Source of the DNA: an uncultured bacterium
GTDB lineage: Bacteria; Margulisbacteria; WOR-1; O2-12-FULL-45-9
Reading direction: 5' to 3'
DNA: 64,000 nt
NCBI GenBank assembly: GCA_964568455.1
Contig: CAZMPJ010000007.1
Span: 9,393-73,392, forward strand
Shown: one piece after another, positions 1 through 64,000 of the stretch
How positions within the stretch are numbered: the stretch's first letter is position 1
Layout: every line of letters starts with the position of its first letter
The notes under the pieces: generated by a model
What the model saw: the letters and a program-made list of their open reading frames with translations, nothing else
What the model was told of the DNA's origin: nothing
Database searches by the model: none
Translations under genes and position numbers: made by a program

Positions 1-320
1 AGCGTGAGTTTGTCAGAAGAGCGGGCTTTGTCTTAATTGCGGCAGCAGCTGTCCATCTTAAAAATTGGAAAGATGAAGATTTTATAGAGTATTTTCCTTT
101 GTTAAAAAAATATGCTACAGATGAGAGGAATTATGTTAAGAAGGCGATTAATTGGGCTTTGAGGCAGATTGGGAAGCGAAATTTAAAATTAAACGAAGAA
201 GCTTTGGCTCTGGCTCAACGAATTGGGAAAATAGATTTACAATCAGCTAAATGGATTGCTAAAGATGCGATCAGAGAGCTGAATCATCCTAAAGTTTTAA
301 AAAGGATTACAAAAAAATGA
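1..320 (+). CDS. DNA alkylation repair enzyme (AlkD/AlkC-like HEAT-repeat glycosylase), C-terminal part; the 5-prime end lies upstream of the window
   Basis: The frame is open from position 3 and translates to REFVRRAGFVLIAAAAVHLKNWKDEDF, then continues into the 99..320 ORF (ATDERNYVKKAINWALRQIGKRN). This conserved C-terminal motif is typical of the DNA alkylation repair protein family. Confidence 0.55.
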   Translation, partial: REFVRRAGFVLIAAAAVHLKNWKDEDFIEYFPLLKKYATDERNYVKKAINWALRQIGKRNLKLNEEALALAQRIGKIDLQSAKWIAKDAIRELNHPKVLKRITKK

Positions 321-1219
321 AAGAATTAATTATTATTGGTGGAGGGCCGGCTGGAATCACGGCTGCGGTTTATGCGGCCAGGAAGCGAATGGATTTTTGC
401 GTGATTACCAAAGATGTTGGAGGGCAAGCTGCCTTGTCGGGTGATATTGAAAATTATACTGGATTCCAGTTTATTACTGGTCCGGATTTAGCCCAAAAAT
501 TTAGAGAGCATTTGGAAAAGTATAAGTTTGAGCTTCAAGAAGGGGACGAGGTTAAAAAGGTTAAAAAAACCGATTTAGGATTTAAAGTTAAAACTACTTC
601 CGGAAAAGAGCTGGAAGCAAAAACTCTGATTGTGGCTTCTGGTAAAATCCCCCGCTTGTTAAACGCTAAGGGTGAGAAAGAGTTTAAAAATAAAGGCGTA
701 ACTTATTGCGCAACTTGTGATGGTCCTTTGTTTGCTAAAAAAGATGTGGCAGTAATCGGTGGGGGCAATTCTGCTTTGGATGCAGCGTTGCAAATGACTA
801 AAATTGCTAATAAAGTTTATGTGATTAATATTAATCAGGATTTTAGTGGTGACCAGGTCTTAAAAGATAAGGTTTTAGCGGCTAAAAATGTTGAAGTGTT
901 AAATAAAGCTAAAACGACTGAGTTTTTTGGGGATAAATTTCTAAAAGGCTTAAAAGTTGAGATTGCTGGAAAAGAAAAAACTATTAATGTTGAAGGGGTT
1001 TTTGTGGAAGTAGGCATGGTGCCTAATGCTTATTTTATTGATTTTGTGAAAAAAAACAAACGCGGTGAAATTATAATCAATTGCGCAGCACAAACTTCAA
1101 TTCCCGGCATCTTTGCTGCGGGAGACGTGACTGATGTGCCAGATAAGCAGATTGTAATTGCGGCTGGCGATGGTTCCAAAGCTGCGTTGGCTGCTTTCAA
1201 ATATTTATCAGTGCATTAA
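317..1219 (+). CDS. trxB: thioredoxin-disulfide reductase
   Basis: N-terminal FAD motif GGGPAGITAAVYAARK, redox-active CATCDG motif, NAD(P) motif GGGNSALD. The 300-aa length fits TrxB. Confidence 0.85.
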   Translation: MKELIIIGGGPAGITAAVYAARKRMDFCVITKDVGGQAALSGDIENYTGFQFITGPDLAQKFREHLEKYKFELQEGDEVKKVKKTDLGFKVKTTSGKELEAKTLIVASGKIPRLLNAKGEKEFKNKGVTYCATCDGPLFAKKDVAVIGGGNSALDAALQMTKIANKVYVININQDFSGDQVLKDKVLAAKNVEVLNKAKTTEFFGDKFLKGLKVEIAGKEKTINVEGVFVEVGMVPNAYFIDFVKKNKRGEIIINCAAQTSIPGIFAAGDVTDVPDKQIVIAAGDGSKAALAAFKYLSVH

Positions 1220-1229
1220 GATGCAATAA

Positions 1230-1760
1230 TTAGCCTTCTATGATCCAGCGTTCTTCTTTTTTAAACCAATCACCGGGATTATTTAAGTATTGCAGGGTAT
1301 CATCTAATATTTCATAGTGTTCTTGTTCTTCTTTGGCCAAGGCGGCAAAAAATTTCTTAGCGGTTTCATCCTGACTTTCTTTGGAAATGCGGTCATAAAG
1401 ATTGTAGCTATCTGTTTCCAGTCCTTCAGCAATTTTATAGGCCTCATTAATATCTTGTTCTGTTTTAAATTTTTTATCCAAGCTGGCCTTTAGCTTTAAT
1501 AGGATAGGTTTTAGTAGTTCTTCTTTTTTGGGTGATACTTCAACCCCTTTAAGCCAATCGCTTGGCAGTTTTTTATCCCCGGTTAATTGTTGGTGAAACT
1601 CTTTAATTTTTTCAATATGAATCAATTCTCTGTCTGCTAAGCTTTGTAGGGTGGAGGCGGCGAGGGGATTATTAGTCTTAAGCGTGGTTTGAGTGTAAAA
1701 GTCATAGCCTTTTTTTTCGAGTTCAATTGCAAGCTTTGTGTCGGCGATTAAATCCATCAT
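1230..1760 (-). CDS. ferritin-like diiron (rubrerythrin-family) domain protein
   Basis: 176 aa with paired E..EEQEHY-type helices (ELIHIEKIKEFH, EEQEHYEIL) typical of ferritin-like/rubrerythrin diiron domains. A GGAGG RBS precedes the start. Confidence 0.5.
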   Translation of the reverse strand: MMDLIADTKLAIELEKKGYDFYTQTTLKTNNPLAASTLQSLADRELIHIEKIKEFHQQLTGDKKLPSDWLKGVEVSPKKEELLKPILLKLKASLDKKFKTEQDINEAYKIAEGLETDSYNLYDRISKESQDETAKKFFAALAKEEQEHYEILDDTLQYLNNPGDWFKKEERWIIEG

Positions 1761-1860
1761 TATAGTTGTCCCTCCTTGCCATTATTTTTTATATCATATA
1801 TCATAACAAACATATAGAACTTGGCAAGCTTATTTATGGTATAAAAAGGAGGAAATAGAA

Positions 1861-2235
1861 ATGGCTAAATATTTAGGGGTTTATAAGTGTGAGATTTGCG
1901 GAAATATCGTAGAAGTGGTTCATGCTGGAGATGGAGAGTTGGTTTGCTGTGGACAGCCAATGAAATTAATGGTTGAAAATACAGTTGATGCGGCTAAAGA
2001 AAAACATATTCCAGTAATTGAAAAAACTGAGTGTGGAATTAAAGTTAAGGTTGGTTCTGTGGCCCATCCCATGGAAGCAAAACATTATATTGAATGGATT
2101 GAGGTTATTTCTGATGGTAAAGCTTATCGCGCTTTTTTAAAACCAGGAGATAAGCCAGAAGCTGAGTTTTGTGTGCCAAGTGAAAATGTAATAGTAAGAG
2201 CCTATTGTAATTTGCATGGGCTTTGGAAAGCGTAA
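1861..2235 (+). CDS. dfx: desulfoferrodoxin (2Fe superoxide reductase)
   Basis: N-terminal desulforedoxin motif CEICGN...CCGQPM followed by a neelaredoxin-type domain (HIPVIE...[13 protein letters not shown]...C..H). 124 aa. AGGAGG RBS. Confidence 0.9.
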
Positions 2236-2242
2236 ATAAAAA

Positions 2243-2752
2243 ATGCAGCTGGAAACTTTACATAAAGTTAGCTATGGGTTATATATTATAGCCGCGGTTA
2301 AAGAAGGGAAATTTAACGGCCAAATTGCTAACACGGTAATGCAGATTACTTCTGATCCGCCAACTGTTGCAATAAGCATTAATAAGCAAAATCTAACCCA
2401 TGAATATATTGAAAGCAGCAAGGGTTTTGCTGTTTCCATACTTGAAAAAGGTACGCCCATGACATTTATTGGTACTTTTGGTTTTAAATCTGGAAAAAAC
2501 ATAGATAAATTTAAAGATGTAAAGGTTAAAACAGCAAAAACAAAAGCGCCGATTGTGCTTGATTACAGTTTGGGTTACCTTGAATGTGAAGTAGTTGGCC
2601 AGCTAGATTGCGGCACCCATACTATATTTTTGGGAAAAGTTATTGGTGCGGAAATATTGAATTCTGCAGAGCCAATGACTTATGCTTATTATCATGATGT
2701 AAAACGCGGTAAGGCTCCGCCAACCGCGCCTACATATATTAAGGGGGAATAA
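2243..2752 (+). CDS. flavin reductase-like FMN-binding domain protein (candidate rubredoxin/FDP-associated reductase)
   Basis: 169 aa with the core motifs of the flavin reductase-like domain family (SVNS/ISINK...[11 protein letters not shown]...[10 protein letters not shown]). Sits between dfx and rubredoxin. Confidence 0.65.
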
Positions 2753-2754
2753 TT

Positions 2755-2919
2755 ATGGAAGAATATGTTTGCAAGGTTTGTGGTTATATCTATGATCCTA
2801 AAAAAGGCGATCCGGATAATGGGATAAAAGCAGGAACGGCTTTTGTTGATGTGCCAGAAGATTGGGTTTGTCCGATTTGCGGAGCAGATAAAAGCCAATT
2901 TGAAAAGAAAGGGGTTTAA
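2755..2919 (+). CDS. rd: rubredoxin
   Basis: Not in the supplied ORF track (below 60 aa). ATG at 2755 with GGGGG RBS. Translation [54 protein letters not shown] carries both CxxCG rubredoxin knuckles and the conserved YIYDP and DVPEDW motifs. Confidence 0.9.
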
Positions 2920-2922
2920 AAT

Positions 2923-4113
2923 TTGAAAGTCGAGGAACTGAAAAAAGATATTTATTATGTTGGGGCACTGGATGGAGGCAGAAAGCTTTTTGATGCGCTG
3001 ATTCCTCTTCCAGACGGGACTAGTTACAATTCTTATTTGATCAAAGGCAGTGAGAAAACTGTTTTAATTGACACGGTTGATCCGGCTAAAGAAAATGTGT
3101 TAATTAAAAATTTAAAAAAGCTTAAAATTGATAAGCTGGACTATATTATTTCCCAGCATTGCGAGCAGGATCATTCTGGCACTATTCCTACTATATTAAA
3201 ATTGTATAAAGATGCCAAAGTGATTACCAATGCCAAGAACAAAGAACTGCTCAAAGAACATTTGTTGATTTCTGAAGACAAGATTGTTGAAATTCAGGAT
3301 GGAGAAGAGCTTTCTTTGGGCAATAAAACCTTAAAATTTATCTTTACTCCTTGGGTGCATTGGCCAGAGACAATGTGTACTTATTTAAAAGAAGACAAAA
3401 TATTGTTTTCTTGCGATTTTTTTGGTTCACACATTGCTTTTACCGATCTTTTTGTAAAAGATAAAAAACATGTTTATGTTGCGGCGAAGAGATATTATGC
3501 GGAAATCATGATGCCTTTTCGTACGGTAATTAAAAGCAACCTTAAAAAAGTTGAAGCTTTGGAGATTGATCTGATTGCTCCTAGTCATGGTTCATTACAT
3601 AATGAGCCTTCTTTTATTATGGATGCTTATCGAGATTGGACTAGTGATAAGGTAAAAAATGAAGTCGTGATCCCTTATGTTTCTATGCATGGTAGCGTGG
3701 CTAAGATGGTTGAGTATCTGGTTAAAGCTTTAGAAGAGAAGGGGATTGTTGTTAAAGCTTTTAATTTAGCTCAGATGGATTTAGGGGAGCTAGCCATGGC
3801 GTTGGTTGATGCGGCTACGGTAGTTATTGCTACGCCAACGGTTTTGGTTCGTCCGCATCCTTTAGCCGTATATGCAGCTTATTTAACCAATGCTTTAAGA
3901 CCTAAAACCAGGTTTGCTTCTATTGTGGGGTCGTATGGGTGGGGTGGTAAGATGCCGGAAGAGATTAAAGGTTTAATTTCAAATTTAAAGGTCGAATTGA
4001 TTGAGCCGGTGATTGCCAAAGGTTATCCCAAAGAAGCTGATTTTAAAGCTTTGGACGAGTTAGCGGAAAAAATAAAAAACAAACACAAAGAGGGGGAAAT
4101 AAATAATGGGTAA
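2923..4113 (+). CDS. fprA: flavodiiron protein (rubredoxin:oxygen/NO oxidoreductase, FprA/ROO type)
   Basis: TTG start. N-terminal metallo-beta-lactamase-like diiron domain (HCEQDHSG) plus C-terminal flavodoxin-like domain. 396 aa. Confidence 0.85.
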   Translation: MKVEELKKDIYYVGALDGGRKLFDALIPLPDGTSYNSYLIKGSEKTVLIDTVDPAKENVLIKNLKKLKIDKLDYIISQHCEQDHSGTIPTILKLYKDAKVITNAKNKELLKEHLLISEDKIVEIQDGEELSLGNKTLKFIFTPWVHWPETMCTYLKEDKILFSCDFFGSHIAFTDLFVKDKKHVYVAAKRYYAEIMMPFRTVIKSNLKKVEALEIDLIAPSHGSLHNEPSFIMDAYRDWTSDKVKNEVVIPYVSMHGSVAKMVEYLVKALEEKGIVVKAFNLAQMDLGELAMALVDAATVVIATPTVLVRPHPLAVYAAYLTNALRPKTRFASIVGSYGWGGKMPEEIKGLISNLKVELIEPVIAKGYPKEADFKALDELAEKIKNKHKEGEINNG

Positions 4114-4684
4114 AAGTGTAAAAGGGACACAAACGGAGAAGAACTTATTAAAGGCGTTTGCAGGGGAGTCGCAAGCAAGGAATAGGTATACTTATTTTGC
4201 TTCGGTGGCTAAAAAAGCAGGATATGAGCAGGTTGCAGCTATATTTTTAGAAACTGCTGAAAACGAAAAAGAACACGCTAAAAGGTTTTTTAAATATTTA
4301 GAAGGTGGGGCAGTTGAAATTGTTGCAGCTTATCCAGCTGGAACCATTAGTTCAACTGAAGAAAATTTAAAGGCCTCGGCTGATGGAGAAAATGAAGAAT
4401 GGACCAAGCTTTATGCTGATTTTGAAAAAGTTGCGCGGGATGAGGGGTTAGAAGAGATTGCTGTCCAATTTAAGGAAATTGCCGAAGTAGAAGAGGAGCA
4501 TGAGAAAAGATATCGAAAATTATTAAAAAATATTAAAGAGAAGAAAGTTTTTAAACGAGATGAAAAAGTAAAATGGCATTGTAGAAATTGTGGTTATGTA
4601 CATGAGGGAACAGAAGCTCCCAAAATGTGTCCAGCTTGCAAACATCCGCAAGCTTATTATGAAATATTAGCAGAGAATTATTAA
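4106..4684 (+). CDS. rbr: rubrerythrin
   Basis: Ferritin-like diiron domain (ENEKEHAKRF, EEEHEKRY) plus a C-terminal rubredoxin-like CRNCGY...CPAC domain. 192 aa. Confidence 0.9.
   Translation: MGKSVKGTQTEKNLLKAFAGESQARNRYTYFASVAKKAGYEQVAAIFLETAENEKEHAKRFFKYLEGGAVEIVAAYPAGTISSTEENLKASADGENEEWTKLYADFEKVARDEGLEEIAVQFKEIAEVEEEHEKRYRKLLKNIKEKKVFKRDEKVKWHCRNCGYVHEGTEAPKMCPACKHPQAYYEILAENY
4638..4683 (+). repeat. left copy of a 46-bp imperfect direct repeat (3-prime end of rbr); the partner copy is at 6929..6974
   Basis: gcaaacatccgcaagcttattatgaaatattagcagagaattatta here versus gcaaacattcgcaggctcattatgaaatattagcagagaattatta at 6929..6974 (43 of 46 identical). Weaker similarity extends about 8 nt further upstream. 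Confidence 0.85.
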
Positions 4685-4757
4685 TAATTAAACGCAAGTT
4701 TTTGCCTCTTTAATACGATAAATTATATAGAGTCTTTGAGCTATGGAATAGCCTAAT

Positions 4758-6848
4758 ATGAGTTTGCAAGTAAACCAAGTAATTGCCAATAGAGCGCCTA
4801 ATAAACCAGAGAAAAGATCAGCTGGTCGCGCTGAATTAGTTCCTAAGCAAAAAACTGATACTGTACAGTTGAGCAATAATACAACTGTTATTGAAAGCAA
4901 GTTTGGCCCCTTATCTCTCCAAGAAAAATCTTTTGTCGGTCAATTTGAAAGTGGTTTGGTTTATGATTTTACCCAAAAAGTAAAATCAAAAAAAGAATTA
5001 CTTTGCCGACTTAAGGCTCTTCAGCCATTGTTGGCAAAAATTAATAAAAGAAAAAAAGATTTTGATAAGCATATACTTTATGACTTATACGGTAATGAGG
5101 CTTTATGGAAAATATCCGCATTAACTCCAGAAAAAATTAGTCAGTGGCAAGGTTCTGTGTGGATAGATAGTATTTTGTCTGGAAATGCAATTATGCTTTT
5201 GAAAATCCAAAAAAAATATGATAACAACATAAATCTGGCCGATTCTAAACTTATATCTGATCTCGACCAAAAACTGCCTTTTAATGTTTTGTTGTTTTTT
5301 GTTGAGCACTCCGAGACTTATGACGAGCTTATGGGTAATTTGCAAAAATTATCAAATTTATATAATAAAGAGAAGCTGTTTTTTGAGCAAGCAAAGAAAA
5401 GGTGTGTGGATTATTTTGGCAAAGTGGTTGAATATGTGTCTTCCCCTCTGGAATTTTTGAGTGAGATAGGTAAATTAACAAAATTTTCCAAAGACAATAA
5501 ACCCTTGATTGCGAATTTAACTAAGAAAAAAATAGATCTGGGTTATTTTTGGGAAAAATCAAAAACAGTTGGCGAGTTTCGTAGGCGACTGTTAAGTCTC
5601 AATAGTTTTTTGGATTTAGTTCGTTTGAAAGAAGAATCTAAAATAAAGGGTTTATGGGTCAATTCGTCTTCAGATTATGTTGGTTTGGACAGGAACCCAT
5701 TTGATATTCTTTTGTGTGCTCCTAATGTTTTAGGTGCCGAAAAGCTTTTGGGAATTTCTGGTTTAGGGGAAAAGGCTCAATCAGTTTATTTAGATGCTGT
5801 TTCTGATGCTGGTAAAACTTATGCAAAAATCATGAAGCAATCTTTGCGCAATATTAGCAACAATGATTTTAAGAAAATAATGATATTGCCTGGAATGAGA
5901 GTAATTGTGACTGAGGATATAGCTCCTTTATTAAATAATCCTTGTTACTTAAATTATCTAAGGAAAAAATATCCAAACCTTGGTTTGAAAAAAGCTTTTT
6001 CAATGACAATTGCGTTTAAGCGCAACTTAAAGGCTATGGGTGTCGCAGACGAAGAAGTTTTGGGATTAAACGAAGAAAAAATAGATTTATGTTTTTCTGA
6101 AATGATGGCGGCTAATAATTATGTTTTTGGTCTTGATATGGTAGGTTCAGGTATTAATGTGATGGTTATTACGGCTGACCCGGAAAATAATGGTATTGGT
6201 GATTGGCACTTTGATGAGATTGTAAATTATGCGAAAAAATATGGTTCAAATATTGTTTTCGCCAAAAAAGGAGCTGGTCCGGACAAAACTAAGTTTTTAG
6301 AAACAGTAAGGATGGCTAAGGGACCCACTAGAATTTTCATTCTGGGGCATGGTAGTGGAAGTGCGATTACGTGTGGTAAAGGAGAAGATATTTCTTATCA
6401 GGAATTAATGGCTGCAGTATCGCAAAATGAGAATCCACAAAATATTATAATTGTAACAGATTGTTGTAATGCGTATGAATTTTATACTAATTTTGAGGGA
6501 AATTACCCTCAAGATATCCTTATGCCGATTGTAATTGGTTTAGGCGGAAATAAGGGGATGCTTTCTTATGAGTTTGGAAGGAGTTATAACTTCAAAGGGA
6601 GTAAGGTAGGGGATTTTTACGCTTTTTTTGAAAAAGACTTTTTTAAAGCGGTAATGTGTGAAAAAGGGGCAAATTTAGACGCTTTTATTCGTCTTGATTG
6701 GCGTTATATTTATAAAAAAATTGACTTGATAGATTTGTTCGAGACACTTAGGCATCCTCAAAAAAAACAGCAGAAAAATGAAAAGGATGTTCGCGATATT
6801 CGTATGGAAGTTAAGAAAACATCTTCTTTTATGTCTCCCCTTGTTTAA
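4758..6848 (+). CDS. large hypothetical protein (696 aa) with a C-terminal clan-CD caspase/legumain-like cysteine peptidase-like domain; N-terminal 450 aa unrecognised
   Basis: A long ORF, intact across a region that is partly very AT-rich. The C-terminal region NVMVITAD...RIFILGHGSGS...(38 aa)...IIIVTDCCNAYEF has the strand-His-Gly ... strand-Asp-Cys arrangement and His-to-Cys spacing of clan CD peptidases. No signal peptide or TM segment. The N-terminal roughly 50 aa are polar and look disordered. Confidence 0.5.
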   Translation: MSLQVNQVIANRAPNKPEKRSAGRAELVPKQKTDTVQLSNNTTVIESKFGPLSLQEKSFVGQFESGLVYDFTQKVKSKKELLCRLKALQPLLAKINKRKKDFDKHILYDLYGNEALWKISALTPEKISQWQGSVWIDSILSGNAIMLLKIQKKYDNNINLADSKLISDLDQKLPFNVLLFFVEHSETYDELMGNLQKLSNLYNKEKLFFEQAKKRCVDYFGKVVEYVSSPLEFLSEIGKLTKFSKDNKPLIANLTKKKIDLGYFWEKSKTVGEFRRRLLSLNSFLDLVRLKEESKIKGLWVNSSSDYVGLDRNPFDILLCAPNVLGAEKLLGISGLGEKAQSVYLDAVSDAGKTYAKIMKQSLRNISNNDFKKIMILPGMRVIVTEDIAPLLNNPCYLNYLRKKYPNLGLKKAFSMTIAFKRNLKAMGVADEEVLGLNEEKIDLCFSEMMAANNYVFGLDMVGSGINVMVITADPENNGIGDWHFDEIVNYAKKYGSNIVFAKKGAGPDKTKFLETVRMAKGPTRIFILGHGSGSAITCGKGEDISYQELMAAVSQNENPQNIIIVTDCCNAYEFYTNFEGNYPQDILMPIVIGLGGNKGMLSYEFGRSYNFKGSKVGDFYAFFEKDFFKAVMCEKGANLDAFIRLDWRYIYKKIDLIDLFETLRHPQKKQQKNEKDVRDIRMEVKKTSSFMSPLV

Positions 6849-6928
6849 CCTGTGATATAATTCAAACAATTAAGATTTTTTTTGGGGGGGGGTATGGATA
6901 ACTCGATCTTTAGTAACGTGCTCAGACC

Positions 6929-6974
6929 GCAAACATTCGCAGGCTCATTATGAAATATTAGCAGAGAATTATTA
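6929..6974 (+). repeat. right copy of the 46-bp direct repeat; a decayed, non-coding remnant of the rbr 3-prime end (reads ...AHYEILAENY*)
   Basis: See the left copy at 4638..4683. The 2291-bp unit between the copies holds only the 4758..6848 ORF. Confidence 0.85.
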
Positions 6975-6991
6975 GTTAAGGGGTTTAGATA

Positions 6992-7408
6992 ATGGCATTT
7001 TTCTTTGCTTTGGTGACGGCTTTATTGTGGGGTATAGCTCCCGTGTTAGAAAAAGCGGGGTTGCGAGGTAATATTGACCCCTTAGTTGCTGTGGTCATTC
7101 GTAGTTTAACAATTTCTTTTGTGGGTCTTCTAACTATGTTGATGCTTAACCGTTTGCCGCAGTTTTCACAAATTTCAATTAAGAATGTAATGCTTATTTT
7201 GCTTGGTGGTTTAATTGCTGGTTTTTTTGCTCAATGGACTTATTATCATGCTTTAAAAATGGGGCAGGCCTCAACTGTTGTTCCAGTAGCAGCAATTTAT
7301 CCTCTAGTTGCCTTGTTTTTATCAGTGCTTTTTCTTGGTGAGTCAATTACTTGGCTAAGATTGGTTGGCGTTGTTTTAGTGGTTGCGGGTGTAATTTTAA
7401 TTAGATAG
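6992..7408 (+). CDS. EamA-like (DMT superfamily) small membrane transporter, 4 TMS
   Basis: 138 aa, four hydrophobic helices, WGIAPVLEKAG and ALFLGE motifs typical of EamA half-transporters. Confidence 0.55.
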   Translation: MAFFFALVTALLWGIAPVLEKAGLRGNIDPLVAVVIRSLTISFVGLLTMLMLNRLPQFSQISIKNVMLILLGGLIAGFFAQWTYYHALKMGQASTVVPVAAIYPLVALFLSVLFLGESITWLRLVGVVLVVAGVILIR

Positions 7409-7418
7409 GGAGTAAGTC

Positions 7419-8462
7419 ATGGCGAAAGATTCTGTTTGTGATGCTTGTGGGGCAAAATCAAAAAGTAAATGGTGGAAAAACAAACTATTTCTAATCTTTT
7501 GTCTTTATGTATTGGTTTTTATTGGAGTAAGATATGTAAATTTTTTAAAACCATTACAAGAATCTCTATTTATGTATTTAGGAACCATTGCGGTGCCAAT
7601 CTTGCTTGGTTTATTTATTGGTGGGGTTATTGATTGGCTTATTCCGGGTGAATATATTTCTGCTTTATTGGCGCCCAAAAGAAAGAGAACCATTATCTAT
7701 TCAGTTATAACTGGTTTTTTTATGTCAGCTTGTAGTCATGGGATTTTGGCTTTGGCAATACAGCTGCATAAAAAAGGAGCTTCTCCTCCAGCGGTAGTAG
7801 CTTTTCTTCTTTCTAGTCCTTGGGCTAATCTGCCTCTCACTATATTAATGTTTGGTTTCTTTGGTGTTAGGGCTTTGTTTATCATTATATCTGCGGTGAT
7901 AATCGCCATAATTACTGGTTATATTTATATGTTTTTAGAAAGCAGGAATTGGATAGAAAAAAACCCTAATACAATTAAATTAGATAGTGATTTTTCTGTA
8001 ATAGATGATGCCAAAGTGAGATTGAAAAAAGTAAAAATATCTTTTACTAATAGCTTAAATGCTATAAAAGCTATTTGGAGTGGAAGTGTATCATTAGCCA
8101 ATATGGTTCTTTGGTGGATAATGTTTGGTGTGTTTTTAGCTAGTTTGGCTGCTGCATATTTGCCTGCAGATTTTATGCATCAATATATGGGGGCAACAAT
8201 TTTAGGTTTATTGATTACGCTTTTAATTGCCACGGTTATTGAGATTTGTTCAGAGGGTAGCGCGCCTTTAGCTTTTGAAATTTATCGCCAGACAGGCGCG
8301 CTAGGAAATTCTTTTACTTTTTTAATGGCTGGAGTGGTGACTGATTATACGGAAATAGGGCTTATCTGGCAAAACATTGGCTGGCGCACCGCAGTTTGGC
8401 TCCCGATTATAACTGTTCCCCAAGTTATTATTTTGGCGATTTTAGCTAATATGTTTTTATAA
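7419..8462 (+). CDS. predicted permease, DUF318/COG0701 (ArsP-like) family
   Basis: 347 aa polytopic membrane protein with an N-terminal CDACG stretch, GGVIDWLIPGE and MSACSHG motifs reminiscent of the ArsP/DUF318 permease family. Confidence 0.45.
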   Translation: MAKDSVCDACGAKSKSKWWKNKLFLIFCLYVLVFIGVRYVNFLKPLQESLFMYLGTIAVPILLGLFIGGVIDWLIPGEYISALLAPKRKRTIIYSVITGFFMSACSHGILALAIQLHKKGASPPAVVAFLLSSPWANLPLTILMFGFFGVRALFIIISAVIIAIITGYIYMFLESRNWIEKNPNTIKLDSDFSVIDDAKVRLKKVKISFTNSLNAIKAIWSGSVSLANMVLWWIMFGVFLASLAAAYLPADFMHQYMGATILGLLITLLIATVIEICSEGSAPLAFEIYRQTGALGNSFTFLMAGVVTDYTEIGLIWQNIGWRTAVWLPIITVPQVIILAILANMFL

Positions 8463-8476
8463 GGAGGTGGAAAGAT

Positions 8477-8782
8477 ATGATGTATGGCGGAATGGGTTAT
8501 GGAGTGGTTTTTGGATCACTGCTTGGTGTTTTGTTGCTGCTGGGCTTTGCTTATATTGTTGGGGCCCTTGCTAGTAAAGAAAGTGGCACAAATAAAACTG
8601 TTGGTCAGGTTATTGCTGCGGTAATTGCTATTATGGCAGTGATTATTCTTTTATACGGCACACTTTATGGTGGGGTGATGGGCAAGGGGGCCTGGTGCAA
8701 AAAAAGCAGATATAGTAAAAAGAAAATGATGATGATGAAGAAGGATATGATGCAAAAGCATATGGATAAGCTGGAAAAGTAG
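8477..8782 (+). CDS. small membrane protein with two TM helices and a Lys/Met-rich tail
   Basis: 101 aa. Two hydrophobic helices then KKSRYSKKKMMMMKKDMMQKHMDKLEK. GGAGG RBS. Confidence 0.4.
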   Translation: MMYGGMGYGVVFGSLLGVLLLLGFAYIVGALASKESGTNKTVGQVIAAVIAIMAVIILLYGTLYGGVMGKGAWCKKSRYSKKKMMMMKKDMMQKHMDKLEK

Positions 8783-8807
8783 TTAGACTTCACAGGTAAA
8801 AGTTGTT

Positions 8808-8833
8808 AAGCCCTATAATAAAAAATAGGGCTT
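8808..8833 (+). terminator. perfect 9-bp-stem hairpin (aagccctat/atagggctt) downstream of the 8477..8782 gene; its right arm overlaps the -35 box of the next promoter
   Basis: Inverted repeat read directly from the sequence. No clear U-tract follows, so terminator function is uncertain. Confidence 0.3.
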
Positions 8834-8859
8834 GACAAATATCTTAAATAGGTATAATA
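8832..8859 (+). promoter_or_regulatory. sigma70-like promoter (TTGACA-16nt-TATAAT) for the Rrf2-hcp operon; a 12-bp perfect palindrome ATATGTACATAT at 8857-8868 overlaps the predicted TSS and start codon
   Basis: Consensus -35 at 8832-8837 and -10 at 8854-8859. The ATG at 8870 is only about 10 nt downstream, which implies a leaderless or near-leaderless transcript. Confidence 0.45.
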
Positions 8860-8869
8860 TGTACATATT

Positions 8870-9265
8870 ATGAAAATAACAAGAGCATCAGATTTTGCGA
8901 TTCGTTTGTTGGTTCATTTAGCGTCGAAAGGTGGAGAGGGGACCAGTCAAGAACTTGCCAAAGAAATTAATGTTTCTTTTAATCATTTGGCAAAACTGGT
9001 TCCGATTTTAGCCAGGCACGGGTTTATTATTACCCAAAAAGGAAAAGGAGGCGGCATACGCTTAGCCAGGAATCCCAGGAAAATCGATTTGGCTGAAGTA
9101 ATTGAGGCAATTGAGGGTCCGCTTGTAATTAGTGATTGTATCTTCCATAAAAGTTCTTGCCGATTTAGTAAGGAATGCAAAGCCAGGAAGTGTTTGAATA
9201 AGGTTCGCAAAGGAATGTTAAAGGTTTTGTCTAACACAACAGTTAAAGAGTTAGTAGCAAATTAA
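8870..9265 (+). CDS. Rrf2-family transcriptional regulator with an Fe-S cluster-binding Cys motif (NsrR/IscR-like)
   Basis: N-terminal wHTH typical of Rrf2 (ASDFAIRLLVHLA...ELAKEINVSFNHLAKLV), GGG(I)RLAR motif, and C-x6-C-x5-C-x4-C near the C-terminus. Lies directly upstream of hcp. Confidence 0.85.
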   Translation: MKITRASDFAIRLLVHLASKGGEGTSQELAKEINVSFNHLAKLVPILARHGFIITQKGKGGGIRLARNPRKIDLAEVIEAIEGPLVISDCIFHKSSCRFSKECKARKCLNKVRKGMLKVLSNTTVKELVAN

Positions 9266-9287
9266 AATAGAAAGGAGGTGGAAAAAT

Positions 9288-9587
9288 ATGAATCTTGAAG
9301 AACTCAATGTTTTCTTAGAAGCAAACCCAGCCGTAGAGTGGACACAGGATGACGATGGTAATTTGTATTTTCGTCATGCTAATTTTGGTGCGGAAAATGA
9401 AAAGATAAAAGTAGAGCCCAAAGCATTAGAAAAGCTTACCGCAGAGAAGTTAGAAAAGGTTTTAATCGGTGGCAGAAATATTGACCATATTACTCGTGTT
9501 ACTGGTTACTTTTCCAGAGTTTCTGGATGGAACAAAGGTAAGCGTGGAGAGTTAAAAGATAGAGAGCGTGTAAAAGTACATGGTTAA
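9288..9587 (+). CDS. small protein resembling the C-terminal glycyl-radical segment of class III ribonucleotide reductase NrdD (autonomous glycyl-radical-like mini-protein)
   Basis: 99 aa. The C-terminus ITRVTGYFSRVSGWNKGKRGELKDRERVKVHG parallels the NrdD C-terminus (R-x-C-G-Y-L-G...N-x-G-K...E-V...R-V-K-H). No Cys residues. GGAGG RBS. Its 3-prime end overlaps the next gene by 8 nt. Confidence 0.4.
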   Translation: MNLEELNVFLEANPAVEWTQDDDGNLYFRHANFGAENEKIKVEPKALEKLTAEKLEKVLIGGRNIDHITRVTGYFSRVSGWNKGKRGELKDRERVKVHG

Positions 9588-10275
9588 ACGTAAGATTATA
9601 AAAATAGACGAAGATAAGTGTGATGGGTGCGGACAATGTGTTTCTGCTTGTGCCGAGGGTGCTCTCCAAATAGTAAATGGGAAAGCAAAGTTGGTTAGCG
9701 ATATCTATTGTGACGGCCTAGGAGCTTGCATTGGAGAGTGCCCTCAAGACGCAATTAGTTTTGAGGAAAGAGAAGCAAAAGAATTTAGCGAAAAAGCAGT
9801 GAAAGAGAGGGAAAAGCAAATGTCTGGATGTCCGGGGGCAAAGGTTGTGGAATTTTCTAAGGAAGAAGGTAAGGCCGAAGAGGGAAAAAGATCCTCACAG
9901 CTTAGGCAGTGGCCAATTCAGCTGCATTTAGTTCCTCCTTCTGCTCCTTATTTCAAAGGGGCAGATGTGTTGCTAGCGGCAGATTGTGTGGCTTTTTCTT
10001 TGGGAGATTTTCATAAAGATTATTTAAAAGGAAAAAGCTTAGCTATTGCTTGTCCAAAACTAGATAGCGATCAAGAGATTTACATAGAAAAAATTAAATC
10101 ATTGATTGATGACGCTAAAATTAATACTTTGACTGTGATGATTATGCAGGTCCCATGTTGTGGTGGCTTATTACAAATTGCAAAAACTGCGGCAACAAAA
10201 GCCTCAAGAAAAATTCCGATTAAGGTGATTGTAATTGGTTTGAATGGAGATGTTCTAAAAGAAGAATGGGTATAG
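9580..10275 (+). CDS. ferredoxin-like 4Fe-4S-binding domain protein with a C-terminal domain of unknown function (PCCGG motif)
   Basis: CDGCGQCVSAC (C-x2-C-x2-C-x3-C) and a second CDGLGACIGECP motif in the N-terminal 60 aa, then roughly 170 aa unrecognised. Translationally coupled to the upstream mini-protein and followed by hcp. Confidence 0.6.
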   Translation: MVKRKIIKIDEDKCDGCGQCVSACAEGALQIVNGKAKLVSDIYCDGLGACIGECPQDAISFEEREAKEFSEKAVKEREKQMSGCPGAKVVEFSKEEGKAEEGKRSSQLRQWPIQLHLVPPSAPYFKGADVLLAADCVAFSLGDFHKDYLKGKSLAIACPKLDSDQEIYIEKIKSLIDDAKINTLTVMIMQVPCCGGLLQIAKTAATKASRKIPIKVIVIGLNGDVLKEEWV

Positions 10276-10305
10276 CTTATATAATAATGAAAGGAAAAAG
10301 ATAAA

Positions 10306-11943
10306 ATGAGTATGTTTTGTGATCAATGTCAGGAAACGGTAAAGAATAAGGGTTGTACAGTAGCTGGAGTCTGTGGAAAAAATGAGGAAGTGGCTAATTT
10401 ACAGGATTTAATCTTATACCTGCTTAAAGGAATTGGATATTTGGCCTACAACTTAAGGCAGCAGGGAGAGGTAGATGAAAAAACTGACCGCTTTATTTTA
10501 GAGGCACTTTTTATTACGATTACCAATGTCAATTTTGATTCAAAGAAAATGATTCAAATTGTAGAAAAAGCTTTGGCCATAAGAGACGAATTAAAAACTA
10601 AACTTAAAGCCAAAAACTTGCCTGAATCAGTATTGTGGCATCCTGATAATGGCAAAAAAAGTTATCTTAATAAAGCAGCTCAGGTTGGTTTCTTATCTAT
10701 TGAAGACGCGGATTTGCGTTCTTTAGTGGCAATCTTAATTTATGGATTAAAAGGTTTGGTTGCTTATGCTGACCATGCTTTAATTCTGGGGAAAAAAGAT
10801 CCAGTCATATTTGAGTTTATTGAAAAAACATTAGCTTATCTGGCTGGAAAAAATCTGGAAAGCGAACAATTATTAGCCTTGATTTTAGAAACAGGTCAAA
10901 TGGGAGTTAAAACCATGGCTCTGCTTGATGGTGCTAATACTACAAAATATGGTAATCCAGAAATTACTGAAGTAAATACTGGAGTAGAGTCAAAGCCAGC
11001 GATTTTGGTCAGTGGCCATGATTTATTGGATTTAGAAGAAATATTGATTCAAAGCGAAGGAAAAGAAATCAATGTTTATACTCACGGGGAAATGTTGCCA
11101 GCCAACGCTTATCCAGAGTTAAAAAAATATAAGCATTTAAAAGGAAATTATGGTAGCTCCTGGTATAACCAGCAAAAAGAATTTGATGGATTTGGCGGCG
11201 CGATTGTTATGACTACTAACTGTTTGCAAAAACCAAAAAATTCTTATGAAGACCGTATTTTTACTACTGGTTTAGTAGGTTGGCCTGGAATTAGTCATAT
11301 TGCCAATCGACAAGCGGGTAAGTCGAAGAATTTTAGCTCGGTAATTGAAAAAGCTTTGTTGCTTGGTCCAATTGACGCAAAAGCAGGCAAAAAGATTGTC
11401 ATTGGTTTTGCCCACGGAACATTACTAGGAGTAGCGGATAAGATTATTAGCGCGGTTAAAAGCGGTAAGATAAAAAGATTTTTTGTGATGGCCGGTTGTG
11501 ACGGGCGCAGCAAAGAAAGAGAATATTTTACCCAATTAGCAGAAAAGCTTCCGGCAGACACGGTGATTTTAACTGCCGGCTGTGCCAAGTATCGCTATAA
11601 CCTGTTGGATTTAGGTCAAATTGACGGCATTCCCAGGGTAATTGATGCTGGCCAATGTAATGATTCTTATTCCTTAGTAGTTGTTGCTTTAAAGCTGGCT
11701 GAAATCTTTAAGGTTAAAGATGTAAATGATTTACCGATTTCATTTGATATTGCCTGGTATGAGCAAAAGGCAGTCTTGGTTTTATTAGCTTTGCTTTCTT
11801 TAGGCGTAAAGAATATTCGTTTAGGCCCAACTTTGCCGGCCTTTGTTTCCCCTTCAGTCTTAAATGTGTTGGTTGATAAATTTAATTTAAAGCCAACGCA
11901 AGAAGTAGAAAAGGATATAGAATTAATGCTTCAAGGAAAATGA
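10306..11943 (+). CDS. hcp: hybrid cluster protein (hydroxylamine reductase / prismane)
   Basis: N-terminal CDQCQET...C...C Cys motif. 545 aa. Conserved hybrid-cluster ligand regions (VSGHD, MAGCDG, GQCNDSYS). Confidence 0.92.
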   Translation: MSMFCDQCQETVKNKGCTVAGVCGKNEEVANLQDLILYLLKGIGYLAYNLRQQGEVDEKTDRFILEALFITITNVNFDSKKMIQIVEKALAIRDELKTKLKAKNLPESVLWHPDNGKKSYLNKAAQVGFLSIEDADLRSLVAILIYGLKGLVAYADHALILGKKDPVIFEFIEKTLAYLAGKNLESEQLLALILETGQMGVKTMALLDGANTTKYGNPEITEVNTGVESKPAILVSGHDLLDLEEILIQSEGKEINVYTHGEMLPANAYPELKKYKHLKGNYGSSWYNQQKEFDGFGGAIVMTTNCLQKPKNSYEDRIFTTGLVGWPGISHIANRQAGKSKNFSSVIEKALLLGPIDAKAGKKIVIGFAHGTLLGVADKIISAVKSGKIKRFFVMAGCDGRSKEREYFTQLAEKLPADTVILTAGCAKYRYNLLDLGQIDGIPRVIDAGQCNDSYSLVVVALKLAEIFKVKDVNDLPISFDIAWYEQKAVLVLLALLSLGVKNIRLGPTLPAFVSPSVLNVLVDKFNLKPTQEVEKDIELMLQGK

Positions 11944-11944
11944 G

Positions 11945-12334
11945 ATGAAAAATGAGTTGCTGCGGGAGATGGAAAAATATTTTGGCAAAGATACTAAGCG
12001 GATTAATCATGCGCGTAAAGTATTGTCTTACGCAGAAGAAAAATTAGAGATAGATGGGGTTGACGAGCAAATTGTTATTGCCTCCGCGATCCTGCATGAT
12101 ATTGGCATTCATGCGGCAGAAAGAAAATATAATTCAAATGCTGGACAATATCAGGAAGTAGAGGGGCCGCCGATTGCTAAAAGAATCTTAGAAAAGATCA
12201 ATTTTCCTAAAGAGAAAATAAAGGAAGTTTTAGATATTATTGCTCACCATCATTCACCAGGGATTATAACAACCAAAAACTTTGATGTTTTGTTTGAAGC
12301 TGATTGTCGAGTTAATCGTGAAGAGTCTTCTTAA
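11945..12334 (+). CDS. HD-domain phosphohydrolase-like protein
   Basis: 129 aa with HD metal-binding signature ILHDIG...HHHS. Confidence 0.65.
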   Translation: MKNELLREMEKYFGKDTKRINHARKVLSYAEEKLEIDGVDEQIVIASAILHDIGIHAAERKYNSNAGQYQEVEGPPIAKRILEKINFPKEKIKEVLDIIAHHHSPGIITTKNFDVLFEADCRVNREESS

Positions 12335-13562
12335 TAGATTGATAGGTAATATTAAGCAATTTTATTAATTCATGGTTTTTAATGCTCAAAGGTGGCATTA
12401 AAACGATAACATTGCCTAAAGGCCGCAGAATTGCTCCTCTTTTTCGAGCTTCCAGTATAACTTGATGTCCAATTCTTTGCTCCGGGGAAAATCCTGCCAG
12501 TTCAATTCCTACCATGAACCCGCATTGTTTAATTTCAGCAACTTGAGGAATATTTTTGAAAGATTTTAACTTTTCCATCAACAATTTAATCTTTGGTTGG
12601 AGTTTTTTAATAGTGTTTTCTTTTTTAAAGATTTCCAAATTAGCTAAAGCCGCAGCACAGCCGAGCGGATTGCCGGTATAAGTGTGCCCATGGAAAAAGG
12701 TTTTATTATCTTCGGGCTTTCCAAGAAAAGCATTGAATATTTTCTTGGTAGTTAAAGTTGCAGCTATAGGCAAATATCCTCCGGTTATCCCTTTGGCCAG
12801 GCACATAATATCGGGAGAAACATTTTCGTGTTCACAAGCAAACATTTTTCCTGTCCGACCAAAACCAGTGGCCACTTCATCGCAAATCAAAAGAATATTA
12901 TATTTTGTGCAGAGTTTTTTAACGCCTTTTAAAAATCCTTTGGGTTGGAGGAGCATTCCAGCTGCACCTTGAACCAATGGTTCCACAATCATGGCCGCAA
13001 TTTCTCGATGATGTTTTCTCATTATTTTTTCAACGGCTTTTAAATCAATTGGAGCTTTAAATGAGTTAAACAAGAGCGGTCTATAGATTTTATGGAAAAG
13101 ATCTATTCCTCCAACTGAAACTGAACCAACCGTGTCTCCATGGTAGGCGTTTTTCAGAGTCAAGAATTTGGTCTTTTTATTTTTACCAATAAGTTGTTGG
13201 TATTGAAACGCAATTTTGAGTGCTATTTCAACCGCGGTTGATCCATCGTCAGAGTAAAAAACCTTATCTAGTCCTTTGGGCGTGATTTTAACCAGTTCTT
13301 TGGCTAGTTTAGCAGCAGGAACATTGCTCAAGCCCAGTAGAGTGGAGTGGGCGATTTTTTTGAGTTGTTTTTGGATAGCTTGGTTGATTTCTTTTTTGTT
13401 GTGGCCATGAACCGTGACCCAAAGGGACGAGACCCCGTCAATATATTTATTTCCCTTGGTGTCATAAAGATAAATCCCATCTCCGCGCTCAATCGTGAGC
13501 TGCTCGTTTTTCAGCCAATCCTTCATTTGAGTAAAGGGATGCCAAATTATTTTTTTTGCCAT
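12312..13562 (-). CDS. bioA: adenosylmethionine-8-amino-7-oxononanoate aminotransferase
   Basis: 416 aa class-III PLP aminotransferase. N-terminal IWHPFTQM typical of BioA. Sits in the biotin cluster. Confidence 0.88.
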   Translation of the reverse strand: MAKKIIWHPFTQMKDWLKNEQLTIERGDGIYLYDTKGNKYIDGVSSLWVTVHGHNKKEINQAIQKQLKKIAHSTLLGLSNVPAAKLAKELVKITPKGLDKVFYSDDGSTAVEIALKIAFQYQQLIGKNKKTKFLTLKNAYHGDTVGSVSVGGIDLFHKIYRPLLFNSFKAPIDLKAVEKIMRKHHREIAAMIVEPLVQGAAGMLLQPKGFLKGVKKLCTKYNILLICDEVATGFGRTGKMFACEHENVSPDIMCLAKGITGGYLPIAATLTTKKIFNAFLGKPEDNKTFFHGHTYTGNPLGCAAALANLEIFKKENTIKKLQPKIKLLMEKLKSFKNIPQVAEIKQCGFMVGIELAGFSPEQRIGHQVILEARKRGAILRPLGNVIVLMPPLSIKNHELIKLLNITYQSIKKTLHD

Positions 13563-14158
13563 TTTACTGTTCCAATTACTTTTATCTTAGTTAACTTTTC
13601 AATAATCTCTGGATTAGTTTTTTCAGATAGTTTTCCTTTAAATCCATTCATAACAATACCAATGATATCGATTTTTCGTTTTTTTAAGGCTTCGACAGTT
13701 AAAAGAGTGTGATTAAGGGTGCCTAAGCCTGCCCGAGCCACGATTAAGGTTGGAAGTTTCAAATCCTTAATCAGATCTACAACTAGATAGTTTTTAGTAA
13801 TTGGCACCAGTGTTCCGCCCACGCCTTCAACTAAAACTAAATCATGTTTCTTTTCCAATTCCTTTAAAGCTGTTTTGATTTTATTTTTATTAAAACGGAA
13901 CTTTTTCTTTTTATGAAGTTCATTGGCATAAGGGGCCAGGGGAAGTGGTAAGTTATAAGGGTTGATCAATTCAAGCGGATCTTTTAATTTTAGTTTCTTC
14001 TTTAAATAAACTGCATCATTATCTTTTTTAGGACCACAAGAGATTGGCTTGAGTATACCCACATCAATGCCTTGCTCAATCAGGTATTGAGCCAAAAGCA
14101 AAGTGATAAAGGTTTTGCCTACCTCGGTATCAGTTCCTGTAATGAAGATAGAAGACAT
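13547..14158 (-). CDS. bioD: dethiobiotin synthetase
   Basis: MSSIFITGTDTEVGKTF P-loop, 203 aa. Confidence 0.88.
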   Translation of the reverse strand: MSSIFITGTDTEVGKTFITLLLAQYLIEQGIDVGILKPISCGPKKDNDAVYLKKKLKLKDPLELINPYNLPLPLAPYANELHKKKKFRFNKNKIKTALKELEKKHDLVLVEGVGGTLVPITKNYLVVDLIKDLKLPTLIVARAGLGTLNHTLLTVEALKKRKIDIIGIVMNGFKGKLSEKTNPEIIEKLTKIKVIGTVKWQKK

Positions 14159-15204
14159 TCAATCTCCTCCTTAGTATGGGCGGCGCTTACGGTTATGCGC
14201 AGACGACTTTTCCCCTCGGGAACTGTTGGCGGCCTAATTCCAGAAACGAAAATTCCTTTGGCAAATAATTTCTCTGAAATTTCCATGGTTTTCTTTGCAT
14301 CACCGATTAAGATAGGAATAATAGGTGTTTTCGCATCACTTTTTATTAAGCGTGCGTTTGTTTTTAGTTGCTCAATTAAACCTGGGTTAGATTCAATTAT
14401 TTCAAAAGCTGCAATGGAAGCGGCACAACAAGTGGGCGGAAGTGCAGTTGTATAAATAAAACTGCGGGATTTATTGACAAGAAAATCAATTAATTCTTTT
14501 TTCCCTGCTACAAAACCGCCTAAACTGCCAATTGCCTTAGACAGGGTACCCATGACAATATCAACTTGTCCTTCAATGCCAAAGTATTCTTCTGCGCCGC
14601 GGCCGGTTTTACCAATGGTTCCAGTTGCATGGGCTTCGTCAATCATGGTTATGGCATTATATTTTTTGGCTAAGGCAACGATTTGGGGTAGAGGAGCAAT
14701 ATCTCCGTCCATGCTAAAGACAGAATCGGTAATAATCAATTTCTTTTTAAATTTTTCTGATTGTTGAAGTATTTTTTCTAATGCTGCCATATCTTTATGC
14801 GGATAAACCTTTAATTTTGCTTTTGAAAGACGGCAGCCGTCAATAATTGAAGCATGGTTTAAGCGATCAATAATAATTAAATCTTTTTCATTGGTTAGCG
14901 CGCTGATTACTCCTAAATTAGCCATATAACCGGTTGGAAATACAATAGCTGCTTCCCGTTTTTTAAATTTAGCAATTTTATTTTCTAATTCTTCATGAAT
15001 AGGAATGTTGCCGCTGACCAAACGTGAAGCGCCGGATCCTGTTTTTAGTCCTTTTGTGGCTTCTATTATTTTAGGATGGTTAGTTAAGCCTAGATAATCA
15101 TTTGAACAGAAAATAAGATGTTTTTTAGGGTCTATGATTTTTAGTTGCCGGTAAAGACCGGATTTTTTAAGAGAGTCTAATTCTTGATTAATAAAGTCAA
15201 ACAT
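14119..15204 (-). CDS. bioF: 8-amino-7-oxononanoate synthase
   Basis: 361 aa alpha-oxoamine synthase fold (PLP Lys region SKAIGSLGG). Lies between bioD and bioB. Confidence 0.85.
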   Translation of the reverse strand: MFDFINQELDSLKKSGLYRQLKIIDPKKHLIFCSNDYLGLTNHPKIIEATKGLKTGSGASRLVSGNIPIHEELENKIAKFKKREAAIVFPTGYMANLGVISALTNEKDLIIIDRLNHASIIDGCRLSKAKLKVYPHKDMAALEKILQQSEKFKKKLIITDSVFSMDGDIAPLPQIVALAKKYNAITMIDEAHATGTIGKTGRGAEEYFGIEGQVDIVMGTLSKAIGSLGGFVAGKKELIDFLVNKSRSFIYTTALPPTCCAASIAAFEIIESNPGLIEQLKTNARLIKSDAKTPIIPILIGDAKKTMEISEKLFAKGIFVSGIRPPTVPEGKSRLRITVSAAHTKEEIECLLSSLQELIPR

Positions 15205-16142
15205 CAGCGATCAATTTCTAGCCCTAAATTCTGGATTATTTCCAGATCTTTTTCCGGGGCTTGGCCTTGGGTGGTTAAATAATCTCCCACCAAAGTTACG
15301 TTTGCTCCAGCCATAAACATTAAAGGCTGTAATGTTCCTAGCGCTTTTTCTCGTCCACCAAAAACACCGATGTCTGCTTGAGGTAGGATAAAGCGATAGG
15401 TGGCGACTAAGCGTAAAACTTCAAGTGGGGTCATGGGCTGGTAATTTTCTGCTGCAGGAGTGCCTTTAATTGGATTAAGGATATTAATGGGTACAGATTC
15501 AACTTCAAGCTCTCTTAAAGCAAATGCAAGTTCAACCCTTTGTTCTAAGCTTTCACCTAAGCCAAAAATCCCGCCTGAACAAACTTCCAATCCAGCTTGT
15601 TTGGCTAGTTTTATTGTTTGTAATCTTTCAGCGTAAGTATGGGTGGTGCAAACTTGATCAAAAAAACTTTCTGCGCATTCTAAATTATGGTGCAAACGTT
15701 TTAAACCGTTTTGTTTTAATCTTTTTATTTCTTCAAGCGAAAGGGTTCCCAGCGACACGCAGCGATTTAAACTGGTTTGTTGTTCTATTTCTTTGATGGC
15801 AGTGCTAATAGTATCCATTTCTGCTTTGGTTTTAACTGTTTTACCTGAAGTTACAATGCTAAAGCAGGTTGCTTGCATGTTTTTTTCTGATGTTTTGGCT
15901 GCGTTTGATATTTCTTTTGCAGCTAATAACGAGTGGGACTCAGCAGAAGTTTTATGATGGCCGGATTGCGCGCAAAAAGAGCAGTTTTCGCTGCAGCGGC
16001 CGGATTTAGCACTGACAATCGCGCAAAGTTTTACTTTATTGCCTTTATATTGTTGCCGGATTTTGTTAGCTTCTGCTAATAAAGCGAAGGTTTTTTCGTC
16101 GGGGGTGCTGATTAATTCCAATGCCTCTTTAGCTGAAATCAT
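15204..16142 (-). CDS. bioB: biotin synthase (radical SAM)
   Basis: CSENCSFC radical-SAM motif, 312 aa, YxTxR-like C-terminal region. Confidence 0.9.
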   Translation of the reverse strand: MISAKEALELISTPDEKTFALLAEANKIRQQYKGNKVKLCAIVSAKSGRCSENCSFCAQSGHHKTSAESHSLLAAKEISNAAKTSEKNMQATCFSIVTSGKTVKTKAEMDTISTAIKEIEQQTSLNRCVSLGTLSLEEIKRLKQNGLKRLHHNLECAESFFDQVCTTHTYAERLQTIKLAKQAGLEVCSGGIFGLGESLEQRVELAFALRELEVESVPINILNPIKGTPAAENYQPMTPLEVLRLVATYRFILPQADIGVFGGREKALGTLQPLMFMAGANVTLVGDYLTTQGQAPEKDLEIIQNLGLEIDR

Positions 16143-16159
16143 GTTATGATTATAACATA

Positions 16160-16819
16160 ATGACGTCTATTTTGTTTATCCACGGCTTTGCTACCGGCCC
16201 TCTGGTCTGGCAGGACCAAGTCCGGGAATTTGGTCAAAATTATCAGGTAGTTACTGATGTAGCGCAGATTGACCATTCAAGCGATGTTTTTATTGTGGGT
16301 TGGTCCATGGGAGGCTGGAAGGCGCTGGATTTGTGGCAGGAACATCATCAAAAGGTTAAAGGTTTGATCCTAGTCTCTGCTTTTCCCAAGTATGTTAAAA
16401 GCCTGGATTATCCCTGCGGTACTTCTTTAGCGCTTTTAAAAAAGCTGGAAAAAAGGTTTTTGACTGATTACCGCGCTGGTTTAGTTTATTTTTATGACTT
16501 AATCTTTAAAGATGAAAAATACAAAAAATTAGCCAAGGTTTTGCCGGTGCCGGAAAAACATGATCAATTAAAATGGTTTGAACGGCTAGAGCATGATGAT
16601 AAAAGAGCTGTTTTGCCAAAAATTGATATTCCAGTTCTTTTAATTCAGGGAGAACAAGACCCAATTGTTTCTTCTGCCACTGCAAAATATTTAAAAGACA
16701 ATATTCCTCAAGCAGAGCTGCATCTTTTACCTGGGATAGGGCATGCGCCACAGTTAGAAGACCCTAAGCAGTTTAATCAAATTTTAAAGGATTTCATTAT
16801 TAACTGTGAAAAACAATAA
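16160..16819 (+). CDS. bioH: pimeloyl-ACP methyl ester esterase-like alpha/beta hydrolase
   Basis: LFIHGFATG, GWSMGG nucleophile elbow, GHAPQLEDP. Divergent from bioB and followed by bioC. Confidence 0.65.
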   Translation: MTSILFIHGFATGPLVWQDQVREFGQNYQVVTDVAQIDHSSDVFIVGWSMGGWKALDLWQEHHQKVKGLILVSAFPKYVKSLDYPCGTSLALLKKLEKRFLTDYRAGLVYFYDLIFKDEKYKKLAKVLPVPEKHDQLKWFERLEHDDKRAVLPKIDIPVLLIQGEQDPIVSSATAKYLKDNIPQAELHLLPGIGHAPQLEDPKQFNQILKDFIINCEKQ

Positions 16820-17525
16820 AAAGACTATTAAGCAGAATTTTTCTGCTAGTGCGCTAACTTATGAGCTTGATCCTGGATTGCACCAGACCATTATAAACCA
16901 AGTTTTAAATTTATTAACCGGTGATTACCATAATATATTGGATGTTGGTTGTGGCACTGGGGTTTTGTTGGAAGAGCTGACTCGACGCTATCCTAAGGCA
17001 GAATGTGTTGGCCTAGACCTTTCAGAGGGGATGGTTAAACAGGCTCAGAATAAAATTAAGCAAAAGCAGGTTAAATTTATAGTGGGAGACGGAGAAACGC
17101 TTCCTTTTCCTGATCAATCCTTTGATTTGGTAGTTAGTACGTCAGCTTTGCATTGGATGGATTATAAGCAGGTGTTTGCTGAAGTTGCTCGAGTTTTAAA
17201 GCCAGGCGGAACATTCTGTTTAGCTACTTTTGGACCTGAAACTTTAAAAGAAATAAAGGAAATAGGGCTAGAGGTAAACGATTTTCCTTCAAAAAATGAG
17301 CTAGAAAATGCTTTAAAAGATTTTTTTGCTAGTAAACCGTTGGCAAAAAGTATTATTGTTAAGGAATATAAGAATATTTACGCTCTTTTTAAATATCTTC
17401 AACAAATTGGGGCTCAAACTCCTTTGACCTCGGCCAAAAAAGGATTAAGTCCTAAAAAGAATCTTCCTCAAGGTAAAATTAAAGTAAATTTTGAAGTGTA
17501 TCTGGGGACTTTTAAGCGGATATGA
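16806..17525 (+). CDS. bioC: malonyl-ACP O-methyltransferase
   Basis: SAM-MTase motif LDVGCGTG. 239 aa. Overlaps the bioH stop. Confidence 0.72.
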   Translation: MKNNKKTIKQNFSASALTYELDPGLHQTIINQVLNLLTGDYHNILDVGCGTGVLLEELTRRYPKAECVGLDLSEGMVKQAQNKIKQKQVKFIVGDGETLPFPDQSFDLVVSTSALHWMDYKQVFAEVARVLKPGGTFCLATFGPETLKEIKEIGLEVNDFPSKNELENALKDFFASKPLAKSIIVKEYKNIYALFKYLQQIGAQTPLTSAKKGLSPKKNLPQGKIKVNFEVYLGTFKRI

Positions 17526-17539
17526 TATAATCAATTATA

Positions 17540-17627
17540 TTAAGGGGTGCCCAAAATAGATTGGGCTGAGATCCTGCCGGAGGCGGGAAACCCGTAGAAC
17601 CTGATCAGGTTAAAACCTGCGGAGGGA
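17540..17627 (+). promoter_or_regulatory. TPP (THI-box) riboswitch
   Basis: GGGGUGCCC...CUGAGA...ACCCGUAGAACCUGAUCAGGUUAAAACCUGCGGAGGGAG matches the conserved THI element (CUGAGA and ACCUGAUCUGGUUAAUACCAGCGUAGGGA-type 3-prime half). The 3-prime GGAGGGAG doubles as the thiG RBS. Confidence 0.85.
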
Positions 17628-17634
17628 GAAAAAA

Positions 17635-18399
17635 ATGACTTTAAAGATAGCTGATAAAACTTTTAATTCCCGCTTATTTATTGGTACTGGCAAATTTCCT
17701 TCTAACCAAATCTTAAAACAAGCCTTGATTGCCGCGGAAACTGAAATGGTTACTGTTTCTTTGCGCAGAGTTGATTTTGATTCCAAGCAAGAAGATGTTT
17801 TAGATGCAGTTGATAGAAAAAAATATTTATTGCTTCCTAATACCTCTGGGGCTAGAACTGCGGAAGAGGCGGTTAGATTAGCTAAGCTGGCCAAGGCTGC
17901 TGGAGCGGGAAACTGGGTTAAGCTTGAGGTGACGCCTGATCCTAATTACATGTTGCCCGATCCAATTGAGACTTTAAAAGCAGCAGAAACCTTGGTTAAG
18001 CAAGGTTTCGTAGTTCTTCCTTATATTAATGCTGATCCTGTTTTAGCCAAACACTTAGAAGAGGTGGGGACGGCAACGGTTATGCCGCTTGGTTCACCTA
18101 TTGGCTCTCATCAAGGAATTAGAACCAAAGAGGCCATTCAAATTATTATTGAACAAGCCAATATTCCGGTGGTGGTGGATGCGGGGATTGGAATACCGTC
18201 GCATGCTGCGCAAGCTATGGAAATGGGAGCGGATGCTGTTTTAGTTAACACGGCTATTGCCATTGCTGCTGATCCAGTAAAAATGGCCGAGGCTTTTAAG
18301 TTAGCTGTTCGTGCTGGCCGCCAAGCTTATGAGGTAGGTATTAAATTTCCTCAAAAACAAGCTAGTGCTTCAAGCCCTTTAACTGGTTTCTTGCGATGA
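17635..18399 (+). CDS. thiG: thiazole synthase
   Basis: 254 aa. LFIGTGKF and [13 protein letters not shown]. Directly downstream of the TPP riboswitch. Confidence 0.9.
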
Positions 18400-19409
18400 A
18401 CATCAGTTTTGAGCAATATTTAGAACTTCTTCAGCCAAAGTCTGATCAAGAACTCGAACAAATGGCGCAAAAAGCCAGGCAACTTACCTTAAAACACTTT
18501 GGCAAGACTATATTATTGTATGCGCCAATTTATTTAAATAATGAATGTGATAATCACTGTGCTTATTGCGGATTTAACCAAAAACTATCTGAAAAAAGAG
18601 TTAGCCTTTCAATTGAGCAAGTTTTACAAGAAGCAGATTTGCTTTATAAAAAAGGTTTTCGTCATATATTATTAGTTTCCGGAGAAAAACGATCTAAAAT
18701 AACCATATCTTATTTAAAACAGATCGTTTCTGCTTTGCATGCTAAATTTAGTTCGATTGCTTTGGAAATATTCCCATTAACCGAAGATGAGTATAAAGAA
18801 TTATATTTAGCTGGGGTAGATGGCTTAACTATTTATCAAGAAGTCTATGATCAAGATATTTATAAAAAAGTTCACCCTAAAGGTCCTAAATCTGATTACT
18901 CGTATAGATTGGAAACTCCAGAGCGGGCAGCTCGAGCAGGCTTTTATCGTCTTAATATTGGCACTCTTTTAGGTTTGGGAAAATGGCAAGAAGAGGCTGC
19001 TCATCTTGGTCAGCATGCTCAATATTTAATGAAAAAGTATTGGCGCTGTCAGATTTCAGTTTCGTTCCCCCGTTTGCAATCTTCTGCAGCTGGGTTTAAG
19101 CCATTTTATCCCGTTTCTGATCGACAATTAGTGCAAATGATTTGCGCCTTAAGAATTTTCTTGCCGTCATTAGGATTGGTTTTATCAACCAGAGAAGGTA
19201 AAGAGCTAAGGGATAATTTAATTCCTCTAGGGATAACTCAAATGAGTGCAGAATCAAAAACTAGTCCAGGCGGGTATTCAAAGCAAATAAAAGCTGAAGA
19301 ACAATTTAGTGTGGCAGATAAAAGAACGGTCCAAGAAGTTGCAGCGGTAATTGCGGATAAGGGGTGCGAGCCAGTTTTTAAAGATTGGGATCGGTCATTT
19401 ATACGATGA
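18396..19409 (+). CDS. thiH: 2-iminoacetate synthase (tyrosine lyase, radical SAM)
   Basis: [10 protein letters not shown] radical-SAM motif. 337 aa. Overlaps the thiG stop. Confidence 0.85.
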
Positions 19410-20005
19410 GAAAATTTGCTGAAATAGATATTTATCCAGTTATTGATGATCTGGATATTTTAGATAAAGTTATTAAAGGCGGGGCAAAGATTGTTCAACT
19501 TCGCAATAAAGAGCTTGCTAAAAAAGATTTTTACGAACTTGCTTTGAAATTTAGAAAACTAACTTTTAAACATGAACTACTTTTGATTATTAATGACTAT
19601 CTTGATATTGCTTTAGAAATAAAAGCGGATGGAGTGCATTTGGGACAAGAAGATCTCCCGGTTGAGACCGCGCGCAAGCTTGCTCCTAAAATGATTATTG
19701 GGGTTTCAACTCATAATCTTGATGAAGCGTTGGCGGCGGAGCGGGGTGGGGCAACTTACATTAATATAGGACCAATTTTTAAAACGCAAACCAAAGCTAT
19801 GCAGCCAATTGGAATTGAGGCGATCAAAACAATTACCCCCAAGATAAGAATTCCGTTTACGGTTATGGGTGGGATTAATTTAGATAATATTAATCAGGTG
19901 CTTAAGGCTGGTGCAACTAAGATAGCTGTTGTGAGTGCTATTACCGCCTCTCTTGATCCCCGCTTGACAACCAAAAGGTTAATTGATATAATCTTGACTA
20001 AGTAA
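19385..20005 (+). CDS. thiE: thiamine-phosphate synthase
   Basis: 206 aa. IDIYPVID...VQLRNKE...ADGVHLGQED motifs of ThiE. Confidence 0.85.
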   Translation: MGSVIYTMRKFAEIDIYPVIDDLDILDKVIKGGAKIVQLRNKELAKKDFYELALKFRKLTFKHELLLIINDYLDIALEIKADGVHLGQEDLPVETARKLAPKMIIGVSTHNLDEALAAERGGATYINIGPIFKTQTKAMQPIGIEAIKTITPKIRIPFTVMGGINLDNINQVLKAGATKIAVVSAITASLDPRLTTKRLIDIILTK

Positions 20006-20063
20006 ATCGACATAGTAAAGAAAAAGTGATCATTTTCAGCTATTGTTACGATATACTATATAT

Positions 20064-20480
20064 ATGAAACTATCAGTAAGAGTCTTATACGGATTGAAAG
20101 CAGTCTTTGAACTGGCCCAAAGGTATGGGGCGGAAAAGGTCCAAATAGCGGAAATATCAAGAAAACAAAAAATTCCCATCCGTTATTTAGAGCAGTTACT
20201 ATTGGTTTTAAAAAGAAAGGGAATTGTTTATAGCATTAGAGGGAAGGATGGTGGTTATGTTTTGAAGAAGCATCCCGGCGATATTTCGGTTTTGGAAATA
20301 ATCGAAGCTTTTGAAGGGCCCATAGAATTGACCGGTAAAAAGGTAAAAGATGCACCGGCGATCTTGGGGTTTTTAAAAGAAGCGCAGGATGGTTTTAGGA
20401 AAAACTTGTCAGAGACTACGATTGAGGATTTGGTTTTTAAGAAAAAACAAAAAGATCGGGCTTATAATTATAATATATAG
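20064..20480 (+). CDS. Rrf2-family regulator without a Cys cluster (CymR-like cysteine metabolism repressor)
   Basis: MKLSVRVLYGLKAV... wHTH, GGYVLKK motif, no conserved Cys triad. The track ORF starts at an upstream TTG (20043). An ATG at 20064 gives the typical Rrf2 N-terminus. Confidence 0.7.
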   Translation: MKLSVRVLYGLKAVFELAQRYGAEKVQIAEISRKQKIPIRYLEQLLLVLKRKGIVYSIRGKDGGYVLKKHPGDISVLEIIEAFEGPIELTGKKVKDAPAILGFLKEAQDGFRKNLSETTIEDLVFKKKQKDRAYNYNI

Positions 20481-20492
20481 GGGGTCCATGAA

Positions 20493-21215
20493 ATGGGGAT
20501 ACTAGAAAATAAAGATGATTTGAAGAAACTGGTGGAGGAGTTGAATTTTAAAGAGAAAGTTGAAAGGTCTAAAGCCTTAATAAAAGAGGCCTATGAGAAA
20601 TACGGAGATGGATTAGTAGTGGCCAATAGTTTGGGTAAGGATTCTGTCGTAGTTTGGGATTTGGCTAAAAAGGTTAATCCTAAAATCAGAGGATTTGTGG
20701 TTACGACCAGATATAAGCCAAAAGAAACAAAAGAATTCATGAAAGACTTTGTTGTTAAATACCCTGAAACAAAAGTTTATGAAAACACGGCAAAAATACC
20801 AGAAAAACTTTATGAAACTGATCCCAACAAATGCTGTGACATTTTAAAAGTAGAACCAACTCGTTGGGCAGTGAAGGACATGAAGATTGATTGCTGGGTA
20901 ACTGGTTTGCGCTGTACTGAAGGACGCACTCGGACAGATTTTAAAGAAGTAGAAGAAAGAGATAAAGGATTGATCAAGCTTAATCCTATTTTGATCTGGA
21001 AAGAAAGAGAGATTTGGCAATATTTAGCTTTATATCAAGTTCCAGTCAATCCGCTTTACGGCGAAGGTTATCGTTCACTAGGTTGTGCACCATGTACTCA
21101 TATTACAACCGATGACAACGAAAGAGCAGGTCGCTGGATTGGGACCAGTAAATGTGGCGGAGAGTGTGGGATTCATACCCGGCCACTAAAGAATATTCAA
21201 GGAGAAGGTATTTGA
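20493..21215 (+). CDS. phosphoadenosine phosphosulfate reductase family protein (PAPS/APS reductase-like PP-loop enzyme)
   Basis: 240 aa. LGKDSVVVWDL PP-loop region and a C-terminal CC..GxxxC region as in CysH/CysD-like enzymes. Confidence 0.65.
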   Translation: MGILENKDDLKKLVEELNFKEKVERSKALIKEAYEKYGDGLVVANSLGKDSVVVWDLAKKVNPKIRGFVVTTRYKPKETKEFMKDFVVKYPETKVYENTAKIPEKLYETDPNKCCDILKVEPTRWAVKDMKIDCWVTGLRCTEGRTRTDFKEVEERDKGLIKLNPILIWKEREIWQYLALYQVPVNPLYGEGYRSLGCAPCTHITTDDNERAGRWIGTSKCGGECGIHTRPLKNIQGEGI

Positions 21216-22165
21216 TTTTTTTATTAGGCTTAAGCGTCATAATCTTTGCTATGATGATGGGAGCAAGCAATATTGCTCCCTCATTTGCAACTTTGTATGG
21301 CGCTAGGCTTATTGACCATAAAAAAGCAGTACTCTGGTTTACGGTTTTTGTTCTCTTGGGTGCTGTTGTTGGGGGATATGGCGTGGTCAATACACTGGGG
21401 ACAACATTAATTCCCAGCCAATTTATTTCAGTGCAGGTCGTGTTGGCTATTTTGTTGGCTGCCTTAGGTGGGCTTATTTTGGCTAACCTTTTGGGGGTAC
21501 CAGAGTCAACTAGTTGGGTTACAGTTTTTGCCATTGCTGGAGTTGGCGCTGGTATTGCGAAATTAGAATTAGCAGGGCTTTTTAAAATTATTCCTTTTTG
21601 GATTATCTTGCCTGTATTGGCTTTTATTATAACTTATTTTATTTATAAATTAATTTATCCGCCGCGTTTTACTAATTTATGGCTTTATCAGGCTTTGTTT
21701 AACCGCGAAGACAAGTTAAAGAAATTTGCTTTTGTTGTCAGCTGTTATCTAGCTTTTGCAGCTGGGACAAATAATGTTGCTAATGCCGTTGGCCCGTTAG
21801 TTGGTGGTGGTTTAATTAAGCCCTTGTTCGGGTTAATTATTGTGGCCTTATTATTTGGATTAGGGGGATTAATCTTAGGTAAAAGGGTCATGAAAACATT
21901 AGGACAAGAAATAGTTCCCTTAGGCTTAATTTCTGCTTCTTTAGTAGCGCTGATTACAGCTACTTTATTAATCTTTGCTTCAGCCATAGGAGTGCCGCAA
22001 TCATTAGTACAATTGAGTGCCTTATCCATTATGGCTATTGCTGCGGTAAAGCATGAACAGCACATTTTAAAGCAAAAAACTATTAGGAAAATCGTCTTAA
22101 CTTGGCTGATTTCCCCTACAATATCTTTTAGCTTGGGGTGGCTGCTATGCAAGTTGTTAGTTTAA
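21214..22165 (+). CDS. PiT-family inorganic anion permease (candidate sulfate permease CysP)
   Basis: Two PiT signature repeats (GASNIAPSFATLYGA and GTNNVANAVGPLVGG). A TTG at 21214 follows a GGAGAAGG RBS; the track ORF from 21152 overlaps the upstream gene. Context: between a CymR-like regulator, a PAPS reductase-like gene and siroheme/sulfite reductase genes. Confidence 0.6.
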
Positions 22166-22998
22166 ACTATAAAAACTCTTCTCTTGAAGAAAGAGAGGCA
22201 GCCTGGAAAAACTGGCAAGCAGCTGATGGCGTAATTTTAAAAACCTGCAATCGGGTTGAATTATACACTAAAGAGAATGACGGAAAATCTGCTATCCTGC
22301 ATTTGTTTAAGCTTGCCAGCGGTTTGGAATCTCAAATTTTAGGAGAAAGTGAGATTTTAGGCCAGATAAATAAACTGCGTGAAACCTTAAATGATAGTTA
22401 TTTGCGTAAAATATTTGACCAGGCAGTGAAAGTTGGCCGAAAAGTTAGGCGAGAAACGGGAATCTCTCGCGGCAATGTGTCCGTAGCTAGTGTGGCTGTA
22501 ACTTTGTTGGGTAAGGAAAAGAATAAAAAAATTATTGTTATTGGCAGTGGCAAAGTTACTGAAGCAGTATTAAAAAACCTGGCTAAGCGTGGATTTCAAA
22601 TTGTTTTAGTTGCCAATCGCACTTTTGCTAAAGCTCAAAAACTAGCTTCTATTATTGAGGCGAAGGCTATCCGTTTTAAAGAGCTAGCTGAAGAATTAAT
22701 TGAGGCTGATCTGGTTATAAGTTCAACTGCAGCACCGCATTTTGTGGTTGTACCAAAACAGATCAAACCACGGCGTAAACCTTTAGTCTTAATTGATTTG
22801 GCAGTGCCCAGAGATATTGATCCCGCAATTGCCAAGTTAACATCGGTTAGTTTATATAATATTGATGATATAAAAGAAACGATCAGCTTGAATTTGCTTA
22901 AAAGAAGGATTGAAGCAATAAAAGCTGAAAAAATTATTGAAGATGAGATGGAAAAGTTTTGCGCAAAATTAGAATTGGCAACCGTAGCAGTCGCTTAG
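22138..22998 (+). CDS. hemA: glutamyl-tRNA reductase (compact, 286 aa)
   Basis: CNRVELY active-site motif and Rossmann GSGKVTEAV. Shorter than the usual about 420 aa; the C-terminal dimerisation region is abbreviated. Confidence 0.78.
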   Translation: MAAMQVVSLNYKNSSLEEREAAWKNWQAADGVILKTCNRVELYTKENDGKSAILHLFKLASGLESQILGESEILGQINKLRETLNDSYLRKIFDQAVKVGRKVRRETGISRGNVSVASVAVTLLGKEKNKKIIVIGSGKVTEAVLKNLAKRGFQIVLVANRTFAKAQKLASIIEAKAIRFKELAEELIEADLVISSTAAPHFVVVPKQIKPRRKPLVLIDLAVPRDIDPAIAKLTSVSLYNIDDIKETISLNLLKRRIEAIKAEKIIEDEMEKFCAKLELATVAVA

Positions 22999-23597
22999 CC
23001 TTGGCGCAAGCAGCTGAAATAACTAAGCAATTTGGTGAACAAGAAATTGAATTGTTGACCTTTGCAACTAGTGGAGATCTGGATAAAGAGACTCCGATTG
23101 ACCAGGTTGAAGGCACAGACTTTTTCACTGACCGGATTGAACAGGCTTTATTGGAAAAGAAAATTGATTTAGCCATTCATTCGGCTAAAGATTTGCCGAA
23201 AGAGATACCGTCAGGGCTTGAGATAACTGTTTTTACGCCTTCGGCAGACAGCAGTGATGCTTTAGTTTCGCGCAATAATCTTAAGTTGGCGGATCTGCCG
23301 GCTGGAAGTAAAGTGGGGACTAGCAGCAAAAGACGCAAAGAACAGTTGCTTAAGTTTGCGCCACAAGTAAAGGTAGTTGATTTGCGAGGCAGTATTGATG
23401 AGCGGTTGGCCAAACTTGATCAAGGAGAATACGATGCGATCATTATCGCGACAATCGCGCTTAAACGCTTGGGGTTAGAGCATAGGATTTCAGAAAAGTT
23501 GTCGTTTGTTACTGCAAGCGGACAAGGCTCGCTAGCTCTTGAAGTTAGAAAAGAGGATAAGGATTTAAGACAATGGCTAAAGCAAAAGTTTATTTAA
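22959..23597 (+). CDS. hemC: porphobilinogen deaminase (short form, 212 aa)
   Basis: IRIGNRSSRLALAQA N-terminus and dipyrromethane-cofactor domains 1-2. Overlaps the hemA end by 40 nt in another frame. Confidence 0.72.
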   Translation: MRKIRIGNRSSRLALAQAAEITKQFGEQEIELLTFATSGDLDKETPIDQVEGTDFFTDRIEQALLEKKIDLAIHSAKDLPKEIPSGLEITVFTPSADSSDALVSRNNLKLADLPAGSKVGTSSKRRKEQLLKFAPQVKVVDLRGSIDERLAKLDQGEYDAIIIATIALKRLGLEHRISEKLSFVTASGQGSLALEVRKEDKDLRQWLKQKFI

Positions 23598-24955
23598 TAG
23601 GAGCTGGCCCAGGTAGGTCGGATTTAATTACTGTGCGTGGGCTTGAAGTGCTTAAGCAGGCTGATGTGGTTATTTATGACTATTTAGTTGGTGAACAATT
23701 AGCGCGATCCGCAGCTAAAAGTGCCAAACTTATTTGCTCACATGACCTGGGGAAAATTCCTTATCATGCCAATATGGTTCAAGCTCAAAAAAATATTAAT
23801 CAAGCAATGGTTAAGGAAGCAAAAAAAGGAAAAAAAGTAGTTAGGCTTAAAAATGGAGATGCTGCCATCTTTAGCCGGCTTAGCGAAGAAATAAATATTT
23901 TGTTGGCTAACAAAATTGAGTTTGAAATTGTACCGGGTGTAACTGCAGCCAGTGCTGCAGCTGCTTATAGCGGCATCCCGCTGACAGAGCGCGGTAAGGC
24001 TAGGAAGCTGGCTTTTGTAACTGGCCATGATTCTAATATTAATTGGGAAGAATTGGTTAGCTTGGAAACAATTGTTATTTATATGGGAGTAAGCAATCTA
24101 AAAAAAATTATTAAACGCTTGTTGGACCTGGGTAAAGCAAAAAATACTCCAGCAGTAATAATAACTAATGCTGGAGCAATTAATCAATTAACAATTAAAG
24201 GTCAGCTTAAGGATCTTGTGGTAAAAGCCGTAAAAAATAGAATTAAGCCTCCAGCAATAATAATTATCGGTAAAACAGTTGGGCGGGAAACAAAATTTAA
24301 CTGGCTTAGAAAAAATAAGCGAATCTTGTTTACCGGCTTGTCAGCTGAAAGATATTTTTTAAAAGGTACTTATTTTCATTTACCTTTAATTAAAATTGAA
24401 CCGCTTAAAGATTATGCGCGGCTTGATCGTTGGGTTAAAAAGTTGTCGACTTTTAATTGGCTGGTTTTTGCCAGTCGTTATGGGGTGGATTTTTTCTTTG
24501 AACAACTTTTAGCTCAAGGTGAAGATGTTAGAGGATTATTCGGCTTAAAAATAGCGGCAGTGGGGCAATCAACTGCAAATCGACTGCTTGATTTTGGAAT
24601 AAAAGCTGACTTAGTGCCCAAAGTTGAATCTTCCGATGGTTTAGTTGCAGCCTTTAAAAAAGAAAAAATAAACGGGCAACTAATTTTTATGCCTCGTTCT
24701 GATTTAGCTGATAAAGGTTTGGAGCAAAAAATTTCCAAGTTAGGAGCAAAGGTTGTATCTTGTGTTGCTTATCGCAACCAGATGCCAAAAAATTTACCAG
24801 ACTTGGATTTAGCATTTTTTAACGAGATCATGTTTACCAGCCCTTCAACAGTTAGAAATTTTAAGAAACGTTATAAAAAGGTTCCTAAGGGAGTAAGGGT
24901 TAGTTGTATTGGAGACAGAACAAAACAGGAGTTTAAGAGTGAATTTAGACGTTAA
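23573..24955 (+). CDS. cobA/hemD: uroporphyrinogen-III C-methyltransferase / uroporphyrinogen-III synthase fusion
   Basis: N-terminal SUMT (VYLIGAGPG, VVRLKNGD) plus a C-terminal HemD-like domain. 460 aa. Confidence 0.85.
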   Translation: MAKAKVYLIGAGPGRSDLITVRGLEVLKQADVVIYDYLVGEQLARSAAKSAKLICSHDLGKIPYHANMVQAQKNINQAMVKEAKKGKKVVRLKNGDAAIFSRLSEEINILLANKIEFEIVPGVTAASAAAAYSGIPLTERGKARKLAFVTGHDSNINWEELVSLETIVIYMGVSNLKKIIKRLLDLGKAKNTPAVIITNAGAINQLTIKGQLKDLVVKAVKNRIKPPAIIIIGKTVGRETKFNWLRKNKRILFTGLSAERYFLKGTYFHLPLIKIEPLKDYARLDRWVKKLSTFNWLVFASRYGVDFFFEQLLAQGEDVRGLFGLKIAAVGQSTANRLLDFGIKADLVPKVESSDGLVAAFKKEKINGQLIFMPRSDLADKGLEQKISKLGAKVVSCVAYRNQMPKNLPDLDLAFFNEIMFTSPSTVRNFKKRYKKVPKGVRVSCIGDRTKQEFKSEFRR

Positions 24956-25799
24956 AAATTTAATCATGCCATATTTTGTGGTAGCCGGGCAAAAGGAAAA
25001 GCAAGAAATTAAGGCTATGCCCGGGATTTATAGGTTTTCTATTGATAACCTTTTGCTGGAAGTGCGCGATGGTCTGGCTTTGGGGATTGATAAAATTTTG
25101 CTTTTTGGCTTACCTCAAAAAAAAGATGAGCATGGATCAGAAGCCCATGCTGAAGATGGGGTAGTGCAAGAAGCAGTGGTTAAACTAAAAGAAGCTTTTC
25201 CAAAACTGACAGTTATTACTGATGTGTGTTTGTGTGCTTACACCACCCATGGCCATTGTCACCTTTTTAACGCTGAAAAAACGCTTGAGCAATTATCCAA
25301 GATTGCTGTGTCGCATGCACAAGCAGGTGCAGATTATGTAGCACCTTCAGCTATGGCCAGAGGTCAGGTTAAAAGTATAAGAAAAGCACTTGATCAAGCA
25401 GGTTTAAAAAAGACTAAAATCTTAGCTTATTCAGCAAAATTTGCTTCTGAATTTTATGGTCCTTTCAGAGAAGCGGCAAATTCTACACCCGTTTCTGGTG
25501 ACCGTAGTGGTTATCAATTGAACCCACTGCATAAAGAACAAGCTTTAGCCAGAATTAAGATTGAGATCCATGAGGGAGCAGATGTAGTTATGGTAAAACC
25601 AGCCCTGGCTTATCTTGATGTGATTTATCAGGCTAAACAATTGATAAACGTGCCTTTGGCAGCTTATAATGTTAGTGGCGAATATAGTTTATTGTATGGC
25701 AAAAAAAAGCTGATCTTAGAATCTCTTCAAGCCATCAAACGCAGTGGAGCGGACTGGATCATTACTTATTTTGCAAAAGAGGTTGCGCAATGGTTATGA
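24909..25799 (+). CDS. hemB: porphobilinogen synthase (delta-aminolevulinate dehydratase)
   Basis: 296 aa. Active-site region around SAMARGQVKSIRKAL and Zn/Mg-type motifs CLCAYTTHGHC. Confidence 0.85.
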   Translation: METEQNRSLRVNLDVKNLIMPYFVVAGQKEKQEIKAMPGIYRFSIDNLLLEVRDGLALGIDKILLFGLPQKKDEHGSEAHAEDGVVQEAVVKLKEAFPKLTVITDVCLCAYTTHGHCHLFNAEKTLEQLSKIAVSHAQAGADYVAPSAMARGQVKSIRKALDQAGLKKTKILAYSAKFASEFYGPFREAANSTPVSGDRSGYQLNPLHKEQALARIKIEIHEGADVVMVKPALAYLDVIYQAKQLINVPLAAYNVSGEYSLLYGKKKLILESLQAIKRSGADWIITYFAKEVAQWL

Positions 25800-26914
25800 A
25801 TTTATGGCAGCAAGCCAATAAATATTTAGTTGGCGGGGTAAATAGCCCGGTTAGGGCGTTTGGCCCGGTTGGCGGCAATCCAGTTTTTATAGCTAAGGCT
25901 AAAGGTTCTAAAGTCTGGGACGTGGAAGGCCAACAATATATTGATTATGTTGGCAGCTGGGGGGCTTTGATTGCTGGACATGCGCATCCAAAAATTATTG
26001 CGGCAGCAAGCGCCGCTTTAAAAAAAGGCAGCAGTTTTGGCGCGCCGACCGAAGCGGAAACTGAATTAGCTCAAGAAATTTGCCAGGCATTTCCTTCAAT
26101 CCAAAAAGTGCGCTTAGTCTCTTCGGGAACCGAAGCGGTTATGGGCGCTATTAATGTGGCCCGCGTTTACAGCGGACGCAAACAAGTGATAACTTTTAAA
26201 GGTTGTTATCACGGTTGGATCTTGTCTGCTGATACTAACAAAAAGATTTTACCTTATAATGATTTAGAAGCAGTAAGTAAAGTGATAAAAAAAGAGCATA
26301 AGCAGATCGGGGCAATTATTGTGGAGCCTGTAGCCGGCAACATGGGAGTGAAAGCGCCTAAGCCAGAATTTTTAAAAGGCTTACGCCGGTTAGCCGATCG
26401 TTTTAAAATTGTTTTAATCTTTGATGAGATTATTACGGGTTTTAGGATTGCTTACGGAGGAGCGCAAGAATATTTTGGCATAAAAGCTGATCTTACTTGT
26501 TTAGGTAAGGTTATTGGGGGAGGGTTTCCAATTGCGGCTTATGGAGGAAAAAAAGAAGTTATGGATTTGGTTGCTCCTAAAGGATCAGTTTATCAAGCTG
26601 GTACCTTGTCAGGAAATCCGGTGGCAGTTGCGGCAGGGTTAGCGACTTTAAAGATCTTAAGTAGTAAAGGGGTTTATGTTAAACTAGAGGAAAGAACAAA
26701 AGAGCTTTGTTTGGGTATGAAAAAACCATTTTCTCAAATAGGCTCAATGTTTAGTTTTGTTTTTGGTTCCGAAAACGAGTTTCGAAGATTTTTTTGGAAA
26801 CTTTTGCGCCAAGGGATTTATTTTGCCCCGTCTGCTAGCGAAGCGAATTTTATTTCTTTGGCTCATAGTGATCGAGATATTAAAGAAACCATAAAAAAAG
26901 GAGGAGCGTTATGA
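25790..26914 (+). CDS. hemL: glutamate-1-semialdehyde 2,1-aminomutase
   Basis: LVGGVNSPVRAF N-terminal motif. 374 aa class-III aminotransferase. Confidence 0.88.
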   Translation: MVMNLWQQANKYLVGGVNSPVRAFGPVGGNPVFIAKAKGSKVWDVEGQQYIDYVGSWGALIAGHAHPKIIAAASAALKKGSSFGAPTEAETELAQEICQAFPSIQKVRLVSSGTEAVMGAINVARVYSGRKQVITFKGCYHGWILSADTNKKILPYNDLEAVSKVIKKEHKQIGAIIVEPVAGNMGVKAPKPEFLKGLRRLADRFKIVLIFDEIITGFRIAYGGAQEYFGIKADLTCLGKVIGGGFPIAAYGGKKEVMDLVAPKGSVYQAGTLSGNPVAVAAGLATLKILSSKGVYVKLEERTKELCLGMKKPFSQIGSMFSFVFGSENEFRRFFWKLLRQGIYFAPSASEANFISLAHSDRDIKETIKKGGAL

Positions 26915-28062
26915 AGATTACGGTAAATGGAAAATTAGAAGAAGTTTCGTCTGAGATAACAATACTTGGTTTGTTGGAGGCAAAAAACATCAAGCCAGAA
27001 GTGGTGGCGGTGGAGCATAATAATGAAGTGATTGAAAAAGAGCAATACGGAAAAAAAGACTTAAAGGATTCAGATCAGATCGAGATTGTTTATTTTATGG
27101 GGGGAGGGGAGTTGAAAGATGCTCCTAAAAAATGCGGTAGCCAAGTGGCAGATTCTGTTGCAGAACTTATTGGTAATACTCCTATATTAAGATTAAATAA
27201 GGTTGTGACCAAAGATATGGCAGAAGTTCTGGTAAAACTTGAGTCTGCTAATCCTGGCGGATCAGTCAAAGACCGTATTGCGCTTTCGTTAATTGAAGCG
27301 GCAGAAGCAAGCGGAAAATTAAAACCTGGTGGCACTATTATTGAGCCTACTTCTGGTAATACTGGCATAGGCCTTTCTTTGATTTCCGCGGCCAGGGGTT
27401 ATAAATGCATTTTAACCATGCCAGAGTCAATGAGCTTAGAAAGAATTTATATACTTAAATCTTATGGTTCAGAAGTTGTCTTAACGCCTGCGGCAGAAGG
27501 CATGAACGGAGCTATTAAAAAAGCCGAACAATTAATGAAAAAAACTAAAGGAAGTTTTATGCCTCAGCAATTTAAGAATAAGGCTAATCCGCAGGCTCAC
27601 CGTGAAACCACTGCACTGGAAATATTAAAAGCAACTGACGGTAAAGTGGATGCTTTTGTTTCCGGAGTTGGGACAGGGGGCACTATTACTGGGGTGGGTG
27701 AGATTTTAAAAAAGGAAAATGCAAAAGTATTGGTGATAGCTGTTGAACCGGCAAAATCAGCAGTTCTTTCTGGTGGCAGCGCTGGTCCTCACAAGATTCA
27801 GGGAATTGGAGCAGGTTTTGTGCCAGAAGTTTTAAATCTTAAGGTGATTGATGAAATTATCAAAGTAGAGGATGACCAGGCTTTTAATACTTCAAAACAT
27901 TTGGCAAAAAAAGAAGGCTTGTTTGTGGGGATTTCTGCTGGAGCGGCTATTTATGCTGCTTTAGAAGTAGCTAAAAAGCTAGGTAAAGGTAAAAGGGTAG
28001 TGACGATTTTGCCAGATACTGGAGAACGTTATTTTAGCATGGAACAATATTTTACTGGATAA
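26911..28062 (+). CDS. ThiS/MoaD-like sulfur-carrier domain fused to cysteine synthase (CysO-CysM-type fusion)
   Basis: Residues 1-65 (MKITVNGKLEEV...IEIVYFMGGG) form a ThiS-like beta-grasp ending in GGG. After a short linker comes a full PLP cysteine synthase domain (GNTPILRL, PGGSVKDR, TSGNTGIG). Confidence 0.8.
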   Translation: MKITVNGKLEEVSSEITILGLLEAKNIKPEVVAVEHNNEVIEKEQYGKKDLKDSDQIEIVYFMGGGELKDAPKKCGSQVADSVAELIGNTPILRLNKVVTKDMAEVLVKLESANPGGSVKDRIALSLIEAAEASGKLKPGGTIIEPTSGNTGIGLSLISAARGYKCILTMPESMSLERIYILKSYGSEVVLTPAAEGMNGAIKKAEQLMKKTKGSFMPQQFKNKANPQAHRETTALEILKATDGKVDAFVSGVGTGGTITGVGEILKKENAKVLVIAVEPAKSAVLSGGSAGPHKIQGIGAGFVPEVLNLKVIDEIIKVEDDQAFNTSKHLAKKEGLFVGISAGAAIYAALEVAKKLGKGKRVVTILPDTGERYFSMEQYFTG

Positions 28063-28119
28063 TATCTCGAGTCGCCTGCCTGTCGGCAGACAGGCTCGAT
28101 ATAAAGGAGGTTTCAAAAG

Positions 28120-29376
28120 ATGAAAAAGAAAAATAAGGATTATCATATTGATACACTTTTAGTGCACGCGGAAAATAATCCGGAAAAGAATCGGCGTGCT
28201 ACTACTATGCCGATCTACCAAACTAGTTCATTTAAATATGATAGTAGTGAGCAGCTTTCTAAGGTTTTTAATGGGGAAGCAGCTGGCAATATTTATACCA
28301 GGATTTCTAATCCAACCCTTGAAATTTTGGAAAAAAAGTTAACTATCTTAGAAGATGGGTTAGGGGCCATTGTTTGCTCTTCGGGCATGTCAGCTATTAC
28401 GGCTGCTGTTTTAACTTTGGCCAAGTCGGGCCATCATGTGATAGCAGGCAATTCCATATTTGGCGGAACTTATTCTTTTTTTGATAAGACTGTTCGTGAA
28501 TTTGGAGTTGCAACTACTTTTGTGGACCCAACTGATCTTAAGCAATTTGAAGCAGCCATAAAAGATAATACTAAAGCTATCTTTATTGAAACTATTGGTA
28601 ATCCAAAAATTGATGTGCCAGATATTGCTGCCATTGCTAAGCTAGCTCAAAAAGCCCAGATCCCGCTAGTGGTTGATAGTACCAGCACCACTCCTTATCT
28701 TATTCGACCAAAAGATTTTGAAGCTAATATAGTGGTCCATTCCACTTCTAAGTTCATTAATGGCCATGGTAATTCTATTGGCGGTGCGATTGTTGACTTG
28801 GGTAATTTTAATTGGGAGTCAAGCCGCTTTGACCATTTTAAAAAATACAGCAGCAAATATAAACAGTTAGCGTTTTTAGCTAAAACCAGAAGAGAGGTTT
28901 TTCGTGATTTTGGAGGTTGTCTTGCGCCTCATTCTGCCTTTTTAACTGACATTGGACTTGAAACTCTTTCACTTAGGATGGAAAAGCATTGCCAAAACGC
29001 GCAAAAGCTGGCTGAGTTTCTGGCTAAGCATCCCAAAGTTAAACAGGTTAACTATCCAGGCCTAAAAGAAAATAAATTTCATAGCCTTACCGCAAAACAG
29101 TTTGGCAATAAGTTTGGCTCTCTACTTACTTTTAAATTAAAAGATAAAAAACAATGTTTTAAAGTGATAGATTCTTTGCAGCTGGCTTATAACCTGGCAA
29201 ATTTGGGAGATGCCAAAACCTTGGTTATTCATCCTGCCTCAACTATTTGCATTGAATTTAATGAGCAGGAAAAGAAAGATATGGGGGTAAGCGAAGATTT
29301 GATCAGGGTTTCTGTTGGCATTGAATATAGCGATGATATTATCGCTGATTTTGAGCAGGCATTGGAGGCAATCTAA
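28120..29376 (+). CDS. metY: O-acetylhomoserine (thiol)-lyase family PLP enzyme (MetY paralog 1, within the thiocarboxylate cluster)
   Basis: 418 aa Cys/Met-metabolism PLP fold (STSKFINGHGNSIGG). Confidence 0.8.
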   Translation: MKKKNKDYHIDTLLVHAENNPEKNRRATTMPIYQTSSFKYDSSEQLSKVFNGEAAGNIYTRISNPTLEILEKKLTILEDGLGAIVCSSGMSAITAAVLTLAKSGHHVIAGNSIFGGTYSFFDKTVREFGVATTFVDPTDLKQFEAAIKDNTKAIFIETIGNPKIDVPDIAAIAKLAQKAQIPLVVDSTSTTPYLIRPKDFEANIVVHSTSKFINGHGNSIGGAIVDLGNFNWESSRFDHFKKYSSKYKQLAFLAKTRREVFRDFGGCLAPHSAFLTDIGLETLSLRMEKHCQNAQKLAEFLAKHPKVKQVNYPGLKENKFHSLTAKQFGNKFGSLLTFKLKDKKQCFKVIDSLQLAYNLANLGDAKTLVIHPASTICIEFNEQEKKDMGVSEDLIRVSVGIEYSDDIIADFEQALEAI

Positions 29377-30174
29377 ATGGCATTATCCGAAGAACAAATA
29401 GAGCGCTATAGCCGGCATATAATATTAAAACAAGTTGGGGGCAAAGGACAGGAAAAACTTTTGTCTGGCAAAGTTTTAATTATTGGTGCGGGTGGATTAG
29501 GCTCACCGGCAGCTTTGTATTTAGCTGCAGCCGGAGTAGGGACTATTGGTATTGTTGATTTTGATAAAGTTGATCTGACTAATTTGCAGCGCCAGATTAT
29601 CCATTTTACTAAAGACCTAAATAAAGAAAAAGTAGTTTCAGCTAAAGAAAAAATGGAAGCAATTAATCCGGATGTAAAAGTTAAAGTCCATCAACTTTTG
29701 CTTGATTCTTCAAACATTTTAGATATTATCAAAGATTATGATTTTATAATCGATGGAACGGATAATTTTCCAGTTAAATTTTTAATTAACGATGCTTGTG
29801 TCATGCAAAAAAAACCTTTTTCTCATGGTGGGATCCTGCGTTTTGAGGGACAGACTTTTACTCACACTCCTGGCAACGCTTGTTACCGCTGTCTTTTCAA
29901 AGAACCTCCACCGAAAAATGCTGTGCCCACTTGTTCCCAGGCTGGGATTTTAGGGGCGGTGGCTGGGATGTTGGGGACGGTGCAGGCGGCTGAAGCTTTA
30001 AAATATTTAATTGGTATTGGAGATCTTTTAAAAAACCGCTTGCTTATTTTTGATGCGCTGAAGATGGAGTATCGCACTGTCAAGATAAAAAAATCAAAAA
30101 CTTGTCCGATTTGTGGAGATAAACCAACAATTAAGAAATTAATTGATTATGAACAGGCGGCCTGTGATTTATGA
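29377..30174 (+). CDS. E1-like adenylyltransferase of the ThiF/MoeB/MoeZ family
   Basis: YSRHIIL..VG..GQEKL, GAGGLGSPAALYLAAAGVG Rossmann, C-terminal CxxC...CxxC zinc motif. Confidence 0.85.
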   Translation: MALSEEQIERYSRHIILKQVGGKGQEKLLSGKVLIIGAGGLGSPAALYLAAAGVGTIGIVDFDKVDLTNLQRQIIHFTKDLNKEKVVSAKEKMEAINPDVKVKVHQLLLDSSNILDIIKDYDFIIDGTDNFPVKFLINDACVMQKKPFSHGGILRFEGQTFTHTPGNACYRCLFKEPPPKNAVPTCSQAGILGAVAGMLGTVQAAEALKYLIGIGDLLKNRLLIFDALKMEYRTVKIKKSKTCPICGDKPTIKKLIDYEQAACDL

Positions 30175-30563
30175 TCAAGATTTCCCAAGATATAATAGAT
30201 AGAATTAAAAGCCATGCTAAAAAAGAGGTGCCGATTGAAGCTTGTGGCTATTTGGCTGGGAAAAATGGAGAAATTTCTGAATCTTTCCCAATGTCTAATA
30301 TAGATAAAAGCCCGGAACATTTTTCTTTTGATCCTAAGGAACAGTTTAAAGTTATTAAAGCAGCCAGGGCAAAAGGGTTGGAACTGATTGTGGTTTATCA
30401 TTCTCACCCAGCTTCGCCTGCGCGCCTGTCCAAAGAAGATCTGCGTTTGGCGTATGATCCAAATACTATTCACTTGATCTATTCATTGTTAAACCAAGAG
30501 ATAAAAGCATTTAAAGTAGTAAATGGAGATATTAAAGAGGAAGCAATTGAGGTTTTATCATGA
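30171..30563 (+). CDS. JAMM/MPN+ metalloprotease (Mec+/CysO-hydrolase-like)
   Basis: 130 aa with E-x(n)-HSHP-x7-S-xx-D JAMM motif (EACGYLAG ... VYHSHPASPARLSKED). Confidence 0.8.
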   Translation: MIKISQDIIDRIKSHAKKEVPIEACGYLAGKNGEISESFPMSNIDKSPEHFSFDPKEQFKVIKAARAKGLELIVVYHSHPASPARLSKEDLRLAYDPNTIHLIYSLLNQEIKAFKVVNGDIKEEAIEVLS

Positions 30564-32746
30564 ATTTTTATGATTTACCACAAACATTAGCAGCGGATAT
30601 TAAAAAATATGATGAATTAGTTAAAGGTTATAAAGATAAAACTGTTGATAAAGTAAAATTTAAAGCCTTTCGAGTCCCAATGGGAGTTTATGAACAGCGG
30701 GAATCAGAAACCTATATGTGCCGAGTCCGTTTACCGGGTGGCGCGATTACTCCTACTCAATTGATTGCAGTGGCCGCGGTGGCTAAAAAATATTCTGACC
30801 GGCCGCTTCATTTTACCACTCGCCAAGAAGTGCAAATCCACCATTTAAAGCTTGAAAATACGGTTAAGATTATGCAAGAGCTTAAATTAGTTGGCTTATC
30901 TACTCGCGGGGGTGGGGGCAATACTATCAGGAATATTATGGGAGCGGTTTCAGCTGGAGTGGATCAAGCAGAAGCTTTTGACATCAGCCCTTATGTCCAG
31001 GCCTTAACCAGCAGAATGATTGCGGAAAAAGATTCCTGGTCGCTTCCTCGCAAATTAAAGATTGCTTTTTCCGGTAGTCCCCAGGATGAAGGGTTGGCCA
31101 CTGTAAATGATTTAGGTTTTGTTGCCAAACTTGATCCAAAACTTGGCAAAGGTTTTGCTGTTTATATTGCTGGTGGCATGGGCAGTAAGCCTCAGCCAGG
31201 AATTTTGCTTTATCCTTTTGTGCCAGAAAAAGAAGTCTATAACATTGCTCGGGCAGTCAAGGTTTTATTTGATAAATATGGTAACCGAAAAAATAAAAAC
31301 GCGGCTCGCATGAGATTTTTATTTAATAATTTGGGCAAAGAAGAATTTATTCGCCGTTTTAAAGAAGAATTAGAAAAGGTTAAAAAAGAAGGGGCTAAAC
31401 CACTTTCAATTTTATCAATCCCAAAAGTAAAGACAGGGTTTTTAGAAATCCCTCTCTTTTTAGGTGACCTATCTCCTGAAAAAGCTAAGTTATTGGGAAA
31501 CAGTCTAAAAGAGTATGGAGAAGATATAGTGAGGGCGGCTACAACCCAAAACCTCTTATTAAGGAATATTGATCCCTCAAAAATAACTGAACTAAAAGCT
31601 GGCTTGCAAGAGCAGGGGATATTAGAAAAACTGCATCCAGTGGTGGCAAAAGCTGCTGCTTGCGCTGGCGCTAGTACCTGTCGTTTAGGAATTTGTCTTT
31701 CAAGGGGATTGCTTGAGGCAATTAAAGATCAATTTGAAAAAGATAAGCTTAAGTCTGAAAAGTTGGAAGATATAGCCTTAAAAGTATCTGGCTGTCCTAA
31801 TAGCTGTGGTCATCATCCTATTGCTGATATTGGGTTTTATGGGGTGGTAAAAAGACAGCATAACCGTTTGGTTCCTAGTTATACTTTAGTGGTTGGGGCA
31901 GTGGTGGAAGAGGGAAAAACAAAGCTAGCGGAAAAAATCGGGGTTTTACCAGCCAAAAATATACCTTTTTTCCTGTCCGAGTTTCTAAAGTATGTTCAGC
32001 AGACAAGGAAAAAAGAAGAGAGCTTTGCTCAATATTTAAATCGGGTAGGACGCGATGAGATTGATAAATTACTGGAGAAATATTCTTTGGTGCCTGATTT
32101 TAACAAAGATAAAAATTATTATTATGATTGGTCGGCAACCGAGATTTTTTCTTTAGCGGGTAAAGCGCAAGGAGAGTGTTCTGCTGGTATATATGATTTA
32201 ATTGATTGGGATTTTTCTAATATTAAAGACGGTTTAACGAAGAAAAATGCTCGTTCAGTTGTTCTAGCGGCTAGCCGTGCCTTGTTGGTTACCAAAGGCT
32301 TGGAGCCTAAGAGTGAAAGGGAGGCTGTGGAATTATTTAGAGATAATTTTATTGGCCGCCATCTTGAGATCAAATATAAGACTGTAATTGATAAGTATTT
32401 AAGTCAAAAGGATATTCTCCTTCAGGAGGCGCAAGGATTGAGTGAAGCAGTACGCCAACTTTATGATACAATGGATAATTCCTTAAAATTTCCAGAGTTA
32501 GAAAATGTAAAAGTAGAGCAAAAGGCGGGACAGTTTCGTGATTTCCGGGGAGTGGCCTGCCCAATGAATTTTGTTAAAACAAAGCTGGTGTTGGAAACAA
32601 TGCAGCCAGGAGAAAAACTGGAAATTTTGCTTGATGATGGTGAGCCAATCGATAATGTGCCTGGTTCTGTAAAAGCTGAAGGGCATAAAATATTAAAACA
32701 GGAGAAAAAAGATAATTACTGGATGGTAGTTATTAAAAAAGTTTAA
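30560..32746 (+). CDS. sir: assimilatory sulfite reductase (ferredoxin-type siroheme hemoprotein) with a C-terminal TusA-like sulfur-carrier domain
   Basis: Nitrite/sulfite reductase ferredoxin-like half domains and siroheme-4Fe4S Cys cluster (CAGASTCRLGIC...CPNSCGHH). The last about 75 aa (VACPMNFVKTKLVLETMQPGEKLEILLDDGE) have the TusA/SirA two-layer motif. Confidence 0.8.
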   Translation: MNFYDLPQTLAADIKKYDELVKGYKDKTVDKVKFKAFRVPMGVYEQRESETYMCRVRLPGGAITPTQLIAVAAVAKKYSDRPLHFTTRQEVQIHHLKLENTVKIMQELKLVGLSTRGGGGNTIRNIMGAVSAGVDQAEAFDISPYVQALTSRMIAEKDSWSLPRKLKIAFSGSPQDEGLATVNDLGFVAKLDPKLGKGFAVYIAGGMGSKPQPGILLYPFVPEKEVYNIARAVKVLFDKYGNRKNKNAARMRFLFNNLGKEEFIRRFKEELEKVKKEGAKPLSILSIPKVKTGFLEIPLFLGDLSPEKAKLLGNSLKEYGEDIVRAATTQNLLLRNIDPSKITELKAGLQEQGILEKLHPVVAKAAACAGASTCRLGICLSRGLLEAIKDQFEKDKLKSEKLEDIALKVSGCPNSCGHHPIADIGFYGVVKRQHNRLVPSYTLVVGAVVEEGKTKLAEKIGVLPAKNIPFFLSEFLKYVQQTRKKEESFAQYLNRVGRDEIDKLLEKYSLVPDFNKDKNYYYDWSATEIFSLAGKAQGECSAGIYDLIDWDFSNIKDGLTKKNARSVVLAASRALLVTKGLEPKSEREAVELFRDNFIGRHLEIKYKTVIDKYLSQKDILLQEAQGLSEAVRQLYDTMDNSLKFPELENVKVEQKAGQFRDFRGVACPMNFVKTKLVLETMQPGEKLEILLDDGEPIDNVPGSVKAEGHKILKQEKKDNYWMVVIKKV

Positions 32747-32749
32747 AAA

Positions 32750-33742
32750 ATGAAAGCATTATTATTACTTTCTGGAGGCTTAGACAGCCGTTTGGCAGCA
32801 AAATTGATGAAAGCGCAAGGGATTGAAGTTTGCGCAATTAATTTTAAGACTTTATTTTGCAATTGCACTTCTAAGGGGAGCTGTAAATTAGAAGCACAAA
32901 AAGCGGCAGATGATGAAGGGATTGACATAAAAATCCTTAATATGACGCAGCCGTTTTTGGAAAAGATTAAACAGCCAAAGTATGGCTATGGTTCTGGCAT
33001 AAACCCTTGTCTTGACTGTCGTATTCTCATGTATAGCAAGGCTAAAGAATACATGCAAGAAGTTGGGGCATCTTTTATTGTAACCGGAGAAGTTTTAGGA
33101 CAGCGGCCAATGTCACAAAGATTAGAGGCTATTCGCATTATTGATCGAGATTCCGGGTTAGAAGGGTTGATCTTGCGGCCGTTGTCAGCGCAGCTTTTTG
33201 AACCGAGTATTCCAGAAAAAGAAGGCTGGGTTGACCGAGCTAAATTTCTTTCTATCAGTGGCCGGTCTAGAAAACCCCAGATTCAGCTGGCTAAAGAACT
33301 AGGACTATATGATTATCCTTGCCCAGCTGGTGGTTGTTTGCTGACTGAAGCTGAATTTGCTAAAAAAATGAGAGATTTGATGAAGCATGGAGATTTAACT
33401 TTAAATGAAGTTATGCTTTTAAAGTTAGGTAGACATTTTCGTATTGATGATAAAACTAAAGTAGTAGTGGGCAGAAATGATTTAGAAAACAAGCAAATAT
33501 TAAATTTAGCTCAACCAGAGGAATTATTGTTTGAACTTCATGAAAAAACTGGTCCGCTAACGCTTTTAAGAGGGGCAACGGGAGAGAAAGAGCAAGAAAT
33601 TGCCGCTGGCCTGACTATTTATCATAGTAAAAGCAAGGCTTTGCCAAAAGAATCTGTCAGAATGTTTAATCGAGCAAAAGAAGGCAAAATAATTGAAGTT
33701 AGTCCTCTTACCCCAGCGCAAGTCACAACCCTTCGAATTTAA
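32750..33742 (+). CDS. ThiI-like PP-loop ATP pyrophosphatase (tRNA sulfurtransferase-like) lacking a THUMP domain
   Basis: SGGLDS PP-loop at the N-terminus. GEVLGQRPMSQRLEAI resembles the ThiI GESLGQVASQTL motif. PCPAGGC near the C-terminus. Confidence 0.45.
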   Translation: MKALLLLSGGLDSRLAAKLMKAQGIEVCAINFKTLFCNCTSKGSCKLEAQKAADDEGIDIKILNMTQPFLEKIKQPKYGYGSGINPCLDCRILMYSKAKEYMQEVGASFIVTGEVLGQRPMSQRLEAIRIIDRDSGLEGLILRPLSAQLFEPSIPEKEGWVDRAKFLSISGRSRKPQIQLAKELGLYDYPCPAGGCLLTEAEFAKKMRDLMKHGDLTLNEVMLLKLGRHFRIDDKTKVVVGRNDLENKQILNLAQPEELLFELHEKTGPLTLLRGATGEKEQEIAAGLTIYHSKSKALPKESVRMFNRAKEGKIIEVSPLTPAQVTTLRI

Positions 33743-33774
33743 GTTTTATCTTCTAATCGTTACTGGTATAATAA

Positions 33775-36160
<2,386 letters not shown>

Positions 36161-36164
<4 letters not shown>

Positions 36165-36751
36165 AGATAGATCATAAAATTATAGCGGACTTGATTCAAG
36201 ATGGCTCAAAGGTCTTAGACCTTGGTTGTGGCGATGGAAGCTTGCTGGAATCTTTAATTAAAAATAAAAATGTTACTGGCATGGGAGTGGATAATTGGCC
36301 GGAAGGTTTAAATGAATCCATGAGCAAGGGGTTGCCGGTAATGCAGTTTGACTTAAATAAAGGGTTACAAACGTTTAAAGACCAGTCTTTTGATTATGTG
36401 GTCTTAAACATGACTTTGCAGGCCATGAATCGGCCAGACCAAGTAATTAAAGAGATGATCAGGGTAGGTAAAAAAGCGATTGTAGGCTTTCCAAACTTTG
36501 GCCATTATAAATTAGTTTTGCGAATGCTTTTTAGTGGTAGGATGCCTAAGACCAAAACCTTGCCTTATGAATGGTATAACAGCCCTAATATCAGGCTAAT
36601 GACTATTCAGGATTTTAGACAGCTTTGTGTTGACACTAATCTAAAGATATTAAAACAAACCTTTTTAAATGAAAATGGAAAACAGATTTCAGGCCATTTA
36701 ATGAGGTGGCGAGCTTCGGAAGGTATATTCCTGCTTGAGAGTGCAAGTTAA
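36161..36751 (+). CDS. metW: methionine biosynthesis protein MetW
   Basis: 196 aa. [11 protein letters not shown] methyltransferase-like motif. Overlaps the metX stop, as usual for metXW. Confidence 0.8.
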
Positions 36752-36782
36752 CCTCTATTTAACCCGATAATATATATAGAGA

Positions 36783-37211
36783 TTGCTTATGAAAGCAACA
36801 AAATTTATTATCTTAATAATGATCGCTTTTACCCTGCTTTTTGTGCCTTGTAGCGCCAAAAACAGCGGTTACCGCTTGGTCTATTCTGGTAAAGTTACCA
36901 TGACTGCTTATAACTCACTTGAAAACCAAACCGACAGTACCCCTTGGATAACCGCAGCTGGAACCAGATGTAGAGAAGGGGTTATTGCTTCAAACTTCTT
37001 GCCCATGGGAACCAAGGTAATGATTGAAGGTTTTGGAGACCGGATGTTTGTGGTAGAAGACCGCATGAACCGCAGGTATAAAAATCGCATTGATATTTGG
37101 TTTAGATCTTACGGTGATGCCATTAAATTCGGCCGCCGAACGCTTAAGTTTTATGTAGTAGAAGAAGTAAAACCAACCAAGCTTAATCTTGCCTCTCTCT
37201 TTAATATCTAG
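36783..37211 (+). CDS. 3D-domain protein (MltA-like/YuiC-like, cell-wall associated), secreted
   Basis: Signal peptide, then MTAYN...TAAG...G..AS...PMGTKV...DRM conserved-Asp pattern of 3D domains. 142 aa. Confidence 0.6.
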   Translation: MLMKATKFIILIMIAFTLLFVPCSAKNSGYRLVYSGKVTMTAYNSLENQTDSTPWITAAGTRCREGVIASNFLPMGTKVMIEGFGDRMFVVEDRMNRRYKNRIDIWFRSYGDAIKFGRRTLKFYVVEEVKPTKLNLASLFNI

Positions 37212-37223
37212 TATTATCTAGAT

Positions 37224-38000
37224 ATGCTCTCTAAGTTAAAACAAAAACTTCAACAGCTAAAAAGCGTGCTGATTGCCTTTTCAGGCGGAGTGGACAGTAC
37301 TTTTTTGCTTAAGGTTGCTCAAGATACTTTAGGTGATAATGTCTTAGCGGTTATTGCCAAATCCCCAACTTTTCCTCAGGATGAAGTTGATTTTGCCCAA
37401 AAGTTTTGCGAAGAAAACCAAATTAAATATCAAATTATTGAGACTGATGAGTTTAAAGATGAAAATTTTATTCAAAACAGTAAAGACCGCTGTTATTATT
37501 GTAAAAGTGAATTATTTTCAAGATTGTTAGAGATTGCCAAAAAAGAAAAGATTCTTCATGTTCTCGATGGCTCAAATTATGATGATAAATCAGATTATCG
37601 ACCAGGCAATCGGGCTAAAAAAGAATTAAACATCCAAAGCCCTTTAATGGACTTGGGTTTTACTAAGCAAATGATTCGTGATGAATCAAAAAAATTAGGG
37701 TTATCTACCTGGGAAAAACCTTCTTATGCTTGTTTATCTTCAAGAATTCCTTATGGCACTCGTATTACACAAGAAATATTGAATAAAGTTGAAGCAGGGG
37801 AAAAGTTTCTTAAGAATTTAGGCTTTAAACAATTGCGAGTGCGCCATCATGGCAACTTAGTGCGGATTGAACTGGAAAAACCAGTTTTATCAGAAGAACT
37901 CATGGATCAGATTTATAATGAATTTAAAAGGCTAGGCTATATCTACGTTACTCTTGATCTCAAAGGCTACCGCACTGGCAGTATGAATGAAATTTTATAA
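37224..38000 (+). CDS. LarE-like PP-loop ATP-dependent sulfur transferase (adenine nucleotide alpha-hydrolase family)
   Basis: 258 aa. L..LKSVLIAFSGGVDSTFLLKVA PP-loop. Conserved C-terminal Cys (CLSSRIPYG) as in LarE. Confidence 0.6.
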   Translation: MLSKLKQKLQQLKSVLIAFSGGVDSTFLLKVAQDTLGDNVLAVIAKSPTFPQDEVDFAQKFCEENQIKYQIIETDEFKDENFIQNSKDRCYYCKSELFSRLLEIAKKEKILHVLDGSNYDDKSDYRPGNRAKKELNIQSPLMDLGFTKQMIRDESKKLGLSTWEKPSYACLSSRIPYGTRITQEILNKVEAGEKFLKNLGFKQLRVRHHGNLVRIELEKPVLSEELMDQIYNEFKRLGYIYVTLDLKGYRTGSMNEIL

Positions 38001-38019
38001 ATAATCTGCCGATATATAA

Positions 38020-39510
38020 GTGATGGTAAATCCAGTTTTTATTGCTAATCGTGGTCCGATTGCGTATAAAGCTATGCGGGCTTTGCATGGGTTGGGTGTG
38101 TCCAAAAAACAAGGTCCAATAATGCCTTATACTGCCAAAGATATACCTTCAGCCGGTTTGCTGGGGATTCCCTGGTTTTCAAATCCCGACTTTCCTAGAT
38201 GGGCTCGGCCAGTTTCTGATTATTTAAATTTACAAGAGCTATTAGTTTTGGCGAAAACTTTTGAGGCCAAATCTCTTTATCCTGGTTTTGGTTTTTTTGC
38301 AGAAAATCCGCAAGCGGCTAAAGCTTGTGAAGAAAAGGGAATTACCTGGGTTGGGCCTTCTTCGGCGGTGTTAGAGTTGTGTGCTGATAAAGCTCGGGCT
38401 AAAAAACTAGCTTTTGCTTTGGGTGTACCGGTAATCCCAGGAACATTTGAACCAGTTAGGCTAGAGAATGCTTTGCAAGAGGCTGCGCGAATAGGTTATC
38501 CTGTGCGAATAAAATCAATTAGCGCTGGAGGAGGAAGAGGACAGGCTGTGGTGAGTGAGCCTGGACAGCTTAAAGAAGCAATGCAAAGAATAGCAACAAT
38601 GTCACAGAAATTAACTGGAGATGATCGAGTAATTTTAGAAAAGCATTTAGAGCCTACTCGTCATATTGAAGTGCAATTTATAAGTGATGGAGATAAGGTT
38701 TTACACTTTGGTGCACGTAATTGCAGTATTCAAATTCCTGGCCGTTATCAGAAGTTAATGGAAAAAGCAGTTTATCCAGGACAAAGTGGATTATCAGAAA
38801 AAGAAAGTCAGTTAATTCAAAATATAATTGATGTGGCTGTAAAATTTGTTAAAGGTGTTAATTATCGCGGAGTGGGTACTTTTGAGGTTTTGGTGGACAA
38901 GGAAAATAATTTTTATTTCATGGAAGTAAATCCTCGCATTCAAGTAGAGCATCCGGTTACGGAAATGGTGGCAAGAGTCAAAGGCAAAGAAATTGATTTA
39001 ATTGAAGAACAATTTAAATTAGCTGCGGGTTTATCTTTAGATTATGATCAAACTGATATTACTTTTGTAGGACATTCAATTCAAGCGCGTATTATAGCGA
39101 TGGATTTTGATACTTTTATGCCTTTTGCAACTAGATTAAAGTGTTATAAACCCCCTCAATTAATTCCAGGTAAAGTACGACTGGAAGATGGAGGATTAAG
39201 TTATCTTTTTGGGGAACGAGGTTTTCGTGGAGAATATCCAATTAGCATGGAATATGATCCAATGTTTGCTCAGCTGATTGTCTGGAATGAAGATAGGTTG
39301 GGAGCCATGAGTGAATTGAGCAAAGCATTAATTAATTATCGTTTAAGAGGGAAGGTAAAAACTTCTATCCCTTTTATTTATGGTTTATTGCACAATAGTT
39401 TATATGGATTAGGAGACGAGCATATTTTTACTGATTTTACAGCCAAGGAAGCGGATATAATCAGGGCTATTGGTACTAATATGGCCGACAGAGAATACCG
39501 TGAGATATAA
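38020..39510 (+). CDS. biotin carboxylase-like ATP-grasp enzyme (AccC/PycA family, divergent, with an about 40-aa insertion after the N-terminal domain)
   Basis: VFIANRGPIA, GFGFFAENPQ, ISAGGGRGQAVV, EKHLEPTRHIEVQF match the biotin carboxylase B/ATP-grasp core. No BCCP or carboxyltransferase gene is adjacent. Confidence 0.65.
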   Translation: MMVNPVFIANRGPIAYKAMRALHGLGVSKKQGPIMPYTAKDIPSAGLLGIPWFSNPDFPRWARPVSDYLNLQELLVLAKTFEAKSLYPGFGFFAENPQAAKACEEKGITWVGPSSAVLELCADKARAKKLAFALGVPVIPGTFEPVRLENALQEAARIGYPVRIKSISAGGGRGQAVVSEPGQLKEAMQRIATMSQKLTGDDRVILEKHLEPTRHIEVQFISDGDKVLHFGARNCSIQIPGRYQKLMEKAVYPGQSGLSEKESQLIQNIIDVAVKFVKGVNYRGVGTFEVLVDKENNFYFMEVNPRIQVEHPVTEMVARVKGKEIDLIEEQFKLAAGLSLDYDQTDITFVGHSIQARIIAMDFDTFMPFATRLKCYKPPQLIPGKVRLEDGGLSYLFGERGFRGEYPISMEYDPMFAQLIVWNEDRLGAMSELSKALINYRLRGKVKTSIPFIYGLLHNSLYGLGDEHIFTDFTAKEADIIRAIGTNMADREYREI

Positions 39511-40540
39511 CACAATTATAGTTGGTGCTGGGCCATCTGGTTCTACTGCTGCTTATTATTTAGCGCAGAAGAAAAAATCAACCTTGTTGCTGGAAGCAAA
39601 AAAGCTGCCTAGATTTAAAGCCTGTGGGGGTGGTGTTTCACAAAACTTAGTAGACAGCCTTCCGGTTGGTGTTGATGTTTCTTCGGCAATTAGAGGTACT
39701 ACAAATAGTGTGCGGTTTTATGATTTTGAACTTACAAATCCAGTGGATGTGCGCTTAAAAGATCCTATTCTTATGACGGACCGATCGCAGTTTGACATGT
39801 TATTAGTTCAGGCAGCGGTTGATAAGGGTGCGCAGTTGAAAGAAGAAGTAACTGTTAAGTATGTTTTTTTTGATGGAAATAAATATAACGTTATGACTTC
39901 TGCTGGAAGATTCGAGGCTGACCATGTAATTGCTGCGGATGGAGTTTTTAGTAAGCTGGCCCAAGATATGGGTTTAATTGAAAAGCCCAAAGTAATTTTT
40001 GCTGTTGAAGCTGAAGTTAAGGGTTTAAATGCAAATCCTTCTGCAACCCATTGGGGGCGGGTAAATATTGATGAGGGCTATGCCTGGGTTTTTCCGGGAG
40101 AAGGGTGTTCTTCAATTGGCGTGCTTGGTATGGGAAAGGGAGATAAACTTAGGGCAGCATTAGATGAATGGATAAACTTGTGGGGATTTAAAGGAGAGGT
40201 TGGTAAGATACATGGTCATCCAATCCCTTTGATTGATTATACCAGACGCCTTCAACTGGACCGGTTTTTCACGGTTGGTGATGCAGCTGGATTAGCAGAT
40301 TCATTAACTGGTGAAGGCATTAAATTTGCTATTATGTCAGGAAGATTTGCTGCAGAAGCAATTTTAAGCGGTAGACCTTCTAGCTATTCTTGGAAAGTAA
40401 GAACTAATATTTATCCTTATTTTGCTTTTGGTTCTGTTTTTCGCCCGATTGTTTGGCGTTGGACTGATTTTATTTATAAACATGGAATCACCAATCCTTT
40501 TGTTCAGTATGTAATTAAGCAAGCCTTTGATCGGGTATAA
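39470..40540 (+). CDS. FAD-dependent oxidoreductase of the geranylgeranyl reductase family
   Basis: TIIVGAGPSGSTAAYYLA FAD motif, CGGGV, GDAAG. 356 aa. Alternative GTG start at 39500. Confidence 0.62.
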   Translation: MVLIWPTENTVRYNTIIVGAGPSGSTAAYYLAQKKKSTLLLEAKKLPRFKACGGGVSQNLVDSLPVGVDVSSAIRGTTNSVRFYDFELTNPVDVRLKDPILMTDRSQFDMLLVQAAVDKGAQLKEEVTVKYVFFDGNKYNVMTSAGRFEADHVIAADGVFSKLAQDMGLIEKPKVIFAVEAEVKGLNANPSATHWGRVNIDEGYAWVFPGEGCSSIGVLGMGKGDKLRAALDEWINLWGFKGEVGKIHGHPIPLIDYTRRLQLDRFFTVGDAAGLADSLTGEGIKFAIMSGRFAAEAILSGRPSSYSWKVRTNIYPYFAFGSVFRPIVWRWTDFIYKHGITNPFVQYVIKQAFDRV

Positions 40541-40587
40541 TCCTCACCCTGGGTTTTCTTAAATTTATATGCTTTGTGGTCAAATAT

Positions 40588-40612
40588 CCCTCTCCATTAT
40601 AAATGGAGAGGG
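40588..40612 (+). terminator. perfect 11-bp-stem hairpin ccctctccatt-ata-aatggagaggg followed by a T-run; likely rho-independent terminator and also a member of a GC-rich palindromic repeat family
   Basis: Read directly: stem 11 bp, loop 3 nt, then aaaagtttttctt. Confidence 0.5.
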
Positions 40613-40645
40613 AAAAGTTTTTCTTATATGCTACCTGAAGCTTAA

Positions 40646-40686
40646 CCCTTCTCCATCCCGAGCTTGTCGAGGGAAATGGAGAAGGG
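40646..40686 (+). repeat. second related palindromic element cccttctccat...atggagaaggg (11-bp outer stem with an internal tccc/ggga stem)
   Basis: Inverted repeat read directly. Shares the ttctcc/ggagaa core with 40588-40612 and 43537-43561. Confidence 0.45.
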
Positions 40687-40768
40687 CTTTAACCTATAAG
40701 CGAAGAAATATTTTATAAGTTGGGATGAGGATATTTCATCTTCCTCCTATTTATAGTAAAATATATAC

Positions 40769-41935
40769 ATGAAACAAATCTATCTTGATTACGCAGCTAC
40801 TACGCCAACGCATCCTGATGTGTTGACAGCTATGCTGCCATATTTTAGCGAAAAATTTGGTAACCCCTCTAGTATTTATGCTTTGGGGCAAGAGTCTAAA
40901 ACTGCGGTTGAAAAAGCCAGGCAGAGTTTAGCTAAACTAATTAATTGCCGGCCAGAAGAAATTGTTTTTACTTCAGGTGGTACTGAAGCTAATAATTTTG
41001 CTCTTAATGGAATTGCTTATGCGAATTCAAACAAAGGAAAACATATCATCACCACCAAGATTGAACACCACGCTATTATTGAACCGTGTGAATTTTTAGA
41101 AAAACACGGATTTACAACCACTTATCTTTCAGTAGACGAAAATGGTATGGTGGATCCAGAAGAAGTTAGAAAAGCAATTACAGATAAAACTATTTTAGTT
41201 TCTATCATGTTAGCTAATAATGAAGTGGGAACTATTGAGCCAATTGCGGAAATCGCCAAGATCACCAAAGAAAAAGGTGTTTATTTTCATACTGATGCGG
41301 TTCAGGCGGTGGGGCAAATTGAAATTGATGTGCAGAAATTAGGGGTTGATCTTTTATCCTTATCCTCGCATAAATTTTATGGGCCCAAAGGGGTGGGGGC
41401 ATTGTATATTAGAAAAGGTACTCGTATTCAACCTTTTATGAGGGGTGGTGGACAAGAAAAAAGAAGAAGAGCTTCAACTGAAAATGTTCCAGGCATTGTT
41501 GGTTTAGGGGCAGCTGCAGCGCTTGCTTTGCCTGACATTCAAAACCGCATTAATCATTTAATTCCTTTGCAGGAGAAATTAATTAAAGGTATTCAGGAGA
41601 AAATTCCAGAAGTAAAATTAAATGGTCATCCAACTAAAAGATTACCTAAAAATGTTAATTTTTCCATTAAATATATTGAGGGTGAATCCATGCTTTTAAA
41701 TCTAGATATGTTGGGGGTTGCTGCTTCAACTGGCTCTGCTTGCAGTTCTGGTTCGCTTGAACCATCACATGTCCTGTTAGCTATGGGCTTAAACCACGAA
41801 ACCTCACACGGTTCAATCCGTTTTAGTTTAGGCAGGCTTACTACTGAAGAAGATATTGATTATGTGCTAAAAGTTTTTCCTGAAATTGTAGATAAACTAC
41901 GCAAAATGTCCCCCCTATATAAAAAAACAGCTTAA
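40769..41935 (+). CDS. iscS: cysteine desulfurase
   Basis: 388 aa class-V aminotransferase. SSHKFYGPKG PLP-Lys motif and SGSACSS active-site Cys loop. Confidence 0.9.
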   Translation: MKQIYLDYAATTPTHPDVLTAMLPYFSEKFGNPSSIYALGQESKTAVEKARQSLAKLINCRPEEIVFTSGGTEANNFALNGIAYANSNKGKHIITTKIEHHAIIEPCEFLEKHGFTTTYLSVDENGMVDPEEVRKAITDKTILVSIMLANNEVGTIEPIAEIAKITKEKGVYFHTDAVQAVGQIEIDVQKLGVDLLSLSSHKFYGPKGVGALYIRKGTRIQPFMRGGGQEKRRRASTENVPGIVGLGAAAALALPDIQNRINHLIPLQEKLIKGIQEKIPEVKLNGHPTKRLPKNVNFSIKYIEGESMLLNLDMLGVAASTGSACSSGSLEPSHVLLAMGLNHETSHGSIRFSLGRLTTEEDIDYVLKVFPEIVDKLRKMSPLYKKTA

Positions 41936-41937
41936 AT

Positions 41938-42990
41938 TTACAAACTGAGACCTTTTAGAGTTAGTAATTTACTTTGTGAAGAAGAGGTAATTGCTGGGCT
42001 ACTACATAAAATGTTTACTTGCCTTTTTAGGCCTTTTTCTATTATTTCCTCATATATATTGTCAGGGTCTAGCTCTATTTTTGAGTGTTCAACTAGTAAG
42101 GCTTTAAGCGCTTCCCATCCTTTTTTATCATCAATTTTCCATGGTCTGTTCCCATCTCTGCGAAAAAAGAAAATTTTAATTCCTCTGCCTAAGCCTAAGT
42201 CCATAATTCCTTGTCTTAGAGCAACCGGATCTTTAAAGATTTCTTCATTGATCTCGAGAATTCCTTTGCCTCTATAATTTAAATAATTAGAAATTGAAGC
42301 ACGTAAAAAGTTTACAATGCTAAATGCGTTAACTATGCAAGCGAGAGCGCCTATTGACCAGACAACTAAGTATGGTATGGGTGCTACTAAAATGGGTGCT
42401 ACTAAAGCAGCAAGGAGATCGACTCCTAACAACAAAGCGCTTCCAGCGAAATACTTTAATGAGCTCTTTTGAGCTTTATTGATCTTATATTTTGTAGTTG
42501 TTGGTGCTGATTTTTGTTCTTTTGCTGTTGCAGTAGGTTGAACCGGTGCTTCTTTTGCGACTTCTGCAAGAGCTTGTGCTTGAATAAATTCTGGTAAAGT
42601 ATCTAAAGTAACTGTCTGCCATGCCGTTGCCTGGCCTTTTTGCATTTGAACCTCAATGCCATTGTCTTGAACCCATTCATTACTTAAAAGGGCTTGAGGC
42701 ATTTCAGTGGCAGCGTACATAATAGTTAAAAGTTGAATAAACTCATCTTGTGTAAGAGCTGCTTTTCTTTCTAATTTGATGCTGTGTATTCCTCGTTCGT
42801 GAAAAAAAGAAACAGATGCTTCTCTGCTTTGTCCGATTCTTTTGCTTGGTTGGGTACAATATAATGTGTTTGCTCCGGTTCGCAAAAAATGATACGCTGC
42901 TGCACCGAGCCGGTTTCTTGGTCGCTCACGAAGGTCTATTCCTTTTAGTCCTGTTTTTGGAGTCGCGATTCTAACTATTGCGTTTACCAT
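41938..42990 (-). CDS. hypothetical protein with a central hydrophobic (probably two-helix) segment; no recognisable domains
   Basis: The track ORF starts at GTG 43050. An ATG at 42990 has a GGAGG RBS (cggaggaaacaaATG). Sampled stretches have GC somewhat above the window average. Sits on the opposite strand between iscS and mnmA. Confidence 0.45.
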   Translation of the reverse strand: MVNAIVRIATPKTGLKGIDLRERPRNRLGAAAYHFLRTGANTLYCTQPSKRIGQSREASVSFFHERGIHSIKLERKAALTQDEFIQLLTIMYAATEMPQALLSNEWVQDNGIEVQMQKGQATAWQTVTLDTLPEFIQAQALAEVAKEAPVQPTATAKEQKSAPTTTKYKINKAQKSSLKYFAGSALLLGVDLLAALVAPILVAPIPYLVVWSIGALACIVNAFSIVNFLRASISNYLNYRGKGILEINEEIFKDPVALRQGIMDLGLGRGIKIFFFRRDGNRPWKIDDKKGWEALKALLVEHSKIELDPDNIYEEIIEKGLKRQVNILCSSPAITSSSQSKLLTLKGLSL

Positions 42991-43034
42991 TTGTTTCCTC
43001 CGTTTATTTATCCGCACCTTTTGCGAAAAATTTT

Positions 43035-43078
43035 CCCGATTTCCATTCACCTATGTAATGGCGGAAATCGGGATCCCG
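43035..43078 (-). promoter_or_regulatory. GC-rich overlapping hairpins (cccgatttcc...ggaaatcggg and cgggatcccg) in the 5-prime leader of the 41938..42990 gene
   Basis: Inverted repeats read directly. They lie between the divergent mnmA promoter and the RBS of the orphan gene. Confidence 0.35.
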
Positions 43079-43142
43079 TCGATTCCATAATTATTATATT
43101 AAATAATGAACGACGGGACATGTTATTTGCTATAATAGTTAT

Positions 43143-44246
43143 ATGCATAAAGTATTAGTAGCTATGTCGGGTGGTGTGGATTCATCAGTTGCAGCGGTGC
43201 TGTTGAAAGAGCAGGAGTATGAATGTATTGGCATTACCATGTCTTTGGCTTGCTCAACCACAGCTTTTGAAGGTGGCTGTTGTGGCTTAACTGCAGTGGA
43301 TGATGCTAAAAAAGTGGCTGATAAGCTAAAAATTCCGCATTATGTGATAAATTTTAAAGATCAGTTTCAAAAATATGTGATTGATGATTTTATTCAAGAG
43401 TATAAAAATGGCCGCACGCCTAATCCATGTGTGAGATGCAATCAGTTTATTAAATTTGATCATTTGATTAGGAAGGCTGATGAGTTAGAAGTAGATTTTA
43501 TTGCAACTGGACATTATGCGGGGATTAAACCTTTACCCCCTTCTCCCTCTGGGAGAAGGGGAGGTGGGCTTAGCGATAGAGGGGATGAGGGTTTTAAATT
43601 ATTCAAAGGGAAGGACACGAAAAAAGACCAATCATATATGTTGTATAGGTTGAATCAAGAGGCTTTGGAAAGAACTTTGTTTCCATTGGGAGAATTTGTA
43701 AAAGATGAAGTTAGACAAAAAGCTAAAGAATTAGGTTTGCCAGTGCATGATAAAGAAGAAAGTCAGGAAATTTGTTTTGTAGAAGATGATAATTATGCTA
43801 ATTATTTAAAAGATAAATGTCCAGAAGTGGTTAAGCCCGGGCCGATTGTGGATAAGAAGGGGAAATTAGTTGGCAAACATGAAGGCATTGCTTTTTATAC
43901 AGTAGGGCAGCGCAAAGGCATTGGCTCGCACAAAGGTATTCCTAAATATGTAATTAAAATTGATGTTAAGAATAATACTGTGGTAATTGGAGATCAGGAA
44001 GAGACTTTTGCCAGTACTTTACAGGCTGACCAGGTTAGTTATATTTCTGGCCGGGTACCGACCAAGGCTTTGAACATTGCCGCTAAAATACGCTATAATT
44101 CAAAAGAAGCAAAGGCAATTCTTGAGCCAATTAGTCCGGATAAAGTAAAAATCATATTTAAAAAACCCCAAAGGTCAATCACTCCAGGCCAATCAGTGGT
44201 TTTTTATAATAGAGAAGAGGTCTTAGGTGGCGGAATCATTAATTGA
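43143..44246 (+). CDS. mnmA: tRNA-specific 2-thiouridylase
   Basis: SGGVDSSVAA PP-loop, conserved catalytic Cys pair, IATGHY. Carries an about 16-aa in-frame insertion. Confidence 0.9.
   Translation: MHKVLVAMSGGVDSSVAAVLLKEQEYECIGITMSLACSTTAFEGGCCGLTAVDDAKKVADKLKIPHYVINFKDQFQKYVIDDFIQEYKNGRTPNPCVRCNQFIKFDHLIRKADELEVDFIATGHYAGIKPLPPSPSGRRGGGLSDRGDEGFKLFKGKDTKKDQSYMLYRLNQEALERTLFPLGEFVKDEVRQKAKELGLPVHDKEESQEICFVEDDNYANYLKDKCPEVVKPGPIVDKKGKLVGKHEGIAFYTVGQRKGIGSHKGIPKYVIKIDVKNNTVVIGDQEETFASTLQADQVSYISGRVPTKALNIAAKIRYNSKEAKAILEPISPDKVKIIFKKPQRSITPGQSVVFYNREEVLGGGIIN
43537..43561 (+). repeat. GC-rich perfect palindrome ccccttctccc-tct-gggagaagggg inserted in-frame inside mnmA (encodes PLPPSPSGRRGGG)
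   Basis: 11-bp stem and 3-nt loop read directly. Corresponds to the extra segment relative to canonical MnmA between GHY and KDQSY. Confidence 0.6.
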
Positions 44247-45138
44247 AAAAATTAAAAAGTTAAAAAAAGAACGTAATGCTGTAATTTTGGTTCATAACTA
44301 TCAAATTGGCGAAGTTCAGGATGTTGCAGACTATTTAGGCGATTCTTTAGGCCTTTCCATTGAAGCATCCAAAACTAAGGCCAGTGTCATTGTCTTCTGT
44401 GGTGTGCATTTTATGGCAGAGACAGCGGCTATTATTTCTCCTGATAAAAAAGTAATTATGCCAGAAGCTAAAGCAGGTTGTCCCATGGCAGATATGATTA
44501 ATGCTGATCAGTTAAGAGGGTTAAAAGCAAAGCACCCGAAGGCCAAAGTGGTTTGTTATGTAAATTCCACAGCTGAAATAAAAGCTGAATCTGATATTTG
44601 TTGCACTTCTTCTAATGCTATTAATGTAGTTAAATCCTTGCCAGACAAAGAAATTATCTTTGTGCCTGATAAATATTTGGGCCATTATGTTTCAACTAAA
44701 GTTACAGATAAAAAATTCATCTTTTGGCAGGGATATTGTCCCACTCACATGAAAGTTTTGCCTCAGTATATTGAAGCAGCTAAAAAAGTGCATCCTGACG
44801 CTATCGTCATGGTCCATCCAGAGTGCCGGCCAGAAACCATTGCTTTAGCCGATGAAGTGCTTTCCACTGGCGGGATGATTAAGCTTGCTAAACAGTCAAA
44901 GGCCAAAGAATTTATTATTGGCACAGAAGTAGGAATTATTCATACTTTAAAGAAGAATAATCCAGAAAAAAACTTTTATCCAGCTAATAAAGGGGCTATT
45001 TGTCCTAATATGAAGTTAACCACGCTGGAAAAAGTGCTTTGGTCGCTGCAGGATATGAAAACAGAGGTTAAAGTACCTCAAGAAATTGCGGATAAAGCCC
45101 GATCTTCAATTGAAAAAATGCTTGCGGTTAGTGGATAG
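44227..45138 (+). CDS. nadA: quinolinate synthase
   Basis: 303 aa. ILVHNYQ, conserved Cys ligands (CPMAD, CPTH, CPNM). Confidence 0.9.
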   Translation: MAESLIEKIKKLKKERNAVILVHNYQIGEVQDVADYLGDSLGLSIEASKTKASVIVFCGVHFMAETAAIISPDKKVIMPEAKAGCPMADMINADQLRGLKAKHPKAKVVCYVNSTAEIKAESDICCTSSNAINVVKSLPDKEIIFVPDKYLGHYVSTKVTDKKFIFWQGYCPTHMKVLPQYIEAAKKVHPDAIVMVHPECRPETIALADEVLSTGGMIKLAKQSKAKEFIIGTEVGIIHTLKKNNPEKNFYPANKGAICPNMKLTTLEKVLWSLQDMKTEVKVPQEIADKARSSIEKMLAVSG

Positions 45139-45547
45139 ATCCGATTGGTCCAGAATCATCACTAGAACCTTTGCTGCGTTTTTTTCTTAAAGCTCTTTCT
45201 ACTAATTCATAGATTTCTTCCATTAAGAAAGGCTTTCTAAGGTATTCTAAGGCGCCTAAGGTAATAGCATTAGCATGTGAGCTTTCTGAAGCATAAGCTG
45301 TGACAATAACTACTTCAATGCTAGGATCAATTTCTTTGATTTTCTTTAAAACTTCAATACCATCCATGCCTGGAAGCTTATAATCGATAAAAGCAATATC
45401 ATACACATCTTTTTTTAAGGTAGAAGTGGCTGCTTCGCCGTCAGGGAAGGTGGTTACTTGATAATCTTTAATCTTAAGGATCATCTCAAACGATTCACGT
45501 ACTCCAGGTTCGTCATCAACAATCATGATTTTTACTGTGTCTGCCAA
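45128..45547 (-). CDS. stand-alone response regulator receiver domain (CheY-like)
   Basis: 139 aa. IMIVDDEP...D (phospho-Asp in FIDYKLPGMDG)...K. No output domain and no adjacent histidine kinase. Confidence 0.8.
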   Translation of the reverse strand: MADTVKIMIVDDEPGVRESFEMILKIKDYQVTTFPDGEAATSTLKKDVYDIAFIDYKLPGMDGIEVLKKIKEIDPSIEVVIVTAYASESSHANAITLGALEYLRKPFLMEEIYELVERALRKKRSKGSSDDSGPIGSIH

Positions 45548-45651
45548 GGTTTTTCCTCCTAATTCAACTTAATATTAAGCGATATTGTAGCATTGAGTCC
45601 CTATTATTGCAAATATATTTTACTTATGTTATTCTAAATTCCTGCGAGTTT

Positions 45652-45725
45652 GGCGGTGTAGCTCAGTTGGTTAGAGCAAACGGCTCATACCCGTTGCGTC
45701 AGTGGTTCGAATCCACTCACCGCCA
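45652..45725 (+). tRNA. tRNA with anticodon CAT (elongator Met or, given adjacency to tilS, possibly tRNA-Ile2 modified to LAU)
   Basis: Manual cloverleaf: 7-bp acceptor GGCGGTG/CACCGCC, D-arm GCTC/GAGC, anticodon stem AACGG/CCGTT with loop CTCATAC, T-arm AGTGG-TTCGAAT-CCACT, discriminator A. No encoded CCA. The G1-C72 pair argues against an initiator. Confidence 0.88.
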
Positions 45726-45737
45726 GAAAAGCTCAAA

Positions 45738-45995
45738 ATGCGAAAGTTTAAAGTAATTATCTGCTATATGTTTTTTGTGCCTGCCTTATACATTGTTTTA
45801 AGCGATGTAAAGAGAAACAAATATTTAGGCAAACAGGCGGGTAAGGCTTTAATGCTTTGGGCTGTTTATTTTTTAATCTTTTTTGGGACCAGATTGCTAG
45901 AAGCTGTGTCCCGGCTTAATAATTTGACAGTTATTGCTGTGGTTTGTATAGTGGTTTATAACCTTTTTCAAGTCTATAAGGTGGTAATGGAATGA
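45738..45995 (+). CDS. small two-TM membrane protein, hypothetical; stop overlaps the tilS start (ATGA)
   Basis: The track ORF from 45702 overlaps the tRNA. An ATG at 45738 (MRKFKVI...) is the first start outside the tRNA. Confidence 0.4.
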   Translation: MRKFKVIICYMFFVPALYIVLSDVKRNKYLGKQAGKALMLWAVYFLIFFGTRLLEAVSRLNNLTVIAVVCIVVYNLFQVYKVVME

Positions 45996-47377
45996 TAAAA
46001 GATAAATTTTTAAAAACTATTGAAGAATATGATTTGATAAAACCCAAAGATACGGTTTTGGTAGCTGTATCAGGAGGAACTGATTCAACTGGTTTGATTA
46101 ATTTGTTGAGTGAAGTCAAAAGCAAATTAAAAATAAACCTTCATATTGCTCATTTGAATCATTTAATTCGTAAGGGTGATGCAGAACTTGATGTGCGCTA
46201 TGTGCAAAATTTAGCCCAAAATTTAGACATTCCAATAACTGTTGAATCTTTTGATGTTCAGGCTTTTGCCAAAGAAAAAAAGATGGGATTAGAAGAGGCT
46301 GCTCGGCAAGTACGTTATTCTTTCTTGAGAAGGGTGGCCAGTCATATTGGGGCCAATAAAATTGCAGTAGGCCATACTGCAGATGATAATGTAGAAACTT
46401 TTTTGATGAGGCTTTTGCGTGGAGCCGGGCTAACCGGGCTATGCGGGATCCCGGTTAAAAGAGATAAAATTATTCGCCCTTTAATCCGGGTCTGGAGAAG
46501 AGAGCTGGAAGATTATGTGGGAGTGCTAAAATTGGTTCCTCGCCGTGACCATACTAATTATGAATCAAGATATTCGCGCAATCGGGTCAGGCTAAAACTA
46601 ATTCCCCAACTTAAATTGTATAACCTTAATATTAAAGAAATTATTTTGCAAACTATTTTGCTTTTAACCGATGACCGGGAATATATTGAAAACCAAGCAG
46701 AACAAGCTTTTGCTGATATCATGATTTCTCGAGTAGAAGGGGAGATTTGTCTGGAAACTGAAGAATTAATGGAATTGCCCGCCACCATCCAAGGCCATGT
46801 GATCAGGAAAGCGATTGAAAGTATTAAAGGAAACTTAAAAAACCTTACTTTTACTCATGTGCATGACATTATTGCCCTGCTTCCAAAAGTAGAAAAATGG
46901 GAACTGCATCTGCCGGAAGGAATCTGTGTTTGTGGTAATAAAGGTGAATTAACTATTATGCGGGAGAGGCCGGCAGAACAAACCAAAATATCCTATTGTC
47001 ATATTCTTCAGGTTCCTTGCGAAAAAGATGTCCCGGAAATAGGGAAAAAGATTAAAGCAACTATTTTGGATAAATTTACCATGGATGAAATCAAATCTTC
47101 CGACTTACAAACTGCTTATGTGGATTATGCGATTATCGGAAAAAATATTATTATCCGCAGCCGCGAAGACGGTGACCGTTTCTTTCCTTTGGGCATGAAA
47201 GGCTCAAAAAAACTACAGGACCTGTTTATTGACAGCAAAGTTCCGTTTGAGCTGCGCGATTCTATCCCTATCATTGAGAGCAGGGGGAAAATTATCTGGG
47301 TAGGTGGAATGCGTATTAGTGAAAAAGCCAAGGTAACCAAAAATACTAAAAAGGTTGTAAAGATTGAATTGCTATGA
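45992..47377 (+). CDS. tilS: tRNA(Ile)-lysidine synthetase
   Basis: VAVSGGTDSTGL PP-loop, HLNHLIR, 461 aa with C-terminal substrate-binding domains. Confidence 0.85.
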   Translation: MIKDKFLKTIEEYDLIKPKDTVLVAVSGGTDSTGLINLLSEVKSKLKINLHIAHLNHLIRKGDAELDVRYVQNLAQNLDIPITVESFDVQAFAKEKKMGLEEAARQVRYSFLRRVASHIGANKIAVGHTADDNVETFLMRLLRGAGLTGLCGIPVKRDKIIRPLIRVWRRELEDYVGVLKLVPRRDHTNYESRYSRNRVRLKLIPQLKLYNLNIKEIILQTILLLTDDREYIENQAEQAFADIMISRVEGEICLETEELMELPATIQGHVIRKAIESIKGNLKNLTFTHVHDIIALLPKVEKWELHLPEGICVCGNKGELTIMRERPAEQTKISYCHILQVPCEKDVPEIGKKIKATILDKFTMDEIKSSDLQTAYVDYAIIGKNIIIRSREDGDRFFPLGMKGSKKLQDLFIDSKVPFELRDSIPIIESRGKIIWVGGMRISEKAKVTKNTKKVVKIELL

Positions 47378-48552
47378 TTACCCGTGTACTTGAAATAGAC
47401 AATTTAGATGAAGCCCAAAAAGAAATGCTGAAGGTTGGTGTTAACCAAGGGGGCATTGATATTATGGGGCCCAAATCAATCTTTAGAGCGATTAAACTAA
47501 ACCGGCTGCCAACTACACCTGCTAATATTCTTAAACAAGAAATGTTGTCTTTAGGCGGGGAAGCAGCTACTGCGCAGGGAGTAATTAACCACTCAATTGA
47601 TATGAGCGATGTTTTACTTTTAGGTACAATGAAACAATATCAGCTGTTAATAGAAAAGTTAAAGCTGAATAAATTTAAGTTACCCGAATTAGCTGATGAT
47701 ATTCAATCGTCTTTAAATAATTATGATGCACCGGCCGTCAAAACAAAAATTATGGGAATTCTAAATGTGACTCCTGATTCTTTTTCAGACGGCGGCAAAT
47801 TTTTAAATCCAGAAACCGCAATTGCTCAAGCTAGGAAAATGGTTGAGGAGGGGGCAGATATTATTGATGTGGGAGGGGAGTCAACCCGGCCGGGATCTGA
47901 TCCTGTTTCTGCTGAAGAAGAGAAAAAAAGAGTTATTCCAATAATAGAAAAATTGTCAAAAGAAATTAAAGCTCTGATTTCTATTGATACTACTAAAGCT
48001 GAAGTGGCAAAAGCTGCGATTGAAGCTGGGGCGGGTATGGTAAATGATATTTCCGGATTAAGATTTGATAAAAATATGGCAAAAGTGGTGGCTGAAAAAA
48101 AAGTCCCAATTTGCATTATGCATATTAAGGGAACACCTGGAAATATGCATGATAATCCTGAATATATCGACTTGATGGGAGAGATTATAAATTATTTATC
48201 AGAAGGGCTTGAAATTGCAAAAAAGGCTGGTATACTAACGGGGAATATTATTGTTGATCCAGGAATTGGTTTTGGAAAAAGCGTAGAAGATAACCTTGAA
48301 ATAATCAAAAGGCTGAAAGAATTAAAGGTTTTAGGCTGTCCAGTTTTAATTGGGCCATCGCGTAAATCTTTTATCGGAAAAATACTCGGCCTGGATGTTA
48401 ATAAGCGTTTGGAAGGCACTATTGCTGCGGTGGTAATGGCCATTGCCAATGGTGCTAATATTGTAAGAGTGCACGATGTTGCGGCCATAAAAAAGGCAAC
48501 TGAAATTGCCAATGCAATAAATAGTAGTAAGGGAGGAGTTAAGCATGGCTAA
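47374..48552 (+). CDS. folP: dihydropteroate synthase with an about 120-aa N-terminal extension of unknown function
   Basis: Residues about 125-392 show pterin-binding DHPS motifs (GILNVTPDSFSDGG, DIIDVGGESTRPG, GASIVNDI-like MVNDISG). The N-terminal 120 aa are unassigned. Confidence 0.8.
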   Translation: MITRVLEIDNLDEAQKEMLKVGVNQGGIDIMGPKSIFRAIKLNRLPTTPANILKQEMLSLGGEAATAQGVINHSIDMSDVLLLGTMKQYQLLIEKLKLNKFKLPELADDIQSSLNNYDAPAVKTKIMGILNVTPDSFSDGGKFLNPETAIAQARKMVEEGADIIDVGGESTRPGSDPVSAEEEKKRVIPIIEKLSKEIKALISIDTTKAEVAKAAIEAGAGMVNDISGLRFDKNMAKVVAEKKVPICIMHIKGTPGNMHDNPEYIDLMGEIINYLSEGLEIAKKAGILTGNIIVDPGIGFGKSVEDNLEIIKRLKELKVLGCPVLIGPSRKSFIGKILGLDVNKRLEGTIAAVVMAIANGANIVRVHDVAAIKKATEIANAINSSKGGVKHG

Positions 48553-49204
48553 GAAGAAAAAGACAAAAAAACTCAAGAAGACTAAAAAAGTTTCTAAAAA
48601 GAAAGCTTTGAAAAAAAAGAAAGCCTCTCGACAAGCTCGAGGTAAAAAGAAAAAAGGCGGGGCATTAGTAGTTTGCTTAGGACTAGGTTCTAATGTTGGT
48701 GACCGAGAAGAATATATTGAACAAGCTATTTTCTTATTAGAAAAACATACTGGTTTGCAAGTTTTAAGGCATTCCAGTAATTATGAAACCGAGCCAGAAG
48801 GAGGAGTTTCTCAGCCTCCATTTATCAATGCCGTGGTTGCAATTAAAACTAAACTAGATCCCTATAAATTGCTGGATATTTGTCATGAGATTGAAGCAGC
48901 GTTGGGAAGGGAAAGGGAGATAGATAGAGGACCGCGTACAATTGATATTGATATCCTGCTTTATGGCAATGAAGTTATTTCTGATGATAAATTGCAAATT
49001 CCTCATCCTCTGATGCATGAAAGATTGTTTGTCTTAAAACCGCTAAGTGAAATTGCACCAAAACAAATTCATCCTGTTCTTGAAAAGAGGGTTAGTGCTT
49101 TATATGATGAGCGCAAAGCGGAGTTAGGCGGAACTTATGATGACGAGCTGCCAGGGTTTAAAGAGATTAAAGGCGCGTCTTTTGACGATTACGAGCGGTG
49201 GTAA
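48545..49204 (+). CDS. folK: 6-hydroxymethyl-7,8-dihydropterin pyrophosphokinase with a 40-aa lysine-rich N-terminal tail
   Basis: HPPK core (LGLGSNVGDR...ETEP...IDIDILLYG...PHP). The N-terminus MAKKKKTKKLKKTKKVSKKKALKKKKASRQARGKKKKGG has no alternative in-frame start further downstream. Confidence 0.82.
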   Translation: MAKKKKTKKLKKTKKVSKKKALKKKKASRQARGKKKKGGALVVCLGLGSNVGDREEYIEQAIFLLEKHTGLQVLRHSSNYETEPEGGVSQPPFINAVVAIKTKLDPYKLLDICHEIEAALGREREIDRGPRTIDIDILLYGNEVISDDKLQIPHPLMHERLFVLKPLSEIAPKQIHPVLEKRVSALYDERKAELGGTYDDELPGFKEIKGASFDDYERW

Positions 49205-49617
49205 AAACAAAGAGTGCCGAAGAAACGATTGAGCTAGGCAAAAAGCTTGGCTCTTCTTTAAAACCAAACACTATTATTGCTTTATCCGGACAACTGGGAG
49301 CAGGTAAAACCACATTAGTCCAAGGCATTGCTAAAGGTTTAAAAGTTAAAGATTATGTTAACTCCCCTAGTTTTATAATTATAAATGAACATCAAGGCCG
49401 ATTACCTCTTTTTCATGTTGATTTATACCGCTTAGATAGTGTTGAGGATCTTGGAATTGAAGAATATTATGAGCGAGGCGGAGTTTGCGTGATTGAATGG
49501 GCGGAAAAATTAGGCAAAGATGCTCCTCAAAATATGGAAAAGATAGCAATTAAAGTTCTATCAGAAAACGAGAGGGAAATATGCGTGTCCTCGGCATTAG
49601 CAGTGCGACTAAAGTAA
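49198..49617 (+). CDS. tsaE: tRNA threonylcarbamoyladenosine biosynthesis protein TsaE
   Basis: P-loop LSGQLGAGKTTLVQG. 139 aa. Confidence 0.85.
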   Translation: MVKTKSAEETIELGKKLGSSLKPNTIIALSGQLGAGKTTLVQGIAKGLKVKDYVNSPSFIIINEHQGRLPLFHVDLYRLDSVEDLGIEEYYERGGVCVIEWAEKLGKDAPQNMEKIAIKVLSENEREICVSSALAVRLK

Positions 49618-50162
49618 TTAGTATTGGTTTTATTGATGAAGACAAGGTTTTATTTGATAAAACCATTGCAGAACTGCATTCAGAAAAAATATTATATTAT
49701 GTTAAGCAAAAAGGTATTAAGCCCGAACAAATTGATGCAGTAGCGGTTGCGGCTGGTCCTGGCTCATATTCCGGTCTGCGTGGGGGGCTAGCTACAGCTA
49801 AACTTTTGGCTCAAACTTTAAATATTCCGCTAGTTTTAGTTTCCACCCTTGAAGCCATTGCCTATGATCAAGTTGATCAAGATGGAGAAATTACAGTTGT
49901 TTTAAATGCTAAAAGAGATGAATATAATTATGCTAAATTTAAAGCGGGAAAAGGCCAACTAATTCGCTTAACAGATGATTTGGTATCAACCATGGATAAG
50001 GTTGATATTGAAAATTCGATTGTCTTAAAAGAAATAAATCCGTTAGGTATAAATATTGCTAAATTAGGCTTAATAATGCTAAAATCAGGCCAGATAGAGG
50101 ATCCTCTGAAGGCGATCCCAAAATATTCACATCAACCGAATATAAGGGAGTATAAAAAATGA
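49581..50162 (+). CDS. tsaB: tRNA threonylcarbamoyladenosine biosynthesis protein TsaB
   Basis: 193 aa inactive Kae1/YeaZ-like N-terminus (MRVLGISSATKVISIG, AVAAGPGSYSGLR). Confidence 0.8.
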   Translation: MRVLGISSATKVISIGFIDEDKVLFDKTIAELHSEKILYYVKQKGIKPEQIDAVAVAAGPGSYSGLRGGLATAKLLAQTLNIPLVLVSTLEAIAYDQVDQDGEITVVLNAKRDEYNYAKFKAGKGQLIRLTDDLVSTMDKVDIENSIVLKEINPLGINIAKLGLIMLKSGQIEDPLKAIPKYSHQPNIREYKK

Positions 50163-51202
50163 AAAAGTTTGTAATTTTTGGATTGGCTATTGTTTGTTTT
50201 TTGCTGTTTGTTGTTTATGTAATGATTGGTTGTGGTTCAGCCGTAAGTCCCGCTACCACGACGACAACCGTTGCGACAACTAGCACTACTACAACCACCA
50301 CTAGCACAACCACAACTTCTACTTCATCGACTAGTACCAGCACAACAACTAGTACCACTCTTTCCGGAAGTTGGGAAACAAAAGCTAGTTTGCCTACAGC
50401 GCGATCTGCTTTGGCAGTTGGTGTGGTTGAGAATAAAATCTATGCTATTGGGGGAAATGCTGGCTATCAAGTAAATGAAGAGTATAATGCTAGTGCAGAT
50501 GCTTGGACACCAAAAACTGATGTGGATTTGGGAGGACTGGATTGGGGTGCTGGGGTTGTCAATGATAAAATTTATGTCATTGGTGGAACAATCCAGCCTT
50601 ATGGGGCCTGTGGAACAGTTGAAATATATGATCAACCACTTAATTCATGGTCTTATGGGACAGATATGCCAACGCCACGTACGGCTCTAGCAGTGGTGGT
50701 TGTTAATGATTTGATTTATGCTATAGGTGGCACAGATAATGAAGGCGCATTACTTGGGACAGTTGAAGTTTATTATCCAGCAACAGATACCTGGGAGGCC
50801 AAAACAGACATGCCTACTCCACGTGGTAGCCTAGCGGCGGCCGTTGTTAATGGTAAAATTTATGTAATTGGAGGAGATCAAGCAGACACGGTGGTCGAGG
50901 AGTATGACCCAGCATTAGATATTTGGACAACAAAAGCCAGTATGCCAACTGGTCGTTCTAAATTAGTGGTTGGAGTAATAGATAATAAAATTTATGCAAT
51001 TGGCGGAGGAATTGGTTCTTCAAATTATCTTTCTACAGTTGAAATGTATGATCCTGCATTAGATGAGTGGACCAATTGCACCCCTATGTCAGTGGCTCGC
51101 GGCCGTTTTGCAGTTGGCGTAGTCAATAATAAAATTTACGCTATTGGCGGAGAAGATAATATTGGAGAAAAAGTAGCAACGGTTGAGGCTTTTACACCCT
51201 AA
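50159..51202 (+). CDS. Kelch-repeat (six-bladed beta-propeller) lipoprotein with a Thr/Ser-rich linker
   Basis: Signal peptide with lipobox-like MIGC|GS, about 45 aa of T/S-rich low complexity, then six repeats of the KIYAIGG...W...P...R pattern. Coding GC is visibly higher than surrounding genes. Confidence 0.75.
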   Translation: MKKFVIFGLAIVCFLLFVVYVMIGCGSAVSPATTTTTVATTSTTTTTTSTTTTSTSSTSTSTTTSTTLSGSWETKASLPTARSALAVGVVENKIYAIGGNAGYQVNEEYNASADAWTPKTDVDLGGLDWGAGVVNDKIYVIGGTIQPYGACGTVEIYDQPLNSWSYGTDMPTPRTALAVVVVNDLIYAIGGTDNEGALLGTVEVYYPATDTWEAKTDMPTPRGSLAAAVVNGKIYVIGGDQADTVVEEYDPALDIWTTKASMPTGRSKLVVGVIDNKIYAIGGGIGSSNYLSTVEMYDPALDEWTNCTPMSVARGRFAVGVVNNKIYAIGGEDNIGEKVATVEAFTP

Positions 51203-51230
51203 AACCCATTTATGCTATAATCTTTTCATA

Positions 51231-51644
51231 ATGTTTACTATTAAGACTCTTTCTGATAAAGAACTGCCGGATATTGTTGCGATTGAAAATCTTTGTTTTT
51301 CTAATCCAAAGAGTGTAGAAGTTTTCCGTCATGACGAGAATAAGTATTTAATTGCCAAAGAAAAGGATGAAGTGGTTGGTTATATTGGCATAGAAGATAT
51401 TAGTGGCGAGAAACATATCATTAATATGGCGGTGCATCCGGGTTTTAGGCGAAAAGGAGTTGCTAAAAAGCTGGTTGAAAGAATTTTGAATGATAAAGAT
51501 GTTTTCTTTTTAGAAGTCAGGATTTCTAATCAAGCGGCGCAGAATTTGTACAAGAAATATGGTTTTGAGGTTGTAGGTATTCGTAAAAAATATTATTCAG
51601 ACAATAATGAAAATGCCTATATTATGAAACGATCCCCAATGTAG
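51231..51644 (+). CDS. rimI: ribosomal-protein-alanine N-acetyltransferase (GNAT)
   Basis: GNAT motif A (HPGFRRKGVAKKL). Follows tsaB as in the conserved tsaE-tsaB-rimI arrangement. TATAAT at about 51213 and ATG at 51231 (the track ORF starts earlier, inside the Kelch gene). Confidence 0.8.
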   Translation: MFTIKTLSDKELPDIVAIENLCFSNPKSVEVFRHDENKYLIAKEKDEVVGYIGIEDISGEKHIINMAVHPGFRRKGVAKKLVERILNDKDVFFLEVRISNQAAQNLYKKYGFEVVGIRKKYYSDNNENAYIMKRSPM

Positions 51645-52395
51645 GGCAATGCTTCGTAGGGCAAGGCTTCGTAGGGCAAGGCTTTTAGCCTTGCGAATAA
51701 ACTACTACGGGAATAATTATCATGAATGAAGAAATAAAACACAAGAAAAGGTTGCGTTTAAAATATTTTAATTATGAAGGTTATTATTCCTATTTTGTTA
51801 CCATTTGTACGTTGGATAAAAAAGAAATATTTATTGATAAATCAATTGTTAATCCGATTGTTGGTTTCCTGAAAGAGTTGAGCAGTAATTATAATTTTAT
51901 CGTTTATGCCTATTGTTTTATGCCAGATCATCTACATTTGTTGTTGCAAGGAAATGATGAAAAAGCCAATCTAAAGAAATTTGTTTCAATGTTTAAGCAG
52001 AAAAGCGGGTTTTGGTATAAGAAGAAGTTTGATGCTAAGTTGTGGCAAATTAATTATTATGAACATGTTTTAAGAAAAGAAAAGGCAATTAAAGAGATTG
52101 CCTATTATATTTTTGCTAATCCAGTGAGGCAAAAATTAATTGAAGATTATCGTGATTATCCGTTTTCTGGTTCATTTGAATTTGATATTAAACAAGGAAT
52201 CATTTAATATGTGGTTGGCGGAATAAGCAACCCTAAAAGGGTTGCCTTACGGGAGAGATTGATTCCAAACGTAGGGCAAGGCTTTTAGCCTTGCGGATAG
52301 ATGAAGGCGCAACCCTAAAAGGGTTGCCTTACGGGAGAGATTGATTCCAAATGTAGGGCAAGGCTGTAGGGCAATGCTTTTAGCATTGCGGATAA
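51641..52395 (+). mobile_element. RAYT (REP-associated tyrosine transposase) gene flanked by REP/BIME-like arrays
   Basis: Left flank holds three tandem gtagggcaa(g/t)gctt units ending in the hairpin gcaaggct-ttt-agccttgc. The right flank has two about 60-bp direct repeats, each with the hairpin gcaaccc-taaaa-gggttgc plus gtagggcaaggct and more gcaaggct/gcaatgct hairpins. Confidence 0.75.
51722..52207 (+). CDS. IS200/IS605-like Y1 transposase of the REP-associated (RAYT) type
   Basis: 161 aa. HuH motif MPDHLHLLL and C-terminal catalytic-Tyr region LWQINYYEHVLR...IAYYIFANPV typical of TnpA-REP. Confidence 0.78.
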   Translation: MNEEIKHKKRLRLKYFNYEGYYSYFVTICTLDKKEIFIDKSIVNPIVGFLKELSSNYNFIVYAYCFMPDHLHLLLQGNDEKANLKKFVSMFKQKSGFWYKKKFDAKLWQINYYEHVLRKEKAIKEIAYYIFANPVRQKLIEDYRDYPFSGSFEFDIKQGII

Positions 52396-54831
52396 ATGAA
52401 ACAAGTTATGGATATTTTAGAAGCATTAGAAAATAAAATATTGGTAATTGACGGAGCTATGGGTACCCAGCTTATGGATCGTGGTGTTAGCCCGCAAGAT
52501 TGCTTTGATGCCCAAAACATTAAAAATCCCAAAATAGTTGAGTCTGTACATCAAGCTTATGTTGAGGCAGGGGCGGATATTATTGAAACTAATACTTTTG
52601 GCGCTAACCGAATTAAGTTAGCTGAATATAAACTAGATAAAAAAGTTGAAGAAATTAATATTCAAGCAGCAAAAATTGCTAGAAATGCGATTGGCCAAAA
52701 AGGATTTGTTTGTGGGTCAATTGGTCCTTTAGGTCAGTTGATTGATCCTCTTGGTGAAGTAACCTTTGACCAGGCTTATGAAACTTTTGCTGAGCAAGCT
52801 AAAGCACTTGAAAAAGGTGGGGTTGATGTTATTTGTGTTGAAACTATTTCTGATCTTCAAGAAATGCGTGCGGCGGCTATTGCAGTTAAAAATGAAACTA
52901 ATTTGCCTTTAATTTGCAGCTTAACTTATGATCCGGGTGAAAAGACTATTTATGGTACTTCTCCCGAAGTAGCGGCAGCAGTTTTAGAATCTATTGGAGT
53001 AGATATTCTAGCGGCAAACTGTTCAACCGGGCCTGAAGATATGCTTAAAGTGTGCCGTAAGTTGTTAGCTGTTAATTCTAAATTAATAATGGCTATGCCT
53101 AATGCAGGGATGCCGGAACTAGTTGGCGATAAGGCAGTTTATAAGATGACTCCGAAAAAATTTGCAGAATATGGAGTTAAACTTGCCAAACTAGGAGTTA
53201 ATATTGTGGGAGGATGTTGTGGAACGGGACCGGAGCACATAAAAGAACTCAAAATCCAAATTTCAAAATCCAAAATCCAAATAAAACCTAAAATCCAAAA
53301 TCCAAAACTAAAATTTGCAAGTCGTACAAAAGTTGTGGAAGTGGAAGAAGGGAAGACTTTGCTGGTAGGAGAGAGGATTAATCCAACTGGCAGGAAATTG
53401 TTTAGAGAAGAATTACAAAAAGGGAAAATGCAGGTTGTGCGGCAGGAAGCAGGGGAGCAGACCAGGAAAAAATCTGACCTGTTGGATGTTAATGTGTCAG
53501 TGCCAGAAGTTGATGAACCGCAATTAATGCATGCAGCTATTAATATGGTTCAATCAGTTTCTGATCTGCCAATTTCTATTGATAGTCCTAGTGTAGCCTC
53601 TTTAAAACAAGGTTTAAAAACATTTTGCGGTCGGGCTTTGCTTAATTCGGTTAATGGTAAAAAAGAGAGTTTAGAAAAAATATTGCCTCTAGCCAAAAAA
53701 TATGGAGCGGCAATTATTGCTTTAACTCTGGATGATCATGGAATTCCAAATTCTGCGCAGGAAAGAGTTAAAATCGCAGAAAGAATTGTGCGTAATGCAA
53801 CAGAAATCGGAATTCCAAAGCAAAATATTTTTGTTGATTGCTTGGTAATGACTGCAGGGATTGGAACTCAACCTTGTCTTGAAACTTTAAAAGCGATTCC
53901 CATGGTAAAAGAAAGATTAGGAGTAAAAACCATTCTTGGTATTAGCAATGTCTCCCATGGTATGCCGCTGCGTTCTAAATTAAACGCAATTTATTTTCAA
54001 TTAGCAGTTGCTTATGGATTGGATGCAGCAATTGTGGATCCCACCGACCCGGAATTGCAGAAAGTTTTAAAAAGCAAGAAAGTTTTAAGCCGAGAGGCGT
54101 TATTAGCTAAATTTAAGTCAGAAGTGTTAAAGGCAAAGAGATCGGGTAAGCCCAGTGAGAAGAAAAGAGAGGCGTTGGTAAAGGAAATCCGGTTATCTGG
54201 TTATCCGGATATCCGGGACGCGGTAATTGAAGGCGATGTGGATAAGCTTAAAATCCTAATTGAACAGGCTTTTGCAAAGAAAATGAACCCGCAGAAAATA
54301 ATTGACCAGGGTTTAATTCCAGGCATGGAAGTTGTAGGCAAGAAGTTTTCTAAAAAAGAATATTTTCTACCTCAAGTAATTGAGTCAGCCGAAACCATGA
54401 AAAAAGGTTTTGAAATTTGCCAAGCCAAGATTCCTAAAGGTAAAGCTAAATCATTGGGAAAAGTTTTATTGGCTACGGTAAAAGGTGATGTGCATGATAT
54501 TGGGAAGAATATTTTAAAAATGCTTTTGGAAAATCATGGGTTCAAAGTAACTGATCTAGGCAAAGATGTTGCTCCTGAAGAAATAATTAAAGCAGCAAAA
54601 TCCGAAAAACCAAGCGTGATTGCGCTTTCCGCTCTTTTAACCACAACTATGGTTGAGATGGGAGCGGTAAAAGATGCACTTAACAAAGCTAAACTTAATA
54701 TTCCTCTTTTAGTGGGTGGGGCAGTTGTTACCAAAGGCTATGCTGATCGAATTGGCGCAAACTATAGCATGGATGCGGTGGGGGCAGTGGCGCTGGCGAA
54801 AAAGATTTTATTGTTATACAATAATAAGTGA
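52396..54831 (+). CDS. metH: cobalamin-dependent methionine synthase lacking the AdoMet activation domain
   Basis: Homocysteine-binding (IDGAMGTQL, CGG..GT), pterin-binding and B12-binding (DVHDIGKNI, GG) domains. 811 aa. Includes an in-frame low-complexity KIQ repeat. Confidence 0.9.
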   Translation: MKQVMDILEALENKILVIDGAMGTQLMDRGVSPQDCFDAQNIKNPKIVESVHQAYVEAGADIIETNTFGANRIKLAEYKLDKKVEEINIQAAKIARNAIGQKGFVCGSIGPLGQLIDPLGEVTFDQAYETFAEQAKALEKGGVDVICVETISDLQEMRAAAIAVKNETNLPLICSLTYDPGEKTIYGTSPEVAAAVLESIGVDILAANCSTGPEDMLKVCRKLLAVNSKLIMAMPNAGMPELVGDKAVYKMTPKKFAEYGVKLAKLGVNIVGGCCGTGPEHIKELKIQISKSKIQIKPKIQNPKLKFASRTKVVEVEEGKTLLVGERINPTGRKLFREELQKGKMQVVRQEAGEQTRKKSDLLDVNVSVPEVDEPQLMHAAINMVQSVSDLPISIDSPSVASLKQGLKTFCGRALLNSVNGKKESLEKILPLAKKYGAAIIALTLDDHGIPNSAQERVKIAERIVRNATEIGIPKQNIFVDCLVMTAGIGTQPCLETLKAIPMVKERLGVKTILGISNVSHGMPLRSKLNAIYFQLAVAYGLDAAIVDPTDPELQKVLKSKKVLSREALLAKFKSEVLKAKRSGKPSEKKREALVKEIRLSGYPDIRDAVIEGDVDKLKILIEQAFAKKMNPQKIIDQGLIPGMEVVGKKFSKKEYFLPQVIESAETMKKGFEICQAKIPKGKAKSLGKVLLATVKGDVHDIGKNILKMLLENHGFKVTDLGKDVAPEEIIKAAKSEKPSVIALSALLTTTMVEMGAVKDALNKAKLNIPLLVGGAVVTKGYADRIGANYSMDAVGAVALAKKILLLYNNK

Positions 54832-54845
54832 AAGGAAGGTGCAGT

Positions 54846-56165
54846 ATGCGCTTTACTTTAGCGTTAGTTTTGGTTTCTATTTTCTTTATAGCCCCGGCTT
54901 TTTCCCAACCGGATTTATCCCTGCGCAAGACTATTGAGATTGCTTATGAACAAAGCCCTACCATTTTAAAGGCCCAGGCAGATATGGAAGCGGCTAGAGG
55001 CCAAGCTGGTCAAATTGTAGCTGCTTATCTTCCTCAATTGGCGGTCAATGGGAGTTTGGGTAAGGCTTACTCAGAACCAACTAGCATGCAAATTACTGTT
55101 GGTGGCACTACTGCGGTTTATACTATGGGTATTGATGAACAAGCTAATACCAATAGTTATTCTGCTTCGCTCACGCAAGCTATTTTTGCAGGAGGAAAAA
55201 TCTGGAATAGTCTTAGTATGGCGCATAAGGGTTTGGATATTGCAGAACAAGAATACCGTAAAGTTTATCAGCAATTAAAATTCGATGTAATCAAAGCTTT
55301 TTACGAAGTGCAAAAAGCAGAAAAAATGGTTGAACTGGGAGAAGATTCGTTAGCCATGGCTATGCAGCATTTAGAATATGTTGAGTCCATGCAAGCAGTG
55401 GGCATGGTTACAAAAGCAGATGTTTTAAGGGCAAAGGTACAAGAAGCCCAAGCTAATATTGCTTATACTAAAGCAAAACAAGGATTAGAGCTAGCTAAAA
55501 ATGCTTTTAATGAAATATTAGGAAAAGATTTAGATGCAGAAGTAAATTTAGCTCATGAACAACTAAATATTGAAGCGATTCAAGTTTATGCTTACGAAGA
55601 TTTATTGCAAATTGCTTATACTGATCGGCCAGATTGGATTCAGTTTGAACTAGGCAAAAAAGTAGCTGAAGATGAGGTCAAAATTGCGGCTGGAGGATTG
55701 TTCCCAGCTGTGTCTTTGGTTGGTAATTATGATGTTGGTTCAACTCAATATTCTTCTTTGCAGATTAATAGTAAAAATTGGACAGCTGTGGTTTCTGGCA
55801 GCTGGAATTTATTTGATGGCACTGCTACTTTTAATAAAATGAGAGAAGCTCGTGCAAAACTAGATAGCCAAAAAGCACAAGAAAAAAGTGTTAAACGATC
55901 TGTGGCTGTGGACGTAAAAAACACTTGTTTCTTGCTTAAGAGTGCTAAAGAAAATCTTTTGAGTAATAAGACAGCCAAGGAATTAGCCGGGGAAAATTAT
56001 GAAATTGCAGAACTGCGTTATCGCTCTGGTTTAGGCAGTAATTTAGAAGAAATTGATGCGCAGGTGGCGTTGACTCAAGCTAAGGTTGATTATCTCCAAG
56101 CCGAACACGAGCTAAATTTAGCATTGGCCGGAGTTAATAAAGCTATTGGTCGCGATATTTACTAG
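54846..56165 (+). CDS. TolC-like outer membrane efflux protein
   Basis: Signal peptide (FFIAPAFSQ), two OEP repeats. ATG at 54846 follows an AGGAAGGTG RBS (the track ORF starts 18 nt earlier). Confidence 0.8.
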   Translation: MRFTLALVLVSIFFIAPAFSQPDLSLRKTIEIAYEQSPTILKAQADMEAARGQAGQIVAAYLPQLAVNGSLGKAYSEPTSMQITVGGTTAVYTMGIDEQANTNSYSASLTQAIFAGGKIWNSLSMAHKGLDIAEQEYRKVYQQLKFDVIKAFYEVQKAEKMVELGEDSLAMAMQHLEYVESMQAVGMVTKADVLRAKVQEAQANIAYTKAKQGLELAKNAFNEILGKDLDAEVNLAHEQLNIEAIQVYAYEDLLQIAYTDRPDWIQFELGKKVAEDEVKIAAGGLFPAVSLVGNYDVGSTQYSSLQINSKNWTAVVSGSWNLFDGTATFNKMREARAKLDSQKAQEKSVKRSVAVDVKNTCFLLKSAKENLLSNKTAKELAGENYEIAELRYRSGLGSNLEEIDAQVALTQAKVDYLQAEHELNLALAGVNKAIGRDIY

Positions 56166-56174
56166 GAGGAAAAT

Positions 56175-57173
56175 ATGCAGAAATTAAAAGAGTTATGGCA
56201 GAATAAAAAAGTTAGGCTTGGGACTTATATTTTTGGGATTTTTATTTTATTAATTATGATTTTACGTAGTTGTACTGGCGGGATCAAAATTGATGTGGCC
56301 GAAGCAAAGATAGCTAATCTTTTTACTACTGTTTCTGTTTCTGGTATGGTTAAATCTAATTCTGTTGACCTTGGCAGTGCTCAAATGGCAGGCAGAGTTG
56401 ACTGGATTGGAGTTAAAGAGGGGGACAAAGTTAGACAAGGGCAGCTTTTAATGACCTTTGATGGTTATGATCAGGTTAAAAAAGAATATGACCGTTTAAG
56501 GTCTTTGCATGCTAAAGGCTTTGTCAGTGATTTAGAACTGGAAAAAGCAAGAACCGCGGTAAAAAATGCTAGTGTGGTTGCGCCTATTGCAGGAGTTGTG
56601 ACTGATAGGGCAGTGGATGTGGGAGAGTCTGTTTCTCCAGGATATTCGGTAATGACGGTGGTTGATACTGATAATCCCTGGTCTGAAATTCAGATTGACG
56701 AAGTAGATATTGCTAAAGTTAAAATTGGCCAAAAAGTTAAGCTTACTACCGATGCTTTTCAGGATAAAGAAGTTTACGGAGAAATTATTTGGCTTAACAA
56801 AGAAGCAGAACTTAAAAAAGTGGGGGGGCGGGTAAGGCCGGATGAGGAAGATTTAGTTTTTAGAGCAAAAGTTAAATTTCAAGACGACGAAAAAATGTTA
56901 AAACCAGGTATGTCGGTTTATGCCGAGGTAATTGTTGGTGAAAAAAAGAATGTTTTAACTGTTTCAAGAAATGCGGTTACTTTACGAAGCGGGAAAAAGG
57001 TAGTCTTTGTGTTGAAAGGTAGAAGAGTGAAAGAGATTGAAGTGAAAATAGGAGCAAAAGACATTGAAAAAGTTGAAGTTAATTCTGGCCTTGCAAAAGG
57101 AGAAAAAGTTGCAGTTTCTAATCTAGATGATCTAAAAAACAACAGCAAGGTTAAGGTTAATAACAAAAAATGA
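56175..57173 (+). CDS. HlyD/MacA-type periplasmic adaptor (membrane fusion protein)
   Basis: N-terminal TM anchor, biotinyl/lipoyl-like hairpin and beta-barrel regions. 332 aa. Confidence 0.8.
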   Translation: MQKLKELWQNKKVRLGTYIFGIFILLIMILRSCTGGIKIDVAEAKIANLFTTVSVSGMVKSNSVDLGSAQMAGRVDWIGVKEGDKVRQGQLLMTFDGYDQVKKEYDRLRSLHAKGFVSDLELEKARTAVKNASVVAPIAGVVTDRAVDVGESVSPGYSVMTVVDTDNPWSEIQIDEVDIAKVKIGQKVKLTTDAFQDKEVYGEIIWLNKEAELKKVGGRVRPDEEDLVFRAKVKFQDDEKMLKPGMSVYAEVIVGEKKNVLTVSRNAVTLRSGKKVVFVLKGRRVKEIEVKIGAKDIEKVEVNSGLAKGEKVAVSNLDDLKNNSKVKVNNKK

Positions 57174-57853
57174 CAGCAGTTGTTCAAGTAAAAGATTTAT
57201 TTAAAATTTATAAAATGGGGGAAGTAGAGGTTCAGGCGGTTAGAGGAATTAATCTTGATATTGAGAAAGCAAACTTTACTTCTATTGTCGGGCCTTCTGG
57301 TTGCGGCAAATCAACCTTAATGCATATTCTTGGCTGCCTTGACCGGCCGACCTCTGGGAAAATATATTTAGAAGGAACCGATATTTCTACTTTAACCGAT
57401 GATGAATTGGCTTATATCCGCAGCCGCAAAATTGGTTTTGTGTTCCAGACTTTTAATTTATTACCCAAAATAACTGCAGTTGAAAATGTGGAGCTGCCTT
57501 TGGCTTATAGTGGAGTTCTTCCCCAAGATAGAAGAAAAAAAGCTATGAGTATTTTAGAAAAAGTTGGTTTAGCTGCTCGGGCCGAGCATACTCCACCAGA
57601 GCTTTCTGGTGGACAGCGTCAAAGAGTAGCAATTGCCAGAGCTTTGGTTAATGATCCTTCTATTATTTTGGCGGATGAGCCAACGGGAAACTTAGATTCA
57701 AAATCTGGTGAAGATGTGATGTCTTTGTTTAAACAATTAGATTCTGAAGGGGTAACCATTATCATGGTGACGCATAATACTGATTTAGCCAGACGCTGTG
57801 AACGCAGCATCCACTTAAAAGACGGGCAAATCATTTCAGATGAAAATCACTGA
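57170..57853 (+). CDS. ABC transporter ATP-binding protein (MacB/LolD type)
   Basis: Walker A GPSGCGKST, signature LSGGQRQR, Walker B ILADEPT. Confidence 0.9.
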   Translation: MTAVVQVKDLFKIYKMGEVEVQAVRGINLDIEKANFTSIVGPSGCGKSTLMHILGCLDRPTSGKIYLEGTDISTLTDDELAYIRSRKIGFVFQTFNLLPKITAVENVELPLAYSGVLPQDRRKKAMSILEKVGLAARAEHTPPELSGGQRQRVAIARALVNDPSIILADEPTGNLDSKSGEDVMSLFKQLDSEGVTIIMVTHNTDLARRCERSIHLKDGQIISDENH

Positions 57854-59048
57854 AAGTTTCCCAATAGCAATAATATCTCTTAAAACTAATCCTTTGCGTA
57901 GTATTCTTACCATGCTAGGAGTAATTATTGGAGTTTTTATTGTTATTACCATGGTTAGTATGGGAGCTGGCGCTAAGAGTTTTATTTATCAACAAATGAG
58001 TTCCTGGGGGCTGGGGGCTAACTCTATCGGTCTCTATGGCGCGCCGCCAGCAGAGCAACAGGGTTTAGGCATGGTTGCTGCTATGACCAAATCTTCTATA
58101 ACTTATCGTGATATCGAAGCTATCCAGACAAAAGTTAAGAATGTTAGCTATGTTTGTCCGTCAATTATGGGGGCGGGGGAGTTGATCTATGGTAAGACCA
58201 AATACCAAACCCCCATGCTCATTGGTACTAACCAGGATTTTTCAAAGTTAGTTGAGGGCTTAGCTGCACAAGGCCGCTTTATAAATTTAAATGATGTGCT
58301 TTATAGGAAAAGGGTGATTTTTCTGGGGCAGAGTATTATTAAGAAATTTTTTGGTGTGTTTCCTGCTATTGGTGAAGAAATTAAACTTAATGGAACCAGT
58401 TTTAAAGTGATTGGTAAGATGAAAAAGATGAGCTCAATGATGGGCATGGATTTTAACGAAATGGTTATTATTCCTATTACTACGGCGGAAGATGTTTTAA
58501 AAACTAGCGAAATCATGGAAACTTGGATAGGCGCTGCTGATCCGGAGCTGGTGCCGCAGGTGGTTAAGGAGCTTAAAGCTTTGCTGATGAAGCGGCATGG
58601 CAAAGAGGATTTTCAGATCCGCGTTGCTACGGATATGCTGAAAACTATTGATCAGACCATGGCGGCTATAACCCTGGCCATCTCTGCCATTGCGGCTATT
58701 TCTCTTTTGGTTGGTTCAATTGGTATTATGAACATTATGTTGGTTTCAGTAACCGAGCGCACCCGCGAAATCGGCATTAGAAAGTCTGTGGGGGCGCGGC
58801 ACTTGGATATCTTTTTCCAATTTGTGGTTGAATCAGTTTTAATTTCTTCACTTGGTGGGGTGATTGGGATTGTTTTGAGCAGTATGGTGTTATTTATAAT
58901 TGGAAAATTTATTAATTTGGCTTTAACCCCGTCGCTACCGGCAGTAATTGCTGGTTTTTTAGTGGCGACAATTGTTGGGGTGTTTTCCGGTGTATATCCT
59001 GCGATGCGTGCGGCTAAATTAGATCCAGTTGAGGCTTTAAGAGGATAA
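57840..59048 (+). CDS. ABC transporter permease, FtsX/MacB family (1 of 2)
   Basis: 402 aa. N-terminal TM, large periplasmic MacB-like domain, C-terminal FtsX 3-TM module (SERTREIGIRKSVGA). Confidence 0.85.
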   Translation: MKITESFPIAIISLKTNPLRSILTMLGVIIGVFIVITMVSMGAGAKSFIYQQMSSWGLGANSIGLYGAPPAEQQGLGMVAAMTKSSITYRDIEAIQTKVKNVSYVCPSIMGAGELIYGKTKYQTPMLIGTNQDFSKLVEGLAAQGRFINLNDVLYRKRVIFLGQSIIKKFFGVFPAIGEEIKLNGTSFKVIGKMKKMSSMMGMDFNEMVIIPITTAEDVLKTSEIMETWIGAADPELVPQVVKELKALLMKRHGKEDFQIRVATDMLKTIDQTMAAITLAISAIAAISLLVGSIGIMNIMLVSVTERTREIGIRKSVGARHLDIFFQFVVESVLISSLGGVIGIVLSSMVLFIIGKFINLALTPSLPAVIAGFLVATIVGVFSGVYPAMRAAKLDPVEALRG

Positions 59049-59049
59049 G

Positions 59050-60243
59050 ATGAACATTAACGAACTATTTAAAATGGCAATCCGCAGTATTTTTTCTAAT
59101 AAAATGCGTAGTTTATTAACTATGCTGGGGATTGTTATTGGTATTTTTTCGGTAATTACCTTGGTAACAATGGGGGAGAGCTTAAAAGCTTATATGGTTG
59201 AGCGTATTGCGGCAATGGGGGTGGGGGCTAATTATTTGGAGATCCATGCGGGTAAAGAAGGCGGAATAATGACCATGATTGGGGGCGAGATTACTTATCA
59301 AGATGCTAAGGCAATTGAGCAAAGGGCAGAGCATGTTATCAGTGTTGATCCACGCATTATCCGGCCAGGAAAATTTATTTATGGCCGCAATTCATTTAAT
59401 TGTTCAGCTGTGATGGGTTTGTCACCGGCTTTTCTTGATCAAATTAATTGGGAAGTGGCGCAAGGCCGGTTTCTGTCTGAAATTGACGTGGATATGCACC
59501 GCCGGGTTTGCGTTTTAGGCCGCAATATTGCGAAGAAATTATTTGGTGGTTTTTCTCCTATTGGCGAAAGGGTGAAGTTGGATGGCACTAATTTAACAGT
59601 TATTGGGGTAATGGCTGAATTTGGTTCTATGATGGGGATTACTTATGATGATTTTGCGGTTATACCTGCAACCACAGCAGAAGATATTTTTGATATAAGC
59701 AAGCTAATGGAAATCGGTGTATTAGCCAGTTCTCAAGATACAGTTCCTCAGGCCGTAGTAGAGATAACCGAGATTCTTGAGCAGCGGCATGGTCAGGTTG
59801 ATTTTCGTATTGATACTTCTGAAGAAAGCATGGCCATGCTTGATACTATTCTTAATGCTTTAACTGGTATTGTTGTTGGCATTGCGGCAATTTCTCTTCT
59901 GGTAGGAGGGATTGGTATTGCTAATATTATGCTGGTTTCGGTAACCGAGCGTACCCGAGAGATTGGGGTGAGAAAAGCCATTGGCGCAAAAACTAAAGAT
60001 ATTGTGTCTCAATTTTTAGTTGAAGCAGTTATCATTAGTTTAATCGGGGGATTAATAGGTATTCTTTCAGCAGTGATAATCTCTTCGCTGTTAATGATGG
60101 CAATTGGCTTCCCGATTAAATTTTCTATTACTTCTATAGTACTGGCCACTTCTGTGTCTATTATTGTGGGAGTGGTTTCAGGTGTTTATCCGGCTATGAA
60201 GGCAGGTAAGATGGATCCAGTAGAAGCACTGCGCTACGAATGA
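59050..60243 (+). CDS. ABC transporter permease, FtsX/MacB family (2 of 2)
   Basis: 397 aa paralog of the preceding gene (SVTERTREIGVRKAIGA). Confidence 0.85.
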   Translation: MNINELFKMAIRSIFSNKMRSLLTMLGIVIGIFSVITLVTMGESLKAYMVERIAAMGVGANYLEIHAGKEGGIMTMIGGEITYQDAKAIEQRAEHVISVDPRIIRPGKFIYGRNSFNCSAVMGLSPAFLDQINWEVAQGRFLSEIDVDMHRRVCVLGRNIAKKLFGGFSPIGERVKLDGTNLTVIGVMAEFGSMMGITYDDFAVIPATTAEDIFDISKLMEIGVLASSQDTVPQAVVEITEILEQRHGQVDFRIDTSEESMAMLDTILNALTGIVVGIAAISLLVGGIGIANIMLVSVTERTREIGVRKAIGAKTKDIVSQFLVEAVIISLIGGLIGILSAVIISSLLMMAIGFPIKFSITSIVLATSVSIIVGVVSGVYPAMKAGKMDPVEALRYE

Positions 60244-60668
60244 TTTTTTAATTCCTTGTCCAACGCTTCTTTAACGTTCTTATCAAAATCAACGTAAGTA
60301 TTAACTGTTTTTCCGTTTTTATCAATTAATACCATAGTAGGGATGATGAGGATTTTAAATTCTTTTATGCTTTTTAGTTTTTTATCGTGAATGATAGTAA
60401 GATCAATTTTATTTTCTTTGATGAATTTTTCTAGCTTGTCTAGTTTGCGATCAAAAGCTATGCCAATAATTTTAATATCTTTGTGTTTTTTGGCTATTTC
60501 GTTCAAGAAGATGATTTCTTCCCTACAAGGATTACTCCAGCTAGCAAAAAAGCTGATCAAAACCGGGCCTTTTTCGGTAAGATTATCTAAATTAATATCA
60601 GCGGGCTTGGCCATAGCAATTGAAGAAAACAGGATTAAACAAACAATTATGATTGCTTTTTTAAACAT
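60234..60668 (-). CDS. secreted thioredoxin-fold protein (TlpA/redoxin-like) with an atypical S-x-x-C motif
   Basis: Signal peptide MFKKAIIIVCLILFSSIAMA. FFASWSNPC where the canonical WCxxC has Ser in place of the first Cys. The track ORF extends to 60749 but would overlap the trxB end; ATG at 60668. Confidence 0.65.
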   Translation of the reverse strand: MFKKAIIIVCLILFSSIAMAKPADINLDNLTEKGPVLISFFASWSNPCREEIIFLNEIAKKHKDIKIIGIAFDRKLDKLEKFIKENKIDLTIIHDKKLKSIKEFKILIIPTMVLIDKNGKTVNTYVDFDKNVKEALDKELKNHS

Positions 60669-60699
60669 TTGTTTTAGTATACTCCGCCCAATTAAAATG

Positions 60700-61671
60700 T
60701 CAACATTCCTCAATGTATTCTCGAGCAGACTCCGCAGCAATAGCACCATCGGCAGCAGCAGTTACAATTTGGCGCAATTTTTTACTTCTGATATCACCGG
60801 CCGCATAAACTCCATTGCAAGAGGTTTTCATTTCTTTATCTGTGATTATAAACCCATTTTTATCTAATTTTACCAAGTCTTTAACTGGTCCATTATTTGG
60901 GTTGCTGCCAATATAAACAAAAACCCCATCAATAGCTAGATTTAAAGGCTTTTTATCTTTTAAATCTTTTAAAATGACACTGTTTACTTTCTTATCACCT
61001 TTAATTTCTGCTACTACTGAATGCCAAAAAAAGTAAATTTTTGGATTGGCCATGGCTTTTTCCGCTAAAATTTTATCAGCCCTGAGTTGATCTCTGCGAT
61101 GGACAATCGAAACCTTGCTAGCGTAGCGGGTTAAAAATAAAGCTTCTTCAATAGCGGAATTGCCTCCGCCAACCACCATAACATTTTTTTCCTTGTAAAA
61201 AGCGCCGTCGCAGGTAGCGCAATAAGAAACTCCGCGGCCACGGAATTCTTCTTCTCCAGGCACGCTTAGTTTTTCCGCTTCAGTGCCAGAAGCAATGATT
61301 ATTGCTTTAGCATTTAATCTTTTCTCATTTACTTGTACTTCAAAATTTTGTTTTTGTTTGGTTACTTTAATGGCTTGTCCCCAGGTTACGTCCAGCCCTA
61401 GTTTTTTTGCTTGATCTTGCAAACGATTGCTAAGCTCCATGCCAGAAACACCATCAGGGAAACCAGGATAATTTTCAATAAAGTAAGTAGTAGAGGCCAT
61501 GCCGCCTAAGATCATTTTTTCTACCAGCAACACTTTTAATCTTGCCCGCATAGCGTAGATAGCGGAGGTCAAGCCAGCCGGCCCACCGCCAATAATAATC
61601 AAATCAAGATTGGGGTTTTGTTTTACCGGTTTCAGCTTTGCTTTTGGTCTGGTTTTTAATTGCAAACTCAT
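60700..61671 (-). CDS. trxB: thioredoxin-disulfide reductase (second copy)
   Basis: IIIGGGPAG, CATCDG, GGGNSA. 323 aa with a 20-aa basic N-terminal extension. Confidence 0.88.
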   Translation of the reverse strand: MSLQLKTRPKAKLKPVKQNPNLDLIIIGGGPAGLTSAIYAMRARLKVLLVEKMILGGMASTTYFIENYPGFPDGVSGMELSNRLQDQAKKLGLDVTWGQAIKVTKQKQNFEVQVNEKRLNAKAIIIASGTEAEKLSVPGEEEFRGRGVSYCATCDGAFYKEKNVMVVGGGNSAIEEALFLTRYASKVSIVHRRDQLRADKILAEKAMANPKIYFFWHSVVAEIKGDKKVNSVILKDLKDKKPLNLAIDGVFVYIGSNPNNGPVKDLVKLDKNGFIITDKEMKTSCNGVYAAGDIRSKKLRQIVTAAADGAIAAESAREYIEEC

Positions 61672-62684
61672 TGTTCTAAAATACCTTCTTCGGAAATTAC
61701 AATTTTACCTTTTCCAGCTACAGAAATTTTTTGATCTTTAAGATTAACCCTTATTTTTTTACCCTTAAGCCGATTTTCTCCTTGTTTAGCCTGTGCGTTG
61801 CCGATAATTTCAACGATTTCATCATCAATATAATAATTTGCGCTATTACCCCAAGCCACAATATCTTTATAAGTAATTTTAGCTCTTCCGTTTAAGTTTA
61901 AAACACGTTCTTTTTGATTATATTTTATGAATTGGGCTAAAATTATAGCTTCTTTCCAGATAATTTGGGGGCTGCCTTTTGCCAGAATTAAATTTTCTTT
62001 GCTCCTGATTTCAAATATTTTTGCCTCTAAAGTGCTGGGAGTGCTATTTTCTTGTTGGATGATAATTTTAGGTTTATTTTCCAAAACCACTTTTTCAAAA
62101 CCAACATCTCCCTCCAGCTTGCCGCAGTAACCGGTTACTTCTCCCTTGGTAAGACGAATATTGCCTGTGCAAAGCAACTTTTGGTCGTCAACTTTCCAGC
62201 TTAAGTTATTTGCTTTAAACCAAAAACTGGATTTTTCTTCGTATATGCGAGGAAGATTGAAAATTGAGAGCTTAGAATTTTCTTTTGAAAGGTCGATTTT
62301 ATCCTTAAGACTGGGATCATAGCCAATTGGCTGATCAAGTAATATTTCTTTCTTTTTCATGTCCCAGAGTGCGGCTGGAGAAGAAAAAAGCAGGGCAGGC
62401 TTTCCGTTTTTAAAAAAAGTGCCTGCTGAATCTTTTAAAGTAGCTAGGTTGGTAGATTTATTAACCAGCGCTTTTTGGGCTTTAAGCTGCCAGTATTTTT
62501 TGCCGTCAACTACTTCTTCAAAGGTTACATCTTTAAAAGCTAAGTCAGCTATTTTTTCCTGCGCTTTCATGGTTTTATGGATTTTTTCAGAAATATCTTG
62601 TTTTGGAGAGAACAGTGCCCAGCTAAATATACCAACGATAAAAATCAAGAAAAATATTAATGTTAAGCGATAACCGAACTTCAT
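61668..62684 (-). CDS. LptC/LptA (OstA N-terminal domain)-like LPS export protein, membrane anchored
   Basis: N-terminal TM anchor, then beta-jellyroll-like repeats (GN..L..G...G). 338 aa. Assignment is tentative. Confidence 0.45.
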   Translation of the reverse strand: MKFGYRLTLIFFLIFIVGIFSWALFSPKQDISEKIHKTMKAQEKIADLAFKDVTFEEVVDGKKYWQLKAQKALVNKSTNLATLKDSAGTFFKNGKPALLFSSPAALWDMKKKEILLDQPIGYDPSLKDKIDLSKENSKLSIFNLPRIYEEKSSFWFKANNLSWKVDDQKLLCTGNIRLTKGEVTGYCGKLEGDVGFEKVVLENKPKIIIQQENSTPSTLEAKIFEIRSKENLILAKGSPQIIWKEAIILAQFIKYNQKERVLNLNGRAKITYKDIVAWGNSANYYIDDEIVEIIGNAQAKQGENRLKGKKIRVNLKDQKISVAGKGKIVISEEGILEQ

Positions 62685-62686
62685 AT

Positions 62687-63310
62687 TTAGTAGCCCAAAG
62701 CTCTAAGCCGGAGGGCCTCCATCCTTTCCATAAAGCCTTTCCACGAATTCCCTTTTTTGTAATAGCCTTCAGATAGTAATAGGTGCAGCGCGGCAACGTT
62801 ACTGTCAATGGTTAGTCCTTTTTTGGCATAATCCATGGCTTTATCAATTTCATTCATTTCACCATATATCAAAGAAATGTAACCATAAGCCCAAACATTG
62901 TAAGGGTCCAGTATTAAAACGTTTTTTAATTCGTGGATCGCTTCTGGCTTTTTATCATTAAAATAATAAGTAAAAGCTAAACGAAAACGTAGTTTCCAGT
63001 CAGCTGGATCATTAGTTACTTTTTTGATATACATGTCCAGGCCTTTTTTCCTAAAACCAGGGTCGGTTTCTACTACTTTTTTTAAATTATTCCAGCCATC
63101 CAGAAAATTATTGCTGTAGGCTTGGGTAATGGCTAAATCAAAATATGCACTAGCGTCGCCGGGGTTTTGCTGAACCGCTGCCTTTTTTTCAGCTAATTCT
63201 TGTTTTAATTCAGGGGTAATGCGCCAAGCGAGGACAGGGGAAGAGCAAACAACAAATAACAAAAAACAAACAATACCAAAATTTAAATAACCAAGCCTTA
63301 AATTTTTCAT
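62687..63310 (-). CDS. secreted tetratricopeptide-repeat protein
   Basis: Signal peptide, then TPR-like A..Y..LA......A repeats. 207 aa. Confidence 0.65.
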   Translation of the reverse strand: MKNLRLGYLNFGIVCFLLFVVCSSPVLAWRITPELKQELAEKKAAVQQNPGDASAYFDLAITQAYSNNFLDGWNNLKKVVETDPGFRKKGLDMYIKKVTNDPADWKLRFRLAFTYYFNDKKPEAIHELKNVLILDPYNVWAYGYISLIYGEMNEIDKAMDYAKKGLTIDSNVAALHLLLSEGYYKKGNSWKGFMERMEALRLRALGY

Positions 63311-64000
63311 TGTTTAGATAGAATCCTTTCTACAATATTAGTAGTGGATCTTCCTTTGATTGGTGGGATAATGATTACTTTACCGCCTAAAGATTCAACT
63401 AGTTTTCTTTCCGGCAGTTGACTTAATTTATAATCTCCGCCTTTGATGTGAATATTAGGTTTAATCACCTTGATTAAATTATCTGGTCTAAGATCTGAAA
63501 AAAGCACCACATAATCTACACATTCAAGCGAAGCTAAAACTTCTGCCCTTTCCAGTTCTGATACATAGGGCCTTGAAGTGCCTTTTAGTTTTTTAACCGA
63601 AGCATCTGTATTTAAACCTACTACTAAAATATCACCCATTTTTTTGGCTTCTCTTAAATATCTTACATGTCCCAGATGTAAAATATCAAAACAGCCATTA
63701 GTAAAAACGATTCTGGCGTTTTGCAGTTTTAAATTTTTAACAATAGCAGAGATTTCGGTTTTTGATTTTATTTTTCGGGCAGCCAGTTCTTGACCTTCTA
63801 AAGCAGTTTCCAATTCTTCTCTTAAACAGGGTGCAGTACTGATTTTCCCAATTACCACCGAAGCGGCTGCATTGGCTAACATAGCAGCCTCAATTAAAGT
63901 AGCTTTTGCAGCACAAGCCAGGGTAAGAGTTGAAATAACTGTATCTCCGGCACCGGAGACATCAAATACTTCTTTGGGAATAGAGGCAATATTGGTTATG
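63307..64000 (-). CDS. hldE: bifunctional D-beta-D-heptose 7-phosphate kinase / heptose 1-phosphate adenylyltransferase, C-terminal part (5-prime end beyond the window)
   Basis: FTNGCFDILHLGHVRYL cytidylyltransferase motif (domain II). The frame stays open upstream through DVSGAGDTV (PfkB kinase motif) to the window edge. Confidence 0.85.
   Translation of the reverse strand, partial: ITNIASIPKEVFDVSGAGDTVISTLTLACAAKATLIEAAMLANAAASVVIGKISTAPCLREELETALEGQELAARKIKSKTEISAIVKNLKLQNARIVFTNGCFDILHLGHVRYLREAKKMGDILVVGLNTDASVKKLKGTSRPYVSELERAEVLASLECVDYVVLFSDLRPDNLIKVIKPNIHIKGGDYKLSQLPERKLVESLGGKVIIIPPIKGRSTTNIVERILSKQ

Follow-up and report, generated by a model that had tools for sequence, protein, structure and literature searches.

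Within the window, by which we mean the whole 64-kb stretch of DNA that was analysed, a unit containing a single gene was found between rbr and an EamA-family gene. The locus was compared with a sister genome, GCA_974502175.1 (L009), with two outgroup loci (L014 and L015) and with the locus of a distant homologue of the cargo gene (P0015 in L017). The features of the locus, all on the forward strand, are as follows:

4106–4684, + strand: rbr (rubrerythrin, 192 aa), intact; repeat copy 1 comprises its final 46 nt
4638–4683, + strand: direct repeat copy 1 (functional rbr 3′ end)
4694–4755, + strand: conserved leader, 62 nt, matching the leader of the sister homologue at 62 of 62 positions
4758–6848, + strand: cargo ORF, 696 aa, with a C-terminal clan-CD (legumain/caspase) fold
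6849–6928, + strand: 3′ flank unique to the module, containing a T8 tract (6876–6883) followed by a G9 tract (6884–6892)
6929–6974, + strand: direct repeat copy 2, left over from the rbr 3′ end, displaced and non-coding
6975–6991, + strand: spacer of 17 nt with a Shine-Dalgarno-like AAGGGG 5′ of the EamA gene
6992–7408, + strand: EamA-family gene (Pfam), 91% amino acid identity to the sister genome
7419–8462, + strand: ArsP-type permease gene (Pfam), 91% amino acid identity to the sister genome
8477–8782, + strand: small membrane protein gene, 101 aa, in its ancestral position and lacking in the sister genome

The rbr product was identified by NCBIfam (RuberyRbr, E 3.4e-92) and by the Pfam domains Rubrerythrin and RUBY_RBDX, and showed 95% amino acid identity to the orthologue in the sister genome. 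The last 46 nt of the gene were found to be directly repeated at 6929–6974 with 43 of 46 positions identical; the 3′ 28 nt are the same in both copies, and all three mismatches lie within the first 18 nt. Between the copies there are 9 nt, the leader, the cargo ORF, which is the only ORF there, and the 80-nt unique 3′ flank, so that the interval including one repeat copy measures 2,291 bp. A repeat tool extended the pair to 60 nt (4624–4683 and 6915–6974, 51/60 identical). Since the 14 nt added in this way, which at copy 2 are the edge of the 3′ flank (6915–6928), showed an identity of just 8/14, and identity farther 5′ was at background level (0.25–0.35 compared to a null of 0.27), the solid repeat is taken to be 46 nt. 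An identity scan found no continuation of the rbr remnant 5′ of 6915. The 26-nt repeat core, with up to three mismatches allowed, occurred exactly twice in the 64-kb window and in none of 100 shuffled sequences; it is thus not a common motif in the window, and the repeats and the single ORF with short flanks are present as described in the original prediction. Copy 2 had also been described as a decayed non-coding remnant, which is confirmed by its reading RKHSQAHYEILAENY followed by a stop in the rbr frame and lying in no long ORF. The repeat was derived from the resident rbr end, with copy 1 completing rbr and copy 2 being dead. The 3′ half of rbr itself showed neither a mosaic structure nor an imported, more diverged tract. 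A duplication of 46 nt far exceeds the target duplications usual for transposons, and by itself it cannot separate a single crossover, a staggered break and a tandem duplication. An identical 28-nt core is also expected from a site-specific crossover.

The arrangement was shown to be independent of any one assembly. Four independent contigs cover both repeat copies and agree with the window over the cassette, and six further contigs that arrive at copy 2 from the EamA side are identical to it there; the supporting contigs belong to JGI, ENA and Logan assemblies, made by three pipelines from different samples. Two short Logan contigs end at the T8G9 tract, which is what might be cited for a chimeric contig formed at the repeat, but every population contig extending to the tract has it unchanged, and with independent contigs from several samples in agreement an assembly artefact has practically no chance of being the explanation. 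All population contigs of independent assemblies that extend to the junction were occupied, with no empty site or excised form among them. The insertion had been called recent, a term that needs qualifying given this uniform occupation and the three differences in 46 nt already accumulated between the copies.

Low GC content had been put forward as a sign of foreign origin. The cargo ORF is indeed slightly lower in GC (33.8%) than rbr (36.8%) and the window mean (37.7%, sd 2.6), but its GC3 (0.28 compared to a window mean of 0.30 ± 0.04) and its codon-usage distance (0.102, below the window mean of 0.146) are native. The composition of the cargo is thus native, and the argument from low GC fails.

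All genes from 99 to 12334 were identified and no recombinase was found among them. Within 5 kb of the unit, neither an integrase or transposase nor terminal inverted repeats were detected, and with all genes in this range identified, the absence of an integrase that had been reported for the unit is borne out. The sole mobility gene among the 46 window ORFs that were scanned or had Pfam matches encodes an IS200-like Y1 transposase (51722–52207), located 45 kb away; mobilisation by this transposase was considered and rejected, because the type makes no target duplication. No terminal inverted repeats were convincing, the best pair being 19 nt long with 74% complementarity and absent in the sister genome. 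When compared with defined classes of elements, the unit differs from insertion sequences, transposons and MITEs by having neither terminal inverted repeats nor a transposase and by a duplication of 46 nt instead of 2–14 bp. It differs from integron cassettes in that the 3′ flanks in the window and the sister genome share neither sequence nor a palindrome and no integrase is present. With genomic islands it shares attL/attR-like repeats, but not a recombinase or a foreign composition, and no att-like core was found at the locus.

In the sister genome, rbr was found to be followed directly by the EamA gene, with the rbr stop overlapping the EamA start (TAATG) and without the 17-nt spacer. This is the empty site that had been predicted for a derived single-gene insertion. 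The outgroup loci L014 and L015 have the order rbr-LMWPc-EamA-small membrane protein, also without the cargo ORF. A BLASTn comparison aligned positions 6929–8458 of the window as one block with positions 5413–6924 of the sister genome, covering the rbr end, EamA and ArsP; copy 2 thus adjoins the EamA side in the same way as the rbr end does in the sister genome. A cargo homologue is nevertheless present in the sister genome; it occupies another slot of this cluster, 1.5 kb downstream, where this homologous module takes the place of the 101-aa gene. Over 93 aa, the 101-aa protein was 47% identical (E 4e-8) to the product of a 116-aa ORF located after EamA in L014; given this homology, the window and the sister genome have each departed differently from the ancestral layout. 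The polarity rests on one sister and two distant outgroups, because a single close relative is present in the databases; a scan of the genome_contigs collection with ArsP gave as its sole match one distant, non-syntenic Margulisiibacteriota locus.

Compared with the sister genome and L014, two bases of copy 1 are derived (CAG to CAA, and CAT to TAT, giving H184Y), and copy 2 retains the ancestral CAG GCT CAT, its one private change being CCG to TCG. Both copies share a change from AAC to AAT, at a codon that is AAC in the sister genome and in L014, which dates the duplication within the window lineage. This shared substitution speaks against the opposite polarity, in which the window layout would be ancestral and the sister lineage would have moved the module downstream and deleted the rbr remnant precisely. 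With a single sister genome the polarity is not overdetermined, which leaves some room for such a history; the TAATG overlap in the sister genome agrees, however, with the tight packing in the outgroups, and the copies differ by only 3/46 compared to a species-level synonymous divergence of about 0.65 between window and sister genome. We consider this history very improbable.

The cargo ORF showed a much higher divergence than its surroundings. It was 46.5% identical to the sister homologue at the amino acid level, compared to 87–95% for nine neighbouring genes, with a dS of 1.7 compared to 0.50–0.81. The identity at four-fold degenerate sites was 0.38 (n = 93) in the cargo ORF, 0.59–0.74 in the nine neighbours, and 0.59–0.85 over all orthologues with at least 87% amino acid identity. 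Synonymous saturation was detected in 3 of about 16 syntenic genes, namely the cargo ORF and two others. An ancient tandem duplication making the two modules paralogous was rejected, since EamA and ArsP should then have diverged equally, yet they are 91% identical; a cargo ORF that is DGR-like or locally hypermutated was dropped for want of evidence. The module of the sister genome is an allele of the one in the window that has diverged deeply behind an unchanged leader and occupies another slot of the cluster. Given this homologue with its identical leader, the cargo gene cannot be called foreign to the clade. As for the horizontal acquisition originally proposed, an exchange from another, related lineage agrees with the saturated synonymous sites.

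The two genomes differ exactly by an exchange of adjacent blocks, as would be produced by tandem duplication and random loss from an ancestor with the order rbr-EamA-ArsP-module. A break 46 nt before the rbr stop would give rbr-EamA-ArsP-module-rbr3′-EamA-ArsP-module, from which the first EamA-ArsP and the second module would be deleted, and the module allele would be replaced by a diverged one later or earlier. Such a history would also account for the rbr remnant with its native EamA adjacency, for a repeat made of resident sequence and, through gene-sized allelic replacement as at other loci, for the old ORF; in the swap of adjacent blocks and the partial gene copy at the breakpoint the locus resembles known cases of tandem-duplication-random-loss. 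However, no fewer than three events would be required in addition to an allelic replacement, with both deletions being clean, since no traces of the leader or the ORF were found between ArsP and the 101-aa gene. In the ancestor, ArsP would have been followed by the module as well as by the small membrane protein gene, a layout that was not observed, and the process predicts orthologous ORFs, whereas the ORFs here are far older than their flanks and their saturated synonymous divergence contradicts simple orthology. We regard this series of events as unlikely, although it is the least unlikely of the alternatives considered.

The leader contains the motif AAGTTT (4696–4701)-N14-CGATAA (4716–4721) and a small GGA-loop hairpin at 4740–4752. 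The more general motif AAGTTW-N14-CGATAA was also found in L017 in front of P0015, the distant homologue (28/36 nt), and in both genomes in front of a 3D-like gene. The −10 consensus of sigma-28 is GCCGATAA (PMC12784957). Like sigma-28 (FliA/SigD) promoters, with this −10 box and a −35 box of TAAAG, the leader contains an exact CGATAA and an AAG(TTT) box, and its motif is likewise common to two unrelated genes and kept 5′ of the distant homologue; it differs in the −35 region, which reads CAAG, and in a spacing one base longer than in the P. aeruginosa fliC promoter. From this resemblance, the promoter of the module may be sigma-28-like. No fliA or flagellar genes were found in the annotated parts of the 64-kb window. 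A simple scan for sigma-70 promoters and terminators gave nothing above the shuffle expectation, with no terminator after either rbr or the ORF; Rfam matched no family in 4400–7200, and the leader RNA folded no better than shuffled sequences (z +2.2). The exact leader was not found in the genome_contigs, metagenome_contigs or viral_contigs collections.

The identity of the leader over 62 nt fits poorly with an ORF that is synonymously saturated. Constraint on the promoter is no obvious cause of it, since for the 3D-like gene, with the same promoter type, the spacer and the UTR have diverged between the same two genomes. The leader could conceivably do more than act as a promoter and be the defining end of a novel type of single-gene mobile cassette, in which deeply diverged ORFs would follow a nearly constant 5′ element and a recombinase acting in trans would drop units of leader and ORF at the 3′ ends of resident genes with target duplications of about 46 nt. 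This would account for the identical leader beside a saturated ORF, for the different slots in window and sister genome and for the 28-nt core; we consider it improbable. Integron cassettes are also single-ORF units at varied positions that combine a short conserved non-coding element with a variable ORF, but the conserved element is here located 5′ of the ORF and promoter-like, and no attC-like 3′ palindrome, IntI, attI or array is present.

Integrative islands located at gene 3′ ends (tRNA, tmRNA and some protein genes) resemble the locus in the bracketing repeats, the intact gene and the presence of an empty relative, and a site-specific integration in the manner of tRNA-end duplication had been proposed as one possibility for the unit. 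In its most explicit form, a small circle with an att site mimicking the rbr 3′ end would have been integrated by a recombinase that acted in trans or was lost, the 28-nt core being the site of crossover and the diverged bases upstream being borne by the element. Direct repeats of a gene 3′ end around the insert with rbr intact, mismatches confined to the region 5′ of an identical 28-nt core with similarity fading farther 5′, the CAG GCT CAT of copy 2 as in other lineages, the varying position of the module among related genomes and a leader conserved beyond expectation can all be accommodated in this way. Against it, both copies carry the AAT substitution of the window lineage, as would not be expected of an element-borne copy; the homologues in the sister genome and in L017 have neither flanking repeats nor partial gene copies; no excised or empty form occurs in the population contigs reaching the junction; the leader is absent from the viral, genome and metagenome collections scanned; and an integrase is lacking in the unit and within 5 kb, the distant Y1 transposase being of a type that duplicates no target. 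The unit also differs from such islands in carrying only one 2.1-kb gene of native composition. Nothing at the locus speaks positively for this kind of integration, which we find rather unlikely, somewhat more so than the block exchange.

The insertion is real, and it is probably the footprint of ordinary recombination, not an integrase-borne island. Our favoured reading, with a probability of roughly 60%, takes the 2,291-bp interval to be a derived insertion, in which a self-contained module with one accessory gene was placed by duplicative short-homology or illegitimate recombination. Insertion-duplication and homology-facilitated illegitimate recombination are known in naturally transformable bacteria, where one event leaves foreign DNA flanked by duplicated resident sequence with no dedicated recombinase, and where diverged donors are possible. 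The likeness of our locus to these processes is suggested by its anatomy, the microhomologies at the junctions being uninformative here. The module, consisting of the promoter-like leader, the 5′UTR and the 696-aa ORF, would have entered between rbr and the EamA gene in a single duplicative event with no dedicated recombinase in cis, either as an insertion-duplication through a single crossover over short homology or through homology-facilitated illegitimate recombination with a related lineage as the donor of the DNA. The event would have copied the last 46 nt of rbr and so kept the gene intact, and the module would be able to function in any slot because it carries its own promoter. The allele in the window would come from a diverged relative, and gene-sized allelic replacement is probably frequent in these genomes. 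A donor layout, in which another lineage would have the module behind rbr, was not found, and the 3′ flank of the module had no homologue in any of the compared loci.

The cargo protein was predicted to start with a disordered segment, followed by a helical domain (about aa 40–360) and a C-terminal clan-CD domain. The C-terminal domain folds like legumain and caspases and contains a conserved His-Cys pair: the caspase/haemoglobinase fold defining clan CD was found, as were a His, in His-Gly, and a Cys after successive strands. The putative catalytic residues are His531 (6348–6350) and Cys570 (6465–6467); in the family alignment G530, G532 and C570 were invariant and H531 was present in 11 of 12 members, and the His and Cys motifs align with GHG and DTC of GPI transamidase. 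The model of the full-length protein was poor over the C-terminal half. No match to the full ORF was obtained in Pfam and NCBIfam, nor to the cargo ORF in PADLOC and PHROGs, and the matches to curated models were sub-significant (Peptidase_C13 with E 0.014 for one member; the family profile against GPI8 in PDB with E 0.015). Compared to family C13 (legumain and GPI-anchor transamidase), caspases, metacaspases, gingipains and CHAT, the cargo was just 7–15% identical and under every Pfam threshold, and it differs by a large helical N-terminal domain, which showed no significant Foldseek match among the solved structures in PDB, and by having no signal peptide. The family is also very rare, with about a dozen representatives (12 matches in 1.84 billion representative sequences), and a protein-pattern scan of metagenome_contigs found no members.

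This locus does not overturn current understanding; its value is that of a well-documented case and of a pointer to an uncharacterised protein family. It is a clean natural example of an accessory gene entering a conserved operon, here an oxidative-stress cluster, without wrecking it: the 46-nt copy keeps rbr whole, the insert brings its own promoter, and EamA has its own ribosome-binding spacer. With 3 of about 16 syntenic genes saturated, gene-sized allelic replacement appears to be common in this uncultivated lineage, which is probably part of the Margulisiibacteriota. The cargo belongs to a very rare family with a caspase/legumain fold and a new helical domain and, if active, would be a new bacterial clan-CD protease.

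The insertion lies within an oxidative-stress cluster on the plus strand, in which the following features were found.

Start of the cluster, +, genes for desulfoferrodoxin, flavin reductase, rubredoxin and flavodiiron protein, in this order
4106-4684, +, rubrerythrin gene (rbr)
4758-6848, +, 696-aa cargo ORF
6975-6991, 17-nt spacer with a Shine-Dalgarno-like AAGGGG between the rbr remnant and the EamA start, absent in the sister locus L009
6992-7408, +, EamA-family gene
7419-8462, +, ArsP-type permease gene
8477-8782, +, 101-aa membrane protein gene
Downstream of the 101-aa gene, +, Rrf2 gene and, further on, hybrid-cluster protein gene

The repeat of the rbr end noted at first was confirmed in the sequence and in independent contigs: the terminal 46 nt of rbr (4638-4683, copy 1) recurred at 6929-6974 (copy 2) with 43/46 positions identical, and a 28-nt stretch was identical between both copies. 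A repeat tool stretched the pair to 60 nt (51/60 identical); the added 14 nt showed 8/14 identity, and identity was at background level further upstream. A 26-nt core, allowing up to three mismatches, was found twice only in the 64-kb window and never in shuffled sequences. Across the cassette, the window agreed with four independent contigs that spanned both copies; six others ran from the EamA side into copy 2 with unchanged sequence. Different samples and three sources of assemblies (JGI, ENA, Logan) are represented among these contigs, which makes an assembly artefact extremely improbable. The junction was occupied in every population contig examined that reached it. A T8G9 homopolymer tract (6876-6892), located after the cargo stop and before the rbr remnant, was invariant among the population contigs reaching it, and two Logan contigs broke there.

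The empty site, with rbr leading straight into EamA, was found in L009 (contig CDDLMF010000077.1 of GCA_974502175.1), where the same cluster is present and the rbr stop and EamA start overlap (TATTAATGGC). This locus also contained P0002 (672 aa, 47% identical), the only close homologue of the cargo ORF in a set of 5.8 billion proteins; it is located between ArsP and the pre-Rrf2 terminator, the slot of the 101-aa gene in the window. A blastn map showed adjacent blocks to be swapped between the two genomes.

Corresponding blocks in the window and L009
Window 1846-4685, L009 2628-5460: as far as the rbr stop
Window 4694-4791 and 5696-6560, L009 6933-7030 and 7920-8787: module (leader and cargo ORF)
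Window 6929-8458, L009 5413-6924: rbr end, EamA and ArsP, in a single piece
Window 8829-9566, L009 9063-9800: Rrf2 region

In the more distant loci L014 and L015 (EamA 57% identical), the order was rbr-LMWPc-EamA followed by a 116-aa ORF, and L011 showed HCP-EamA; the 696-aa family was absent from L014, L015 and L011. The 101-aa protein was homologous to the 116-aa ORF (47% over 93 aa, E 4e-8). These layouts and this homology indicate an older state in which rbr was tightly linked to EamA without an intervening large ORF, and of which the downstream small membrane protein gene was part. Judged from gene order, the derived junction is rbr-EamA in the window and ArsP-Rrf2 in L009, and it is highly unlikely that the window order is ancestral. 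The insertion is real and derived. The AAGGGG spacer may make up for the translational coupling lost at the EamA start. The first ~180 nt of EamA (6989-7168) showed 78-79% similarity to L009, and the rest of the block 82-91%. The upstream part of the cluster (window 99-1760, L009 1845-2642) was also unlike: in L009, thioredoxin and desulfoferrodoxin are separated by a Fur-family gene, and in its place the window contained a DNA-alkylation-repair-like gene, a TrxB-like reductase gene and a reverse-strand rubrerythrin-like gene. The nearest GTDB representative match, a Candidatus Margulisiibacteriota MAG, showed only 66% identity in ArsP, so the taxonomic assignment is tentative.

An alignment of both copies with L009 and L014 gave the base states of the repeat.

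Base states in the repeat
GAG AAx site: copy 1 AAT, copy 2 AAT, L009 AAC, L014 AAC (derived state common to both window copies)
Gln/Ala/His codons: copy 1 CAA GCT TAT, copy 2 CAG GCT CAT, L009 CAG GCT CAT, L014 CAG TCC CAT
CAT xCG site: copy 1 CCG, copy 2 TCG, L009 CCG, L014 CCG (change private to copy 2)

At the Gln/Ala/His codons copy 2 was ancestral, and copy 1 showed one synonymous change and H184Y. The shared derived AAT and the other states indicate that the duplicated stretch was the window lineage's own rbr, after the split from L009. Copy 2 is the displaced original rbr end, still joined to EamA as in L009. The copies differed by 6.5%, compared to a synonymous divergence of about 0.65 between the species, and the duplication is younger than the species split, yet not new. 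No imported tract of higher divergence was found in the 3′ half of rbr.

The cargo ORF was compared between the window and L009 alongside nine neighbouring genes.

Divergence between the window and L009
Amino acid identity: nine neighbours 87-95%, module ORF 46.5%
dS: nine neighbours 0.50-0.81, module ORF 1.7
Four-fold-site identity at conserved residues: nine neighbours 0.59-0.74, module ORF 0.38 (n=93)

Within the C-terminal domain of the cargo, which aligned well, four-fold identity was 0.33-0.36; unrelated sequences with this composition should give about 0.30, as estimated from third-position base composition. This near-random identity indicates that the two cargo ORFs are much older than the species split. 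Two other syntenic genes were just as saturated: one encodes a Cys/Met-metabolism PLP enzyme (window 33793-35064, L009 12218-13429; 73.5% amino acid identity, four-fold identity 0.32), and the other is biotin-carboxylase-like (window 38020-39510, L009 16970-18538; 45% and 0.40). Since the genes adjoining them were 93-97% identical to L009, it seems common in this lineage for gene-sized alleles to be replaced through recombination with diverged relatives. Tandem duplication followed by loss, starting from the L009 order, would account for the block swap and the rbr remnant, but it requires several clean steps plus allelic replacement and is unlikely.

The composition of the cargo ORF is native: GC was 33.8%, compared with 36.8% in rbr and 37.7% on average (sd 2.6) in 55 window ORFs; GC3 was 0.28 (mean 0.30), and the ORF lay at a distance of 0.102 from the pooled window in synonymous codon usage (mean 0.146). 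The original claim of low GC is therefore weak. The separate history of the ORF (saturated sites) lends partial support to horizontal acquisition, but probably from a related lineage whose codon usage is the same. The cargo is not foreign to the clade, because L009 carries a homologue with an identical leader.

This leader (window 4694-4755) was identical at 62/62 positions to that of the L009 homologue. The two leaders sit behind different genes, and identity collapses at the start codon. The leader carries AAGTTT-N14-CGATAA, an instance of the motif GCAAGTT(T/A)..CCTC..CGATAA (AAGTTW-N14-CGATAA), with CCTC in the spacer at all sites.

Sites of the motif
Window 4696-4721, L009 6935-6960: upstream of the cargo gene
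L017 7966-7991: upstream of P0015, a distant homologue; matches the window leader at 28/36 nt
Window 36745-36770, L009 15681-15706: upstream of a secreted 140-aa protein with a sub-threshold 3D domain

P0015 lies in an unrelated, housekeeping context. By resemblance, the motif is a putative sigma-28-type promoter, to be taken as a lead. The sigma-28 -10 consensus is GCCGATAA, and the -35 of P. aeruginosa fliC is TCTAAAG (PMC12784957); in contrast, the leader -35 reads CAAG, and its spacing is one base longer than in fliC. No fliA was seen in the available sequence, and no Rfam family matched the leader, whose structure was ordinary except for a 5-bp hairpin with a GGA loop (4740-4752). No terminator was found after rbr or after the cargo ORF, and absence of the latter makes read-through from the module into EamA-ArsP possible. 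Promoter constraint does not readily account for the perfect identity of the leader beside a saturated ORF: for the 3D-like gene, with the same promoter type, spacer and UTR had diverged freely between window and L009.

No recombinase was found in the unit or within 5 kb. The sole mobility gene among 46 window ORFs scanned or with precomputed Pfam results encodes an IS200-like Y1 transposase (51722-52207, +; 161 aa, Pfam Y1_Tnp E 3.4e-12). IS200-like transposases insert without target duplication. The gene's GC content (27.4%) was the lowest among the 55 ORFs analysed. The product of 50159-51202 (+), 347 aa long, contains five Kelch motifs (E 3.9e-63), a domain uncommon in bacteria. No convincing terminal inverted repeats, no repeats flanking the L009 or L017 homologues and no homologue of the module 3′ flank were found. 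On either side of P0015 (L017 7683-7703 and 9887-9940), the intergenic regions contained inverted repeats of short length (16 nt at 94%, 21 nt at 86%), which may represent a genome-wide intergenic repeat.

Integrase-type integration at an attachment site mimicking the rbr end would fit the 28-nt identical core and the odd leader conservation; since no recombinase, no excised form and no repeats at the other copies were found, it is quite unlikely, and the island-like mechanism originally implied is probably wrong. The original interpretation holds for the empty site, for the preservation of the gene end by duplication and for the separate ORF history, and not for composition, foreignness to the clade or mechanism. 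The simplest reading, to which we give a probability of roughly 0.6, is one duplicative recombination event with no dedicated enzyme in cis, which would have duplicated the last 46 nt of rbr, possibly by a single crossover over short homology or by homology-facilitated illegitimate recombination with DNA of a related lineage.

The cargo protein had no match in Pfam, NCBIfam, PADLOC or PHROGs, and when 1.84 billion representatives were searched exhaustively with HMMER, a family of 12 proteins was obtained, both queries included. In the C-terminal region common to the family, G530, G532 and C570 were invariant and H531 nearly so. The C-terminal profile matched GPI-anchor transamidase weakly in PDB (E 0.015), the GHG and C of the cargo aligning to the GHG and DTC of GPI8. 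A helical domain was modelled with confidence over residues 40-360, and a structural search gave no significant match to it; residues 1-38 were disordered, and no signal peptide was found. The cargo is thus predicted to be a new, very rare clan-CD-fold protein with a putative catalytic pair in place.

That an accessory gene inserts and its target is duplicated is a phenomenon of known kind. Worth recording here are the length of the duplication, a promoter-like leader that is portable, the two slots in sister species, the deep allelic split and a putative new caspase-fold family as cargo.

Follow-up and report, generated by a model that had tools for sequence, protein, structure and literature searches.

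What kind of protein is encoded by the lone open reading frame P0001, which lies within an oxidative-stress gene cluster of an uncultured marine bacterium, and how did its gene come to be there? The window, that is, the whole stretch of 64,000 nucleotides that was analysed, is chromosomal DNA. A reading made from the sequence alone had placed an ORF of 696 aa at positions 4758..6848 (plus strand, to which all coordinates below refer) and had ascribed to its product a C-terminal fold of clan CD, like that of caspases and legumain. The ORF was confirmed exactly, with an ATG start and a GC content of 33.8%, as compared with 37.9% for the window. Proteases of clan CD drive cell-death and immune cascades in animals, in plants and, as was shown recently, in bacteria.

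P0001 did not give a significant match in Pfam, NCBIfam, PADLOC, PHROGs or among the PDB sequences (phmmer), and its similarity to Fe-ADH (E 0.016-0.09) was rejected as a generic beta-alpha-beta resemblance. A word-indexed search of 5.8 billion proteins returned P0001 itself and one relative, P0002, with 47-48% identity to P0001. The samples in which P0001 was seen, on 15 contigs or more, come from JGI, ENA, Logan and NCBI and include the marine ones JGI 3300007755 and 3300009008. When 1.84 billion cluster representatives were scanned exhaustively by HMMER with a two-sequence profile, 12 clusters in total were found. The alignment of one of their members, P0003, to P0001 begins at aa 235, and nine members align solely over the C-terminal ~250-300 residues. 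Where these proteins are named in their sources, all of them are called 'hypothetical protein', and no Pfam domain was detected in any of them except P0008, whose N-terminal part contains a HEAT repeat. The source of P0010 is Ca. Peregrinibacteria. Export signals are present in P0012 (a signal peptide) and P0006. A search of genome contigs did not reveal relatives of the P0001 protein.

The N-terminus of P0001 (aa 1-38, 4758..4871) is polar, as had been noticed before, and probably disordered; it was modelled at a pLDDT below 50 and has no hydrophobic segment. The following all-alpha domain (aa 40-360, 4875..5837) is the fastest-diverging part of the protein (~38% identity, dN ~0.55). Next comes a helical subdomain (aa 372-460, 5871..6137) with the motif AFS-x3-A-x2-R, which is the most constrained segment of P0001 (72% identity between the two closest alleles, dN/dS 0.11), and then the peptidase core of the clan CD (caspase-hemoglobinase) type with strands beta1-beta5 (aa 461-605, 6138..6572), assigned by the AlphaFold model and Foldseek. 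No signal peptide or transmembrane segment was found in P0001 (maximum KD19 1.45), in agreement with the earlier statement that a secretion signal is missing. The description of the N-terminal 450 aa as an orphan region held for aa 40-360, for which neither structure nor sequence searches detected relatives beyond P0002 and, in part, P0003, but not for aa 372-460, which are conserved across most of the family. To call the N-terminal domain a sensor is a conjecture. A CARD-like nature of aa 372-460 was considered and rejected, as the resemblance to the NLRP1 CARD was weak (E ~0.3) and did not improve when the segment was searched alone. A death-fold domain N-terminal to the protease, as in the fusions of CARD or other death-fold domains with caspases, was not found.

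When the full-length protein was modelled by AlphaFold with two sequences, the C-terminal half was modelled poorly, and the domain model described here rests on the alignment of 12 sequences. The model of aa 372-671 had a pLDDT of 72.4 and a pTM of 0.72, with values of 80-96 in the core. Its elements follow in the order beta1 (467-472), alpha1, beta2 (498-504), alpha2, beta3 (524-529) and His531, and then two short strands, alpha3, beta4 (563-569), Cys570, alpha4 and beta5 (591-596), while the region beyond aa 605, in which beta6 and alpha5 are expected, was modelled at low confidence. Proteins of clan CD have a central six-stranded sheet of 2-1-3-4-5-6 topology with five flanking helices, a catalytic His on loop L3, a catalytic Cys on loop L4 and a small sheet between beta3 and alpha3 (PMC4357240). 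We counted the six-stranded 2-1-3-4-5-6 sheet as present in P0001, with beta6 and alpha5 at low confidence, and in the predicted structure the His and the Cys fall on the loops after beta3 and beta4, respectively. The top 50 Foldseek matches of the model were all clan CD proteins (best E 3.7e-4), and the structural matches include 8tl0, Raptor (5wbi) and c-FLIP (3h13). The element order of the model, the Foldseek matches and the register of His and Cys agree with each other, which upholds the clan CD fold proposed for the C-terminal part, and the structural comparison that had been suggested as its check thus revealed similarity to the caspase fold.

The three motifs on which that proposal was based were located in the translation at about the spacings given for them: NVMVITAD (aa 467-474), then, about 57 aa further, RIFILGHGSGS, and, after another 39 aa, IIIVTDCCNAYEF, in which C569 and C570 are encoded by codons 6462-6467. 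The putative catalytic His is His531, followed by Gly532 (6348..6353, His codon CAT at 6348-6350), on L3 after beta3, and the putative nucleophile is Cys570 (6465..6467) on L4 after beta4. In the alignment of the C-terminal domains, a Cys occupies the position of C570 in 12/12 sequences and a His that of H531 in 11/12, P0012 being the exception; the Gly after the His is present in all 12, and the residue that precedes the Cys is small (A/S/C/T/G) in all 12 as well. Thus, the dyad is conserved across the homologues and carries the Gly and the small residue typical of clan CD. The 'strand-DC' motif named in the sequence-only reading has to be corrected: D568 and C569 vary across the family (the closest homologue has SSC), and the invariant residue is C570, so that the motif is better written as strand-x-(small)-C. 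A third family motif, phi-phi-[ST]-[AS]-[AS]-N-K (consensus ...ISxANK), follows the strand after the Cys; in P0001 it comprises Asn598-Lys599 after beta5 (6549..6554), a candidate element of the S1 pocket, for which E476 on L1 is a further candidate. P0012, which has no His and carries a signal peptide, counts against an active, cytoplasmic nature of all members.

Which of the characterised clan CD families is the nearest to P0001? The profile of the whole C-terminal domain gave PIGK as its top match in the PDB (E 0.037), and the three best matches of the core profile among 177,635 PDB sequences were all Gpi8/PIGK (E 0.0038, 0.0061 and 0.014); legumain was not retrieved in this core-profile search. 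The Gpi8/PIGK alignment spans the region from the strand before His-Gly through the helix after the Cys in catalytic register, and, by count along the alignment, the family His and Cys fall on H164 and C206 of PIGK. The comparison with Pfam profiles of C13, C14 and CHAT by HMMER, which had also been proposed as a check, gave no match for P0001: PF01650 (Peptidase_C13) was not matched at E up to 10, the gathering threshold not being reached, and was matched by one of the 12 family members at E 0.054, while Peptidase_C14 and CHAT were matched neither by P0001 nor by the other members. By sequence, the nearest characterised family would therefore appear to be C13 (Gpi8/PIGK) rather than CHAT or C14, although the similarity is marginal (E ~4e-3), and the family may at best be a distant relative of C13. 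The curated cut-offs of C13, C14 and CHAT are not reached, and we regard the family as a new one of clan CD. P0001 founds a very rare and unannotated clan CD family.

Among known enzymes, those nearest to P0001 by sequence would be the C13 enzymes, namely Gpi8/PIGK, to which the catalytic segment is marginally similar with His and Cys in register, and legumain. P0001 differs from them in falling below the PF01650 threshold, in having neither a signal peptide nor an endoplasmic reticulum or lysosomal context, and in lacking the C-terminal LSAM prodomain, in place of which it has an orphan N-terminal alpha domain and a helical subdomain; moreover, it is bacterial, cytoplasmic and horizontally mobile. 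Its likeness to the C14 enzymes (caspases, metacaspases, paracaspases and orthocaspases) is structural only, with no Pfam match. The additional strands beta7 and beta8 of metacaspases are not apparent in the model, and a cleavage motif of the p20/p10 linker is not identifiable in P0001. The CHAT proteases (TPR-CHAT/Craspase and SAVED-CHAT), type IV Thoeris and gasdermin effectors belong to multi-gene systems, whose partners are CRISPR type III, a TIR signal producer and a gasdermin substrate. In contrast, P0001 has no conserved partner gene, no match to the CHAT Pfam profile and no PADLOC match.

How the gene came to its place could be traced by comparison with related genomes. P0001 is bracketed by a direct repeat of 60 nt, whose copies are 85% identical, with the last 32 nt fully identical, and are spaced by 2291 bp. 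The upstream copy (4624..4683) is the true 3' end of a rubrerythrin gene (4106-4684), and the downstream copy (6915..6974) is a remnant of that 3' end which lies outside its proper context and is collinear with the EamA gene. In the sister genome L001, the rubrerythrin gene directly abuts EamA, which represents an empty site, and positions 6929-8458 of the window align to positions 5413-6924 of L001. The homologue of that genome, P0002, sits elsewhere, between ArsP and Rrf2, where it replaces ~370 nt that in the window hold a 101-aa ORF. In an outgroup genome, ArsP is followed by a homologue of the 101-aa ORF (E 1e-9), and there is no caspase-fold gene. The idea that the 101-aa ORF is a relic of a former P0001-type copy was rejected; it encodes a conserved small membrane protein. 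A third slot, in a metK / ychF-rpsF context, is occupied by P0003 in L008, a genome of 48-54% GC, in which the gene lies inside a trough of 37-40% GC. In L008, 21-nt inverted repeats surround the P0003 copy.

The 2.3-kb insert of the window holds P0001 as its sole ORF, and neither a transposase, an integrase nor terminal inverted repeats accompany this copy. The features of classical mobile elements (an IS or transposon, an integron cassette or an integrative island), to which a short target-site duplication or an attC site would also belong, were not found; the duplication is 60 nt long and the leader of the gene does not fold. A shared 3'-end motif was not found among the three cassettes. 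The 3' flank of the window cassette contains a T8G9 homopolymer tract (6876..6892). The junction sequence, including this tract, is identical in five independent assemblies, and the insert is therefore not an assembly artefact. The view that the gene stands alone on an inserted cassette was borne out by the direct repeat, the empty site of L001, the three different slots and the GC trough of L008, with no recognised mobile element associated with it. The P0001 gene does not belong to the core genome.

The gene does not travel alone but with a leader (4694..4757), of which positions 4694-4756 are identical at 62/63 nt to the leader of P0002 in L001; under the neutral rate of the backbone, such identity has a probability of P = 4e-11, and it does not extend into the coding sequence, breaking off at the ATG. 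The 5' half of the leader could be recognised upstream of P0003 in L008 (local score 40 versus 15.9 +/- 2.5 for shuffled sequences), but not upstream of more distant family members. Among metagenome contigs, its pattern was found in the L008 contig only, and it had no match in viral contigs. The leader contains a mini-ORF of 2 codons (ATG GAA TAG), a weak 5-bp hairpin and, by eye, a plausible TTGCCT-16-TATATA promoter, which was not among the calls of the automatic scan. A riboswitch or other structured RNA was rejected, as the leader was less stable than its shuffles (z +2.2) and had no Rfam match, and so was an operator shared by a stress regulon, as a second copy is absent from the window. 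The leader is probably the gene's own promoter or operator and could possibly also serve as a homology anchor for allele exchange.

The alleles of the window and of L001 diverged far more than the genes around them. Backbone genes of the two genomes are 87-95% identical in protein and 85-90% identical in nucleotide sequence, as compared with 48% and 64%, respectively, for P0001 and P0002. The corresponding values of dN are 0.02-0.05 and 0.45, those of dS (NG86) 0.50-0.75 and about 1.66, and those of dN/dS 0.03-0.08 and 0.27. When four-fold sites were compared at identical amino acids only, 200/567 differed in the backbone and 58/93 between P0001 and P0002 (Fisher p 1.1e-6). Silent sites have diverged 2.8 times as far between the alleles as in the backbone, so that the alleles are ~2.8 times older than the split of the host genomes. 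This pattern of substitutions indicates that at least one of the two alleles must have been imported or replaced. At the available resolution, there was no sign of positive selection between them.

To what extent does the neighbourhood hint at a function? Of the window ORFs, 20 were profiled against Pfam. The oxidative-stress cluster around P0001 encodes a thioredoxin-reductase-like protein, rubrerythrin, desulfoferrodoxin, flavin reductase, rubredoxin, an FprA-type flavodiiron protein and a second rubrerythrin. Downstream of P0001 lie genes of EamA, an ArsP-type permease, the 101-aa membrane ORF, Rrf2, a 4Fe-4S protein and Hcp, and the profiled ORFs farther away encode tetrapyrrole (TP_methylase/HEM4), sulfite-reductase-type, Cys/Met-metabolism, MetH-type and TilS proteins; an OEP-family outer-membrane efflux protein is also among the profiled ORFs, and the window contains a TPP riboswitch and a tRNA-Met. 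Secretion-system genes were not found among the 20 profiled ORFs. Neither a conserved partner gene, across the contexts of nine family members, nor a defence island or phage, toxin or defence neighbours, in the loci retrieved, were detected. The nearest species representative, which has 66% identity over the permease, is a MAG of Candidatus Margulisiibacteriota, and in metagenomes the host organism is seen as an apparently free-living clonal population. Both Margulisiibacteriota-type copies of the gene are located in one and the same oxidative-stress cluster of ~5 kb, and this location could mean a physiological link rather than a conflict.

What, then, is the function of P0001? In our judgement, it is quite likely an active, site-specific cysteine endopeptidase or transpeptidase, a three-part cytoplasmic protein of clan CD. 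An active cysteine peptidase is the best reading because the clan CD fold is combined with an intact, conserved dyad under purifying selection. The helical N-terminal part would select the substrate or hold the enzyme inactive until a trigger binds, and cleavage would occur after a defined P1 residue, with Cys570 attacking the scissile bond and His531 assisting. Strict P1 specificity is a mark of clan CD peptidases. Through horizontal transfer or recombination, leader and gene together have come to occupy different intergenic slots in genomes that are otherwise collinear. This mobility and the relaxed, old allelic divergence suggest an accessory, possibly conflict-related role. Caspase-fold pseudo-enzymes do exist and appear among the structural matches as Raptor and c-FLIP, and P0012 has lost its His, as if P0001 could be a catalytically inert scaffold as well. 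Yet the retention of the His in 11/12 and the Cys in 12/12 sequences, together with the Gly and small-residue signature, at ~20-30% identity is hard to explain without catalysis, and we consider such a pseudo-protease improbable.

A conflict-related role could mean that P0001 is a single-gene anti-phage or abortive-infection protein, whose helical domain senses a phage product and frees the caspase-like domain to cleave essential host or phage proteins. Bacterial immunity is known to employ caspase-like effectors, as in type IV Thoeris, in gasdermin systems and in SAVED-CHAT. The accessory nature and horizontal movement of the gene, its deeply diverged alleles within a conserved backbone, a helical module (HEAT-like in P0008) joined to a caspase-fold effector, and the presence of 8tl0 among the structural matches would all fit this role. 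However, no PADLOC model matches P0001, the loci retrieved contain no defence island and no defence, phage or toxin neighbours, P0001 has no STAND NTPase, SAVED, TIR or other known sensor module, its dN/dS of 0.27 gives no sign of positive selection, and its family is extremely rare, which most defence genes are not; a defence function is thus unlikely. The location of both Margulisiibacteriota-type copies, in different slots, in the cluster of SOR, rubredoxin, FprA, two rubrerythrins, Rrf2 and Hcp, and the redox sensitivity that a thiol protease would inherently have, point instead to a physiological regulatory protease of the oxidative-stress/redox regulon, which might degrade a regulator or damaged proteins and be retained for co-regulation. 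This we find rather unlikely, as P0003 and other relatives are not beside redox genes, the outgroup genome does not have the gene, and P0001 is preceded by its own conserved leader, not by operon continuity, with a motif that occurs once in the window and hence is no operator common to the stress genes. Finally, P0001 could act on a cell other than its own, be it that of a eukaryotic host or of a bacterial competitor, as a secreted or injected effector or toxin, exported non-classically by means of its polar, disordered N-terminus. Relatives occur in Ca. Peregrinibacteria, and the phylum Margulisiibacteriota includes Termititenacia, lineages in which symbiotic lifestyles are known; moreover, the C13-like affinity of the family is to a mainly eukaryotic group, and P0012 and P0006 carry export signals. 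Such a role is nevertheless very doubtful for a protein with no signal peptide, with no secretion-system genes among the 20 profiled ORFs of the window and in an organism that is apparently free-living and clonal in metagenomes.

With an active cysteine peptidase as the preferred reading, a bolder interpretation may be put forward, to which we give little credence at present. Leader and gene would form a self-contained, horizontally exchanged cassette of a new kind for a stand-alone conflict sensor-protease acting in immunity or addiction; the leader would be at the same time the promoter or operator and the homology anchor for swapping divergent alleles, and the protease would have branched off in bacteria from the Gpi8/legumain lineage, its N-terminal domain being without precedent.

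P0001 adds to clan CD an extremely rare, previously unannotated lineage (12 clusters in 1.84 billion representatives), which is found in poorly known phyla, Margulisiibacteriota-related and Ca. Peregrinibacteria, is closest to the C13 enzymes, most of which are eukaryotic, and has an N-terminal module that is novel. The genetic behaviour is unusual as well: a lone gene shifts slots with a near-invariant leader, while substitutions in the coding sequence have reached saturation. Should the role be defensive, P0001 would represent an immune protein of the caspase type that needs a single gene; otherwise, H531 and C570 would provide a defined target in the search for a new protease specificity or a transpeptidase tool comparable to the legumain-type ligases.

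The caspase-fold gene is preceded by a leader of 63 nt (window 4694-4757) that is matched at 62 of 63 positions in front of its closest homologue in the sister genome L001 (6933-6996), even though the coding sequences of the gene in the two genomes are only 64% identical. The 5' half of this leader was found again upstream of the homologue P0003 in an unrelated, higher-GC genome, L008 (approximately 7953-7990), where the C-terminal domain of the protein encoded behind it is just ~32% identical. Within the 63 nt lie a mini-ORF of two codons (ATG GAA TAG) and a hairpin, GCTAT-GGA-ATAGC; as RNA, the leader is unstructured. It is unique in the window, which contains no second copy.

The P0003 copy is located in a trough of 37-40% GC, surrounded by L008 DNA of 48-54% GC, and is flanked by 21-nt inverted repeats (7683-7703 and 9920-9940; also 7772-7789 and 9880-9937) composed of AAATTCTAA / TTAGAATTT units that are duplicated on either side of it. 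These repeats may be MITE-like or represent a recombination boundary. Inverted repeats of this kind are absent at the window copy of the gene. On the 3' side of the latter, a T8G9 homopolymer tract (window 6876-6892) lies between the stop codon and the relic repeat, ~100 nt upstream of EamA, and is unchanged across five independent assemblies. The matching 3' flank of L001 contains a C5TTA7 tract, which resembles the inverse orientation of T8G9, a similarity that is not significant.

In L001, the gene occupies the place of a 101-aa ORF that has been deleted from that genome, and that in the window (8477-8782) follows the ArsP-type permease gene. The N-terminal half of its product is hydrophobic and the tail is Met/Lys-rich (KKKMMMMKKDMMQKHMDKLEK). 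It has no Pfam family, and a homologue (46% identity, E 1e-9) adjoins the permease gene of a Margulisiibacteriota MAG. The product may be a small, metal-related membrane protein that partners the permease.

Oxidative- and nitrosative-stress genes of the host, apparently an anaerobe, are densely clustered in window 1-12000. They encode a thioredoxin-reductase-like protein, two rubrerythrins, desulfoferrodoxin (annotated as a shorter, 91-aa product in the L004 assembly), flavin reductase, a 54-aa rubredoxin, an FprA-type flavodiiron protein, an Rrf2 regulator, a 99-aa NrdD-like fragment, a 4Fe-4S protein, a hybrid-cluster protein, and an HD protein. Further along, a TPP riboswitch (17533-17644; Rfam RF00059, 76.9 bits) directly precedes a run of + strand ORFs.

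At L018 9908-16640 (GCA_016186205.1, Ca. Peregrinibacteria), the family member P0010 is followed by two giant ORFs of 1078 and 1156 aa on the opposite strand, neither with a Pfam match. On the P0005 contig, likewise, the ORFs are all orphans, 628 and 691 aa in length. The distant family member P0012 lacks the catalytic His, with GSGSGDG where GHG is expected, so that one family member is possibly non-catalytic. The clear Sec-type signal peptide of P0012, together with a hydrophobic anchor at the N-terminus of P0006, also a distant member, means that the family has exported members.

Follow-up and report, generated by a model that had tools for sequence, protein, structure and literature searches.

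How can a sulfur carrier that is translated without a free C-terminus take part in a sulfur relay, and which enzymes would it serve? The question is raised by a gene in the 64-kb window analysed here (the whole stretch of 64,000 nt, from an uncultured bacterium), whose product combines, in this order, a ThiS-type beta-grasp domain, a linker predicted to be disordered and a cysteine synthase that is complete. The sequence-only reading of this DNA had described an N-terminal carrier fused to cysteine synthase at IVYFMGGG plus linker, followed by genes for MetY, an E1 and a JAMM protease, and it was right on the order and coordinates of the four genes as well as on the junction:

26911-28062, + strand: ThiS-CysK fusion gene, 383 aa (Pfam and NCBIfam)
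26911..27108, + strand: predicted ThiS-type beta-grasp sulfur-carrier domain, residues 1-66, last residues IVYFMGGG
27109..27159, + strand: linker ELKDAPKKCGSQVADSV, residues 67-83
27160..28062, + strand: CysK-type O-acetylserine sulfhydrylase domain, residues 84-383
28120..29376, + strand: MetY', a divergent O-acetylhomoserine sulfhydrylase paralogue, 418 aa
29377..30174, + strand: E1-like adenylyltransferase (ThiF/MoeB/UbaA type), 265 aa
30171..30563, + strand: JAMM/MPN+ metalloprotease, 130 aa

The N-terminal domain is assigned to the ThiS-type beta-grasp carriers by profile and by predicted structure. Residues 3-66 match PF02597 in Pfam (41 bits, cut-off 22.5) and the entire TIGR01683 thiS profile (positions 1-64 of 64; 71 bits, cut-off 37.45), and the AF2 model of the domain (pLDDT 91) shows the strand-strand-helix-strand-strand-strand order of the predicted carrier fold, with TM scores of 0.85 to ThiS 3cwi and 0.84 to 1zud ThiS; the top fold matches are ThiS proteins in complexes with ThiF and ThiG. 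The beta-grasp fold, for which the earlier reading had named structure prediction as the check, is thus borne out. The junction reads ...QIEIVYFMGGG-ELKDAPKKCGSQVADSV-AELIGNTP, so that the Gly-Gly-Gly motif (residues 64-66) is internal in the primary translation product, which has no free Gly-Gly carboxylate there. In the alignment with solved ThiS proteins, Gly66 falls on their C-terminal Gly, and we propose that the carrier would be cleaved off after Gly66 (codon 27106-27108). Over residues 63-83 the pLDDT falls below 50, and the resulting arrangement of N-terminal carrier, Gly-Gly junction and flexible linker is that of linear fusions of the MoaX/SAMP1-MoaE type.

The fusion is a conserved feature. 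All 120 best database homologues carry ThiS and CysK in one chain, with MGGG at the junction in 119 and IGGG in one, while the spacer between GGG and the xIGxTP motif ranges from 9 to 22 aa (median 13), with variable linker length and sequence and a variable P1' residue after GGG. These data also dispose of the idea that an indel in the G-rich run artificially joined two genes, or that ribosomal frameshifting at the G run yields free carrier. A one-base shift after GGG in the window would indeed give GGGS-stop (a +1-frame stop after 1 codon). However, the identical fusion protein occurs on 8 independent contigs, the 120 fused homologues use different Gly codons, and off-frame stops within 5 codons past GGG (29% and 49%) are not above those at control positions (39% and 45%); this explanation is effectively refuted and retains next to no probability.

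The profiling of such fusions that had been proposed along with the earlier reading was informative as well. Among 80 species-representative genomes (Omnitrophota, Saganbacteria/WOR-1, Elusimicrobiota and others), 54 have the fused and 26 the unfused state, and fused and unfused orthologues are interleaved in the CysK tree; fusion/fission has occurred repeatedly. Even when unfused, CysK-adjacent carriers rarely end at the motif: GGG-stop was found in only 2 of the 26 (loci L003 and L007), the other 24 being tailed, for example GGGN or GGGLL, and GGG(R/G)YAF in three genomes. Likewise, residues beyond GGG are present in 135 of the 150 best carrier representatives from a library of 1.84 billion proteins, some of which run on into CysK, TusA or MetY. 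GGG-stop carriers in this library follow the motif E[IV]V.F[VI]GGG, unlike the EF[VL]Y[YF]MGGG of the tailed subfamily.

Turning to the enzyme behind the linker, the label "CysM" given by the sequence-only reading holds as to cysteine synthase, not as to type. Pfam matches PALP/cysteine synthase over residues 84-378 of the fusion, and in NCBIfam the domain passes TIGR01139 cysK (451.5 bits, cut-off 350.95) and stays below the cut-offs of the CysM models TIGR01138 (296.6 versus 394.2) and NF008735 (291.8 versus 413). The PLP lysine K120 lies in SVKDR, the TSGNTG and GTGGT loops are invariant among homologues, and the best PDB matches are canonical CysK proteins (2egu, 388 bits; M. tuberculosis CysK1 2q3b, 364 bits), with M. 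tuberculosis CysM absent from the top 60. An ordinary-looking CysK domain of this kind could simply take free sulfide from the adjacent reductase (see below). The following gene is a MetY paralogue, as had been claimed, scoring 514 bits against a cut-off of 495 with TIGR01326 (O-acetylhomoserine/O-acetylserine sulfhydrylase). Orthologues of MetY' hold the equivalent position in L001, L018 and L025, and we propose that it acts as a thiocarboxylate-dependent homocysteine synthase.

The E1 had been introduced as "ThiF/MoeZ", of which the first half stands: PF00899 (ThiF/MoeB) scores 272 bits, the ThiF domain spans residues 11-244, and the motifs are intact (GAGGLG at 37, CYRC at 169, CPIC at 243, and Cys186 as the crossover-loop cysteine). 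With 323.7 bits the protein falls short of the 647 required by the MoeZ model, of whose 392 positions it matches only 14-272, and the C-terminal rhodanese domain is missing, so the enzyme is not MoeZ-like. The JAMM protein (PF14464 Prok-JAB, 80.7 bits; nearest solved chain 2kks) has an intact metal-binding/catalytic motif, Glu23 plus H77-S-H79-x7-S87-x2-D90 (H77SHPASPARLSKED90). In 22 loci with enough flanking sequence, 17 of them fused, the carrier co-occurs with JAMM in 21 and with E1, the sulfite reductase Sir and TusA in all 22, Sir and TusA being fused to each other or adjacent; JAMM is present in 17 of the 17 fused loci.

Does the fusion need to be cut at all? Conceivably it is never cleaved, with ThiS as a docking or regulatory module, CysK working on free sulfide, and E1 and JAMM serving something else. 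The complete, canonical-looking CysK domain would be in line with this, and ThiF fusions are known in which the Ub-like domain stays uncleaved (Iyer et al. 2006). We nevertheless regard it as very improbable, since the internal GGG is invariant while the linker, predicted to be disordered, drifts, free-standing carriers occur among the orthologues, the partner varies (CysK, TusA, MetY) with carrier and GGG constant, and E1 and JAMM co-occur tightly with the carrier.

If the chain is cut, another cellular peptidase might do so, leaving JAMM only as a Mec+-like hydrolase that frees cysteine or homocysteine from a carrier adduct. JAMM also adjoins the GGG-stop carriers of L003 and L007, which have no need for trimming; its presence by itself is hence no proof of a processing role, and for the same reason a second role, like that of Mec+ or HcyD, is very probable. 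Moreover, JAMM is not within reach in several Endomicrobia/Elusimicrobiota loci with tailed carriers (L020, L059), and MoaX is cut by a protease not yet identified. Against this stand the unbroken presence of JAMM in the well-covered fused loci and the precedent of Wolinella HcyD, which reportedly both trims HcyS-Ala and releases homocysteine. HvJAMM1, too, carries out both cleavage types; in a linear SAMP1-MoaE fusion its cut falls precisely behind the last Gly and depends on the GG (PMC4443979). We thus consider a separate peptidase unlikely.

The flanking genes point to a probable sulfur source. Limits of 26911-30563, as drawn by the sequence-only reading, include the four genes correctly and are too narrow for the module, which runs from roughly 20.0 to 36.8 kb, preceded by thiamine genes:

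17635..20005, + strand: ThiG, ThiH and ThiE, with no thiS or thiF adjoining
19964..19992, + strand: promoter-like site, sigma-70 consensus TTGACA-17-TATAAT with TG, 12/12 consensus matches
20043..20480, + strand: Rrf2/CymR-like regulator (TIGR00738, 105 bits; CymR model 95 bits, below cut-off)
20493-21215, + strand: CysH (PAPS/APS reductase), kept beside the module in related loci
21152-22165, + strand: CysP-type sulfate permease, likewise kept beside the module
22138..26914, + strand: siroheme precursor genes HemA, HemC, CobA-HemD fusion, HemB and HemL
30560..32746, + strand: assimilatory sulfite reductase (NirA-like) with C-terminal TusA domain (Pfam, NCBIfam)
32750..33742, + strand: PP-loop ATPase (ThiI/MnmA-like N-terminus) with NFACT-R_2 domain
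33793-35064, + strand: canonical MetY
35061-36164, + strand: MetX
36161-36751, + strand: MetW

CysH and the permease account for sulfite supply, the siroheme genes, a block recurring in most related loci, for the cofactor of the sulfite reductase, and MetY, MetX and MetW for O-acetylhomoserine supply and use. The reductase motifs are intact (CAGASTC at 368, CPNSC at 412), and its fused TusA domain (residues 661-727, nt about 32540-32743) has Cys667; this domain, we infer, stands in for the rhodanese. A serine acetyltransferase was not seen in the window. The Rrf2/CymR-like gene stands ahead of CysH in many related loci as well. About 50 nt ahead of it lies the promoter-like site, which is possibly the operon promoter, to be taken as a consensus match alone, with promoter-like counts across the region not above those in shuffles.

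The thiamine genes suggest another role: the carrier could essentially be the cell's thiamine ThiS for the ThiG/ThiH thiazole synthase, its link to CysK reflecting only co-expression with a maker of cysteine, from which ThiS usually obtains its sulfur. The carrier scores above the cut-off of the ThiS equivalog model, thiamine ThiS proteins are the closest to it among solved structures, and thiG-thiH-thiE lie 7 kb upstream without thiS/thiF, with no further ThiS in the 64-kb window. The same adjacency, with the E1 directly before thiE/thiG, is found in L015, L069 and L075, and Iyer et al. 2006 interpreted ThiS-cysteine synthase links in Chlorobi in this way. On the other hand, thiamine operons are without JAB proteases (Iyer et al. 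2006), thiG is nearby in only 3 of 80 loci, and the partners that stay constant are Sir, TusA, CysK and JAMM. In addition, the relative L025 has a separate pair of a short E1 and a VGGG-stop ThiS, and the motif of GGG-stop carriers differs from that of the tailed subfamily. An exclusively thiamine-related function is therefore distinctly unlikely, while the carrier may have a dual role in thiamine and amino-acid sulfur; whether ThiG/ThiH/ThiE are a further client of the carrier and E1 is uncertain, albeit possible.

Taken together, the fusion is probably a pro-carrier that JAMM releases at Gly66, that E1 adenylates, that receives sulfur from sulfite reductase/TusA as a thiocarboxylate, and that is used by CysK and probably by MetY'. 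According to this proposal, the ThiS-type carrier would be made as the first 66 residues of the very enzyme it serves, CysK, and JAMM, encoded three genes downstream, would cut after Gly66 (GGG|E), leaving a CysK of 33 kDa and a carrier of 7.4 kDa whose Gly-Gly-Gly carboxylate is free. After adenylation by the rhodanese-less E1, sulfur from the siroheme sulfite reductase, delivered as sulfide or through Cys667 of the fused TusA domain, would turn the acyl-adenylate into the thiocarboxylate. The flexible carrier tail might then enter the CysK active site and attack the PLP-aminoacrylate derived from O-acetylserine; an S-to-N acyl shift would yield carrier-cysteine, which JAMM would hydrolyse to free cysteine and recycled carrier. 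MetY' would run the equivalent chemistry with O-acetylhomoserine to produce homocysteine. On this reading, the operon is probably a sulfate-to-cysteine/homocysteine assimilation route via a protein thiocarboxylate whose carrier is born blocked.

How does this compare with known systems? In Wolinella succinogenes, an HcyS-Ala/HcyD (JAMM)/HcyF (E1)/Sir/MetY pathway was reportedly worked out by Krishnamoorthy and Begley in 2011. Shared with it are residues past GG for JAMM to remove and, in the proposed scheme, sulfur from sulfite reductase; unlike there, the extension is a whole CysK instead of one alanine, a cysteine branch and a reductase-fused TusA are present, and MetY' is not specially near Wolinella MetY (3ri6, 327 bits, 8th PDB match). 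The CysO/CysM/Mec+/MoeZ system of M. tuberculosis has operon linkage and a PLP beta-replacement enzyme in common with ours and would also share the carrier thiocarboxylate and a JAMM freeing cysteine from the carrier-Cys adduct, whereas here the carrier is ThiS-type by prediction (CysO is not among its PDB sequence or fold matches), the enzyme CysK-type, the E1 rhodanese-less, and the predicted substrate probably O-acetylserine rather than O-phosphoserine. In Pseudomonas thioquinolobactin synthesis, the operon-encoded JAMM QbsD removes two residues past GG from QbsE before adenylation, a comparable trimming of a carrier tail, although in a secondary-metabolite pathway with a short tail and an E1 with rhodanese. 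MoaX (MoaD-MoaE, M. tuberculosis), which needs the cut at Gly82 for function (PMC4326299), and SAMP1-MoaE place a Ub-like carrier N-terminal to its own client with a GG junction, and activity requires cleavage after the last Gly, done by JAMM in Haloferax; they differ in carrier subfamily, pathway and client (MPT synthase versus a PLP cysteine synthase), and here JAMM is within the fusion's own operon. In eukaryotic ubiquitin precursors (Ub-ribosomal protein), a beta-grasp Gly-Gly fusion is likewise freed by dedicated peptidases (deubiquitinases) before E1 activation, an analogy of logic and not of membership, as ours is a sulfur carrier and not a protein modifier.

JAB release of fused ThiS/MoaD was predicted by Iyer et al. 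2006, who also described the type 4e operon with ThiS/MoaD carrier, JAB, rhodanese-less E1, SirA/TusA, sulfite reductase, OAH sulfhydrylase and PAPS reductase. Siderophore clusters are discussed there as well. All the type 4e components are present in our module, in one operon as in the Wolinella type, and the Wolinella-type logic claimed by the sequence-only reading thus fits. Neither this kind of operon (Iyer 2006, type 4e; the HcyS pathway of Wolinella) nor the freeing of fused carriers by JAMM (MoaX, SAMP1-MoaE) is new. Our literature search gave no paper describing a ThiS-CysK fusion, in agreement with the view that the architecture is uncharacterised; a carrier in one chain with its probable client, beside its E1 and protease, would be a widespread variant of a known sulfur-amino-acid route.

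A broader interpretation is that the EF[VL]Y[YF]MGGG subfamily is a general pro-carrier, blocked by a tail or partner (CysK, TusA, MetY), in a multi-client relay of protein-bound sulfur without free sulfide. As such a pro-carrier would almost never carry a free C-terminus when translated, all sulfur flux would be JAMM-gated. Sulfur would stay protein-bound throughout, from siroheme reductase to the fused TusA cysteine, to the carrier thiocarboxylate, and on to CysK and MetY', with thiazole synthase a further client where thiG/thiH adjoin the module without their own thiS/thiF. One ubiquitin-like carrier would then serve several clients, in phyla that are anaerobic and for the most part uncultivated, and free sulfide would never be released. 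This generalization is tentative, and we think it rather doubtful.

A single carrier for CysK and MetY' alike, as had been suggested for this cluster, is plausible. It is not a rule, since in L018, a close relative, another carrier stands ahead of MetY2. The MetO/MetM thiocarboxylate route by which Hasebe et al. 2024 explain homocysteine synthesis, in the outline given by the GapMind 2026 preprint, similarly combines a carrier, a Mec-type JAMM, an E1 and a PLP enzyme; unlike in that outline, genes for a MetM-like ThrC homologue and a MoaD-like carrier are absent from the window, which has MetY' in their place. Both genes stand beside the ThiS-CysK gene in 51 of the 80 related loci, and in Omnitrophota-type loci the second, MoaD-like carrier adjoins the ThrC-like (MetO/MetM-like) enzyme, so that each carrier is paired with its own PLP enzyme. 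Six of the related loci, L014, L015, L022, L041, L045 and L051, likewise have the PP-loop ATPase/NFACT-R_2 gene close to the module.

The cluster that the sequence-only reading had placed at 26911-30563 was recovered as four open reading frames with the same boundaries, all on the forward strand:

26911-28062, + strand, ThiS-CysK fusion, 383 aa, a ThiS domain followed by a complete cysteine synthase
28120-29376, + strand, MetY' (MetY paralogue, O-acetylhomoserine sulfhydrylase), barely above its subfamily model (514 bits vs 495)
29377-30174, + strand, ThiF/MoeB-type E1, 265 aa, without a rhodanese domain
30171-30563, + strand, Prok-JAB (JAMM) protease with intact catalytic motif

In the fusion protein, the ThiS-type carrier domain spans residues 3-66 (PF02597; TIGR01683, 71 bits against a cut-off of 37.45, with the profile matched end to end) and the cysteine synthase residues 84-378 (PF00291; TIGR01139 cysK, 451.5 bits against a cut-off of 350.95), the junction reading IVYFMGGG-ELKDAPKKCGSQVADSV-AELIGNTP. 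In the CysK domain, the lysine that binds PLP (in SVKDR) is invariant, as are the TSGNTG and GTGGT loops. The initial assignment of this domain to CysM had to be replaced by the CysK type: CysM models scored below cut-off, M. tuberculosis CysM was outside the top 60 solved matches, and the best solved relatives were canonical CysK enzymes. Sequence and fold comparisons with solved structures revealed neither a kinship of the PLP domain with M. tuberculosis CysM nor one of the carrier with CysO. The beta-grasp fold expected of the N-terminal domain was indeed predicted: AlphaFold2 returned two domains with high confidence and a disordered stretch between them (pLDDT < 50 at residues 63-83), and the carrier domain modelled alone reached a pLDDT of 91 and superposed on ThiS structures (TM 0.85 to 3cwi), among them ThiS in complex with ThiF and in complex with ThiG. 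By sequence comparison, Gly66 of the carrier aligns with the final residue of solved ThiS chains.

That the ThiS-cysteine synthase fusion is real is confirmed by an identical protein on 8 independent metagenomic contigs and by 120 fused homologues, which excludes that the G-rich junction arose through a sequencing or assembly error. These 120 best matches among 5.8 billion proteins all combine ThiS and PALP domains; their junction motif is MGGG in 119 cases and IGGG in 1, followed by a spacer of 9 to 22 residues up to the CysK xIGxTP motif, and the residue right after GGG varies. Ribosomal frameshifting at the G run, giving rise to free carrier, is excluded as well, since the glycine codons vary; off-frame stops after GGG showed no enrichment relative to control positions. 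The notion that the ThiS domain stays uncleaved and is not a carrier is hard to square with the invariance of the internal GGG and the existence of free-standing orthologues.

Scanning with an alignment of the carrier domain, with one genome per species, identified 150 species, from which 80 loci were kept and annotated with the window's proteins. They derive mostly from Omnitrophota, other groups being Saganbacteria, WOR-1, Margulisiibacteriota, Endomicrobia/Elusimicrobiota, Caldisericota, Dictyoglomaceae, Zixibacteria, Ratteibacteria, Sumerlaeota, and Nitrospirae. The phylogenetic profiling of such fusions that had been suggested thus gave a carrier-CysK fusion in 54 of the 80 loci; in almost all of the remaining 26, the carrier directly precedes a separate CysK gene. 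Fused and unfused forms are interleaved in the CysK tree, indicating that fusion or fission took place several times. For co-occurrence counts we considered the 22 loci flanked by at least 8 kb of sequence upstream and at least 5 kb downstream: E1, sulfite reductase, and TusA were each present in all 22, and JAMM in 21, among them all 17 with a fused carrier. We consider it improbable that a peptidase other than JAMM makes the cut. The window's exact order (ThiS-CysK, MetY', E1, JAMM, sulfite reductase-TusA) recurs in a Saganbacteria (L001) and a WOR-1 locus (L025), and with an unfused carrier in a further Saganbacteria locus (L018); by gene order and CysK tree, these three are the nearest relatives of the window's module.

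Blocking of the carrier C-terminus extends beyond the CysK fusions. Only two of the 26 unfused carriers adjoining CysK (those of L003 and L007) stop at GGG; the others bear tails such as GGGN, GGGLL, GGGREA, GGG(R/G)YAF (three genomes), or longer ones, and one locus encodes a ThiS-TusA fusion. In an exhaustive carrier profile search of 1.84 billion representatives, we classed the best 150 matches: 15 end at the glycines, 73 continue for 1-10 residues, 36 for 11-30, and 26 for more, the long extensions including fusions to CysK, TusA, and MetY N-termini. The matches that stop at GGG display the ordinary thiamine-ThiS motif E[IV]V.F[VI]GGG, and not EF[VL]Y[YF]MGGG. As the carrier is nearly always tailed or fused, the CysK fusion exemplifies a more general layout, in which a peptidase would have to uncover the carboxylate. 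Carriers with residues after the glycines are known from HcyS-Ala (one residue) and QbsE (two residues). Besides CysK, the partners found after GGG in this subfamily were TusA, the N-termini of MetY proteins, a NIL-like domain, and perhaps ThiG; in addition, some proteins of 514 aa were triple fusions in which ThiS-CysK is preceded by a DUF454 membrane domain at the N-terminus (L072 9974-10423; proteins P0132, P0151, P0168, P0196, P0207, P0249, P0252, P0015, and P0017).

The module exceeds 26911-30563, with genes abutting or overlapping across 20043-36751. It starts with an Rrf2/CymR-like regulator, CysH, a sulfate permease, and five tetrapyrrole genes leading to siroheme, continues with the ThiS-CysK fusion, MetY', E1, and JAMM, and ends with a NirA-like sulfite reductase carrying a C-terminal TusA domain (Cys667), a PP-loop protein, canonical MetY (731 bits), MetX, and MetW. 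Directly 5' of the Rrf2/CymR-like gene heading the operon lies a perfect sigma-70 consensus (19964-19992; TTGACA-17-TATAAT, extended -10 TG); apart from this one perfect match, promoter and terminator scans gave counts matching those of shuffles. The JAMM protein carries the signature Glu23 and H77-S-H79-x7-S87-x2-D90, and the E1 carries GAGGLG, two CxxC motifs, and Cys186; its description as MoeZ-like was not upheld because it is devoid of a rhodanese domain. Nor was a special kinship of MetY' with the thiocarboxylate-dependent Wolinella MetY seen, 3ri6 ranking only 8th, behind ordinary MetY enzymes.

The module is a type 4e neighbourhood as defined by Iyer, Burroughs and Aravind (2006), which combines ThiS/MoaD, JAB, an always rhodanese-less E1, SirA/TusA, sulfite reductase, PAPS reductase, and O-acetylhomoserine sulfhydrylase, and for which Wolinella is among the listed examples. 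In our model, JAMM would cleave the fusion after Gly66 and E1 would adenylate the released carrier; sulfur from the reductase would then turn the carrier into its thiocarboxylate, possibly relayed by the cysteine of the fused TusA domain instead of a rhodanese, as TusA standing in for rhodanese was suggested by Iyer et al. (2006). CysK and MetY' would use the thiocarboxylate, and JAMM would lastly release the amino acid from its carrier adduct by hydrolysis, in the manner of Mec+ and HcyD. Such a double role fits with JAMM also being encoded next to carriers with nothing to trim off (L003, L007). JAMM release of fused carriers is established for molybdopterin synthase: HvJAMM1 cuts a linear fusion of SAMP1 and MoaE precisely behind the last Gly, with GG required, and thereby activates the enzyme (PMC4443979). 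A further precedent for the cutting step is M. tuberculosis MoaX, which works only once cut at Gly82 (PMC4326299). As far as computation goes, the reading of the fusion as JAMM-cut and thiocarboxylate-using is supported, cleavage and thiocarboxylate use being predicted.

The carrier could instead be the ThiS of thiamine synthesis, or double as it. A thiG-thiH-thiE block at 17635-20005 has no adjoining thiS or thiF; across the 64 kb, a ThiS-like domain and a ThiF-like E1 are encoded only in the cysteine module, which lies 7-10 kb downstream of the block. L015, L069, and L075 share this arrangement, with E1 directly before thiE/thiG. An exclusive thiamine role is, however, at odds with the constant company of sulfite reductase, TusA, CysK, and JAMM, with thiamine operons not containing JAB (Iyer 2006), and with a separate ThiF-ThiS pair in L025.

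A further carrier, MoaD/SAMP1-like and ending in AIAGG, is encoded in 51 of the 80 related loci beside a threonine-synthase-like (ThrC-like) PLP enzyme, just before E1; in several it is fused to the E1 N-terminus (ORFs of 366-400 aa), and in 44 of the 80 a small NIL-domain protein follows E1. Carrier and enzyme resemble MetO/MetM, described in the GapMind 2026 preprint, after Hasebe et al. (2024), as a thiocarboxylate route from O-phosphohomoserine to homocysteine, and the gene set looks like a homocysteine branch of this type. Since each carrier adjoins its own PLP enzyme, the ThiS-type carrier is assigned to CysK more strongly. In two Omnitrophota-type loci (L015 13558-16330; L075 12228-14822), the four genes between sulfite reductase/TusA and thiG encode a ThrC-like enzyme with an N-terminal zinc ribbon, the AIAGG carrier, E1, and an 80-aa NIL-domain protein. 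No genes for the MoaD-like carrier, ThrC-like enzyme, or NIL-domain protein were found in the window, which has MetY' instead, so that a single carrier serving both CysK and MetY' is reasonable here. A second free-standing carrier was not detected in the window by the subfamily HMM on six-frame ORFs, a scan for GG-ending ORFs, or phmmer with the MoaD-like carrier. In L018, however, a second tailed ThiS (6778-6999, ending KFMGGGQYNER) between JAMM and canonical MetY suggests that the latter can also have its own carrier.

Thiocarboxylate chemistry of such operons has reportedly been demonstrated in Wolinella and Mycobacterium, and the operon type itself was already predicted in 2006 (Iyer). We found no description of a ThiS-type carrier joined to a cysteine synthase of the CysK type, an arrangement that many uncultivated phyla conserve, nor of the near-universal C-terminal blocking of the carrier subfamily; in line with the view that the architecture is uncharacterised, full-text literature searches, including an Omnitrophota genomics paper, yielded no account of a ThiS-CysK fusion. 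Databases label the fusion proteins plainly as 'cysteine synthase A', and therefore reconstructions for Omnitrophota, Margulisbacteria, Elusimicrobiota, and others assume sulfide-dependent cysteine synthesis and miss a carrier-dependent route. The fusion also offers a clean, testable bacterial JAMM substrate, a single polypeptide predicted to be cut once, into products of 7.4 and 33.3 kDa. It would carry over to amino-acid biosynthesis the 'ubiquitin-precursor' logic of molybdopterin synthase, in which a carrier is born fused, is freed by a dedicated peptidase, and is then activated by an E1. Near-universal blocking and the constant trio of sulfite reductase, TusA, and E1 raise the question of how sulfite-derived sulfur becomes a thiocarboxylate without rhodanese.

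Some further features of the window deserve mention. At 22138-23597, the ORFs for HemA (286 aa) and HemC (212 aa) are well below family-model length, covering positions 91-335 of the 416-position HemA profile and 1-213 of the 293-position HemC profile, which reflects either mis-called start codons or compact forms without terminal domains. The gene directly after sulfite reductase-TusA (32750-33742) encodes a protein of 330 aa that combines a ThiI/MnmA-like PP-loop at the N-terminus with an NFACT-R_2 RNA-binding domain at the C-terminus; homologues lie close to the module in six related loci (L014, L015, L022, L041, L045, L051), and the protein could be a tRNA thiolase supplied by the same sulfur relay. 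Sulfur-trafficking genes are unusually dense in this neighbourhood, with a LarE-like sacrificial sulfur transferase (37224-38000), NifS cysteine desulfurase (40769-41935), and MnmA (43143-44246) just downstream. The ORF between MetW and LarE (36783-37211, 142 aa) had no match in Pfam (E <= 0.001) or NCBIfam (E <= 1e-5), and ORFs 4758-6848 (696 aa) and 41938-43050 (- strand, 370 aa) had no Pfam match at E <= 1e-5. An 811-aa MetH-like methionine synthase (52396-54831) has homocysteine-, pterin-, and B12-binding domains, with no Pfam family reported for a C-terminal reactivation domain. Rubrerythrins, an ODP-family metallo-beta-lactamase-fold protein, a hybrid-cluster (prismane) protein, and a 347-aa Kelch-repeat protein are encoded at 1230-1760, 2923-4684, 10306-11943, and 50159-51202; the first three point to an anaerobe.

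Follow-up and report, generated by a model that had tools for sequence, protein, structure and literature searches.

Rickettsia is the best-known case of palindromic repeats colonising genes in frame; its palindromic elements (RPEs) were reportedly first described by Ogata et al. RPEs are palindromic repeats found in frame in unrelated housekeeping genes; they are translated and are compatible with the fold and function of the protein (reviewed in PMC10969869). REP sequences and BIMEs are short, dispersed, GC-rich imperfect palindromes acting as folded single strands, with RAYT (Y1) transposases; REPs are extragenic and have a GTAG-like head. The mitochondrial GC clusters and the byp elements of yeasts are mobile, GC-rich palindromes that lie within the genes of AT-rich genomes, and byp elements are bypassed by the ribosome. 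The small dispersed repeats (SDR) of Nostoc were reportedly described by Elhai et al. in 2008. Cyanobacteria also contain heptanucleotide repeats (STRR) with the G-rich unit GGGGA(C/T)T, which are reported to lie mostly between genes and to be under-represented in coding sequence (PMC4692102). MITEs (ERIC, BOX, Correia, cyanobacterial MITEs) are small non-autonomous elements with inverted ends, sometimes fused in frame to genes (PMC10969869).

The process known from Rickettsia probably also operates, with much smaller elements, in a sister group of Cyanobacteria that is free-living and uncultivated. The stretch of DNA that we have analyzed (the window, 64,000 nt) contains a gene for a tRNA-modifying enzyme with a hairpin repeat in its coding region:

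43143-44246, plus strand: mnmA, tRNA 2-thiouridine(34) synthase, 367 aa, intact
43527-43592, plus strand: full in-frame insert, 66 nt, codons K129-G150, translated KPLPPSPSGRRGGGLSDRGDEG
43527-43535, plus strand: 5' outer arm AAACCTTTA, which pairs (including G-U) with 43586-43594 in the centroid structure
43537-43561, plus strand: inner perfect palindrome CCCCTTCTCCCTCTGGGAGAAGGGG, 11-bp stem and 3-nt loop, identical in the closest relative, L001
43586-43594, plus strand: 3' outer arm TGAGGGTTT of the centroid structure, overlapping the end motif GGGATGAGG (43582-43590)

Residues 3-366 of the ORF align to the PDB MnmA chains 9hln, 2hma and 2der (E 6e-77 to 7e-68), and the Pfam matches are PF03054 (2.4e-73), PF20259 (3.5e-18) and PF20258 (2.6e-19). 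The three-domain architecture of MnmA is present: PP-loop HUP domain, PRC barrel and C-terminal barrel. The PP-loop MSGGVDSS corresponds to MnmA residues 8-15; Cys96/Cys99 (NPCVRCN) and Cys211 (EICF) are invariant in the clade alignment. Outside the insert the gene is under purifying selection (dN 0.09, dS ~1.1, dN/dS ~0.08 against L001). The downstream gene, nadA, overlaps its 3' end.

The first-pass annotation of this DNA had placed a palindrome, CCCCTTCTCCC-TCT-GGGAGAAGGGG, in frame at 43537-43561 within mnmA and had translated it as PLPPSPSGRRGGG. Both statements are correct; the local reading in the ORF translation is ...GHYAGIKPLPPSPSGRRGGGLSDRGDEGFKLFKGKDTKKDQSY.... The palindrome is the core of the insert, but the inserted unit is bigger, 66 nt (43527-43592) instead of 25 nt, its limits being set by alignment with 120 orthologs and with PDB MnmA. 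The insert is GC-rich in a gene with 38% GC, its 5' half is pyrimidine-rich and its 3' half purine-rich, and it uses the minor codons CCC, AGG and GGG. CCCCTTCTCCCTCTGGGAGAAGGGG occurs only once in the window and was matched in 0 of 100 dinucleotide shuffles. The same sequence is found in 8 independently assembled contigs (JGI, ENA, Logan), which rules out an assembly artefact. The whole insert is self-complementary and its outer arms are terminal inverted repeats, as in MITEs, and it is too short to encode a transposase. The outer stem is weaker in the window than in the relatives L011, L218 and L012-L216, where it is longer and cleaner. As RNA the insert folds with -28.5 kcal/mol, which is unexceptional against composition-matched shuffles (z = -0.68); folded as DNA, it has z = -2.2. 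The evidence for the hairpin is its symmetry, not its folding energy. The insert hairpin has no match among Rfam families and no terminator-like site or tail, and no X XXY YYZ heptamer is found ahead of its stem in the window sequence.

A lengthening of the segment between GHY and KDQSY, and its location in a surface loop, had also been proposed. The segment has 35 residues here versus 19-21 in other phyla, and alignment with S. pneumoniae MnmA gives 14 additional residues. Counted inclusively, GHY to KDQxY takes 27-29 residues in 65 of the 70 MnmA proteins from other phyla among the matches listed; these proteins, with 41-49% identity, served as an outgroup baseline only. In an AF2 model the insert forms a loop of low confidence (pLDDT <50 for residues 133-147) at a beta-hairpin tip, flanked by strands 127-130 and 151-154. 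The loop is thus predicted to be disordered.

The alignment of the 120 orthologs from Saganbacteria and Margulisbacteria confirms the insertion, at a hypervariable site. From 0 to ~50 residues are added there, so that ATGHY to KDQSY inclusive varies between 25 and 74 residues. We have classed 16 of the 120 orthologs as insert-free, the remainder carry inserts of several unrelated kinds. What the site holds varies: related hairpins with a pyrimidine arm and a purine arm (Y/R hairpins), tandem repeats of a heptanucleotide, small palindromes nested in one another, remnants, or no insert at all. The reading frame is uninterrupted in the window and in all 120 orthologs. Four relatives (L012, L013, L215, L216) have hairpins of ~60 nt with -47 to -52 kcal/mol. 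L011 has an outer stem and a 12-bp inner stem (-65 kcal/mol for the GHY-KDQ segment, -55 for the insert with 9-nt flanks), and L218 a nested 114-nt hairpin (-72 kcal/mol). The 3' arms carry 4-5 G-tracts, and type-A arms contain heptamer-like units (CAACCCC x2, GGGGATA x2). In L014 and L217 heptamer arrays are found in mnmA instead of the hairpin, and a 16-nt palindrome is nested in the L217 array. One nested palindrome (CLPAG..., TGCCTGCCGGCAGGCA) is common to different heptamer backgrounds and to intergenic DNA of L014; intergenic heptamers and a similar palindrome are found in L012 and L014.

The content of the site changes between close relatives. Hosts which are 85-91% identical may have a type-A hairpin, another repeat, or none, and mean host identity is 0.68 within the type-A group versus 0.68 between groups. 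We have relied on nearest-neighbour identities because the neighbour-joining tree was poorly resolved. L220 has a clean empty site; comparison with it shows 3 codons replaced and no duplication. Remnants and partial deletions are frequent: P0028 and P0096 have lost the left arm and keep the right-arm peptide RGKGIGDRG. On the other hand, the ortholog with 86% identity has the identical palindrome, so the insertion is neither recent nor private. The suggestion that a repeat has colonised a coding sequence is supported by these different repeat types, or their absence, at the same site and by the hairpin peptides in the metH linker of relatives (see below), and the pattern is wider than had been proposed. 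We also looked for orthologs with the extra segment in non-palindromic form, as expected of an ancestral loop; the orthologous inserts are palindromic too.

A striking feature of the insert is the conservation of its DNA. It is 92-95% identical in nucleotides between genomes whose mnmA genes are 61-81% identical; in the comparisons where the insert has 92-95%, the rest of the gene has 61-74% nucleotide identity, and for the window and L001 the values are 57 of 60 nt in the insert and 81% in the rest of mnmA. Third codon positions are 90-95% identical in the insert versus 35-49% in the rest of the gene (p 1e-4 to 3e-8), and synonymous-site divergence (pS) is 0.03-0.15 in the insert versus 0.57-0.84 in the background, with sharp edges at the insert borders. 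In L219, a loss of 2 nt in one arm and a gain of 2 nt in the other lead to the same hairpin core being read in another frame. Inner-stem cells are Watson-Crick paired in 90 of 90 cases across 9 sequences, including exchanges of T:A to C:G. What persists is the hairpin nucleic acid and not the peptide. Within the type-A group, inserts are more alike when their hosts are more alike (rho 0.38), so the history of the insert is vertical at least in part. If the history is vertical, the very low pS requires purifying selection on the hairpin itself, which is compatible with a functional and with a selfish element alike.

Similar repeats are found elsewhere in the window, in a spacer and in a second gene:

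40542-40757, no strand assigned: intergenic hairpin composite, ~200 nt, with inverted ends CCTCACCC...GGGATGAGG; fold -66 kcal/mol
40587-40613, no strand assigned: hairpin A, TCCCTCTCCATT-ATA-AATGGAGAGGGA followed by a T-run, terminator-like
40643-40690, no strand assigned: hairpin B, arms CCCTTCTCCAT / ATGGAGAAGGG, with a 9-mer in common with the mnmA palindrome
53250-53307, plus strand: heptanucleotide array, CAAAATC x 8.7, in frame in the interdomain linker of metH (ORF 52396-54831)

The mnmA palindrome had been assigned to the same family as the elements at 40.6 kb. This is supported at the level of motifs only: the arm 9-mer CCCTTCTCC/GGAGAAGGG has 5 occurrences in the window versus 0.45 expected, and the end motif GGGATGAGG is common to the mnmA insert and the 40.7-kb element. 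Two other candidates, GGGAGAAGGG at 40096 and CCTCATCCC at 4437, were rejected as family members, they are ordinary coding sequence without partner arms. In the alignment of the window with L001, the 40.5-40.7 kb block is missing from the orthologous spacer, a MITE-like indel. Filled and empty sites are thus found among relatives for this block as well as for the mnmA insert.

In this genome the metH linker is thus a further permissive site, next to the mnmA loop, that holds a small repeat. In relatives, a comparison of peptides shows that metH linkers hold hairpin peptides also seen in mnmA inserts. The linker of P0207 contains PLSPSPLLRGKGI, with 13 aa identical to the mnmA insert of P0008 (both contigs have 101,461 nt), and that of P0182 contains PLSPSPLIRGKGN, paired with mnmA P0048 (both contigs have 134,672 nt). 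Equal sizes and sources indicate that the mnmA and metH copies are very probably on the same contigs or genomes. Other metH linkers have the window-like PSPSGRG (P0213) and PSPCPSGRRARG (P0142). At the peptide level, in-frame sharing covers two genes, mnmA and metH.

There is one copy of the mnmA palindrome within the 64-kb window, and ~212 kb of DNA sampled from Saganbacteria/Margulisbacteria yielded no further copy of the exact window-type hairpin or of the type-A hairpin. A metagenome scan for CCCCYTCYCCCN{3,7}GGGRGARGGGG gave, among the matches listed, mostly high-GC contigs from many habitats, and none in mnmA; this shows that the Y/R hairpin design is generic and common in metagenomes from many habitats. 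A word search with concatenated insert peptides gave zero candidates. When 1.84 billion representatives were searched in full by HMMER with a type-A peptide of 30 residues, there were three matches, which we have rejected as homologs: they are spurious ORFs across tandem hairpin repeats.

The mnmA insert resembles RPEs in being palindromic, in frame and translated in a conserved gene. Nevertheless, RPEs have ~100-150 bp and are specific to Rickettsia, whereas the mnmA element has ~60-66 nt (up to 114 nt) and belongs to another phylum. Its arms, one of pyrimidines and one of purines, and its clustering at a few hot spots which also take heptamers are further differences. At synonymous sites this element also exceeds its host gene in conservation, which to our knowledge has not been reported for RPEs. 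With REPs and BIMEs the hairpin shares the features of a short folded palindrome, but it is intragenic and the GTAG-like head is absent. The 40.5-40.7 kb block is MITE-like in its inverted ends and indel polymorphism. The mnmA unit is shorter than typical MITEs, and no target-site duplication, partner transposase or other mobilising enzyme could be tied to it; there is no clear direct repeat beside the insert, the edge TTAAA/TTTAA being itself part of the palindrome. Unlike byp elements, the insert has an open frame, preserved in all orthologs that were examined; the simplest interpretation is therefore that the ribosome translates through it. The likeness to STRR and SDR is one of organisation: the lineage is a sister of Cyanobacteria and has heptamer tandem arrays (in the mnmA genes of L014 and L217 and the metH gene of the window), nested tiny hairpin repeats, such as the palindrome nested in heptamers, and units rich in G-tracts. 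However, its repeats lie in frame in conserved enzymes, whereas STRR are mainly intergenic, and the type-A GGGGATA units resemble the cyanobacterial GGGGA(C/T)T (PMC4692102) but are not equal to it.

We consider it likely that the mnmA hairpin is a small palindromic repeat of a dispersed type, of the same kind as RPEs and MITEs, which a permissive loop tolerates; it would be one of a set of small repeats turning over at permissive sites. The palindrome would be the core of a ~66-nt hairpin repeat of a non-coding type, in which stop codons are nearly absent because the 5' arm is rich in pyrimidines and the 3' arm in purines. Placed in frame where a beta-hairpin turns on the surface of MnmA, at its tip, it would be read straight through by the ribosome, and the product would be a disordered loop, Pro/Ser and then Gly/Arg, tolerated by the enzyme. 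The set of this lineage, made up of Y/R hairpins, tandem arrays of heptanucleotides and short palindromes nested in one another, would be found between genes and at the few places where conserved genes are permissive, for example the loop of mnmA and the linker of metH, with turnover by insertion, deletion, slippage and nesting. The element presumably arrived by a mobile or copy-paste mechanism, and its high conservation would reflect constraint on the element family or on the hairpin itself, not service to MnmA. The hairpin itself may have a function.

It is rather unlikely that selection maintains the hairpin as a cis-acting structure of RNA or single-stranded DNA in the mnmA message, with the peptide as a passenger: it might make the ribosome pause, determine RNase III cleavage or mRNA decay, or act as a hairpin/G-quadruplex switch tuning MnmA and the overlapping nadA. 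Nucleotide conservation far beyond the synonymous background with sharp insert edges, the stem kept despite the frame change in L219, the compensatory stem differences and the vertical signal among type-A inserts all point in this direction, as do the G-tracts of the 3' arms, the minor codons and the overlap with nadA. On the other hand, many close relatives have no hairpin or have unrelated heptamer inserts at the site, the same hairpin type in the metH linker and related ones in intergenic DNA argue against a role specific to mnmA, and the hairpin has neither an Rfam match, nor a terminator-like tail, nor a fold energy better than that of the shuffles. Its loops (UCU, AUU, UGA) are also unlike the U34 anticodon loop; mimicry of the tRNA anticodon arm for autoregulation was rejected, since these are 3-nt loops and not 7-nt loops of the U34 type. 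It is quite doubtful that Y/R hairpins are selected modules placed in the coding regions of particular enzymes of sulfur and one-carbon metabolism, mnmA and metH, and tuning their expression, for example as a hairpin/G-quadruplex switch or as an RNase or ribosome-pause site; if true, this would explain how the DNA is held 92-95% constant despite synonymous saturation and frame change.

An origin in place is improbable: template switching or slippage at a fragile spot, giving inverted duplication and heptamer expansion at a hot spot whose frame is filtered by selection. Such an origin agrees with inserts in relatives that are self-complementary from first to last base, with the heptamer-like units of type-A arms, with the many remnants and partial deletions and with the lack of a clear target-site duplication. 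However, near-identical hairpins are found in hosts with saturated synonymous divergence, the same core peptide is found in metH, and the same nested palindrome in different heptamer backgrounds and in intergenic DNA of L014; independent events would not arrive at one and the same sequence. RNA can be bound by peptides rich in Arg and Gly, and tRNA is what MnmA binds, so an ancestral loop kept for protein function, such as an RNA-binding extension with incidental palindromy, might be imagined, and RGKGIGDRG does persist without its left arm. This reading is very improbable, and is already contradicted by the conserved synonymous positions and by the different frame of L219; orthologs with unrelated peptides or none, and the predicted disorder, also speak against it. 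C-rich and G-rich sequences fold well from composition alone, but a chance palindrome or an artefact has practically no probability left and is already refuted by the shuffles, by the contigs of different assemblies and by the conservation in L001. Programmed frameshift or bypass was discarded, since all frames are open and a slippery site is absent, and so were an intein, an intron and an rRNA-type intervening sequence, the insert being too small and translated.

With small repeats turning over at permissive sites as the preferred explanation, the repeats of this lineage would concentrate at a few hot spots, the beta-hairpin tip of MnmA and the linker of MetH, where hairpins, heptamer arrays and nested palindromes interchange. 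Another distinctive feature is that the DNA of the hairpin is conserved far beyond the synonymous background of its host gene. Such inserts inflate the apparent divergence of proteins and can mislead alignment, phylogeny and domain annotation in these phyla. They also mark surface sites which tolerate insertions.

A link of the mnmA hairpin to the RAYT-like gene of the window (51722-52207, PF01797) was considered and rejected: this gene is flanked by GTAGGGCAAGGCTT... repeats, which differ, and the hairpin is without a GTAG-type head. The RAYT-like region as a whole covers 51.6-52.4 kb of the window and has flanking GTAG-headed repeats.

The first-pass annotation had placed a palindrome within the mnmA reading frame, with 35 residues between the GHY and KDQSY motifs. 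This is confirmed by the open reading frame, its translation (GHYAGIKPLPPSPSGRRGGGLSDRGDEGFKLFKGKDTKKDQSY around the palindrome) and the Pfam and structure matches. The features concerned, all in the + strand, are:

43143–44246: mnmA open reading frame, matched over its full length by solved MnmA structures, three MnmA Pfam domains
43527–43592: full inserted unit, K129–G150, 66 nt, with the palindrome as its core
43537–43561: palindrome CCCCTTCTCCC-TCT-GGGAGAAGGGG, 25 nt, perfect 11-bp stem, 3-nt loop
43527–43535, paired with 43586–43594: weaker outer stem around the palindrome (predicted fold)

The mnmA product gives full-length alignments with the solved structures (E down to 6e-77) and retains the PP-loop and three conserved cysteines. 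The proteins that match it best carry the names Candidatus Saganbacteria, Margulisbacteria or WOR-1; dN is 0.09 and dS about 1.1 against the closest ortholog. By all available tests, the gene is functional. The start of nadA (GTG 44227) lies inside the last 20 nt of mnmA (44227–44246), and this gene pair, together with nearby cysteine desulfurase/NifU genes, is syntenic throughout the clade. In most MnmA genes of other phyla among the matches listed (65 of 70), the span from GHY to KDQxY, both included, is 27–29 residues, which means 19–21 between the motifs. The AlphaFold2 model of the window protein has a mean pLDDT of 82; residues 133–147, between strands 127–130 and 151–154, fall below 50, so the insert is predicted to cap a beta-hairpin as a disordered loop. 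A surface loop had been expected here.

The palindrome is found once in the window, and none of 100 dinucleotide shuffles contains a match. The same DNA is present in eight contigs assembled independently, so an assembly artefact is ruled out. The RNA fold energy of the insert is not better than that of composition-matched shuffles (z = −0.68; −2.2 as DNA), and the case for a hairpin is accordingly built on its symmetry and on comparative data rather than on energy.

When the 120 closest MnmA orthologs are aligned, ATGHY through KDQSY takes up 25 to 74 residues, and 16 orthologs have no insert. We have classified the occupants of the site by eye and with a regular expression:

Type A, Pro/Ser then Gly/Arg/Lys peptide: QPLTPFSPSPLLRGKGIGDRG
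Type B, Pro/Ser then Gly/Arg/Lys peptide, including the window: ...PSPSGRGGG...GGEG, PLPEGEGVG
Peptides with a 7-residue period: MTNDQCQMSNEG, KSEIRNPKSETNPK, ESRKQNTEHRTQE
Compounds: for example, MTNDQ-CLPAGQAG-QMSNEG
Remnants: SPSPL; QPLRGKGIGDRG

The insert DNA was compared in eleven orthologs, including that of the closest relative (L001, 86% protein identity). Type A and type B inserts form a hairpin along their entire length. With 9-nt flanks, those of relatives L011, L012, L013, L215, L216 and L219 fold with −47 to −55 kcal/mol, and L218 has a nested hairpin of 114 nt (−72 kcal/mol). L014 contains four CCGAATK heptamers, L217 contains AACCTCC-type heptamers which enclose a perfect 16-nt palindrome, and in L220 the site is empty. 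The lengths of nadA, tilS, folP, folK and tsaE, beside mnmA, are nearly constant across the same loci. The GHY–KDQSY site is a hot spot for repeats. The first-pass interpretation holds overall, but the element is larger than was proposed there, and older, and forms part of a clade-wide pattern.

The 16-nt palindrome, TGCCTGCCGGCAGGCA (peptide CLPAG...), is nested in differing mnmA heptamer arrays in four lineages:

L217, 10001–11095: nested in mnmA heptamers
Proteins P0033, P0075, P0088 and P0100: nested in mnmA heptamers

A similar palindrome is found in intergenic DNA (L014, 8921–8990). The 16-nt palindrome is probably a further dispersed element, of very small size. A heptamer-like insert, REFPISNFQFPIKSQIQNS, is present at the same loop in L032 (Candidatus Howlettbacteria, CPR), with Margulisbacteria-like flanks; this is the only clear outlier among the 70 outgroup MnmA genes among the matches listed.

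The 25-nt palindrome is identical in the window and L001. The insert has 57 of 60 aligned bases identical, versus 81% for the remaining gene; at third codon positions the values are 18 of 20 and 60%. In four type A genomes the insert is 92–95% identical (remaining mnmA, 61–74%), with 90–95% at third positions versus 35–49% (p from 1e-4 to 3e-8), and the rise in identity is limited to the bounds of the insert. Of two closely related genomes at 85% nucleotide identity, L215 and L219, the latter shows a 2-nt loss in the left arm and a 2-nt gain in the right; the core common to both, CCCCTTCCCCCTTAYYAAGGGGGAAGGGG, therefore gives PFPLTKGEGE in place of SPSPLSRGKG. When nine sequences are compared at the ten stem positions nearest the loop, 90 of 90 cells are Watson–Crick pairs; at one position of the type B stem, the window and L001 have T:A, and L011 and L218 have C:G. 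The nucleic acid, rather than the peptide, is conserved. The purine 3' arms (window 43551–43591; L012–L216) have four to five runs of at least 3 G (GGGGGAAGGGGATAGGGGATAGGGG in type A) and could, on paper, form a G-quadruplex when unpaired from the C-rich arm.

A second repeat-bearing site is the MetH linker between the homocysteine and pterin domains, as seen in relatives collected by a search with the window MetH. In most of them the linker has 24 residues coded by heptamers. The window array is:

53250–53307, + strand: CAAAATC × 8.7, in frame, in the interdomain linker of metH (52396–54831, + strand), encoding KIQISKSKIQIKPKIQNPKL

Hairpins or heptamers occupy the same linker in L014 and L216, and in some relatives it contains the peptide of a type A or type B hairpin. 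The linker of MetH protein P0207 holds ...PLSPSPLLRGKGI..., with 13 residues identical, at the peptide level, to the mnmA insert of P0008; each is listed on a 101,461-nt JGI contig. P0182 holds PLSPSPLIRGKGN, and its counterpart is the mnmA insert of P0048, both on a 134,672-nt contig. The linkers of P0213 (PSPSGRG) and P0142 (PSPCPSGRRARG) resemble window type B.

The most economical reading of the mnmA insert is a small non-autonomous hairpin-forming repeat. On either strand it has a pyrimidine arm followed by a purine arm, a composition with few stop codons, and the repeat would persist in frame at the few spots where a conserved enzyme accepts additional residues. Such spots would be the MnmA loop and the MetH linker, where several kinds of repeats come and go. 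Small repeats of Cyanobacteria were reportedly described by Elhai et al. 2008. The mnmA hairpin may be placed beside Rickettsia palindromic elements and intragenic MITEs (PMC10969869), and the repeats of this site beside the heptamers and small repeats of Cyanobacteria (PMC4692102). It differs from all these in element size, in its hot-spot behaviour and in a synonymous-site conservation which exceeds that of the host gene.

Simple tolerance does not explain this conservation. One of two explanations is that copies are kept alike by family-level constraints, either because they are copied from sources that are conserved or through gene conversion between copies; the other, selection on the hairpin itself, we consider rather unlikely. 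Dispersal of the element is favoured by the MetH linkers, by the intergenic block at 40542–40757 described below, and by the type A hosts, which are not a clade (host identity 0.68 both within and between types) and whose nearest neighbours (85–91% identity) have nothing or other repeats at the site. Also in its favour, hairpins of this general design are abundant across metagenomes from many habitats, among the matches listed. Against dispersal, about 212 kb of sampled clade DNA contained no further copy of the exact hairpin, whether that of the window or that of type A, and no target-site duplication was found at the insert. Insert similarity tracks host similarity among type A bearers (rho 0.38), which also speaks against dispersal, so part of the history of the insert is vertical.

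Two other regions of the window contain hairpins:

40542–40757, intergenic, between the genes for an FAD-dependent oxidoreductase and a cysteine desulfurase: block about 200 nt long, containing two hairpins, with inverted ends
51722–52207, + strand (unit 51641–52378): Y1-transposase gene (PF01797), RAYT/IS200 type, 161 aa

The intergenic block is missing from the orthologous L001 spacer, where a RhuM-family gene is found just downstream. It shares with the mnmA palindrome an arm 9-mer, CCCTTCTCC/GGAGAAGGG (5 occurrences, 0.45 expected), and with the mnmA insert an end motif, GGGATGAGG; the earlier assignment of both to a single family stands at this motif level only. The centre of its hairpin B (40655–40673) is a 20-nt motif, TCCCGAGC(N3-4)GTCGAGGGA, common to distant genomes: it is also nested in the metH-linker heptamer array of L216 (about 19100–19130).

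On either side of the RAYT-like gene are GTAG-headed repeats (GTAGGGCAAGGCTTC × 2.9; TGTAGGGCAAGGC) together with the hairpins GCAAGGCTTTTAGCCTTGC and GCAACCCTAAAAGGGTTGC, so that 51641–52378 looks like a REP-RAYT unit. Its flanking repeats differ from the mnmA hairpin, which counts against dispersal, and we have rejected it as the source.

A TPP riboswitch (RF00059, 76.9 bits) is found at 17533–17644 (+ strand). The tRNA gene at 45651–45726 (+ strand) has the anticodon CAT and precedes tilS, which codes for tRNA-Ile lysidine synthetase, by about 270 nt; tilS is placed at about 45.99–47.38 kb by synteny with relative L003. This tRNA may be tRNA-Ile2, the TilS substrate, rather than tRNA-Met.
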